NCBI RefSeq assembly: GCF_947568905.1
Contig: NC_079170.1
Coordinates: 40,300,001-40,364,000 of the forward strand
Direction of reading: 5' to 3'
DNA: 64,000 nucleotides
Origin: Ostrea edulis
Lineage: Eukaryota
This document shows positions 1-64,000 of this stretch, piece after piece; the first letter of the stretch is position 1, and every line of letters begins with the position of its first letter. The notes beneath the pieces were generated by a model that was not told the origin of the DNA, did no database searches, and was given only the letters and a program-made list of their open reading frames with translations. The position numbers and the translations under genes were made by a program.

Positions 1-1863
1 TGGATTTCTGGTAGCATACATTTGTTGACGGAGATCAAGTACAGAGGACTTTGAATGGTCCTATCGTTCCAAACTTGAAATTTGCGTACATCGTCTACAT
101 TTACTTTAACCAATCTCTTAAATTCAATTCTCCTTTAACATTCAAATCAGATTGGGAACGAACTCAAGAGACCCATGAATCATTCCACTCACCTCAGCAC
201 TACCAATTTCCAAATGAAAAATCCAGACCCTTATTTTGAACTGCGGGTAATATAATTTATGCTTTCTGTAAACAAAGTTAATGCGTTTCGTACATATCAA
301 AATGCAACATTGGGGTTTTATCCAGCATTTAGATGTTACTACCCTCTGGTGTGTCCAGGGGTCCGTGTTTGCCCAACTATCTATTTTGTATTACTTGTAG
401 GAGTTATGAGATTGATCACTGTTCGTTATCTTCACCTTATATTGAAGGGAATTTTTGAGAATGCATTTATGAGCTTGCAGGGGATGGGGGTGGGGGACAA
501 CCACGGAATATAATATCCACATAATTTATATTACAGCCATATAAATTAAAAATGACTTAGAATATATAAAAAAATGATTTTTGTTGAAAATTTTCATACA
601 ATTTTGTAAATTGTTCAACTAAAGGGGATTGTTTATCTGTGGAAGGGAAAATATCCATTTGTTGCCTAAGGGGAAAGGTACCTTTTACCTGTAGTAAAAA
701 ACAACCTCGATAAATCGCTGATAAAAATGCAACATACACATCCTTTCAAACACATGGTCATCGAAATTAAACCCACTATTTATATCTAAGCACTTAAATT
801 CAATTTCTTCAATGACCAGAGATGCTGTTACATATATCTCCAACACGTGTTCACCTGACTGCCTTTTTTTTTGTATAGGTCAGCCTCCTGTATCAAATGT
901 CGCACAACAATAGGATGATAGATAAAGCCAAATTGATGTTTATCTACAGCAGGATTAGGAATAAGTTCACTTGTACTAATACTGCTGGGCTATATTCATG
1001 CACAGTGTATATTCAATCAATGCATATAAAACATCAAACATAAAGGGAACTGTTTGTGATATAAGTATCTAAAGTAAATTGAAATAAGGAAAAAAAATAC
1101 TGCAGAGTAACAAATTTAACAACATTTAAACTTTTTTATGTTGATGTCAGTTGAGAACTAAATAGGTAAAAATTTTCCAAAGTGTATGAAACGAAATAAT
1201 AAAACAAATTAACTATGAAATGTTCTGCAATATTTCCCGTCGATGGTGCAGAGTTCTAAGGGTATATTCCAAATTACCGGTTTTGATTTTAATGGAGATT
1301 GTTTAATCCCCTATAACTTCGCATGACACGGATAGAATTACACATAATACAACGTAGACCATTTTATAACAGGTTATGTAAACTTGTCTTTTATAACAAA
1401 TGACGCCTTATCAACCCTTGAGCATGTTTGTCCTCCGACATATCCTTCTAGAGACTGTTTTAGTTTCATCAACGAGGAAGACAACGGAAACACGAAGTCG
1501 TTATGGAACGAAATGAGTTTCACGGCTTTTCGTTTGGAAAATATTTTATTTGTAACGTTCAGAAACCAGGTTTCTTAAATGCACTCACAATATATTGATG
1601 TAAACCATTCTATTCAGCTTTCCGGAAGAAGATATCTGTGAAAGAGAAGGAGTGGAATCCTGGTAACCATGAAGTTTGACGATATCCTGGAGAGGGTGGG
1701 GGAGTTTGGGTTCTACCAGAAGCGGCTTTATAAAATAATGTGCATCTCGTCTACCACTGTGGGCTGTCTGATGATGATGTTTGTTTTCACCACGCACACA
1801 CCGTCGCACAGGTATCCGGTTTTGAATTTTATATACTATACGTACTTATGACTGTCTTTTAAA

Positions 1864-1924
<61 letters not shown>
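1864..1924. repeat. (TC)n microsatellite
   Basis: Direct reading; lies in SLC22 intron 1. Confidence 0.95.
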
Positions 1925-1927
<3 letters not shown>

Positions 1928-3439
1928 CATTCATCCACCACCTAACTACTTACCTATCTATCTATATTGTGAGACATTACAGAATCATAAATTGGTAATG
2001 TTTATTTCTTTACATTTTGAACTTTAACAATTTGATATATCATGATGGTTACAGACCTCGTTGCTTTTATTTTCAGATGTAAAATTCCTGGCTACGACAA
2101 TGATACACATCTTGAGCAAAATGAGAACCACAGACAGTTGATAAACTGGTCTATTCCACTTCCTGAGGATACACACTCGGTTCTGAAATATGACAGGTGT
2201 CACGTGATACAACGCGATGAATCCAATGTAACTCGACTTTTCAAATGCAGCGAATGGGTGTACGATAGGTCTGTGTTCGAAGAAACATTTACGTCTAAGG
2301 TTAGCACTGATGATAATCGTGTAATCCTGACGTTTTAATTCACTATAAGTATTCTAGGTACATGCTTTTTTTTTACCTTCATAATGAATGATATGTTTGG
2401 TAGCGGGTGTGTTATAATTAAAATGGATGTAAGAGACAACTTTAATATTTCATTTACAATTCACCTTACGTTTCTGAACCTTCATATTATGGACACAGGC
2501 TTATCATGAAGAGTCTTATGGTATGCATATAAACCACGAGAATTGTCTTGTCACAAACTGGAAAATAGGCATAAACACTATTTGGTATATGACTTAATAC
2601 ATGATCTAAGGAATTGTGCTAATTTTCATTAACTTTCTTTGAAACAATATCTTGTAAACTTGGGTAATTTTTTTTCCGGAGGAAATCCAAAGGCAATAGA
2701 GTCATGATTTGAGTCGAGGCTTGTAGATTTCCTTTTCTGAACGTTTATTATGTATTTTCAACTGAAAAGGAACATGCTAAATGCAAACTCTCTTGTAAGA
2801 TACTTACACATCCTGATGGATAACCGATAGCGTGCTCTTGTAAAATATGTGTGTTGTAGCCCGATCGGCTTGAAATTCAATCTTGACACACTGTTCATAT
2901 CTGAAGCTTTTTTGGCATAAACATACTTATCGTATGGCATCTAAATTTTGTGTGGTGTACGTAGATCAATGAAGGCCAAAACTAATACACGGAAAGTGAA
3001 AATAACGAACAGTGATCAATTTCATAAATCCAATAAATAATAAAACATTAAAATTAGGGCAAACACGGAGCCCTTGACGCATTCCTTGTTCAACGGTACA
3101 CTTGCCATGTGCCCTATATCTTGATCAGGTAAACGGAGTAATCCTTAATCAAAATCAGTTTGCAAAGAACGGTGTAATAATTGATATGAAACATGTCAGG
3201 CATCACTCATCCTCATGAGAGGTTGTATTTACAAATATAATCATTAGAACGACTATAAAAGTTTAAAATTGCTGATAAGAAGTTAAACTTAACTGTTGAA
3301 ATTCCTGTGAAATTAATCATTTGTCAGTAGCCTGCCTAGATTTATAAATTAATCATACTCAGCACATGCTTTTCCATATTGAATGGGTAGGGAAACAAAA
3401 CACCATATGCAGGTTATAATAGAACAATGTATCATAGAT

Positions 3440-4008
3440 ATGGACAGTTGATGGTGGAGATTATGAAGTCATCCCGTTTGCCATAAAGTTGAGTTATTGG
3501 TGTGTCGTTAACATCAATGGTCAATACAACATAAAAATATGAAACAAATATGGAAAAAAAGTTTTGGTATCTTTCCTTTCATTATTACAAGTTCACTGGG
3601 ATATACAGGATAAACATATATGCATGAAAGAAAATGGACATTATCAGTAGATAAAACGTCATCGATAAATTTTGCTGTTGAGTTGAAGGCCACAGCAAGA
3701 TGTTCTTCCTTTGCATGTAGAAGTTTTTGATTAAATTCTACCTTATCAGAATTGCTAATAAAGGAGCACAATTCGTGCCCATGAAGGTTCCAACATATTG
3801 TTGGAAGACTTGATCACCAAAGACAGCATATATTAGATATTGTCAACTTCAACATCTTTCTAATATCAACTTCATAGTACTTGTGCATGGAATCAGAGTG
3901 ATGGTCAACCCATTAATTTTTTGAATTACCCAGCACAATATGAGTATTTCCGTGCCCCATGGATTTTATCAAACTGTCCAGTTGTCTTCAAAATCTAAAA
4001 TGTTGTAC
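3440..4008 (-). mobile_element. Penelope-like retroelement reverse transcriptase fragment (decayed)
   Basis: Minus-strand translation includes FIDDVLS (RT YxDD region) and a CAPLL-type segment; one of many copies of this dispersed repeat in the window. Confidence 0.6.
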
Positions 4009-7000
4009 ACCTATGTTCTTAACAAGTTAATTTAGTTTGTGACGACGCTATGAAAACATCGCATGCACTGATGGTTTTCTATTTTGGAGTGTTGTCAGGA
4101 AATGTAGTGCTAGGATACCTGTCCGATATGTGCGTACCAATATCGCACTGATATTTTTGAATTAAATCTTTGAATCTGCGTTTTGTATTCCGGATATACT
4201 TAATTTGTGTATGCGTGTGTTTTCAGGGTCGGTAGCAAGAAGGTCCTAGTGATGTCGCCTTTTCTACAGGTTGTCTCAGCAACCAGCGTCGCCTTTGTGT
4301 CTGACTTTTACCTCTTTGTTGTCCTGAATTTCATCGTAGGAGTTGTGTGTCATGGAGTGTTCATGCCAGCCAGTGTATTAAGTAAGGGATAGTACATTAA
4401 CTTGTGCAATATAATACAAGCATGTTACCAAATTATTCGCAACAGTAGCAATTTTGAAATCTAGTTTTAGCTATCAAAGGCTATTGTTTATACTATCCGG
4501 AATTGGTAACTGATTGTCCTTGAATGGGAAAGTTCATATGTTATGCCAATTGATTCGAGGAGTTAATGTCGAAATAAATGATCTTTTTTGGGATAGCAAT
4601 TGTCGTTTTTTCCTTTGATGCTTTCCTGGTTTGCTATCAAAAGTTTTCAGAAGTACAGCTCAATGAGATGGTGAAACAATTTGATTGCTTTTGAGAGACG
4701 TTGAATTCACCGGACCATCTAAGAGGGTGATGACCGGTATTCCAATCCACATTTTTTTACTGTGGAATTGTTGTACCTGGTGGGAGTAGGTGCCTTGGTC
4801 CGTAATTGGCAGTATCTACAACTGGCCGTGGCTGTACCATGTGTAGTTTATGTCCTGTACTGGTGGTTAGTACAATGAATATATGGACATAGCTGTATAG
4901 GGGCTTAAAATTGCAAGAACATTTATAAGTGAATAGTAATCACTTGGATATATTTCATTAAGATTGTTTTAGGGTGATTCCAGAATCCCCCGCTGCCTGT
5001 TGACGCAGGGGCGATTAGAGGAGGCGGAAGAAATTGTACAAGGTATCGCCAAAGTAAACACAGTCAAAGTGAAAAGAAATCCCATTGTAGGAGAAAAAAA
5101 TTGATATCCCTAAAGGGGAAAAAAATTGGCATGTGTTTGGATACCGTGTGTTGTTCATAAGTGCCCTGATTTTATTCTTCAATTGGTAAGATATATTCTA
5201 CTTAATATACATGTAATTGAATTCAAACTGAATGTGAAAAGGTAAAGAAAACAAACAGTGATCAATCTCATAACTTGTATAAGGGATACAAAATAGAGTT
5301 TGGCAAACATGGACCCTTGGATGTACCAGAGTAGGGATCAGGTACCTAGGGGGAGTAAGCATCCCCTGTGTGATCCGATTGAATAATTTTGTGATGGTGT
5401 TAATGGTGTATTGTTCATATTTATATCTCACAACTGTAAACATGTCATATTGTTATCTCCAAAATCCAACTTCTGTTTGTGCCACACAACTTTGAAATTC
5501 ATGTATATACCAATAAAGAAACGTTATTACATAAAAAGTAAACATTACTTGTCTGTAGATATTTATTTTTGTTAGGATTGTAATAGCCATGGATTACTAC
5601 GGAGTGACTATGCATATTGGAAATCTAGGAGGAGACTTTTACCTGAATCAATTCATTCTAGCAATTGTAGAGTTTCCTGCCAAAATTTCTACCATGGTTT
5701 TACTAAACAGAATAGGACGTCAGAAGTTACACTTCTTGATTATGATCATAGGTGGCGCTGCATTATTGTGTACCATTATTCCTGTCCTTTATGGCAAAGA
5801 AGGCAATGCGTAGTAAAATAATTTGTCTTGCATAAATTCTGTTACTTCTATTCACTATCAATGTAATATTTCTGCTTTCGACGAGTTTTCATCTGTTCCG
5901 AATTTCCACAATTAATTATATTTATATCCTTGCTACAGAATTAAGCAGTCTGACATTAGTCCTGTCCATCATTGGTAAGATGGGGTCTGCAACGGCTTTT
6001 GGTGTCATCTACATATACACGGCAGAGTTATATCCTAGTGTGGTCCGGAACGGCGCCATGGAACTAGTTCCTGTGTCGCTCGCTTTGGCGGTATGGCTGC
6101 TCCATATATAGCATCAACGGTGTGTATACAGTGTACCTGAAGTAATATCTGCTTGCATAAAAATATGAATATAAAAGACGGTACATCGTATGGTAATAAA
6201 TAAAATGTCGATTGCTTTCGTGAGTGTGCAGTGTGTACTACGTTTCAATAAACTGCAGAAATATCTCAGTGTACCTAAATGTTGATATTGGCATTGTAGA
6301 TACATTGGACATATAATACATCACACCTAATATGGTATAAACATATTTTGAATTTTGGTATAAAAAATATTTAAGTTAAGGTGTAGGTACGTGGCCTCTT
6401 GTGTTAATATGCAGGCTTGCAAAAATATTACACCATTTTTTTGGTCGAAATAGATAAATGCTAGGAATTCGATATATTTAGATATAATGTTTATATTTAG
6501 ATGACTGTTAATATACTGAACATAAGATAATGTTTTGTTGGTGAAATGTATTTATAGAGTGACTATGTCAGCGGAAAGTTTGGCCAGGCGTTGCCGTTAG
6601 TGATTTTTGGCGGTTCTTCGGTCATGGCTGGGATTCTAAATTTATTCCTACTGGAAACTCTACACCGGAAGCTACCAGAAACAATCCAAGATGGAATCGA
6701 ATTCGGAAACTTAGTAAAACGTGTTTCGCTCAGTACAGTGAAATTAATCAGAATTCAAAATTTTGTAATTTTAATCAATTTATAACACTTTGTTAAACTG
6801 ATGTGTCCTCTCAATCTTTGTTACAAGAACATGATTGTGTGGGAAAGCTTAGACCTGTTTTGTTCATTGTATTGTTCATTATTTTCAATGTGGATGGTTT
6901 GATTGTGATATAACTCCATATAAATTTTTGTTGGATAGAAAGAAGCATGACATATCCACATTTGACGTCACACTGGAAACATCTAAACCGTCCGGGGTTG

Positions 7001-7489
7001 ATCACTCGTCTTATCAGTAAGTTCCACTGTTTTTCATTTCAAGACATATATGAAAGGGTGTTTAGTTACTGAAACTGAAGTAGTTCACATTACTGGTCTT
7101 AAAGACGTTTAAAGGAAATGATGTTGATTATAAACATGTATGTAGTGAAGTAATTGAGGAAATAGGTAAAGGTAATAAGATAGGGACTAACACATTCAAG
7201 TGGATAGAATTAATCTATCATGTACTTCCGCATTCTTTTAAACTTGTGATTTTTAATTGGTGCTGCATTTATAGTATGCTATACACTATCTAGGATATGC
7301 TTATGATGAGAATATCTCACATATTGAATTATCCACTGACTCTTCTAGTCAAGCACCTGTTATTACTGACGGCGTACAGTAATGTGCTTTAATTTGTAGT
7401 ACATTGAGTTTTTGTGATACATTTATTACAAACACGTATTCTCATATTGATATCTAAGTAGTGTATATGTTCATAGTCTATGAAAGATA

Positions 7490-7752
7490 TGATTGATTGT
7501 GTATTGTTTAACGTCCCTCTCGAAAATATTCCACTCGTATGGGGACGTCATCATTACCGACGAAGGGCTGCAACATTTAAGCCTATGCTCGGCGCTGACT
7601 TGCTTTGAACAGGGAGGGATCGTTATTGTGCCTCACCTGCTGTAACACGGACCTCGATTTTCGTGGTCTCATCAAAAGGACCGTCTTAGTTACTCTCCTT
7701 TTACGACAAGCAAGGGGGTATTGAAGACCAATATAACCCGGGTTTGCATGGG
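7490..7752 (-). mobile_element. tRNA-derived SINE fragment
   Basis: Reverse complement of the SINE body at 30528-30882; orthologous copy at about 23178-23438. Confidence 0.7.
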
Positions 7753-10700
7753 ATTTTCAAACGATATGTAGATACCTCAATAAATATATGGATTTTACAA
7801 CTTTTCAGAGGGTTTCTTTGGACAAGGTGGATATAATGACACTAAATTGCGCAAACAAGTGTTGGGGTGTACCAGCTCGTGGGTAAGCATTGTTACATGT
7901 AGGTAAGGGTAAAGGCGCATATACATGTTTTCAAAGAAATTATGATTTATTGTCATTCGAAGCAAGTCCATGGGTATATGTTTTGTTTTTGTGGTGATTG
8001 TCCAAAAGTACACATGTAAAACTAATCTTTGTCATTTTAGAAATCAATACGATAGTTTACCTTTTGTGATCAATGGATGGTTTTGTTTTTCTTTCAGAGT
8101 GGCTGAATTATGACGAGGTAGACAATAGTTATTGTGCATCATATGTGTCCACAGATTAGTACAGTTTATTGATGTCATCAGGGTACACATAAATTAAACT
8201 AATAGTATAACAATAATCACTTTGAGTTTATGTTCTTAAAATCGAAATATGACACAACGAACATAAAACATAGCCAGCACAAATTCTCAACTTTTTCGAA
8301 GCATTTTGAAGTGTAACGATATAAAATTTATCATGTGTCCCTTAATGACCAAGTACAAATCAAGTCCGGCTTTTGTCATGATGCATTAAATAATTACAGT
8401 GAATGAATGGTTAAAGCTTCGTGACCGAAAGATCTTTTGTTCGAGCCTTGTTCATGCCTTAGGTGTGCCAAAGATAAGGAGTAAAATTAGATTTTTCTGC
8501 TCCTTCGATAAACAATTATCATTAAAAAATGAGAAGTGAAAGGTGTTTTACATTGGCAAAAAGGAACCTTTAGTGCTACGACCCTGGGTGTCTTTGATAT
8601 GTCATTGTGATATATGATTCAAGTGCCTGTTACGTGTTAGGTACTGACGATAAAATGTCAAATGACCAGCACTGCCAAGTAAACTCAACCAATTAAATAT
8701 AATTTATAGACTGGCATGCTAGAGATGGGGAAATCTGAATCTTATATAAATGATCTTTTTCTTTCCGAATATGATGGCCCTTAACCTTTGATAGAGTGTG
8801 CGCGAGTAGAAAATGATCGATATGAGAGGACCAGGAAGGGAAGAAGCCACAAATTGAATTGCGTCAGTGTACTTTGCACATTAATCTACTTGATGATGAG
8901 CACTATCGGATATATTTCCCTGTTAATTATTGTTATTGTGCTAGATACATACAGCTGACATAATAATATGTGCGTATTACATACATTTGAATTTTCCAGT
9001 ACGTGTTTCTCTTGCTTTATGTAAAACAAATCGCATTGATTGTAATATGTTTTATACATATACCAATTTATTCAAGAATTCTGTATTCTGATTCTCCTTA
9101 AATATTTGAACATGTTAGCGTTTTCAATAAATATCACTGTGGAATCGAGAACACTACACTGTATAAATATCACTGTATAATATACAATTCATCGACGTTT
9201 TCTGATTGATTCACAATAGTTAGTGAAACAAGCAATCTCTCAAAACATTCGCTTTTCATGGTGACTTCATTAACCACCAAGTTCTAGACACCAAGCTACG
9301 TGTCTTATTTGTCACAAAGAGTTTCTCATTTTCGGAAGAGTAGTTTCTCGCAAGGTTTGGTTTTCGTTGATTTGTTCATAAACAGGTAATTCTTTCTGAA
9401 AAGAACATTATCCATCATGACATCGCTTGTATTGCATGTATAGTTATCACAATGATGTACTGAGCAACTACAAAAATGTTTGCTACGACGAACAGGAAAC
9501 CTCCGATTTCAACAATTACGACTATTAACGTGTTTTTGACAGATTTCTCGTTGTTTTGATGACGCCGACTTTCACCATGCCAAGTGTTTTACGAACAATT
9601 AAAACGAAGGAAGAGATGGGTGCCTATAAAATGAAAAGCGATATAAAACTTAAAGGTATCTATTAATAGCAAACCCCTAAAGCCAACCATTGAATTGTCC
9701 TCATCTTTATGATTATTTATTTCAATATTTGTACTGTATCAATCCTAAAATGAAAAAGTGAAGATCACGGACAGTGATCAAGCTCATAACTCCTAAATTA
9801 TTGATATTGTAGAATTACATATTGCAATATTAGAGAACAACGATCGTTATCATTTACTTAATCCGCCAGCTTATTCTACAAAATGAACGCAACTCTAGAC
9901 TCAATAGATCTGTTATCTTTACCAAGTGCGAGTCAAGAAGAAAGCACCCCAAAAAAAACAATCAAACAACAATACTCAACATCCAAAGTGAAAAATATAT
10001 AATGGTAGATACGAAGTCAAATGAATAAGGTTATACAAAACACTAAAGTGACCAAGGACAAACAGAGTGAATTTGTCAAATTGTTGGAACGACCTGTCCC
10101 TTTCTCAGGACGACAGAATATTTACATAGAAAGGAAAACTAAATAGAAAAGTTAACTAACACTAAAATTAACCTACAAAAACTTATAACAAATAAAACGT
10201 CTACATAGTGAAACTATCGAATTTAATGTGAGAAAGGCCTGTTCTGATCGAACCTTACGACAGATCGTCCCGAGAATCTTACTTATATTTAAATGAGGGG
10301 GCAGATGCGGGCCTGTGATTTTGCATTATTTACAAAAACGTTTCGTAGACATGCATGTTTGTGTAAAACATGAAACTCCAGGTTTGATATATCAATGAAA
10401 TTTCAAGATTTACAAGTAATTGTATGTACATGTATACATATTTGTAGTTCAAACTATGATATTTTTACATAAATGGGGATAAACGTGCAAGATTACGTGT
10501 TTACAAATGTGGTATACATATGTATTTACAATTACATGCACATGTAGGGGCTGCGCTTTGGGACCTATGAAATGCATACATGCACACAATATAATAATCT
10601 ACTATATCGTGTGCTTAAAGTTATAGATGCTGTTAAAATAGCATTGTGAAATAATATGAAATATGAACTGGATAAAATTTTAATCCATGACATTTTCCAC

Positions 10701-11099
10701 TTACCGAAGGAAAATAATCAAGTTGAATGCATCCACCAAGTTCCTCTTCTAAGACAAAAATATGTTTAGAGTCCCAGTGCCCACATAAACAGTATCTAAA
10801 CTCGCAACACTAGGACATTATGATGCATGAACGACTTTGTTTACGCGAGGTGTTAGCGCAATTATGCATGGTGGTTTAATACATGAAGTTTGGTAAAAGG
10901 TACCACACGGACGAAACATTTGATCTTCCATTATCAAATATCGACGTATTATATTGTTATTTAACACTATGGCTATTTTTTCTCTATCTTCCCGTGATGC
11001 CACCCTTCTCAGTCGTGAAGTCAGTCACAGCCACATCAAAACAGTTCTGAAATTCTTTTTGATTTTCAACTACTCTACGGCGGTGTAAGGAATTCCAGA

Positions 11100-12240
11100 A
11101 AAAATAAATACACAATTTTACTAATCACGTGGCTGCTATCCGTCAATACCTTAAAGTACTAAGAAACACATTTCTTATTCATTAACGACAATGGCCATGC
11201 ATCTTATTCATGTTGTATATGTAATTGAGAATGTCAAGGTTTAAAACTCTACCATTTTGGTCTGCTAGACATTGTCCAGTGATATAGTGACAATCCCGGC
11301 AGTCCTGTGGACATACTGATTGACATCGTCTTCCAAACACGCCGCGAGGACAGTGTTCAGAACAGTTGAGTCCTGAGAATCCTGGATCACACTCTAAAAG
11401 ACGATGATTCAGAAAAGGAATTTTTTTAAAAAAAATACTTCAACGATTTCGAAATACCCAAAATAAGACAAGAAAGTTTTCATAATATATACGCGATCCA
11501 CTTTACACACGATACATGTGTTATAAATATAACCTGCGAACACATTCCTTTTCCTAATCAACCCAAGCTTTAAATCAATTAGAAACAAATTTCATACTCA
11601 CTAGCTACAATGATATTCTGTCTTGTTTATATTGTATATGTAATTGAGAATGTTAAAGTTTAGAACTCTCACCATTTTGATCTGTTAGGCATTGCCCAGT
11701 AATATGATGACAATCGTGACACTCCTGTGGACATGCTGATTGACATCGTATTCCAAAAATACCACGAGGACAGCGATCAGAACAGTTAGGTCCTGTGAAT
11801 CCTGGATCACAGTCTAAAAGACGATGATTCAGAAAAGGATCTTTTTTTTAAAAAGACTTCAAATATTTCGAAATAACCAACATAAGGCATAACAGTTTTC
11901 ATAGTATATACGCGATCCACTTTACACACGGTACATGTGTCATAGATACATGCATAACCTACGAACACATTCCTTTTTCTAATCATCCCAACATTTAAAT
12001 CAACAAAAAACAAATTTCATACTCACTAACGACATTGATCACCTATCTTATTCATGTTGTATATGTAATGCAGGTTGTCAAAGTTTACAAACCTACCATT
12101 TTGTTCTGTTAGACATTCTCCAGTAATATGGTGACAATCCTCGCACTCCTGTGGACATGCTGATTGACATTCGCTCCCGAAGACGGCGTGAGGACAGTGT
12201 TCAGAACAGTTGAGTCCTCTAAATCCTGGATTACACACTA
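11100..12240. repeat. Tandem array of about 420-bp exon+intron units (3 copies)
   Basis: EGF exons spaced 420 and 424 bp apart with conserved intron sequence. Confidence 0.85.
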
Positions 12241-14949
12241 AAATATCAAAACTGGTACCGTATAAGTTTTACATTCGGACCGCTGGGTCGAGGCTTCTGC
12301 TGGTGGACTGTTCGTCCCCAATGGTCTCTACAGCCCAGTAGCTAAGTACTTCGTTACTAGTTTGAAAATACGGATGTATATTTAATTGCTGTGATAAAAT
12401 GTAGAAATTCATTTCAAAATTAAGGATTATCTCCTTCATGCATAGCTCTTATCCTTAGACGAATTTGACTCCACTTTTTGGCATTCTGTTTTCTCTAAAA
12501 TAGCTCTTAGGGCCTACAAGTTTACTGTTATTTGGGATTTTAAACATTTCGGTTGAGCATCACTGAAGAGACATTATTTGTCGAAATGTGCATCTGGTGC
12601 ATCAAAATTGGTACCGTATAAGTTATACATTTTAAACAAATACTTCAACTATTCAACTAAATACCCAGAATAAGGCATCATTTTTTTATGTTATATTCGC
12701 ACTTAACTTTATACACAAATAGACGTGTTGTATATATCACATACCAACACAATATTTTTCCTGATCATCCCAGGTCGTACCAGCACAACAGTTACTTAAA
12801 CCAATAATCCTGAAAAAATGTATTTTCCTTTCAATTAAACTATTATATTGGTTTGATTTAAATATATAAAAGTATTAGTAAACACAGTTCAATCTATAAA
12901 AGACTTCTGTCTTGTACAACAAACCATTGAACCAATGAGTTGTCCTAAAGGAGATATAAGTAAAACTATTGTTGATAGGGGAAGGGGTACTCGTTTTAAC
13001 ATGACATTTGGAAGTAACTCCACTCTGACTTAAACAGAGTTCTGGTCCATGCAAGGTGAAGATAACGAACAGTGAACAATCTCATACCTCCTACAAGCAA
13101 TACAAAATAAATAGTTGGGCAAACACGGACCCCTGGACACACCAGAGGTGGGATCAGGTACCTAAGAGGAATAAGCATCCCCTGTTGACCGGTTACACCC
13201 GCCGTGAGCCCTACATCCTGATCAGGTAAACAGAGTTATCCACAGTCAAAATCAGTGTGCCAAGAACGGCTTAACAGTCGGTATGGAACACGTCAGACAG
13301 CATTTTACCCAATGATAGGTTGTATTTACGAACTAGATCGTTATAACGACCATAGAATTTGCGAAATGCTGACTTCAATCGAGACTGTTGAAACCCATGT
13401 ACCATCAACTTGTTTGTCAGTAGCTTACCTCGATTTAGAAACTGACAATGCACTTTGATTGGTCTACATGTATCTTTATAGTATAAAATTGACTTGATGA
13501 ATTATTTTGTTCATGGAAGTAAACAATTTATAGAGCCAATGCTTACGAGCGTATGTAGTGACATTTAAAATTGAATTTCATTTTTTAGAATATAGGAGGG
13601 TAAGTGTATGGAATGCGATACTGCTATGTGCTGGTATACTTCATGTATCGCATTAGATATGTCTGCGTGAAGGGTTGTTTATATTTTCAAAAAGATGCAG
13701 ATACCAAGTCCAGTTTTTAAATCTACATTTTCTTTTAATTTCTAACGGAAGGGCCTCCGTCGCCGAGTGGTTAGAGCATTGTGCTCAAAATCACACGGCT
13801 TCTCACCTCTGTCGGCGCGGGTTCGAATCCCGCTCGCGCCGGTAAGTGAGAAAGTTTCCCAGTTTACTTTCGGAAGGTCGGTGGTCTCTTCCCAGGTACA
13901 TTGTATCTGGGTTCTCTCTTTCACCAATAAAAACTGGGCGCCACCATATAACTGAAAAATTCTTGAGTGTGGCAGAAAACATAAAAAAAATTCTAACGGA
14001 ATCCTCAGCCATTGAAATAGACGTATTGTTTTTCTGTATTCATTTGCGCATTGTTTACAACATGAGGAAATGGATATCAGTACAATTTCTAGAGATACAA
14101 AAGGCAAAACACTGGAAACGTGGATATTTATTGTTGAATCCCCATAAGTGTAGATATGTGGGGACTTAATCCCTATTGCCTGAGATTGAAGTTACTTGTA
14201 ACAGACAGGTGTTATTGAAACTACGGATATATAGAAATGTTCTTAACTGCATTTTAAAACATTCAGTCAATAGCACAATGTTTTTTTTCAGGGATGCTGG
14301 ACTAATGCTTTTGTTTTTTTTTATTGATACACGTAACAAGAATGCAAACTGCGTTAATAATCAGGGCAATTTGATTTTTGTAAATACCTTTTTCGATTTT
14401 TGACACATACATGTACTTATATAAATACCTATACTACCCTCTCACACTGATTCATTCATTCTTTATTAGAATCGTTAAATCTGTGGTTACTCGTTGTACA
14501 CCCCCACCCCCAAATGAAAAGTAGCTGGTAAAGAACAAATTTAAACTCGTAACACTCGTATATTACGATGAATGAACAACTTTCTATCTGCAACGCTTTA
14601 GCGCAGTTGTGAATGGTTGTTAAGTTTGGTAAAAAGAATCACACGGGTGAAACATTTGATCTACCTAATTTACAAATCTAATATTTTAACATTTGACATA
14701 TATTGAACTTATTCTTGCAATGTATTGAAAATCTACTTGAAGATCAAAATGATCGAAAAAGAAAAACTGGCACTGGGGAATGCGAAAAACGATTTATCTA
14801 GAAATCCTGATACAGAAATGCACTTCGTATGCGGAAATGTACAATGGTACTTACACTGCTTTGCAGATGCTTGGTGTTGTAGTGATTTCTGAGGAAACTG
14901 ATTCCTGTGACAATAATATAAGAATTATCACAAGTTGAAAAGTTGTCAT
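11253..14949 (-). CDS. Secreted/membrane EGF-like repeat protein (MEGF10/SCARF-like), paralog A, partial exon model
   Basis: Signal-peptide exon 14949-14855 (MTTFQLVIILILLSQESVSSE..., GTAAGT donor). Three 141-nt phase-1 exons at 12237-12097, 11813-11673 and 11393-11253 each encode a CxPGFxGxNCSxxCPxxxFGxxCQSxCPQxCxxCHxITGxCL unit with AG/GT sites and no stops. Linking and terminal exons were not resolved. Confidence 0.7.
12244..12625 (+). mobile_element. Penelope-like terminal repeat fragment bounded by a direct repeat (tcaaaa[c/t]tggtaccgtataagtt)
   Basis: An approximately 24-nt direct repeat at both ends and a hammerhead motif near the 3' end. Confidence 0.55.
12557..12600 (+). ncRNA. Minimal type-I hammerhead ribozyme motif
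   Basis: Stem I GCATCA/TGGTGC, core CTGAAGA (12563-12569), stem II GACA-TTATT-TGTC, GAAA (12583-12586), short near-palindromic stem III ATG-TG-CAT, cleavage triplet ATC (12592-12594). Confidence 0.6.
13050..13480 (-). mobile_element. Penelope-like element 3' fragment
   Basis: Minus strand encodes RLKSAFRKFYGRYNDLVRKY. The same repeat (gtgaagataacgaacagtgatc...) recurs at about 250-440, 2990-3400, 5230-5380, 17160-17570, 18910-19030, 20428-20748, 25820-26030 and 60100-61260. Confidence 0.6.
13751..13985 (+). mobile_element. tRNA-derived SINE (family 2)
   Basis: A-box-like (cgccgagtgg) and B-box GGTTCGAATCC (13820-13830) followed by a non-tRNA body; second copy at 31365-31594. Confidence 0.75.
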
Positions 14950-17900
14950 TTCGTATCAACAAATAATAATTACCGAGTTTGATATTTGTTGCACATAACA
15001 CACTTTCCTTCCGCTATATATTTTGAAAATCAGTCTAGACAGAGTTATTTCCGGTTTCAATATGTATCAATTTAAATACTGACTTTTAATTGTCGCATAT
15101 GTAGTATCATGCTTGATGTCCGTGACGTTTAGAGACAATAACACTTCAGCGTTTAAGCACAAGTTTGCAGGATGCTACAGCGGTGTAAGAAGTGATCCTA
15201 TACATATTTCATTGGTCCAAAATTCATTTATTACTGATAATCATTGAGTTGAATTTTCCATGACGTGATTCTGTATTTATTCTACATGACCAATGAAAGT
15301 ATCACCATTTTTAATCTAGAAGTGGAATCTGAAATTATTGGAATGGAGAAAGATAAATTATATATGATATTTGAAATTCAAACATGTTTTGTTTGGCATT
15401 AAAGCTTATATCATTGACCAAACTAAAATGTATTCCAATACGCTCTCTTAAAGTGCACCCCTCATTCAGTTCGTTTCACTTCAACACACCCGATATCCTA
15501 TCCTTTTCAGTCTAAATCCTATTTAGAGCGAATCCCGGGACATCTTTGACGGTCAGCGTTGTCCATCAATGCGGGAAGCCTTCGGGATATCCATTGGTTT
15601 ATCGGTGGTTGCGTTCCTTTTTGTCGTAGTAAATCACTTCACGAAAACATTCCAATGGACGTGTAACAAAAATGATTTTTATTACATTTACCCGTTACTT
15701 ATGATTGTGATTAACAATGTGCAAATATCTTTTGTTTTATGATTGATTGATGATACCACCGATTTTTGTTTGGTGCTATGCAAAAATAAGCAACCTACCT
15801 TCCTACCCGGACAGTGATTTGAATTTTCACTTATATAATCATACTTGGGAAACTTAAATACTTTACAACTTAACTTCTATTTTTCAAGATATATGGCAAA
15901 AGTTCGGATTTATTGCTCTGGTATTCTTGATATTTTGAAATAATTTTATTTAATATGAACTAAAATGTGTGACTGGTAGAAAGGAAGAGAGAATACTTAG
16001 TAGTTTTATATTTTGGTTCATCCTTCAGAACGAGGATTGGACTAGATAAACAGTATAAAACCTACACAAGCATCTGGTTTTTTTTTTATAATAGTAGACG
16101 GTTACACGTCTATACCTTGTAAAGTGAGAAGATTTAATCCATATAAGGATCAGTGGCGGATTTAAAAATTTTCAAATTTAAGGTAAATCGTAGCCTCTTA
16201 TTTGGAAAAATATGACGATAAAAGAAACAATAATTTCTTCCACTTTCGGAGAAATGAAATCAATATTCCATCTTTTTGCTCTGGGTTTGTTTTGATGATT
16301 TTTTATTTGTTATCTTATAGCGTAGCATTATTTAAGTTATTTTGTCTTCTTTGGGGGAAATCAGACTTTGAGTAATTTAGCTTTGCAGGTACCTTAATGT
16401 AAAATGTATTAGCTGATTTCCCCCAGAATATTCTGTTGAAATGTTTTTTCGTCATTTGGTATTGTAATAAATGACAATTTTTCAATCTCAGTCACAGCAA
16501 AAATGAGCTACGATGAACAGAGAGTTTGGGTCATAGAGCCTAATAAACATAAATGACAAAATGTTTTGATTTATTGAATTAGTTTTATTGGTAGAACGTA
16601 GATTTTTCCAAAAACCTTAAAATTTGCTGCATTCTAGTAATTTCACCTGATCAAAAATGACAGAAAATAGTAAATATGGCTACGTAGTAGACATCTATTT
16701 CAAACCCTATAAAAGTTGTAAAATCTAGGAACTTCCGTGGCCTTCTCCTTCTGGCCCCCACCAGGACTTCACCCTGGACCCACTGGGAACCTAAAGGTGA
16801 CCCCCAGACCCCCTGCCAGAAAAAGTTGCTCCCCCTAGCCGCGATTCCTGGATCTGCCTCTGAGTATGAAGTCAATTCGGAATTTCACTAGATTTAAGAA
16901 GAAAACTGCACGCATGCAGAAATATTCGAACAGGAAAATATTTCATATTGTTAAGGATGGATTAGCAAAGTATTTTGAACTCAGATTTAATCATGTTAGT
17001 ACAAGGAAAGAATCAATATTAGTTTCCTTCAACTGTGCAGTCGTTCGGTCTTTGTAAGCCATCTGTGAATGCAAGGATATCTTCATGACGGGATTTATTT
17101 GTTTTATGGGTAATAAAAAGAAAAGGCAAAACATCGAACGTAGCTCCATTCCTGGGTCATCAAATCATGAAAATAACAAACTGATCAGTCTCACAATCCC
17201 TATAAGGAATGCATAATTAAAAGTTAATCAAACTCGAACCCCTGTGATCACATGCTTAGGAGGAGTAGGCATCTCCTGTCGACTGTTCACACTCGCCGTG
17301 ATTCCTATATCTTCATAAAGTAAACAGAGTACGGATTAATCCGTAATCAAAATATATGTGTAAAGAACGGCCTAACAATTAGTATAAATCATGCCAGCAG
17401 TATTTCACCCCATGGCAGGTTGTATTGGTAAATTATCATGCTATAACGTCCATAGAATTTGCAAAATGCTTCCTATAAATAGGACTGTTGAAACTCCTGT
17501 AACTTTGACTTGTTTGTTAGTAGCCTGCCTCGATTTAAAAACTGATCATACGCGGAGCAAGCTCATGTGATTCAAATCAAGTTGTTTTACATGCTGTTCC
17601 TGGTTTAAAAAAAATGCAATATTAAGTGTTATCACTCTGTGACTCACTATAATTGGAAAATGTCAAATGAGTTATCATATATAGAATGCAACTAAGTGAA
17701 CACATCAATACTTATCGGCTGTTTGTGTTAATTGTCGTGGTTACAATAATTCATACAAGTTAAAAATTGGTCAAATAGACGATACAACATTGCACATATT
17801 GTAAAGAACAATAATGAGTAACGTTATTCCGATAAATAATGTGCCTCATCATAAACATGTATGTAGCATACATAGCTAGCATATTCTTTGATAACTACTA

Positions 17901-20039
17901 CGATGTATGTCCTAGTAGGCCGCCAATGTATTTTAGAATTGTCTATCAGGTTTCGCCTAACATTATTGTTCACCATTAAGGGTTTCTCTGGGAAAGGGTG
18001 ATATTTGTTTTGGAAATCTACTCAAAATAACAAACTAGATATGGTGAAGAGGTTTAATTGCACAAGAAGAGATACCCACATTTTTGTCATTTTTTCTGAT
18101 TACATTGCATAACTTTGGTATTTATCAAGGCATCTGTATATTCATTCCTCATCAATCATTTAAGATTAATGATGGAATAAACTACGACTGATGTACTAAT
18201 ACTCAGGTTGGCACACGATACTCCGGTGACAGTTAAGAAAGATATACATGTACCTCTTGTTCAAAGTCATTTTTGCTTTCAAATACGAACCATATTTTCA
18301 TAAAAATCTTCACCTAAAAAGTCCATAGTCCACTGTAGAGTTTGAATATAAAATGTCTCTATCCAATATTCATCGTTACGAAAAAGAGTGCGCTACTGAC
18401 GACTTCTGTCATAATCTTTCAACGTCCTAAAGATAATGTCGACCAGTAAATATAACAGATGTTCTACATTTTTTGATACATTTACGAAGATTCATAGAAA
18501 GCCATATTATTAATGTCTGTGTATTGAATCCTTTAGAAATGAAATAAATCGCGATCGTTATAGATTTATAAATATTTTAAATTGCCTGTTAAGAGTTAGA
18601 ATGAGAACTAAATATAATTTAATTTATCGATTAGTTACGTGATTTATAAAGATACATCTATTCAACAACATGGTTGTACATGTATAAATAAATGTAGAGA
18701 ACAAATCCAAGTAATGCTATTGAACCATAAACTAACAAATCATACAAAGACAAAACATGATGTTAATTGCGAATCAGTAAGGGGTAATACTTGCAAACTA
18801 CGGAAGGTAACAGGTGTTAGTCAGAGTAAGTACATTTGAATTCATATTGCTTTCATCTGCTATATACATACATAGTAAAATACCTTGTGTTTATGTCATA
18901 ACAGTAGATAAAAAGGTGAAAACATCGGACAGCGATCATTCTCATAACTTCTATACGGAATACAAAATAGAGAGTTGGACAAACACGGATCCCTGGATAT
19001 ACCAGAGATGGGATCAGATGCTAAGGGGATTAAATGTCAATAAAAAACGACACTAGCACAAACCATGTATTCAAATCAGGAATGTAAAGGATATCAAAAT
19101 GTTTTCAGTTTTGGTACATATTTTATATGATATATCCTGTCGACATGGTAATGCAGGAAATGTCTGGTAAACTGGTAATCATAACATATTAGGATAAAAA
19201 CTCACGTTGCTTTCTGGAGAAACGTTTTTGAAAATTTTCAGATGTTGTGTATTTTAACACTTTGTGCCTCATTGTTTAAAATTTTACCAAATGAAATCTA
19301 CGTTTAACTTTCCTAGTTCAACGATAGTACCTAAAAATATATGCTTTGGCGTATCAGAGACACAGGGAAATTATACTTCTTCATTTCACTTGTCTAAGCC
19401 AAGTGTAAAGGTACACAATTTTACACGTATGCTGCAATCATACATGCTTTGGCGAACTTTTGGCCTATGTAAGACTTAGATATTGGAAAAACCATCGTAT
19501 GTTACTAGCACTAAAAGAACAGTCGAGTTTGGAGAAAGTAAATATATTCCTATGTTTAGTACAATGATACGCCATCAATTCCGTAAGTTGATTTAAATCT
19601 CAGGGTTCTTGTACGATGATGGCATAGGTAGAATATCGTCAAATGTAAGCATAAAGCACAGAATAAACTTTATTCCAGACGTAGAGTGGTAACACGAGTG
19701 CACTGATAATTCAGAGTTGAATAGTTTATAAGATAGAGTCTGAGTAACGATGTTTTTAATTTTATTTAAGTGCCGAATCCCTAAAACTTGCAACAAGAAG
19801 TAATAGGAACATGTTTAAAACATATGCTAATCGTTTAGGTAATCTAAGGACTATGTACATAGAAAATCGCAAACTTCCCGTTCGGGTAATACCCCTTTTT
19901 CTCAAAGGCCTAGTATTTAAAAGTGAGAAATGAAAGTTGCAAGTCTTTCAGATAAGACATTGAAAACAAAACGTTGGCACGATAAAGAAGGTATATGCTA
20001 TGAACTTAAAGGTGATGAATATGTCTAATGTCATTGTAA

Positions 20040-20428
20040 TATGAAAGAAAATGGATATTATCAGTAGATGAAACGTCATCGATAAATCTTTCTGTTGAGT
20101 TGAAGGTTACAGCAAGAGATTATTTCTTCGTATGTAGAAAATTTTGATCAAATTCTGCCTCATCAGAATATATGAAAGGGTCTGCTAATAAAGGAGCACA
20201 ATTCATGCCCATGGAGGTTCCAACAGACTGTTGGAAGACTTGATCACCAGAGATCACATAGATAATATAAATGAGAAACTCCAACATCTTTCTAATATCA
20301 GCTTCATAGTACTTGTGCATGGAATCAGAGTGGTGGTCAACAAATTGATTTTGTGAATTACCCATCAAACGATATGAGTATTGCCATCAAACTGCCCAGT
20401 AGTCTTCAAAATCTAAAATGTTGTACAT
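20040..20428 (-). mobile_element. Penelope-like RT fragment (duplicate of 3600-4008)
   Basis: ORF 20120-20368 encodes VFQQSVGTSMGMNCAPLLAD; shares its end junction (tcttcaaaatctaaaatgttgtaca) with the 3600-4008 copy. Confidence 0.65.
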
Positions 20429-20748
20429 GCAAGGTGAAGATAAGTAACAGTGATCAATCTCATAACTCCTACAAGCAATACAAAATAGATAGTTGGGCAA
20501 ACACGGACCCCTGAACACACCAGAGGTGGGATCAGGTGCCTAGGAGGAGTAAGCATCCCCTGTTGACCGGTCACACCGGCCGTGAGCCCCATATCCTGAT
20601 CAGGTAAACGAAGTTATCCGCAGTTAAAATCAGTGTGCCAAGAACGGCTTAACAATCGGTATGAAACACGTCAGACAGCATTTGACCCAATGTGAGATTG
20701 TATTGACGAACTCGATCGTTATAACGACTATAGAATTTGCGAAATGCT

Positions 20749-23700
20749 GGAGAAAAAATTGATATCTATAAAGGGGAGAAAATTTGGCATGTGTTTGGAT
20801 ACCGTGTGTTGTTCATACATGCGCTGATTTTATTCTTTAATTGGTAAGATATATTCTATTTATACATGCAATTGAGTTCAAACTGGATGTGAAAAGGTGA
20901 AGATAACGAACAGTGATCAATCTCATAACTTGTATAAGGGATACAAAATAGAGTTTGGCAAACATGGACCCTTGGATGTACCAGAGGTGGGATCAGGTGC
21001 CTAGGGGGAGTACGCATCCCCTGTGTGATCAGATTGAATACTTTTGTGATGGTGTTAATGGTGTATTGTTCATATTTATATCTCACAACCGTAAACATGT
21101 CATATTGCTATCTCCAAAATCCAACTTCTGTTTGTGCCACACAACTTTGAAATTCATGTATATACCAATAAAGAAACGAAATACAATATCAGTACGTTTA
21201 TTACATAAAATGTAAACATTACTTGTATGTAGATATTTATTTTTGTTAGGATTGTAATAGCCATGGATTACTACGGAGTGACTATGCATATTGGAAATCT
21301 AGGAGGAGACTTTTACCTGAATCAATTCATTCTAGCAATTGTAGAGTTTCCTGCCAAAATTTCTACCATGGTTTTACTAAACAGAATAGGACGTCAGAAG
21401 TTACACTTCTTGATTATGATCATAGGTGGCGCTGCGTTATTGTGTACCATATTTCCTGTCCTTTATGGCAAAGAAGGCAAGGCTTAGTAAAATAATTTGT
21501 CTTGCATAAATTATGTTACTTCTATTCACTATCAATGTCATATTTCTGCTTTCAACGAGTTTTCATCTGTTCCGAATTTCCACAATTAATTATATTTATA
21601 TCCTTGCTACAGAATTGAGCAGTCTGACATTAGTCCTGTCCATCATTGGTAAGATGGGGTCTGCAGCGGCTTTTGGTGTCATTTACATATACATGGCAGA
21701 GTTATATGCTACTGTGCTCCGGAACGACGCCATGGAACTAGTTCCTGTGTCGCTCGCTTTGGCGGTATGGCTGCTCCATATATAGCATCAACGATATGTA
21801 TACATTGAACTTGAAGTGATATCTGCTTGCATAAAAATATGAGTATAAAACACGGGTGTGTTCACCGTATGGTGATAACTAAGATGTCGATTGCTTTCGT
21901 GAGTGTGCAGTATGTACTACGTTTCAATAAACTGCAGAAATATCTCAGTGTACCTAAATGTTGATATTGACATTGTAGCAGTTCGATACACTGGACATAT
22001 AATACATCATACCTAATATGGTATAAACATGTTTTGAATTTTGGTGTAAATACAATATTTAAGTTAAGATGTGAGGTACGTGGTCTCTTGTGTTAATATG
22101 CAGGCTTGCAAAAATATTACACAATTTTTTTGTCAAAATAGATAAATGCTAGGAATTTGATATATTTAGAGATAATATTTAGATTTAGATGACTGTTAAT
22201 ATACTGAGCATAAGATAATGTTTTGTTGGTGAAATGTATTTATAGAGTGACTATGTCAGCGGAAAGTTTGGTCAGGCGTTGCCGTTAGTAATTTTTGGCG
22301 GTTCTTCGGTCATGGCTGGGATTCTAACTTTATTCCTACCGGAAACTCTACACCGGAAGCTACCAGAAACAATCCAAGATGGAATCGAATTCGGAAAGTT
22401 AGTAAAACGTGTTTCGCTCAGTACAGTGAAATTAATCAGAATTCAAAATTTTGTAATTTTAATCAATTTATAACACTTTGTTAAACTGATGTATCCTCTC
22501 AATCTTTGTTACAAGGACATGATTGTGTGGGAAAGTTTAGACCTGTTTTGTTCATTGTATTGTTCATTATTTTCAATGTGGATGGTTTGATTGTTATATA
22601 ATTCCATATAAATTTTTGTTTGATAGAAAGAAGCATGACATATCCACATTTGACGTCACACTGGAAACATCTAAACCGTCCGGGGTAAATAACTCGTCTT
22701 GTGAGTAAGTTCCACTGTTTTTCATTTCAAGATATATATGAAAGGGTGTTTAGTTACTGAAACTGAAGTAGTTCACATTACTGGAACTAAAGACGTTTAA
22801 AGGAAATGATGTTGATTATAAACATGTATGTAGTGAAGTAATTGAGGAAGTAGGTAGCGGTAATAAGATAGGGAATCACAGATTCAAGTGGGTAGAATTT
22901 ATCTACCATGTACATCCGCATTCTTTTAAACTTGTGACTTTTAATTGGTGCTGCATTTATAGTATGCTACACACTATCTAGGATATGCTTATGATGAGAA
23001 TATCTCACATTTTGAATTATCCACTGACTCTTCTAGTCAAGCACCTGTTAGTACTGACGGCGTACAGTAATGTGCTTTAATTTGTAGTACATTGAGTTTT
23101 TGTGATACATTTATTACAAACACGTATTCTCATATTGATATCTAAGTATTGTATATGTTCATAGTCTATGAAAGATATGATTGATTGTATATTGTTTAAC
23201 GTCCCTGTCGAAAAATTCACTCATATGGAGACGTCATCATTACCGACGAAGGGCTGCAAAATTTAAGCCTATGCTCTGCGCTTACGTGCTTTGAACAGGG
23301 AGGGATCGTTATTGTGCCACACCTGCTGTAACAGCGACCTCGATTTTCGTGGTCTCAACAAAAGGATCATCCTAGCTAGTCTCCTTTTACGACAAGCAAG
23401 GGGTATTGAGGACCTAATCTAACTCGGGTCCCCACGGGATTCAAAAGATATGAAGATACCCCAGTAAATATAGTAGTGTTCCAGTTAAAGTTATTTTACA
23501 CAAATGCTAAATTAGTATGCAAGTATTATTGGTATGTAGTTTTATGATGAATATACTTTTTCTACAAATGGCTCGTGGGTAAGCATTGTTACATATAGGT
23601 AATGGTAAAGGTGCATATACATGTTTTCAAAAAAATTATGATTTATTGTCATTCGAAGCAAGTCCATGGGTATATGTTTTGTTTTTATGGTAATTTTCCA

Positions 23701-23809
23701 AAAGTACACATGTAAAACTAATCTTTGTCATTTTAGAAATCAATACGATAGTTTACCTTTTGTGATCAATAGATGGTTTTGTTTTTCTTTCAGAGCGGCT
23801 GAATTGTGA
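20749..23809 (+). pseudogene. SLC22/Orct-like transporter copy 2, 5'-truncated
   Basis: Starts inside exon 6, fused to a repeat fragment; the remaining exons match copy 1 and carry the same ATGGAACT frameshift (about 21732). Confidence 0.8.
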
Positions 23810-24444
23810 CGAGGAAGACAATAGTTATTGTGCATTATATTTGTCCACAGATAAGTACAGTTTATTGATGTCACCAGGGTACACATAAATTAAACTAATA
23901 GTATAACAATAATCAGTTTGAGTTTTTTCTTAAAATCAAAATATGACACAACGAACGTAAAACATAGCCAACACAAATTCTCAACTTATTCAAAGCGTTT
24001 TGAAGTGTAAGGATATTTACCATGTGGACTCCTAATGACCAGGTACAAATCAGGTCCGGCTTTTGTCATGATGCATCAAACAATCGCGGTGAATGAATGG
24101 TTAAAGGTTCGTGACCGGAAAATCTTTGTTTCGAGCCCGGTTCATGCCTTGGGTGTGTCAAACATTAGGAGTAAAATTAGATTTGTCTGCTCCTTCGACA
24201 AACACTTATCATTCAAAAGTGAGAAGTGAGAGGTATTTCCCATTGGCAAGAATGAACCTTTAGTGCTACGACCCTGGGTGTCTTTCACATGTCATTGTGA
24301 TATATGATTCAAGTGCCTATTACGTGTTAGGTACTGACGATAAAATGTCAAATGACCAGCACTGCCAAGCAGACTCAACCAATTCTAAATCAGAATCCGG
24401 GTCCGCATTTTATAGACTGCTAGAGATGGGGAAATCTGAATCCC

Positions 24445-24445
<1 letters not shown>

Positions 24446-24526
<81 letters not shown>

Positions 24527-24751
24527 AGCACTGAAAAGGCCACGACACTGTTGGTTATTTAAAACTCGAATTTTCTTTATCAAGAGACATATATTACATA
24601 AACAAATAACACGCAAAAACGACAAGTATCGATAAACTACATTGGTGACAAGAGTGATACATTGTTGTACTGAGTGATAAAAATGGTGGTGGTTTCGTTG
24701 TAAAGCGTCTTTACTGACTATGGTTTAGAGAGTTTGTACCATGGTCGGGTC

Positions 24752-24799
<48 letters not shown>
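24446..24799. repeat. (CA)n(TA)n and (TA)n microsatellites flanking an approximately 230-bp insertion
   Basis: The insertion is absent from the paralogous site near 8740; on the minus strand it ends ...gtgtcgtggccttttcagtgctt before (TA)n, like the element at 57.2-57.4 kb. Confidence 0.8.
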
Positions 24800-24802
<3 letters not shown>

Positions 24803-39400: not shown

Positions 39401-40363
39401 CACAAAGCATTAGATCTAGGCTATCGTCTCGACCGCATTTACGAAGTTTGGCATTTTGAGAAAACCAGTGACCACTTATTTCGAGCGTATATCAACACCT
39501 TTTTGAAAATTAAACAAGAAGCTTCCGGATTCCCCGAGGATTGTCAAACAGCCCAACAGCAGCAACATTACATTGAGGAAATTCAGCAACGAGAAGGCAT
39601 TGCCATGAACCCGGGAGACATCCAGAAAAATCCTGTCCGAAGAACCATTGCCAAACTCTTTTTAAATTGCTTGTGGGGAAAATTTGCTCAACGATTACAA
39701 TTACCCAAATCCCTGTATCTCACGGAAGAAGAAGAATTACAACAGAAATTACAAGATGCCACTTTAGAAGTCAAAGGCATCGAACTCTTAGAAAATCGTG
39801 AACGCCCCGAATGTGATATGATGCTGATCAATTATCAGGAGAAAGAAGAATTTTTAGAAGACTGCCCCTTTGGAAACGTGGTGCTGGCGTGTTTTACAAC
39901 AGCTCATGCTCGTTTACATTTGTACGAGACGTTACAGCCTTTGGGAGAGCGTGTCTTATACTTTGACACGGATAGTATCATCTATCAGCACGACGAGACC
40001 CAGTTCGATCCGACCATTATCAACAGTTTAGGCGGGTGGACCGATGAATTGGGTGGAGATCGTATCATCAAGTACATGTCGGGCGGGCCCAAAAATTATG
40101 CATACGAGACCCAGGGGGGAAAATCTGTCTGCAAAGTCAAAGGATTGACACTCAATTATCGTGCCTCTAGAGTCGTGTCTCTCGATACGTTGGAAAAAAT
40201 GTTAAAAGGAGAAGAAGAAGAAGTCCATGTCCGCTATCCACACTTTATTCAACGAACCCGCCAACATGATGTGCGAACCATTCCTCTGGTGAAGAAATAC
40301 CGCATGGTGTATGATAAACGTCAACGTATTCATGACTATGACACGCTGCCTTACGGGTATTAA
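36401..40363 (+). CDS. polB: Protein-primed family B DNA polymerase (pPolB)
   Basis: Exonuclease motifs YDFEC, HNFKGYD and YCISD; polymerase motifs DVCSLYP, KLFLNCLWGK, YFDTDS and PKNY; internal VDGYD...EFYGCYWHGC nuclease-like insert. The ATG at 36401 follows a TATA at about 36355. Confidence 0.97.
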   Translation: MSDKLPTGLPRSYIEQRLRFLNDQLNRQRQRELQLRRENQRRLQYLQRGGGKKKLISDYYKIQLERGRQSRKFKVKENVYNVAFKPIPEKENTAFIRRLFRDMLKNVKQEMQCNPNDYLRLNIRHPSLDSAIWYEFTQSNQLNEDKILNKIESVQQSKKEFLITDGAVQMDFFHVKYPQGSGCTKKKHLHVDKEKFKNSKRAIVRIQNPEDSLCLSRAIVVARLHSQKSNDPAWETKWLRMRKGDFKTLDQKREAIALMEQAGCVMNQPCGPREWEQLQHALAPQYRLKIFQFKTNTTRLRLEPIYKGPGNGTCLNILLDNEHYDAIVSMPGVTENKYYCDYCDVGYSHIEEHRTVCPHRCSFCLADTPCIPDGTQTNCPHCKGFFRNAACYQTHLKPYSSNTTTTVCSLMGRCNQCQKWMSKHLLKRHACGGKTECRICHKVVTMPHHCFVQTKPKPKKEKEEEEELKIYIYYDFECSQENGIHIPNLCVAERVCQHCDSVDIDKPCSHCEGFGSQRRFLFQGPDTLKQFMEWLLQSETDEQGYVELKHDEVTIIAHNFKGYDGQFILNYLVHTACIKPTVILNGSKILSMQVLGLRFIDSYNFLPFALAKMPSAFGLTELKKGYFPHFFNTTENQQYVGPYPAAHFYNPDDMSTANRETFYTWYHQQEGKVFDFQKEFLAYCISDVDILRRCCAHFKSTLFDLVEVDPFQESITFASTANLAYRRGFMVENTIAIIPNMGYRPTRRYSAKACRWLAWLEHQHHCIRHARNGGEVTLGPYTVDGYDEESRIVYEFYGCYWHGCPTCFPNLLTDMHPHRVQHTYQDLYLDTLKRASALEDQDYTVVSIWEHEFDRQTQTNPDLQEFLQGVDIQDPLNPRDALYGGRTNATRLYCEEGDMRYVDVCSLYPYVLKYKPFPVQHPQVITSHFTDVRDYFGLIRCRVLPPRELYHPVLPYKTGGKLLFPLCRTCAEQRNLGPDERCQHTDSERSLTGTWVTTELHKALDLGYRLDRIYEVWHFEKTSDHLFRAYINTFLKIKQEASGFPEDCQTAQQQQHYIEEIQQREGIAMNPGDIQKNPVRRTIAKLFLNCLWGKFAQRLQLPKSLYLTEEEELQQKLQDATLEVKGIELLENRERPECDMMLINYQEKEEFLEDCPFGNVVLACFTTAHARLHLYETLQPLGERVLYFDTDSIIYQHDETQFDPTIINSLGGWTDELGGDRIIKYMSGGPKNYAYETQGGKSVCKVKGLTLNYRASRVVSLDTLEKMLKGEEEEVHVRYPHFIQRTRQHDVRTIPLVKKYRMVYDKRQRIHDYDTLPYGY

Positions 40364-40399
40364 AAAGGACATGCTAGAGAAAACCATCAGTCGGCAAAA

Positions 40400-40930
40400 A
40401 TGACGGACTACGAATCACTACATAACCCGGGTACACCACGTTATGCTCTACTGTCAGATCGAGTAGCGTCGTTTGAAAATGCTCCCGAACACTTGCAGAA
40501 GCTATTACCTACCATTGCAGAAGCGGGATACTTTTACAAAGGGTACGGGGATAACACGTGCTGTTTTTATTGCAACTTTGGACTTCAACATTGGGGAGCT
40601 GTCGACAATCCTTGGATACAACATGCTTATTGGTATCCTCACTGTCCTTACCTGAAGTGTAATAAGGGCAAACAATGGGTACGCCAAATGTTCGACGCCG
40701 TTAGCCGAATGCGAGACACGGGGAAGGATTGGGGAGACTTGTCTGTAGACAGTGTGGAGAATCCGGCTACGACGACGGAGAAATGTCATCTGTGTTTAGA
40801 AAGAGACTTGAGAATAGCTTTTTTACCTTGTGGTCATTTATGTACTTGTGCTATATGTGCTACGGGACTGAAACAATGTCCTATTTGTAGACATAGTGTT
40901 GAGCAAGCTGTACGTATTTTTACTTGTTAA
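40400..40930 (+). CDS. iap: Inhibitor of apoptosis protein (single BIR + C-terminal RING), intronless
   Basis: BIR CFYC-x16-H-x6-C preceded by R..SF and AEAGY; RING CHLC...LPCGHLCTCAIC...CPICR; AATAAA overlaps the stop. Confidence 0.93.
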   Translation: MTDYESLHNPGTPRYALLSDRVASFENAPEHLQKLLPTIAEAGYFYKGYGDNTCCFYCNFGLQHWGAVDNPWIQHAYWYPHCPYLKCNKGKQWVRQMFDAVSRMRDTGKDWGDLSVDSVENPATTTEKCHLCLERDLRIAFLPCGHLCTCAICATGLKQCPICRHSVEQAVRIFTC

Positions 40931-40970
40931 TAAATATGTATGATCCCATGAACTTGTGTCATTTATCAAG

Positions 40971-41609
40971 ATGTATACCTACGAGACACTTGAGCCTTTT
41001 CAGTTGAAACATGAATTTACCATGGTGGTGGCTGGACCCTCTAAATCGGGTAAAACGGAATTTGTCAAACAGCTGGTACAAAATACGCAGTGGATTGCAC
41101 CGCCTCCCGAAAAGATAGTATAGTGTTATCGCGAATGGCAGTCCGCGTACGAATCCTTACAGGACAAGGTCACTTTTATCCGCAATATACCTCAAGACGA
41201 TGAGCAGATAGTGGCGGATCTCAGTACGCGTCATCTACTCATTTTTGATGATATGATGGGAGGTAAAGCCATCGAATCGATTGTCGACTGGTTTACGCGC
41301 AAAGCGCATCATCGAAATACCAGTGTCATTTATATCACACAAAATCTGTTTGATCGAGCAGTACAACATCGTACCATCAGTCTGAATGCTCACTATCTTG
41401 TGCTGTTTAAAAATCCTCGAGATAAATCTCAGATTGGGGTGTTAAGTCGGCAATTACAAATGCCGCATTTACTTCCAGCCTATGAGGACGCCACCCGTGT
41501 ACCTCACGGGTATTTACTAGTGGACTTGAGTCCTCAGACGTCGGACGATTTAAGATTAAGAAGTCAACTCTTTACCAACTTGGCTGTGCACATGCCCCCG
41601 AGAGTATAA
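40971..41609 (+). pseudogene. A32/FtsK-like genome-packaging ATPase with an in-frame TAG at 41121-41123
   Basis: Manual translation from ATG 40971 gives Walker A GPSKSGKT, then KIV*CYREWQ, Walker B LLIFDD, ITQNLF and LFKNPRD. The ORF track shows only the part after the stop. Confidence 0.92.
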
Positions 41610-41658
41610 ATAATGTCACATCATGGGCAGGTGTATCATTCGAAAGACAGTCTTCACC

Positions 41659-42531
41659 ATGGGTAGACCTTCCGCGAAGAGTAAATTAGTCAAAACGTTA
41701 CGCCGTTTACAACGGGAACGGGATCCCGTTCAACGGAGCCATCTCATTGAATTAGGACGTAGAGCCTTACTCAACTGGTTTGCGATGGGCGCTCGAAATT
41801 TATTGCGAGGCGTCTTACCAGGCAATAAAATCACTCAGCGGTTCATTCAATCCCATCGCCAAGACTTGAGTGTCATTGCCGATAAGAAGTCCAATGAAGA
41901 AGAGCGTAAAAAAGCCATTTTGAAACGAGGAGGCGCCGGATTCTTAGGAGGGACCATTATCCGTCATTTATTCAAATGGGAAACAGGCCGTAAGCCCCGT
42001 GGGGGACAACCCAAGAAAACCAAGAAACCACGGGCTAAGAAAGCTAAAAAATCACCTCAGAGAATTCCTAAACTCATTATTCGCTTACCTAAGAAGACAC
42101 CTAAGAAGTCCCCTGAGAAATCCCCTAAGAAGACACCTCTCAGGATGAAGAATCCGTTTCCCAATTGGGCTCCAAAGAAAACCCCTCTCATTGTGAAGAT
42201 GCCGTTTCCCAAGGCCACACCCCCCAAGGCCACTAGAACGTTAGCCAATCTGAAAGCCGGATTAGCTCAAAAGAAAATGGAACGATCCATGCATGGGCCT
42301 ATAGGAAGTTCCAGAACCAGTGATACTGCTCTACCGAGTTTTGCTCATACCTTTGGAAGCATGAAATTTCAACCCTTAACCACCTCAACACCGGTTCAGG
42401 TGCAAAAGAAATATAAATGTAAATTTTGCCCTCTGGTCTTCAATGCGAGAGAGAACCGCAATCGTCACGAAGAGACCGTCCATCACAAGCGTTTTGATCC
42501 TAAACATCCGAGTGCCGTTGTCCTGGACTAG
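41659..42531 (+). CDS. Basic Polinton protein: N-terminal domain paralogous to the next ORF, [S/T]PKK-rich region, C-terminal C2H2 zinc finger
   Basis: NLLRGVLP matches NLLKGVIP of the next ORF; KKTPKKSPEKSPKKTP; CKFC-x12-H-x4-H; TATAAA at 41605 and caccATGg context at 41659. Confidence 0.75.
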   Translation: MGRPSAKSKLVKTLRRLQRERDPVQRSHLIELGRRALLNWFAMGARNLLRGVLPGNKITQRFIQSHRQDLSVIADKKSNEEERKKAILKRGGAGFLGGTIIRHLFKWETGRKPRGGQPKKTKKPRAKKAKKSPQRIPKLIIRLPKKTPKKSPEKSPKKTPLRMKNPFPNWAPKKTPLIVKMPFPKATPPKATRTLANLKAGLAQKKMERSMHGPIGSSRTSDTALPSFAHTFGSMKFQPLTTSTPVQVQKKYKCKFCPLVFNARENRNRHEETVHHKRFDPKHPSAVVLD

Positions 42532-42571
42532 GTATAAAAAGGAGGGGGAAGGTGCCCCACCCTTCATTACC

Positions 42572-42901
42572 ATGGCTCATACGAAGAAGTGTGAATGTCG
42601 ATTACGACCTCATTTACCGCTCTTGCAGACGTTAGCGGCTCCTCACTATTCCAGCAAATTAAAGACAGAGGTGTTGAAACATTGTTCCAATGACTGCATT
42701 TTAAAGATTTGTGAGATTGTGTACAATCTATTAAAAGGGGTGATTCCTCTCACCCCTACTCAGAAGCGACAACTGGGTCGAAAGAAACACATCTTAAGAC
42801 GCTTAGTCCGGACTCAACCCGTGAAAAAACGACGAGGTATACTCATCCACCAAAAAGGATTGGGTTCGTTTGTGTGTGGCAAGATTTGTAAGAAATCATG
42901 A
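42572..42901 (+). CDS. Conserved small basic Polinton protein (putative virion core)
   Basis: TATAAA at 42533, ATG at 42572; ICEIVYNLLKGVIPL...QKGLG resembles a recurring Polinton protein family (recognition from memory). Confidence 0.7.
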   Translation: MAHTKKCECRLRPHLPLLQTLAAPHYSSKLKTEVLKHCSNDCILKICEIVYNLLKGVIPLTPTQKRQLGRKKHILRRLVRTQPVKKRRGILIHQKGLGSFVCGKICKKS

Positions 42902-43665
42902 GTCGAAAAATGGTGTTGGTACCGGAAGCGATGCTCAACGAATTAAAAGGCAAATTACCTAAACCTCCCGAATTTACCTCGACTATTGGTTTACGCAGTG
43001 ATTTGGACGAGATTGAACATCGAGATGATTTAACCGAGAAAGAAAAAGTGGGGTTGTACGGGCATCAACTTCATCGCTATCGTCAATATTTACAACAAGC
43101 TCGACATCCCACCCCAGCGACTCTACCCTCCCCAACCACTGCAGCCAGTGCTGCCTCACCACCCTCAGCCGCCTCAGCATCCGATGACTTGGAGGAACAG
43201 ATTATCAAAAGCGTCAATAAACCGGGTCGAAAGAAAGCAGGTTTATTACTCGATCATCTCAAGAAATCCAAAGTGGTGACTTGGAATAAAGAAGGAGAAA
43301 TCAGCTATAGAGGACGCAGGGTTCCCGATTCCAATATTGTGGATTTAATGACCGAAGCCCAGCGACAAAGACCCTTAAGACATCGTGATCCCCCCGCGGG
43401 ATTAGAGGAATTTGCTCAAGCGTTAAAAGAGACTCATGCTCCCAAAGGATATGTGAACAATCGGGATGTTATAAAAGCCATGGACAAACCAGGGAAAATC
43501 AGTACGCCTAGACCTCTAGAGGAAGAGGAGAGCGGATTTCAAGAAATCTCTGGTTTTGACCAATCTTTCTATGAAACTCCCAGACGAATGATGACCCCTA
43601 AAAATATCTGGGAGGCCAGTAAAAAGACATCACGTGAAATTGGAAAATGGTTAAATCTACCATGA
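42898..43665 (+). CDS. Conserved uncharacterised Polinton protein (255 aa)
   Basis: Long ORF in the core block (KMVLVP, VTWNKEGEI, SNIVDL) with ATGA overlaps at both ends. Confidence 0.75.
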   Translation: MSRKMVLVPEAMLNELKGKLPKPPEFTSTIGLRSDLDEIEHRDDLTEKEKVGLYGHQLHRYRQYLQQARHPTPATLPSPTTAASAASPPSAASASDDLEEQIIKSVNKPGRKKAGLLLDHLKKSKVVTWNKEGEISYRGRRVPDSNIVDLMTEAQRQRPLRHRDPPAGLEEFAQALKETHAPKGYVNNRDVIKAMDKPGKISTPRPLEEEESGFQEISGFDQSFYETPRRMMTPKNIWEASKKTSREIGKWLNLP

Positions 43666-44732
43666 AAGCAGAACAGATCTTACAGCGACTGTATTACGAT
43701 CCCAAGACAGGGTATGGGGGAGTCCAGGCGTTGTATCGTCAAGTGCGTCAATTAGGACACAAGATTACCCTGTCTCAAATTCGAGAATGGGTGAAAGCTC
43801 AAGATACCTATACCTTGCATAAACCGATACGGAGGAAATTCAAGCGACGACAAACACGAGTGACGGATATGGATGAACAATGGCAATTAGATTTAGCCGA
43901 TGTCTCCAGCTTGAAACAAGACAATAATGGGTATACGTTTTTATTATGTGCCATTGACGTGCTGTCTAAATATGCCTGGGTCGTGCCTTTAAAACAGAAA
44001 ACGGGGAAAGAAATGATACGAGGCTTACGACGGATTTTTCGAGAGGGACGTCGCCCCGTGCGCATTCAGTCCGATCAAGGAAAAGAATTTACCAATAAAG
44101 AATTTCGTCAAGCCTTCAAATCCATTCATTTCTTTACGACCCGTAATGCCGAAACCAAAGCCAGTATTGTGGAACGTTTTCAACGCACGCTGAAAGCACG
44201 CATGTGGCGGTATTTTACACGTCATAAAACACGACGGTATGTCGATGTCTTGGGGGATCTGGTGTATGGTTACAATCATACCTATCATCGCAGTATCCGG
44301 CGAGCTCCTGCTCAAGTCAATGCCAAGAATGTCTTGACCGTATGGAAAACCTTGTATGGAAAACAGAGTGCCGATACCACGAGTCGCTTGCAAGTGGGGG
44401 ATCGTGTACGCATTAGTAAAGCCAAACGTACGTTTGAAAAAGGATATTTACCGAATTGGACCAAAGAACTGTTTACCATCTCTAGAAAAGTGCCAGGACG
44501 AAACGTCTATCGCATTCAAGATGATCACGGGGAAGAATTAGAAGGAACGTTTTACGAGAAGGAATTACAACAAGTGATTAAAGACGATGATGTCTACGAA
44601 GTGGAGGAAATCTTAGGGTATAAAAAGCGGCGTGTGGGAAAAAAAGTCATTTCAGAAGTCAAAGTGCGTTGGAAAGGATATCCTCCCAGTTTTGATTCAT
44701 GGATTCCGCAAGCGGATCTCATTCGGCCATGA
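43662..44732 (+). CDS. int: Retroviral-like DDE integrase with C-terminal chromodomain
   Basis: Catalytic D (WQLDLAD), D (QSDQGKEF) and E (VERFQRTLK); chromodomain YEVEEIL...VRWKGYPPSFDSWIP. Confidence 0.95.
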   Translation: MKAEQILQRLYYDPKTGYGGVQALYRQVRQLGHKITLSQIREWVKAQDTYTLHKPIRRKFKRRQTRVTDMDEQWQLDLADVSSLKQDNNGYTFLLCAIDVLSKYAWVVPLKQKTGKEMIRGLRRIFREGRRPVRIQSDQGKEFTNKEFRQAFKSIHFFTTRNAETKASIVERFQRTLKARMWRYFTRHKTRRYVDVLGDLVYGYNHTYHRSIRRAPAQVNAKNVLTVWKTLYGKQSADTTSRLQVGDRVRISKAKRTFEKGYLPNWTKELFTISRKVPGRNVYRIQDDHGEELEGTFYEKELQQVIKDDDVYEVEEILGYKKRRVGKKVISEVKVRWKGYPPSFDSWIPQADLIRP

Positions 44733-44986
44733 CCGCCCAGTGGACTTTCTTGGGTGAAAAAGTCCCTCGAGCAGAAATTGTGTATTTTGCACAATTATTC
44801 CTGTGTTTAACCATCATTATCACCTCCGTCGTCATGTTAGCCTTAGGCGATCCCAATCGCGATTTTTGGATGGTGACCTTAAGTTCTCTCGTAGGCTACG
44901 TCATGCCTAGTCCACAAATGACGTTAGCGAGCCCGAATATAAAACAGGATCGACCTTCTTCAGATTCACCAGTTCACCATGGCTAA
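44729..44986 (+). CDS. Small two-helix membrane protein
   Basis: Hydrophobic segments IVYFAQLFLCLTIIITSVVMLALG and FWMVTLSSLVGYVMP; ATG overlaps the integrase stop. Confidence 0.7.
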   Translation: MTAQWTFLGEKVPRAEIVYFAQLFLCLTIIITSVVMLALGDPNRDFWMVTLSSLVGYVMPSPQMTLASPNIKQDRPSSDSPVHHG

Positions 44987-45428
44987 CACACAGTACGCCT
45001 GGGAACAAGAGGGAAAGAAAACGGCATGGTTTGCGGATAAGCAGATGTGTTTGATGCATTGTAAACAACACAAAGTGTTAGATCAACCGGTGTACTTGTA
45101 CAAACGTATACTGATACCTCACGGATGGTCAGCCTTTATCATGAAGACTAAATATCAAGAGTTTCGCTGGAAAGTCAAAGCCTTCTGGGGATTGATGGGA
45201 CGACAAGACGAATCCGATTGGACCTTAAATGAGAGTCCTTGGTTTGACCATTCCGAGGACTGTCTCAGACATTTCAAAGACATGATCAATGAAGGTTATG
45301 ATGTAGCCGATTGCTGGGGAACCCGACACTATCTGGTGATGCGACGACGCTTAGTCCCGAGACGAACCCTGACGTTACCAGACTCGGATGCGTTGATGTG
45401 GGGTGGTGGCCGCGATCAAGAAGAATGA
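44979..45428 (+). CDS. Hypothetical Trp-rich protein (149 aa)
   Basis: ORF overlapping the previous stop, followed by AATAAA at 45462. Confidence 0.6.
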   Translation: MANTQYAWEQEGKKTAWFADKQMCLMHCKQHKVLDQPVYLYKRILIPHGWSAFIMKTKYQEFRWKVKAFWGLMGRQDESDWTLNESPWFDHSEDCLRHFKDMINEGYDVADCWGTRHYLVMRRRLVPRRTLTLPDSDALMWGGGRDQEE

Positions 45429-45540
45429 ATTGAATGTATTGTCATGTTGTATGTTGTTTCAAATAAAAATTGTGAAAAAACAAAACGGTGTTGTGTATAA
45501 ATAGAGAAGGAAACAGAGACAGGGTCTCATTTAAGACATC

Positions 45541-46536
45541 ATGGCTGGAGGAGAAGGGTTTTACATGACTCTGTTGAGTGATGGGTCGATGGAATCGTTT
45601 CCGACAAATACGACGGCTCAATTTAAAACGTTATTGCCACACACCATGGACTTAACGGATGGAGCATGGGAAGTCGGATTGACCGAAATGATGTACTCGG
45701 CCAACTTACAAAACGTATCGGATAGCGAGGCTTATGTGGACGTTCTCATTCCAGATCCGTATACGCAACATGTCCAAGATCCCAACACTTATAAATGGGA
45801 AAGATTTAAGACAGAGAATATGGGCAAAGTCACGATGGCCAGGTGTGAGGTGGTGGTCCCCTGGGCTCTGACGCCATGGTCCCATCTCTTTGCGGGAGGG
45901 GATAGTTTATTTCCCTTCGATATCATTCGCATTCACTTCCGACCCGGAACTTATACACAACCTTTGGCGTTAATCAATGAAATCAACGCAGCCTTAAGGA
46001 GAACCCTGTGGAAAGTATGGAGCGAGTTAGGGAATCCTAACGACGAGGGGAACAACCAGATCTTAGTGTATCACCCCGAGTACGATCGTGTCGAGTATCA
46101 GTTTAATGGGAAAGCACTGAGAACCACCCCCATGTGCATTCGTTTCCCTACGCCCTTAGCGTACAAGCTAGGTCTGGATAGTGACAAAATGATCCTGGGC
46201 GATGAAACCATGACGAAATGGATCAACGTGAATTACTTGGGGAACACGACCATGGATGTCTACGACAATCTGAAAGCCATGTATGTGTATTGTGACATTG
46301 TGGATCCTCAAGTGGTGGGCACCAACAAATTGAAATTATTGAGAGTCGTCCCCTGTACGGGTCAATACGACGATCGACAACAAGCCCGTTGGGAACCGAT
46401 TCGAGCCGAATATTTGAAACTGAGTAAGAAATATTTCGATACCATTGAGGTACACATCATGAATTCTTTAGGGCGTCCTATGGGGTTTTTAAATGGGCGC
46501 TCCTTAGTCAAACTTCATTTCCGCAAAGTGTATTGA
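45541..46536 (+). CDS. Minor capsid (penton, single jelly-roll) protein
   Basis: FYMTLLSD...WEVGLTE at the N-terminus, YVYCDIVDPQVVG and LVKLHFRK at the C-terminus are typical of Polinton pentons; TATAAA at 45496. Confidence 0.85.
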   Translation: MAGGEGFYMTLLSDGSMESFPTNTTAQFKTLLPHTMDLTDGAWEVGLTEMMYSANLQNVSDSEAYVDVLIPDPYTQHVQDPNTYKWERFKTENMGKVTMARCEVVVPWALTPWSHLFAGGDSLFPFDIIRIHFRPGTYTQPLALINEINAALRRTLWKVWSELGNPNDEGNNQILVYHPEYDRVEYQFNGKALRTTPMCIRFPTPLAYKLGLDSDKMILGDETMTKWINVNYLGNTTMDVYDNLKAMYVYCDIVDPQVVGTNKLKLLRVVPCTGQYDDRQQARWEPIRAEYLKLSKKYFDTIEVHIMNSLGRPMGFLNGRSLVKLHFRKVY

Positions 46537-46539
46537 AAG

Positions 46540-46683
46540 ATGAAGTACCATCGAGGAGTCAGACGCCAGAAAGGACACGGAATCTGGTTTCTCATTCCAT
46601 GGATTGCCAATGCCATTGTGAGTCAAGCGGGCCAAGGAAAGAAGAGAAAGAGACGGCGTAAAAAGTATAAAAAGCGGGTGTAA
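46540..46683 (+). CDS. 47-aa basic micro-protein resembling adenovirus pX/Mu precursor (not in ORF track)
   Basis: Manual translation: MKYHRGVRRQKGHGIWFLIPWIANAIVSQAGQGKKRKRRRKKYKKRV*. Confidence 0.65.
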   Translation: MKYHRGVRRQKGHGIWFLIPWIANAIVSQAGQGKKRKRRRKKYKKRV

Positions 46684-46710
46684 CCCCTAACGAAGTTCAT
46701 TTACATCAAG

Positions 46711-47403
46711 ATGCACTACCATAAAGGTTTAATACGGCAGCAGGGTCACGGGCTTGGAGCCCTGCTGGGAATAGCCAGCAAAGTGGCGGGTCCCCTGATC
46801 AGTGGATTATTAGGTGGAGCCCCCGCACAACAGCAACAACAACAACAGCGTCCTGTCTATCAAGAGAGATATTATGATTACGACCGCCCTTATCGCTCTT
46901 ATCAGAGGAGACGACGTAGAAGCCATCCAACAGAAGAATATGATCCAGAATCTGAAAAGCAGAAGGGAAAAGGATTTTTCACCGATTTACTCAAATCGGG
47001 GGCTAAAAGTGCCTTAAAGGCTGCTGCTAAAACAGGGATGGATGTGTTAGATAATAAACGATCACTCAAAGACGCTCTCAAGACACACGGTGCCCAAGCC
47101 CTGAAAGAGACAGCAGGGTATGCCCGTAGGCGAAGATCTCGAAAAGCCCCATCCAAACGAGGAAGAAAAGCACGCACAGGAATACTCAGGAAGCCTGGAA
47201 CCACGACCCTCAAAAGAAAACAGGTGGGAAAACAGGTGGGAATACAGGAAGGAAAAGGATTTGTTAAAAGAAAACAACGTATCTTAGCTCGGGGAGGGCC
47301 TCATAAGAGACCTAGGAAGCAACCTAGGAAGCGATCTAGGAAGGGAGGTAGGAAGCTAGTGAAAAGGGGTAAGCCAAAACGCTCTCTGGATATTTTCGAC
47401 TGA
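46711..47403 (+). CDS. Arg/Lys-rich putative virion core protein
   Basis: QQGHGLGALLG amphipathic start, highly basic C-half ending DIFD, located just upstream of MCP; TATAAA at 46666. Confidence 0.75.
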   Translation: MHYHKGLIRQQGHGLGALLGIASKVAGPLISGLLGGAPAQQQQQQQRPVYQERYYDYDRPYRSYQRRRRRSHPTEEYDPESEKQKGKGFFTDLLKSGAKSALKAAAKTGMDVLDNKRSLKDALKTHGAQALKETAGYARRRRSRKAPSKRGRKARTGILRKPGTTTLKRKQVGKQVGIQEGKGFVKRKQRILARGGPHKRPRKQPRKRSRKGGRKLVKRGKPKRSLDIFD

Positions 47404-47482
47404 GAACCCTATAAAAAGGGAGTGAGAAGGAGACCAGAACACATTTGATCCCAGTTCACGCTGAGTAACACATCGTTCCAAT

Positions 47483-48886
47483 ATGATGCACAGAGAATCT
47501 TGCGCTTGTGGCACCAGCAGTTTAGAACTGTTTAAAGTGCCCCCGACCAACGTCACTTTAGAAGATTCGAAATGGATGGAATATTACCCCATTTCCAGTA
47601 CCCTCAACTCGGATACGGCTCCGATTGAATTTGAAATCAAAGGACAAGGAGATGAATATCTGGATTTATCCCAAACTTATCTCCAGATGGTCTGTAAATT
47701 CACGAAAGCCAATGGAACGAATCTCACAGGAGGCCATTCGACCTCCACCCCCGTGAATAACATTCTCCATTCCTTGTTCAGTGAAATCGATGTCAGTCTC
47801 AATGGAAAAGTCATTACCCCGGGGACGGATACTTATCCCTACAAAGCGTATCTGGAGAAATTGCTGTCTTATGCACCCAAGACTCTGGAAACCCAGATGA
47901 GAGCCTGTAGCTTGTGGGAAAAAGATACGGCAGGACATATGGATGAGGTCAAATTAAAAGCTCTGGCTCAAACTCCTGTGGAATTTGCAGTAGTGAATAA
48001 CAAAGTCAACATCGCGGCCGTCATCCCGACTCCGGAGTATCCGGATGATTCCAAGAATGTAGGGTTGAGAAAACGTCACGAGAAGATTACAGACAGTAAG
48101 GAGATCGTGTTGATGGATCGATTACATCTGGATTTGTTTGAGCAAGAGAAATGTCTCCCTAATGGTTTGGATGTCCGTCTCAGATTCAATCGCGCTCGAC
48201 CCCAGTTCTACATGATGACCGATGCCGGGAGTAGTGGGAAAGTGGTCATTCAAAGTATGATCTTGTGGGTGAGGAAAGTCAAACCTGTGCCGAGTATCAT
48301 TAATCTCATCAATCAGCAACTGAGTACTCAAACGGCGAAATATCCATTGAGACGAGTGGAAGTGAAAACCTTCACCGTTCCTAGTGGCACCCAATCTAAA
48401 ATCACCGATCATCTGTTTCAAGGACAGATGCCTAAACTGATCGTGTTGGGTTTTGTGGACAATGCGGCTTTTAATGGGGATAATACCAGAAACCCCTTTC
48501 ATTTCCAAAATGAGAGAGTCAAGAAATTAGAAATCAGTATCAATGGAGAAATGATGGAAACCCGACCTTTGGAACCTAATTTCACCGACGATCAGTACCT
48601 GAGATCGTATTTGAGTCTGTACAAAGGCTTGGGAAAATTAGGCCAGGACTGGGCTCCGGACATTACCCTGGAAGAGTATAAAAACGGTTACACCCTCTGG
48701 TGTGTGGATTTCACGAAAGATCAAGAAGCCCAGACGGATAAATTTCATCTCATACAGACGGGGAACTTGAGAGTGGAAGTGCAATTTGCCGCCAACGTAG
48801 CCAGGACCTTAAACTGTGTGGTGTATGCCGTGTTCGACAATCTGCTAGAAATCAACAAACAACGAGAAGTCAGCATCGATTACTAA
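47483..48886 (+). CDS. Major capsid protein (double jelly-roll)
   Basis: 467 aa; N-terminal HRESCAC...[24 protein letters not shown] and LHLDLFEQ motifs typical of Polinton MCPs; TATAAA at 47410. Confidence 0.92.
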
Positions 48887-48893
48887 GAGAGAG

Positions 48894-49391
48894 ATGGATA
48901 CTCAGCAATTGAGAGATGTTTTACAACGAGATTTAGGACCGGCGTTTGCAGGTGTGTATCCTCGAGATGTCATACCTGAGCTGTTACCTCATCACAAAGC
49001 CATCGTGGTGAATACAGACCCTCACGATCGCCCTGGAGCGCATTGGGTCTGTTTGTATTTGAGTAGCCCTACCGTCGAATATTTTGATTCTTACGGATTA
49101 CCTCCCAGCCATAAAGACATCCAAGACTTTATTCAACGCCACGGAGAGACTTGGATTCATAACACCCATTGTTATCAAGATTTGAATATGGATGTCTGTG
49201 GACAATACTGTGTGTATTTTTTACATCAACGCCATCGACACAGAAGCACCGTACAAGAATGGTTACTTCCCTGGAAAGGCACGGCCTTACAACGCGATCG
49301 TTTTGTGGCTGATTGGTTTAAAGAGACCTTCCGAAAACCGAGAACCCATCAAGGACAAACTTGTCAATGTCAAAGACTGAATGTATTGTAA
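48894..49391 (+). CDS. Adenain-like cysteine maturation protease
   Basis: Catalytic motifs GAHW (His), YFDSYG (Asp) and Q-x5-CGQYC (Gln, Cys). Confidence 0.93.
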   Translation: MDTQQLRDVLQRDLGPAFAGVYPRDVIPELLPHHKAIVVNTDPHDRPGAHWVCLYLSSPTVEYFDSYGLPPSHKDIQDFIQRHGETWIHNTHCYQDLNMDVCGQYCVYFLHQRHRHRSTVQEWLLPWKGTALQRDRFVADWFKETFRKPRTHQGQTCQCQRLNVL

Positions 49392-49422
49392 ACTATGTTA
49401 TTGTTATTGTTCATAGTTGGAG

Positions 49423-49431
49423 TTTAATAAA
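49423..49431. terminator. Overlapping bidirectional poly(A) signals (AATAAA plus, ATTAAA minus)
   Basis: TTTAATAAA lies between the convergent protease and 98-aa genes. Confidence 0.5.
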
Positions 49432-49476
49432 ACGTTGGAAAAAAAATTTTTTTTTTCTTGTCATTGTAATCAACCA

Positions 49477-49519
49477 TGTCTTTTCAAAAAGAATGGGTAG
49501 CCCTGAAAAGGGCTGTTTT
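49477..49519 (-). terminator. Histone-type 3' stem-loop plus downstream element (SL1)
   Basis: Minus strand reads AAAAC-AGCCCT-TTTC-AGGGCT-ACCCA-TTCTTTTT-GAAAAGACA; stem-loop at 49499-49514. Confidence 0.8.
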
Positions 49520-49593
49520 CTTTCTCTCTCTGTTCTTGGTCTTTTCTCTTCTTCTTCTTCTCTCTTCTCTTCTCCTTCTCTTCTCTGTCCCCC

Positions 49594-49890
49594 TCACTGT
49601 CTGTTCTTCTTCTTCTTTCTTCTCTTCTTTTTCTGCTCCTCCGGGGGTTGCTCGTGGTCAAACACAAAAACAGGCAACCACCCGTGTTTAAAAAACAATC
49701 TCCCCGGAGGCCGCTGCACCACTTCTAACTCTGCGTCCCAGTTTTCCTCAGGCGGGGGCAGATCCTGGCTCATGGGCGGTGGGGGAAGAGCCTCCCGTGA
49801 GGCCGGCGGGGCAATCTCTTGGTCCCAATCCTCCTCGCATTTGTAACAATAATCATTCACTGTAGGGTCTGGTCCTACTCTACGGCTCAT
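49594..49890 (-). CDS. 98-aa Pro-rich protein with CxxC and a basic NLS-like tail
   Basis: ORF with its own promoter motif (49956-49981) and a 3' stem-loop; ends KKKRRKKKKNRQ. Confidence 0.65.
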   Translation of the reverse strand: MSRRVGPDPTVNDYCYKCEEDWDQEIAPPASREALPPPPMSQDLPPPEENWDAELEVVQRPPGRLFFKHGWLPVFVFDHEQPPEEQKKKRRKKKKNRQ

Positions 49891-50064
49891 GGTTCTGGTT
49901 CCTTAAAAAATCGGAATGCCCGATTTTTGACGTTGCGCTCGTTTAAAAAGGCGAGAGCGCGGACGTCCTTGAAAACATCCCCTACCTCAGATGGCTGACG
50001 TCATGTTGATGACTCATCAAAAAACACTGTATAAATAGGTCACTTGTTACCATTTTTCTCAATC
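49891..50064. promoter_or_regulatory. Divergent promoter with CRE, AP-1 and TATA boxes
   Basis: TGACGTCA 49996-50003, TGACTCA 50010-50016 and TATAAA 50030 (+); the 26-nt motif at 49956-49981 is shared with 51992-52017. Confidence 0.65.
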
Positions 50065-50460
50065 ATGTCGTTTGAACGGTACGTGCACGATGAGAAAGAT
50101 GTACTAGTGTGTGGGTATTGCCGAGGACCTTGGAGAACTTGTGGTTGTTTTCATTATAAAAAAGAAAACATCCTGGCCAAACATAAGTGGATAAAGTATA
50201 TGGCAGAGCTGAATTATTGTCCCTTTGTCTATAAATGTTGTGGTCACACTAGAGAACCCTGGCTACCGTGTAAGTGTCCGCAGCATTGTACCATCACCCC
50301 TGAAGAAGAAATAGCACATAAGGACTGTACCTGTGAGATCTGTCAGGAGTTTAGAGAGCGCTGGACTCAGAGAAAGTTTAAACCCCACCTGTTTCAACAT
50401 TGTCCTTACAGTCAAGAACCCCGGTTAACGTGTACCTGTGAGACCTGTCAACCAGCATGA
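50065..50460 (+). CDS. Cys-rich putative zinc-binding protein
   Basis: Repeated C..PW..CxC and CTCExC motifs; ATG 30 nt after TATAAA. Confidence 0.7.
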   Translation: MSFERYVHDEKDVLVCGYCRGPWRTCGCFHYKKENILAKHKWIKYMAELNYCPFVYKCCGHTREPWLPCKCPQHCTITPEEEIAHKDCTCEICQEFRERWTQRKFKPHLFQHCPYSQEPRLTCTCETCQPA

Positions 50461-50954
50461 CGGTGACGGATCTACGAGGAGATGTATTATCTCTACCTTG
50501 GGTGGATGCTATTGTACAACAATGTAACTGTTTAACGGTGAAACCTCATGGATTAAGTCAACGTATTGCCGACCGATTTCCTTGGGCTAATCTGTATGCG
50601 ACCCGACAACCTTTAGGACGGAGAAATTTAGCTATAGCAGCGGATCGAGGAATACCGGGTACTGTGTGTATTATGCCTCGTTCTACTCATCCTGATGTGA
50701 TCTGTTTGTTAGCGCAATGGGATTACGGGAGAGGCACTCAACGCTTACCCTTGTATGCCGATACCCCCGAACAACGTGAACTTTGGTTTCAACAATGTTT
50801 ACAGGAATTAGGCACTTTGTCTTACCAGACTTTAGCGTTTCCTTATCGTATTGGATGTGGATTAGCCGGAGGCAATTGGGCTCATTATAGACAATGGATT
50901 TGTGACTTTGCTTATCAGTATCATAAACATGTTTACATTGTCAAGAAAATGTAA
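50457..50954 (+). CDS. Macrodomain protein (TARG1/DarG/Poa1-like ADP-ribose processing)
   Basis: GD, QQCNC, GLS..IA.RFP and AFPYRIGCGLAGGNW motifs. Confidence 0.85.
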   Translation: MTVTDLRGDVLSLPWVDAIVQQCNCLTVKPHGLSQRIADRFPWANLYATRQPLGRRNLAIAADRGIPGTVCIMPRSTHPDVICLLAQWDYGRGTQRLPLYADTPEQRELWFQQCLQELGTLSYQTLAFPYRIGCGLAGGNWAHYRQWICDFAYQYHKHVYIVKKM

Positions 50955-51044
50955 CTTTATTATAGCTTTATTCTAGCTATTACTTGTGTTAATAAAACTT
51001 TTTTAAAACAAACTTGTGTGTTTCTTGATTTTTGCCATAAAAAG

Positions 51045-51086
51045 TGTCTTTTCAAAAAAGTTGGTGGCCCTGAAAAGGGCCGTTTG
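51045..51086 (-). terminator. Histone-type 3' stem-loop plus downstream element (SL2)
   Basis: Minus strand reads CCAAAC-GGCCCT-TTTC-AGGGCC-ACCAA-CTTTTTT-GAAAAGACA; stem-loop at 51066-51081, 24 nt after the stop of 51105-51890. Confidence 0.88.
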
Positions 51087-51104
51087 GTCCTAAGGACCGA
51101 CTTT

Positions 51105-51890
51105 TCATTCCCTGCTTCCGGTAAACCGGCATAACGGGCACCGTCCCCGGGTGTGTCGCCGCTCCTGTAACTCTTCCACGCACGAGCAGCAAGCTGGGCG
51201 CTGCCCACATCCCCTACACGTAATTCCAGAGTGTACCCTGTCTTGCCAGCAGACAGGACACTTAAACCAGATAGGAACCGCCCTATCTGCCCAGCCAGGG
51301 ACAGTCATAGGGTGGTTCCTCGGGGGATGAGTTGCCACCGGTGCGTGGGTTGGTCTCGGTGGCGGAGTCCTCCCTGCAAACCGGATGGTAGGTGGTGGGG
51401 GTCTTGCAGGGGCTGCTGGTCTCGGTGGTGATGCTGTGTCTGCCACCAACAGCGACGGACTCTGACGTGGGCTGGGAGGTGGTGCGGGGGACGGTGACCT
51501 CGGTGAATAGTCCACCGGTGACGCTGGTGAGTCGCTCATCGGCACCGGGCTGTATTCCACTGGTGCCGATGGGATCGCTGGTGGTGGTGTTGTAGGCGTC
51601 GCCGGGGAGTAAGGTGGTGGTGGTGAGGGTGGCTGTGGGGCCCGTCGGCGCGGTCTCGTACCCGTGGAGATTCGAGCGGTGCGGCGGCGTCCACTCCCTT
51701 CATACTCTGCCCGCACCCGACAGATGATCTCACGGACCCCACTCTGGTCGAAAGGGGAGAAGGTGCTCAGGTCGTTCTCAGAACGCACGACCCAATTCTC
51801 CCCTACCCGTTCCTCAGCCACCACTACCAGCCGGTACCGAAAGCCAGGCAAGGTCTGGAAATTGTAGAGCGGGTCTCTTCTTGCAGCCAT
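51105..51890 (-). CDS. Pro/Ser-rich protein with C-terminal all-Cys RING finger (putative E3 ligase)
   Basis: CPVC-x10-CRGC-x5-CCSC-x13-CPLC; PPPY and three YSP motifs including YSPRSPS. Confidence 0.8.
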   Translation of the reverse strand: MAARRDPLYNFQTLPGFRYRLVVVAEERVGENWVVRSENDLSTFSPFDQSGVREIICRVRAEYEGSGRRRTARISTGTRPRRRAPQPPSPPPPYSPATPTTPPPAIPSAPVEYSPVPMSDSPASPVDYSPRSPSPAPPPSPRQSPSLLVADTASPPRPAAPARPPPPTIRFAGRTPPPRPTHAPVATHPPRNHPMTVPGWADRAVPIWFKCPVCWQDRVHSGITCRGCGQRPACCSCVEELQERRHTRGRCPLCRFTGSRE

Positions 51891-51978
51891 TCTTCTTCTT
51901 CTTTCTTCTTAAATAATCTTCAAAAATCTTCTACAACTGTGCTGGATCACCAGTGAAGCGAACTGGCGAGTGCGCCGG

Positions 51979-52061
51979 TATATATCAGGAAAGCGCGGAC
52001 CTCCTCGAAAACATCCCTCGCTTCGGAGACGAAGCCAAGATGGTGGCCGTCAAAATGGCGG
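51979..52061 (-). promoter_or_regulatory. Promoter of RING gene: TATATA, shared 26-nt motif, YY1-like CAAAATGGCGG
   Basis: 51992-52017 is 24/26 identical to 49956-49981, with a TATA-like box 6-7 nt downstream in both. Confidence 0.6.
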
Positions 52062-52453
52062 ATTTGTGCTTTCGAGTAGAGAGTTTTTTCTCATTTGTCT
52101 TTTTCTAGACATTCGATATCTGTGCAAGGTAGATTTAATCTGATAGATTCTGAGACGGCGAATGCGTTAAACTTATTTTTATTTTGCTACGTCGCATAGT
52201 TTTCAAAGAAACAGCGGTTAAAGAGGTCGAGTCGAGGTTCAATGTTTCTTCACCCCCTCTTTAAAAATTTATTTCTCGACCATGTACATCCCTAAAAACA
52301 TCTCATAAGGTCTATTCGATAGAAAACACCTTATTTGATTCGATTTTCACTCTACCTTTAGGATTTTCTGGATTCCTCAACAAATAAACCCTTCTCTGAG
52401 AGACTCAACCAAACACAGCTTTCGTGTAAACAATTTTATTCATGTCACATATT

Positions 52454-52672
52454 TCAAATACATAACTCCCACACACAACACCAATGCACATGTCTTTTTA
52501 AAATAGGGTCCAACATTTTTTCCATTTCTCGAATCCTGCGTTGAAATCGATAGCGATCAGCGGCTACAGTCATCCAGATACTTGTCCGGTCTTCTTCGGG
52601 TAACAGATACACTTCATTATGATCCAGATTAAAAGTCACACGTTTAACTTGACGTACATCTCTCGAAGACAT
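52454..52672 (-). CDS. PPP1R15 (GADD34/ICP34.5/DP71L)-like PP1 adaptor, 72 aa
   Basis: RVxF motif KRVTF followed by R..IW...AADRYRFQRRI...MLDPIL, matching the eIF2alpha-phosphatase recruiting domain. Confidence 0.88.
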   Translation of the reverse strand: MSSRDVRQVKRVTFNLDHNEVYLLPEEDRTSIWMTVAADRYRFQRRIREMEKMLDPILKRHVHWCCVWELCI

Positions 52673-52941
52673 CGTAGTCTGATTTTCTCGATTTCTGCTC
52701 TGTCTGTGGGTCGAATTCGTTTCAATTCCTGGCCCATTAAATGAATCAGTACTAAGGCTTGCGGGGTGATCCGGTTCTCGATCAAATACTGACAGAGACA
52801 TGGATAGTTCTTTAAGCTGATGGGAAATAATTCTTCTCGCATATAGTGTAACACAAATTCAATCTGCTCAGAATGAATGTCTGTGAGATAATCCAATACA
52901 TAAACTATCGCTTTCTCTGTGATGTGGTCACTGCTGGCCAT
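52636..52941 (-). CDS. Alpha-helical protein, paralog A of the Bcl-2-like triplet
   Basis: Aligns with the two upstream ORFs (LVLIHLMGQELKRIRP..AEIEKI..CLREMY). Confidence 0.6.
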   Translation of the reverse strand: MASSDHITEKAIVYVLDYLTDIHSEQIEFVLHYMREELFPISLKNYPCLCQYLIENRITPQALVLIHLMGQELKRIRPTDRAEIEKIRLRCLREMYVKLNV

Positions 52942-53275
52942 CCTCCGGGAATAAATGAAATGAATTAAGTTCTTCACACTTTATGTATACTTCTCGAAGC
53001 CAGTCCTTGGTGATACTTTCAATCTCGGCGGTTTTTTCAGGCATGCGTTTCTTGAATTCCTCCCCCAGGACATAAATTAACATCAATCCCGCATCGTTAT
53101 AGAGATTGATGTATATCCGGTTCCGTAGATCTGTATATTCGTCCAGAGTCATTGGAAACACTCCCGCTATCAGAAATTTTTTAGCGAATTGAAACACCGT
53201 ATCGTCTTGCATTTTCTCGACCCATTCTAATGCATGGTTATGCGCTTTTTCTGCGATGTTGTCACTTTCAGCCAT
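52928..53275 (-). CDS. Alpha-helical protein, paralog B of the Bcl-2-like triplet
   Basis: LMLIYVLGEEFKKRMP..AEIESI..WLREVY; own TATAAAA at about 53311-53317. Confidence 0.6.
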   Translation of the reverse strand: MAESDNIAEKAHNHALEWVEKMQDDTVFQFAKKFLIAGVFPMTLDEYTDLRNRIYINLYNDAGLMLIYVLGEEFKKRMPEKTAEIESITKDWLREVYIKCEELNSFHLFPEDGQQ

Positions 53276-53311
53276 GGTTTGTAAATGAAAAAATTCCAAA
53301 ACGTTCTTGTT

Positions 53312-53644
53312 TTATAACAGGGCCGCCATTCCTTTCATACGAATCAGTTCCACGAATCCTTTTTGTAGACAATCGCGTAAGATCCGATCAATGTCACTCA
53401 TCTGGTCTGGAAGATTCTGTTTCAATTCCTCAGCATACAAATAAATCATGAGTAAACGTCCCGTATTGGTATTCTCCGCTAATGAATCAGCAATCCGTTG
53501 AAAACTATGTACATTTCTGACCTCCGGTGACATCTGTTGTACAAATTGACGAGCATTTTGAATGTGAGGGTCATGTAAGGCCACGTTCATACATTGTAGT
53601 ACATAACTATATCCATTTATTCTCGTAGTACCACTGCCGCCCAT
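53312..53644 (-). CDS. Putative viral Bcl-2-like protein, paralog C
   Basis: BH1-like FQRIADSLAENTNTGRLLMIYLY (cf. NWGR); MGGSGT possible myristoylation; TATAAATA at 53675-53682. Confidence 0.6.
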   Translation of the reverse strand: MGGSGTTRINGYSYVLQCMNVALHDPHIQNARQFVQQMSPEVRNVHSFQRIADSLAENTNTGRLLMIYLYAEELKQNLPDQMSDIDRILRDCLQKGFVELIRMKGMAALL

Positions 53645-53698
53645 AGTAAATAACGAACGTTCAGAAAACACCTGTATTTATAGGTAAAGGTTATGCAT

Positions 53699-53748
53699 CA
53701 CGTGATCAAACACCTGCACCACGTGATCAAACACCTGTACGTCAGCTG
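53699..53748. promoter_or_regulatory. E-box-rich direct repeat in divergent promoter
   Basis: CACGTGATCAAACACCTG at 53699-53716 and 53720-53737; CAGCTG at 53743. Confidence 0.6.
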
Positions 53749-53783
53749 GTTTTTCTACAGTCATTCTTGTCTGACCTTCAGTC

Positions 53784-54290
53784 ATGGATACACGGAGAAT
53801 TTTAAGAGCGAGACACCGCCGCCAGGGAATACAACCAGTGAAGAATTTAACCATAGTAGAAGATTATGTAGACGAGATGGAGATCTGGGACAATTTAGTA
53901 CAGAGATGTCGCCATCGATTACGCTGGGGCCGATCTAAAAATTGGTGTTTTGACTATGTATTGCGGTCACATGAAACAGTGGAGGATATTTACCTGCGTT
54001 TAAGTGACATGTACCTGAAAAATTCCCCCCTCATACAGTACATGATTTACCAGTTTTACACGTTATTGAACGGCACTCAAAAAGTATCGGGATTTATTCG
54101 ACTGGAGAAACCACGTTACCGGAGAAGTGTATGGGTATTGTTTTGGGATGCACACTGGATGTGGGAAACCGTCGAAGAGATACGTTTCCCCGGGAGAAGA
54201 GCTCGACAATTAGTACAACACATTATATCCGAAGATCATGACTTACACGTGTATATAGAAGAACCTGCGTATGAAGCCGGCCATTTTTAA
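53784..54290 (+). CDS. Derived CRESS-virus Rep (HUH) origin-binding-like domain with catalytic motifs lost
   Basis: KNWCF (motif I) and YMIYQ-x6-G-x5-GFIRLEK-x13-AHW have the same spacing as nanovirus-type Rep YLVYQ-x6-G-x5-GYIEMKK-x13-AHF; HxQ is replaced by KVS and there is no YxxK. Confidence 0.65.
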   Translation: MDTRRILRARHRRQGIQPVKNLTIVEDYVDEMEIWDNLVQRCRHRLRWGRSKNWCFDYVLRSHETVEDIYLRLSDMYLKNSPLIQYMIYQFYTLLNGTQKVSGFIRLEKPRYRRSVWVLFWDAHWMWETVEEIRFPGRRARQLVQHIISEDHDLHVYIEEPAYEAGHF

Positions 54291-54309
54291 AAATAAAAAC
54301 TTCATGCAC

Positions 54310-54325
54310 AGCCCTTTTTAGGGCT
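54310..54325 (+). terminator. Histone-type 3' stem-loop (SL3)
   Basis: AGCCCT-TTTT-AGGGCT followed by AC, starting 20 nt after the stop; AATAAA at 54292; no downstream GAAAAGA. Confidence 0.6.
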
Positions 54326-54376
54326 ACTTTAAACACCAATATAAGTTCCATTCCACTAAAGTCAATGTGTACCAAT

Positions 54377-54450
54377 GTGCACTAGCACGCGCTGGTCGCG
54401 AGAAACCGGCTTTTCAAGTTCAATTAGTGCACTAGCACGCGCTGGTCGCG
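54377..54450. repeat. 24-bp direct repeat x2 (period 50)
   Basis: GTGCACTAGCACGCGCTGGTCGCG at 54377-54400 and 54427-54450, each followed by a GAAACCGG(C/T)TTTTC-like motif. Confidence 0.9.
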
Positions 54451-54608
54451 CGATGTTCTAGCTGAAACCGGTTTTTCCAGAAAAAGATGATGCAACCACG
54501 TGCTCCCCACGTGCCCCTCACGAGACAATAGTCTAGACATTTTGCTGGCTATAAAAGCGGAGCCCCAGTGTCAGTCCTCAATCGATCTTCAATCACCTTC
54601 CAGAAGAC

Positions 54609-64000: not shown

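Follow-up and report, generated by a model that had tools for sequence, protein, structure and literature searches.

The question raised by this locus is why genes that encode no histone should end in stem-loops of the kind found on replication-dependent histone mRNAs, and how far the resemblance to histone genes extends. The window, a 64-kb stretch of the Ostrea edulis genome in whose coordinates all positions below are given, contains the following mobile element.

35955 to 55948, plus strand: Polinton/Maverick of 19,994 bp, with 349-nt terminal inverted repeats (99%), AGTAGT...ACTACT termini and a 6-bp target duplication, TGCATT

A Pfam search of its 23 ORFs recovered pPolB (PF03175) and the rve integrase (PF00665), together with an adenovirus-type protease (Peptidase_C5) that, at E 4.9e-4, falls slightly below the curated cut-off; a Walker A motif was found for the packaging ATPase, the frame of which is interrupted by a stop in the window copy, and none of the 23 ORFs matched a histone family. 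Searches for jelly-roll major and minor capsid proteins gave no informative match for the ORFs of 467 and 331 aa, which we take to be capsid proteins from their size and gene order. The genome holds at least 91 copies of the capsid gene, about 78 of them nearly identical, and a capsid-gene tree of 19 rows resolves three subfamilies (support 100/100, 100/100 and 100/99). A second, unrelated repeat family in the same genome also bears histone-type ends.

The genes and hairpins in question are as follows.

49594 to 49890, minus strand: ORF98, the SL1 gene, a small orphan protein, Pro-rich, with a repeated acidic Trp motif (EDWD.E / ENWD.E) and a basic C-terminus, of no Pfam family
51105 to 51890, minus strand: ORF261, the SL2 gene, with a small N-terminal domain, an H3-tail look-alike, a Pro/Ser-rich linker and a C-terminal RING-like zinc finger
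53784 to 54290, plus strand: ORF168, the SL3 gene, a degenerate CRESS-Rep-like fragment (PF02407, E 0.015, weak)
49499 to 49514, minus strand: SL1 hairpin, AGCCCT-TTTC-AGGGCT, with an ACCCA flank at 49494-49498 and a predicted mRNA end at about 49494
51066 to 51081, minus strand: SL2 hairpin, GGCCCT-TTTC-AGGGCC, with an AAAC 5' flank, an ACCAA 3' flank at 51061-51065 and a predicted mRNA end at about 51061
54310 to 54325, plus strand: SL3 hairpin, AGCCCT-TTTT-AGGGCT, without an ACC[A/C]A flank or downstream element

An earlier, sequence-only reading of this DNA had placed three 16-nt hairpins in sense orientation behind three ORFs, and its coordinates and strands are correct, the distance from stop to stem being 79 nt for ORF98, 23 nt for ORF261 and 19 nt for ORF168. 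It had also treated the three as one histone-type set, which is right for SL1 and SL2, both complete histone 3' signals, but not for SL3, whose flank reads ACTTT and which has no purine-rich element downstream. The check it had proposed with the Rfam model RF00032 gave a similarly divided outcome: SL2, at 40.2 bits, lies above the gathering cut-off of 34, whereas SL1 (32.0 bits, E 8.5e-6) and SL3 (22.3 bits, E 0.036) lie below it, and no further match was obtained in the 20-kb element at E<=5. A degenerate hairpin pattern finds three matches where 0.25 are expected, but it was written from these same three hairpins, so that Rfam is the fair test. All three have a 6-bp stem, a 4-nt U-rich loop, G at position 2 and a closing U-A pair; stem pairing is intact in 78 of 78 cells across 13 rows, and each strand folds into a 6-bp/4-nt hairpin (z of -2.06, -3.28 and -1.95, with -1.82 for a host H2B control). 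The difference in the outermost pair that had been read as covariation is present, yet it does not count as independent evidence, because A-U is the host H1 type and G-C the host core-histone type.

The resemblance continues downstream of the stems.

49479 to 49485, minus strand: SL1 histone downstream element core, GAAAAGA, 14 nt past the stem
51047 to 51053, minus strand: SL2 histone downstream element core, GAAAAGA, 13 nt past the stem, in a flank nearly identical to that of host H2A
51020 to 51026, minus strand: second downstream motif, [G/A]AGAAAC, at +40 past the SL2 stem

The shared purine tract therefore begins where it had been said to begin. In the host, GAAAAGA starts 14 nt past the stem in all five histone classes (one locus each), and the SL2 core is found at 13 or 14 nt in sister copies and at 14 nt in subfamilies 2 and 3. 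The SL2 hairpin is identical to that of host H2B and the SL3 hairpin to that of host H1, from which SL1 differs by one base; the proposed comparison with host histone 3' ends has thus borne out SL1 and SL2 in hairpin, spacing and downstream core. The [G/A]AGAAAC motif likewise lies behind host H1, H2B, H3 and H4, at +41 to +43, with a degenerate copy at 49453-49459 behind SL1, and we noticed no description in the literature of such a motif common to the element and host histones. Genes for SLBP and SUV39H were found in the host genome. Searches for the host U7 gene did not find it, and pairing with U7 is for that reason argued solely from the universal UCUUU box described in PMC5054213, to which the GAAAAGA core is complementary.

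Upstream of two of the genes lies a promoter element that the sequence-only reading had overlooked.

49955 to 49980, minus strand: promoter element of ORF98, histone-type, sharing 25/26 nt with the host H1 promoter and located at -90 from the ATG, against -93 in H1
51992 to 52017, minus strand: promoter element of ORF261, histone-type, sharing 24/26 nt with the host H1 promoter, with a TATA-like box at -94

The match is confined to these two genes: the other 21 ORFs score 15-19 against all five histone promoters, 200 shuffles score no higher than 19, and the ORF168 promoter, at 16/26 to host H1, lacks the element. The 19-mer within it occurs twice in the window, at ORF98 and ORF261, and 314 times genome-wide against 0 for a reversed control. 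In 12 histone loci from other animals it is not found, the best matches there reaching 12-16 of 19. It may resemble a HiNF-P-like site.

With both gene ends described, it may be asked whether the hairpins function in the DNA itself or serve as terminators where genes converge, SL1 lying at the protease/ORF98 junction and SL2 at the macrodomain/ORF261 junction, where the plus strand would present GAAA-loop hairpins. We consider this very improbable, since the asymmetric flank, the downstream core and the +40 motif all point the same way as the minus-strand genes, the plus-strand neighbours have an AATAAA of their own 34-36 nt past the stop, and the promoter match would be left unexplained.

Related elements offer a test of whether the signals are maintained. 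Agreement among subfamily-1 copies is not evidence of selection, because these copies are young (96-100% identical at four-fold sites). When the window's subfamily is compared with the other two, however, identity at four-fold sites is only 0.38-0.55, and in the spacer it falls to 0.29-0.57, while 26/28 signal positions are kept (SL1 against locus L053, SL2 against locus L057; binomial 1.5e-5 at q=0.55). The signals of SL1 and SL2 are accordingly conserved in three subfamilies, but SL3 is not: its hairpin is missing from 5/16 ORF168 copies, including all four subfamily-3 copies inspected, and the downstream element is present in 0/11 of the copies that have the hairpin. Among 33 copies on C1-C3 chosen by their capsid gene, 29 have both exact signals, three have one and one has none; of four additional subfamily-2 copies, three carry promoter and signal at both genes and one lacks the accessory region. 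Exact matches to hairpin plus element number 292 genome-wide (control 0), and in loci mostly chosen by a hairpin or promoter match the signal is found in 21/21 copies of ORF98, and in ORF261 the hairpin in 16/16 and the element in 15/16. Subfamilies 1 and 2 resemble each other more closely in the ORF261 cassette (protein mostly 83-90%, promoter region 88-92%) than in the neighbouring macrodomain gene (71-75%), so part of the cassette's conservation may be due to recombination, and fair independence can be claimed only for the comparisons with subfamily 3 and for those of ORF98. Beyond these copies, the hairpin and downstream core are read through and translated in 2/128 stored proteins, P0039 (JGI) and P0065 (named Magallana gigas), both of them remote RING homologs with shifted C-termini, which suggests that the same signals occur in the Pacific oyster too.

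These data also bear on the notion that the element recently captured host histone DNA and that the signals are neutral remnants of it, carried from copy to copy by recombination. A promoter element specific to the host lineage, cassettes visibly exchanged among genes and subfamilies, and the youth of most copies are all compatible with it. Nevertheless, we give it very little credence: the match to the host is confined to functional islands (the promoter 26-mer, hairpin, flank, GAAAAGA and +40 motif), no histone coding remnant extends beyond seven residues, the conserved signal positions outlast near-saturated silent divergence, and remote homologs show the translated traces.

Each of the two genes, then, has one open frame, preceded by a promoter element of the host H1/H2A-H2B type and followed by a host-type stem-loop with GAAAAGA at host spacing. 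On these grounds ORF98 and ORF261 are non-histone genes modelled at both ends on host replication-dependent histone genes and are probably expressed likewise, and the histone-pathway reading of SL1 and SL2 is well supported by sequence comparison.

A variant of this reading holds that the cassettes serve mainly as a promoter plus an SLBP-binding or stabilising hairpin, most messages reaching downstream poly(A) signals and being polyadenylated. The backup signals listed in the sequence-only reading do exist for the minus-strand genes, with ATTAAA at 49423 (165 nt from the ORF98 stop) and AATAAA at 50967 and 50956 (132/143 nt from the ORF261 stop); the fourth is differently placed.

54292 to 54297, plus strand: AATAAA, upstream of SL3

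Because of this position it cannot be a downstream backup. Either machinery is described as assembling on some genuine histone pre-mRNAs (PMC9756948), and in Drosophila the maternal histone mRNAs are reported to gain poly(A) tails by a route that depends on SLBP but not on U7 (PMC11997800). We nonetheless judge the variant unlikely, as the core and its 13-14 nt spacing, relevant for U7 only, are kept in three subfamilies despite spacer change, and the AT-rich ends of the neighbouring convergent genes extend over the poly(A) signals. These signals might provide a second, polyadenylated form, or serve those neighbours only. For SL3 a U7-type end is not supported; this hairpin probably either binds SLBP on a message that is polyadenylated or is a redundant duplicate.

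What might be gained from histone-like expression is suggested by a short motif in ORF261, which had also been overlooked.

51660 to 51680, minus strand: H3K9-to-Ile look-alike T-A-R-I-S-T-G, ORF261 residues 71-77, 6/7 identical to host H3 T6-G12 (TARKSTG)

This is the best such match among the 23 ORFs, and 12/20,000 shuffles reach 6/7, figures to be read with the knowledge that the motif was spotted by eye first and tested afterwards. In 39 genomic copies of ORF261 the K9 position is Ile in 19, Met in 18 (15 by pattern and three read by eye) and Lys in none, the motif being absent from two; 14 homolog representatives spanning the position have Met (7), Ile (3), Thr (2), Asn (1) and Lys (1). 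Met and Ile are the substitutions for Lys described as inhibiting SET enzymes in PMC4973290 and PMC8167812; the Lys-to-Ile inhibition described concerns K27 and K36, and not K9; in fission yeast, K9M alone is described as binding Clr4 weakly without H3K14 ubiquitin (PMC8167812). The RING-like finger receives weak matches in ORF261 homologs (Pfam zf-RING_2, E 0.01-0.13) with a conserved Cys pattern, and atlas neighbours of ORF261 include RING proteins at 0.81-0.83, as leads only.

That ORF261 is an antagonist of H3K9 methylation has, from these sequence data, a little under an even chance. We see about the same prospect for TAR[I/M]ST being no methyltransferase poison but a basic kinase site, a localisation signal, a decoy for H3 S10 readers or kinases, or a product of chance. 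The look-alike is just seven residues long, lies within an Arg-rich stretch, was noticed ahead of any test, and has variable neighbours (TVRM, TAQM, TAKI); it is absent from some alleles and from remote homologs, such as the Magallana-type RING proteins P0008 and P0024. Against this stand the presence of Met or Ile in 37/37 motif-bearing genomic copies and 10/14 homolog representatives, and a switch between exactly the two residues treated as inhibitory in PMC4973290, never to Leu.

The signals most likely derive from a histone gene of the oyster lineage, which the element took over, and were later duplicated and exchanged among genes as modular cassettes. By analogy with the known pathway, ORF98 and ORF261 would be transcribed together with histone genes, and their mRNAs would be bound by SLBP and cut by the U7 snRNP about 5 nt past the stem, giving non-polyadenylated messages that are most abundant during S phase, whether in dividing or in germ cells, and decay later. 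If the antagonist reading is followed, ORF261 would offer an H3K9-to-Met/Ile pseudo-substrate to SUV39H/G9a/SETDB1-type enzymes, its RING-like finger possibly ubiquitinating the bound enzyme or a partner, and by acting when new chromatin needs re-methylation it could keep the element unsilenced. The element may in this way exploit the histone pathway to evade silencing, and because one gene bears the look-alike, the cargo suggests chromatin timing rather than the resistance to poly(A) shutoff proposed earlier. The full scheme, in which a histone promoter element and SLBP/U7 ends together deliver an S-phase H3K9M/I mimic-RING ligase that traps or destroys H3K9 methyltransferases, as a recurrent strategy of non-histone mobile genes, is put forward tentatively and with somewhat less assurance than the antagonist reading itself.

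Histone mRNAs are termed the sole messages processed via SLBP/U7 in PMC5054213 and PMC11997800. Non-histone mobile genes using this pathway would break that rule; they would be the first natural non-histone SLBP/U7 substrates found in our literature search, which located no published description of histone-type promoters and 3' ends on such transposon genes, and they would reveal which cis elements suffice, the +40 motif among them. The scheme would also provide a concrete, testable account of how Polintons persist as active elements in animal genomes, and, given its many copies, the element could make demands on the SLBP, U7 or histone transcription factors of a farmed bivalve.

In its terminal inverted repeats, 6-bp target duplication, pPolB, rve integrase, packaging-ATPase motif, C5 protease and length of about 20 kb, the element agrees with Polinton/Maverick (Polintoviruses), for which the literature search found no published description of histone-type RNA ends, histone promoter elements or K-to-M/I look-alikes. 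With metazoan replication-dependent histone genes (RF00032 and HDE; SLBP/U7 snRNP) its two accessory genes share the hairpin, flanks, downstream core, spacing, promoter element and short single-frame design; they differ in their non-histone cargo and in their residence within a mobile, virus-like element, where SL3 stands without a downstream element. Short H3-like motifs in viral proteins are a familiar theme among viral histone mimics, as in the influenza NS1 tail, SARS-CoV-2 ORF8 and adenovirus protein VII; these keep the lysine or act as decoys, are made from ordinary viral mRNAs, and are not known to be coupled to histone-type transcription or 3' ends. The closer likeness is to the oncohistones H3K9M, K27M/I and K36M/I, with which we would group EZHIP as a related K-to-M/I system. 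There, too, Lys is replaced by Met or Ile in an H3-tail context, whereas ORF261 has a seven-residue motif in K9 context within a RING-like protein of a mobile element, and would, if the reading is true, constitute a natural H3K9 counterpart of the K27M-type inhibitors.

For two of the three hairpins of a Polinton/Maverick, the case for a histone-type signal at the 3' end of non-histone genes is, on sequence grounds, real, well supported and richer than the sequence-only reading had it. The features concerned are as follows.

35955-55948: the Polinton/Maverick element
49499-49514, minus strand: hairpin SL1, behind ORF98
49594-49890, minus strand: ORF98, a non-histone gene of the element
51066-51081, minus strand: hairpin SL2, behind ORF261
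51105-51890, minus strand: ORF261, a non-histone gene of the element
53784-54290, plus strand: ORF168, a non-histone gene of the element
54310-54325, plus strand: hairpin SL3, behind ORF168

The element is a Polinton/Maverick of 19,994 bp with inverted termini of 349 nt, ends AGTAGT/ACTACT and a target duplication TGCATT. Its genes include those for pPolB, a chromodomain-bearing rve integrase, a C5-type protease and a Walker-A ATPase. ORFs of 467 and 331 aa, named from gene order, are presumably capsid proteins, an identity that homology searches did not confirm; at least 91 copies of the 467-aa gene occur in the host genome, of which 78 reach at least 97% identity while 13 lie at 87-88%. In the window copy a stop at 41121-41123 interrupts the packaging ATPase frame, cutting the Walker A part off from the remainder. 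Accessory genes of counter-defence type lie at 40400-40930, 50457-50954, 52454-52801 and 53312-53644, the types being IAP (BIR+RING), macrodomain-like, PP1-binding GADD34-like (PF10488) and weakly Bcl-2-like. The host flank holds a large degenerate duplication (~5200-12200 and 20900-28900, spacing ~15.7-16.5 kb) with 420-nt tandem units.

All three hairpins lie where the sequence-only reading had placed them. Rfam RF00032 (cut-off 34 bits) scores SL2 at 40.2 bits, SL1 at 32.0 and SL3 at 22.3, and finds no further match in the element. The ACC[C/A]A flank and downstream core GAAAAGA are present at SL1 (+14, counted in nt after the stem) and SL2 (+13) and both absent at SL3, so that treatment of the three hairpins as a single class was rejected. 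Covariation of the outer pair was dropped as independent evidence, and the AATAAA at 54292 does not qualify as the backup poly(A) signal it had been taken for, since it is upstream of SL3. As judged from its downstream sequence, SL3 fails the U7 test. A poly(A) signal immediately before the hairpin is also known from human H4C11, where it may be in competition with SLBP (PMC9756948), and in Drosophila oocytes polyadenylation can depend on SLBP (PMC11997800); on these precedents SL3 may be a putative SLBP site on a tailed message, a reading that stands about even with the other, that it is a dispensable duplicate. ORF168 itself is, on a weak match, a CRESS-Rep-like fragment, and the protein atlas gave nothing useful on it. 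Of nine sequencing runs, four were compared with the element, all as contigs: those of X1 and X2 span the SL2 region, with ORF261 lacking alignment at 80%, and one of X3 passes through SL3 to 54333; they show coverage of the hairpins and not their letters, and none is counted as evidence. None of the listed records that carry the element sequence is RNA.

All five histone classes were recovered from host clusters, and the comparison with their 3' ends proposed by the sequence-only reading was fruitful: SL2 is the H2B hairpin, SL3 is the H1 hairpin and SL1 is one base off H1, while the flank of SL2 nearly equals that of host H2A. GAAAAGA starts at +14 in host H1, H2A, H2B, H3 and H4. A further motif, [G/A]AGAAAC, follows the stem of host H1, H2B, H3 and H4 at +41 to +43 (it is absent from H2A and some H1 copies) and that of SL2 and of the cassettes, or promoter/3'-end modules, of other subfamilies at about +40; it is possibly a second processing or termination element. 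Its sites include 51020-51026 and 49453-49459 in the window and the host histone loci L032 and L033. By these matches the 3' signals of the element are those of its host. Of 75 candidates scored when the genome was searched with RF00032, the best 30 loci were inspected: three are H2B genes of the host, and the other 27 are parts of the present element family. The host has an SLBP gene. For its U7 gene, an Rfam RF00066 search returned one non-significant match only, three sequence patterns matched 15, 79 and 49 times, no more often than their controls, and folding all 15 and 30 of the 79 yielded no convincing U7 3' hairpin.

The promoters tell of the same two genes. In the 260 nt upstream of each gene, a 26-mer shares 25 positions (ORF98) and 24 positions (ORF261) with the host H1 promoter; the other 21 ORFs, including ORF168, share 15-19 when set against five histone promoters, and 200 shuffles reached at most 19. 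A shorter form of the motif is found in the shared host H2A/H2B promoter. Within the window its 19-nt core is found at just two places, one upstream of ORF98 and one upstream of ORF261; genome-wide there are 314 occurrences, against 0 for a control. Across the long loci examined, a strict same-strand hairpin lies within 1.6 kb of 39 of 49 promoter motifs; four of the ten misses have one-mismatch hairpins nearby (L060, L215 and two in L219), and the others are rearranged or truncated remnants or are without assignable cause. None of the 12 histone loci examined from other animals shows the motif, which is therefore lineage-specific; this suggests that an oyster histone gene was the source of the capture. 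At its GGTCCG end the motif resembles the vertebrate H4 site II/HiNF-P element, which makes HiNF-P a candidate identity; the available text of PMC5706932, PMC6027317 and PMC3128520 gives no HiNF-P consensus usable as a test.

A capsid-gene tree of 19 rows resolves three subfamilies with full or near-full support, and four-fold-site identity between the window subfamily and the other two is 0.38-0.55. Despite this silent divergence, 26 of 28 signal positions are kept, while spacer letters differ (binomial 1.5e-5). Cassettes have been swapped among genes and subfamilies, and the likeness of ORF261 in subfamilies 1 and 2 is suspiciously high, which leaves ORF98 and subfamily 3 as the independent comparisons. 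In a tally of 25 loci, mostly picked by hairpin or promoter match, hairpin and GAAAAGA accompany ORF98 in 21/21 cases and ORF261 in 15/16; ORF168 has the hairpin in 11/16 and the downstream element in none. Among copies selected by the capsid gene on three host contigs (C1-C3), 29 of 33 carry both exact signals, and SL1 with its downstream element is present in 27 of 30 capsid-selected loci; these counts measure prevalence, not selection, because the copies are mostly young. In six young copies (L009, L020, L022, L025, L029 and L030) some 300 nt of the macrodomain gene (50555-50858 in the window) are missing, but both signals are kept. Two loci, L047 and L011, hold a variant ORF261 allele that differs in its N-terminus, lacks the H3-like motif and has a promoter of the ORF98 type; it serves as a natural control and also testifies to the swapping of cassettes.

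Beyond this host genome, the signal is indicated indirectly by 2 of 128 retrieved proteins, frame-shifted remote RING homologs (one labelled Magallana gigas) in which hairpin and downstream core are read in translation. A capsid-gene query found no related elements in the viral or metagenome contigs searched; hairpin patterns gave 0 and 1 matches in viral contigs, the one being antisense inside a phage gene. A metagenome scan for the hairpin gave 22 loci, none with Polinton genes, of which 17 are histone loci and five have no recognisable upstream gene. For the remote RING homolog clusters P0061, P0071 and P0082, Logan contigs recur at about 1.27, 1.65 and 1.49 kb, lengths that might resemble those of discrete transcripts.

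Histone-type hairpins also occur elsewhere in the host genome. A second, unrelated non-histone repeat family encodes a 132-aa orphan (at least 151 matches, with tandem arrays accounting for many; L052:4437-5100, at G000 C3:40457083-40457478, L195-L206 and L222); 10 of its 12 best loci have the hairpin, mostly with GAAAAG at +14, inverted cassettes flank some genes, and none of its loci has the histone promoter motif. Isolated hairpins with the downstream core and no obvious upstream gene lie at L051:4988, L059:5049 and L061:4977, and at L055:4518-5090 a host H2A variant gene stands alone, equipped with a stem-loop and a downstream element.

In ORF98 and ORF261 every part, from promoter element and single open frame to hairpin, flank, core and spacing, is of host type and conserved. 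By analogy with the known pathway, it is quite likely that ORF98 and ORF261 would be transcribed like histone genes, that SLBP would bind the hairpin of their mRNAs and that cleavage by U7 some 5 nt past the stem would leave tail-less messages with S-phase timing. In their available text, two papers call histone mRNAs the sole mRNAs processed in this way (PMC5054213, PMC11997800), and that of a 2026 preprint reports no processing proteins in large DNA viruses and leaves Polintons and transposons unmentioned (10.64898/2026.10.14.759114); the available portions of PMC13525598, PMC10294476 and PMC5011920 hold nothing bearing on histone-type ends in Polintons. Among the papers listed in the literature searches, none was found to describe Polintons with the histone stem-loop, SLBP, H3K9 mimicry or oyster histones, or a virus-borne histone stem-loop on a non-histone gene with SLBP; absence from print is not proven, because subscription papers and supplements lie outside the search. 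As a kind, the signal is familiar; for the use made of it here no description was found.

As to the products, ORF98 is an orphan with one homolog, acidic Trp repeats and a basic tail. Its repeated E[D/N]WD.E (49597-49890, minus strand) is reminiscent of acidic Trp docking motifs, among them the one through which SLBP binds SLIP1. In ORF261 a Pro/Ser linker lies between a small N-terminal domain and a RING-like end; homologs of this protein at 96% bear the source label Ostrea edulis, which makes the host an oyster, and its structure model is poor (pLDDT 49) and found no fold match at E<=0.001. Three YSP repeats in the linker (residues ~94-145) resemble the heptads of the RNA polymerase II tail.

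Residues 71-77 of ORF261, TARISTG, match TARKSTG of host H3 (T6-G12) at 6/7. First spotted by eye and then tested by shuffling, this is the best match of all element ORFs and was reached by 12 of 20,000 shuffles. At the K9 position the 39 genomic copies have Ile (19) or Met (18) and never Lys, the look-alike being absent in the other two, both of the variant allele; 14 homolog representatives, one from this host, have Met (7), Ile (3), Thr (2), Asn (1) and Lys (1), and the look-alike is missing from a RING clade farther removed, to which Magallana proteins belong. The host has SUV39H, and the integrase ends C-terminally in a chromodomain (PF00385, 44597-44720), of interest beside an H3K9 look-alike. 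Taking the argument further, ORF261 might act as a replication-timed pseudo-substrate inhibitor of H3K9 methyltransferases and so shield the element from heterochromatin, a tentative proposal to which we give a little under an even chance. The available text of PMC4973290 reports that at H3K27 Ile alone equalled Met as a PRC2 inhibitor, that SETD2 is inhibited by K36M and K36I and not by K36L, Q or R, and that K9M is recognised by G9a; that of PMC8167812 describes a dominant block of Clr4 by K9M, aided by H3K14 ubiquitin. Inhibition by Ile is described there for K27 and K36, and inhibition at K9 for Met.

What the first reader, a model, noticed from the sequence alone, without database searches (positions are those of the whole stretch)
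52636..53682. Tandem triplet of divergent Bcl-2-like genes, duplicated with their promoters
Seen: three ORFs of about 100-115 aa align over their C-halves (NTGRLLMIYLYAEELKQNLP / NDAGLMLIYVLGEEFKKRMP / TPQALVLIHLMGQELKRIRP, then xxxx[DE]I[DE]xIxxxxL). Paralogs A and B have similar AAGAAC...TTCATTTA leaders behind TATA-like boxes. Paralog C has a BH1-like F..IA..L...NTGR motif and an MGGSGT myristoylation-like start. Established: adenovirus E1B-19K and many large DNA viruses encode vBcl-2 folds, and poxviruses repurpose them against innate signalling. Inference: a small gene-accordion expansion of Bcl-2-fold host modulators.
Basis: inference. Interest (0 to 1): 0.7.

Follow-up and report, generated by a model that had tools for sequence, protein, structure and literature searches.

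The report
Maverick's variable array of mini-Bcl-2 genes
A virus-like transposon (Maverick) inserted in this animal genome carries three related small genes, four in most of its young copies, that are predicted to fold like the cell-death regulator Bcl-2 and likely help the element keep its host cell alive; such genes are known in this virus group, but we did not find a variable tandem array of them described.

The parts
35955..55948 (.). Maverick/Polinton (adintovirus-type) element that carries the array
   Evidence: TIRs 35955-36303 and 55600-55948, 349 nt, 99%; AGTAGT/ACTACT ends and TGCATT on both flanks; PolB, rve+chromo integrase and weak adenain-like protease hits
53312..53644 (-). Paralog C, 110 aa: predicted Bcl-2-like fold, keeps the BH1-like NTGR and Gly2
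   Evidence: Pfam Bcl-2 E 0.008, below cut-off; model pLDDT 83.7; 41 of 41 listed PDB Foldseek rows are Bcl-2 family, best E 0.2; predicted BH3 complex 0.67 vs 0.08
52928..53275 (-). Paralog B, 115 aa: predicted Bcl-2-like fold, BH1 position degenerate (NDAG)
52636..52941 (-). Paralog A, 101 aa: fold inferred from homology to B only; BH1 position degenerate (TPQA)
   Evidence: 33% identical to B, z 26; not folded
52454..52801 (-). DP71L/GADD34/CReP-like PP1-targeting gene; its N-terminal part is overprinted on paralog A in the -1 frame
   Evidence: Pfam PP1c_bdg E 1.7e-6, over cut-off; ASFV DP71L E 1.9e-5, CReP E 2.4e-5; -1 frame open in 6 of 7 A-type ORFs and closed in 14 of 14 B/C/D ORFs
53283..53316 (-). 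TATA-like box (spanning C's stop codon) and initiator-like TCATTT before B; in four-gene copies the same stretch precedes paralog D
   Evidence: B leader vs D leader score 109, 0 of 2000 shuffles
53648..53682 (-). TATA-like box and initiator-like TTATTT before C
   Evidence: pattern chosen after looking at the leaders; no transcript data
40400..40930 (+). IAP gene (BIR + RING) of the same element
   Evidence: Pfam BIR E 7e-16, RING E 1.8e-12

Best explanation
The three ORFs are paralogs in the accessory region of a multi-copy Maverick/Polinton and are predicted to be miniature, anchor-less Bcl-2-fold proteins that likely keep the host cell alive while the element replicates or transposes. Shown: paralogy, the setting, and arrays of one, three or four genes among the Mavericks of this genome. 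Predicted: the fold of B and C, and that C holds a host Bax-like BH3 helix through its NTGR motif (Arg63-Asp, Gly62-Gly). Inferred mechanism: C is the BH3 sponge that blocks Bax/Bak-type killing, and would reach membranes by N-myristoylation instead of a C-terminal anchor. A, B and D have lost NxGR and likely use the same scaffold for other host partners, as poxvirus Bcl-2-fold proteins do (recalled). The overlapping DP71L-like gene would recruit PP1 to undo eIF2-alpha shut-off, and the IAP would block caspases, so the element would carry a layered anti-death, anti-shut-off kit. The array likely grows and shrinks by recombination between element subfamilies at the short shared leaders.
For: Paralogy z 11-26. 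Setting. Array census: 68 of 86 young C copies have D within 500 bp and 18 do not (from; lower bounds); one copy in a distant Maverick family beside a CARD gene. Models pLDDT 83-84. B: 16 of the top 17 of 48,161 chains are Bcl-2 fold, aligned over 95-110 of 115 residues. C: 41 of 41 listed PDB rows are Bcl-2 family; the Branchiostoma adintovirus Bcl2 is rank 10 in BFVD, TMq 0.50. The family profile aligns to four host Bcl-2 proteins in register with NWGR over 68 columns, E 0.006. Complex with the host BH3 stretch L060: 0.67 vs best control 0.08, runs agree in at least 85% of contacts, partner pLDDT at least 69; the mark was reached by 51 of 78 solved and 2 of 108 mismatched pairs. dN/dS 0.11-0.14 for C and 0.19-0.38 for A between subfamilies. 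Gly2 invariant in 7 of 7 C-type rows. No C-terminal hydrophobic stretch in 31 of 31.
Confidence: 0.65

Rival explanations
1. All paralogs, C included, have the Bcl-2 fold but no longer act on apoptosis; they bind innate-immune or other host proteins, like vaccinia A46/A52/B14/K7 (roles recalled).
Against: C keeps NxGR (NTGR, NPGR, NIGR or NVGR) in diverged C-type relatives, and the predicted complex has the canonical contacts.
Confidence: 0.2
2. The family is an unrelated five-helix bundle, and the Bcl-2 resemblance is convergence of small helical folds.
For: Fold scores are modest; sequence searches mostly miss Bcl-2; only five helices are predicted, the last one long.
Against: Two paralogs only 18% identical, tested with two different aligners, both rank Bcl-2 first; the matches cover most of the chain, whereas most unrelated rows cover 60-80 residues; NTGR aligns with NWGR.
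Confidence: 0.12
3. Only C is functional; A, B and D are drifting duplicates carried along by the element.
For: B dN/dS near 1 in several pairs; D is missing from 18 of 86 young copies; no RNA evidence either way.
Against: A-type genes show dN/dS 0.19-0.48, though the overlapping frame confounds this; B-D synonymous sites are saturated while 43% of residues are kept; B/A-type homologs occur in other Maverick families and in outside data.
Confidence: 0.1

Closest known systems
Adintovirus (Maverick/Polinton) Bcl2 genes, Starrett et al. 2021, PMC8502044; UniProt A0A5H3CWZ2 from Branchiostoma adintovirus
   Same: Same kind of element. The paper reports Bcl2 and IAP homologs in adintoviruses, and the Branchiostoma protein is a weak structural match to C (TMq 0.50, E 2.1).
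   Different: That protein is 197 aa and only 11% identical; these are 101-117 aa and lack an anchor. The text I read describes no tandem array, no copy-number variation and no DP71L-like neighbour. Supplementary Fig S1 (slides) could not be read and may bear on this.
Anti-apoptotic viral Bcl-2 proteins (ORFV125, vaccinia F1L, canarypox CNP058, ASFV A179L, GIV66, KsBcl-2, M11L)
   Same: Top structural matches; low sequence identity with a kept fold; C has an NWGR-like motif, as KsBcl-2 does.
   Different: F1L and many cellular Bcl-2 proteins have a C-terminal TM anchor; these have none. Binding here is only predicted.
Poxvirus Bcl-2-fold family (N1, A46, A52, B14, K7)
   Different: Independent origin, in a 20-kb integrating element of an invertebrate; no partner is known for A, B or D.
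ASFV DP71L / HSV ICP34.5 / GADD34 / CReP
   Same: The overlapping ORF matches DP71L and CReP across the RVxF and following motifs.
   Different: Overprinted on a Bcl-2-like paralog and fused to one in P0010; not found reported for Polintons.

Membership tests
Maverick/Polinton | Long TIRs, (AG)n/(AGT)n-type ends, 6-bp target duplication | tested here: met
Maverick/Polinton | Protein-primed PolB and retroviral-type integrase | tested here: met
   Pfam DNA_pol_B_2 E 2e-57, rve E 1.6e-11
Maverick/Polinton | Capsid proteins, protease, packaging ATPase | tested here: inconclusive
   Protease weak (Peptidase_C5 E 5e-4). The capsid and ATPase labels are recalled from position and motifs, with no Pfam hit. 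The ATPase frame of this copy has an in-frame stop at 41121-41123.
Bcl-2 family/fold | Helical bundle around a central hydrophobic helix, superposing on Bcl-2 structures | tested here: inconclusive
Bcl-2 family/fold | BH1 NWGR-type motif | tested here: met
   Paralog C only: NTGR in register with host NWGR
Bcl-2 family/fold | BH1 NWGR-type motif in A, B, D | tested here: not met
   TPQA, NDAG, NRESG at that position
Bcl-2 family/fold | Pfam PF00452 above its curated cut-off | tested here: not met
   17.1 bits vs 31.4 for C; no hit for the other 21 members
Bcl-2 family/fold | C-terminal transmembrane anchor (common, not universal) | tested here: not met
   Best 19-residue hydropathy near the C-terminus at most 0.95 in 31 of 31 sequences
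Anti-apoptotic vBcl-2 | Binds BH3 motifs of pro-death proteins | tested here: inconclusive
   Predicted only, for C: 0.67 vs best control 0.08; A, B and D not tested
Anti-apoptotic vBcl-2 | Blocks apoptosis in cells | not testable with these tools
   needs an experiment
DP71L/GADD34-type PP1 cofactor (ORF 52454-52801) | RVxF motif plus the following conserved helix | tested here: met
   Pfam PP1c_bdg 28.3 bits vs cut-off 26.1; DP71L E 1.9e-5

The most novel reading that the evidence does not exclude
Mavericks run a poxvirus-style gene accordion of their own: one BH3-binding mini-Bcl-2 (C), plus diverged copies (A, B, D) retooled for other host targets and swapped between co-resident element subfamilies, with the A branch tied to a DP71L-like PP1 adaptor by overprinting and by fusion. 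A 20-kb integrating virus of an invertebrate would then couple control of apoptosis and of the eIF2-alpha stress response in one evolving cassette.
Probability: 0.35. Interest if true: 0.72.

Novelty: new variant of a known kind. Interest (0 to 1): 0.55.

Why it matters
Mavericks are widespread in animal genomes, but how they deal with host defences is little studied. A family that ordinary annotation misses, with about 100 natural copies in one genome and arrays of one, three and four genes, gives a ready data set for how viral Bcl-2 folds duplicate and change target. The neighbouring IAP and DP71L-like genes suggest that these elements actively counter cell death and translational shut-off, as large DNA viruses do. 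Each of those claims can be tested with small recombinant proteins.

Full report
Observation. The three minus-strand ORFs are at the stated places: A 52636-52941, B 52928-53275 and C 53312-53644. Their pairwise scores give z 26, 10.7 and 11.6, each reached by 0 of 2000 shuffles, while 18 control pairs reach z 2.8 at most. Identities are 33% (A-B) and 24% (A-C) and 18% (B-C).

Setting. GC rises from about 35% to 45% between 36 and 56 kb. That island is bounded by 349-nt inverted repeats, 99% alike, which start AGTAGT and are flanked on both sides by TGCATT. It encodes PolB, an rve+chromo integrase, a weak adenain-like protease, an IAP and zinc-knuckle proteins. It is a Maverick/Polinton. The packaging-ATPase-like frame of this copy has an in-frame stop. 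The host is an 895-Mb animal genome, probably a mollusc; that is an inference from the one RNA holder's label.

The accordion. B matched at 150 of 150 scored places and C at 145 of 150 (lower bounds). Five of the first 15 loci had a fourth paralog, D (117 aa, about 41% identical to B), between C and B. Of 86 young C copies (84 full-length at 94% identity or more, plus 2 partial), 68 have D within 500 bp and 18 do not. In 11 older loci whose array I could read (L036-L044, L051, L052) the order is C-B-A-PP1 with no D; that output was cut after L054. A distant Maverick family (integrase 39% identical) has one paralog, next to a CARD+PC4 gene. In the window, B has D's upstream stretch up to TCATTT and then the start seen in older-subfamily B genes, which suggests exchange at the shared leader motif (inference). 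Some young copies also carry an A allele only 52% identical to the window's.

Promoters. The A and B leaders in the window are not significantly alike (291 of 2000 shuffles). The A leader does match the B leader of four-gene copies (1 of 2000), so the junction was duplicated there. A TATA...initiator-like pattern, chosen after inspecting the leaders, occurs before 6 of 21 ORFs of the element, including B and C but not A, and before D and B in L011; it occurs in 0.5-0.7% of random 80-mers. These sites lie in or at the end of the upstream gene. No transcript data test them.

Function. C folded with a host Bax-like BH3 stretch (L060) scored 0.67 against a best control of 0.08; runs agree in at least 85% of contacts, partner pLDDT is at least 69, and the mark was reached by 51 of 78 solved and 2 of 108 mismatched pairs. 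The closest contacts pair Gly62 and Arg63 of NTGR with the Gly-Asp of the BH3, the canonical geometry (recalled). This may reflect likeness to solved complexes, and peptides were outside the calibration. A, B and D lack NxGR. None of 31 sequences has a C-terminal anchor. Gly2 is invariant in 7 C-type rows but absent from P0005. Between subfamilies dN/dS is 0.11-0.14 for C (one pair saturated) and 0.19-0.38 for A, but 0.63-0.92 for B; one close C' pair gave 2.2 on very few changes.

The neighbour. ORF 52454-52801 matches ASFV DP71L and CReP. Its frame stays open through the 3' two-thirds of 6 of 7 A-type genes but is closed in 14 of 14 B, C and D genes, so the overlap looks selected. Outside protein P0010 joins a triplet-family domain to this module in frame (25 of 51 identical). 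The profile search found 35 hits among 1.84 billion representatives, of both C type and A/B type, without names or context.

What is known. Starrett et al. 2021 (PMC8502044; I read passages, section 3.2 and the text of Supplementary Fig S2; Fig S1 was unreadable) state that Bcl2 and IAP homologs occur in adintoviruses. From the review PMC11209288 I saw passages only; it has no mention of polintons. Searches (listings only, apart from Starrett) returned nothing that, by title or abstract start, describes a tandem Bcl-2-like array or a GADD34/DP71L-like gene in Polintons; the library lacks most subscription papers.

Verdict. A real feature and a new variant of a known kind: it likely works like viral Bcl-2 proteins, C most of all, while formal family membership is met only in part. 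Interest 0.55.

Noticed in passing
window 52454-52801 (-): DP71L/GADD34-like PP1-targeting gene overprinted on paralog A; fused to a family domain in P0010. Not found reported for Polintons.
   Followed up: partly
window 50457-50954 (+): 165-aa ORF with weak matches to BT1257 and a 'Macrodomain protein' structure (E 0.003 and 0.2); a possible ADP-ribose-binding counter-defence gene.
   Followed up: partly
window 53784-54290 (+): 168-aa ORF divergent from C, kept across subfamilies, with a weak Pfam Viral_Rep hit (E 0.015); no PDB match.
   Followed up: partly
window 51105-51890 (-) and 54609-55526 (+): A proline-rich protein with a C-terminal RING-like cysteine cluster (by eye) and a double zinc-knuckle protein flank the array.
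   Followed up: no
L062:141-1097 and L061:9562-9867 (G000:C3:94.31 Mb): A different Maverick family with a single paralog next to a CARD+PC4 gene.
   Followed up: partly
window 40944-41609 (+): The packaging-ATPase-like frame is interrupted by an in-frame stop at 41121-41123 in this copy.
   Followed up: no
L055 (G000:C8:4758000-4767000): Two arrays of different subfamilies within 9 kb on opposite strands, with a helicase-like ORF between them (label by eye).
   Followed up: no
P0018, P0035: Outside homologs of about 200 aa that appear to hold two family domains in one chain.
   Followed up: no
L056 and L057 (G000:C10:33.68 Mb): Two host Bcl-2/Bcl-xL-like exons 2.6 kb apart.
   Followed up: no
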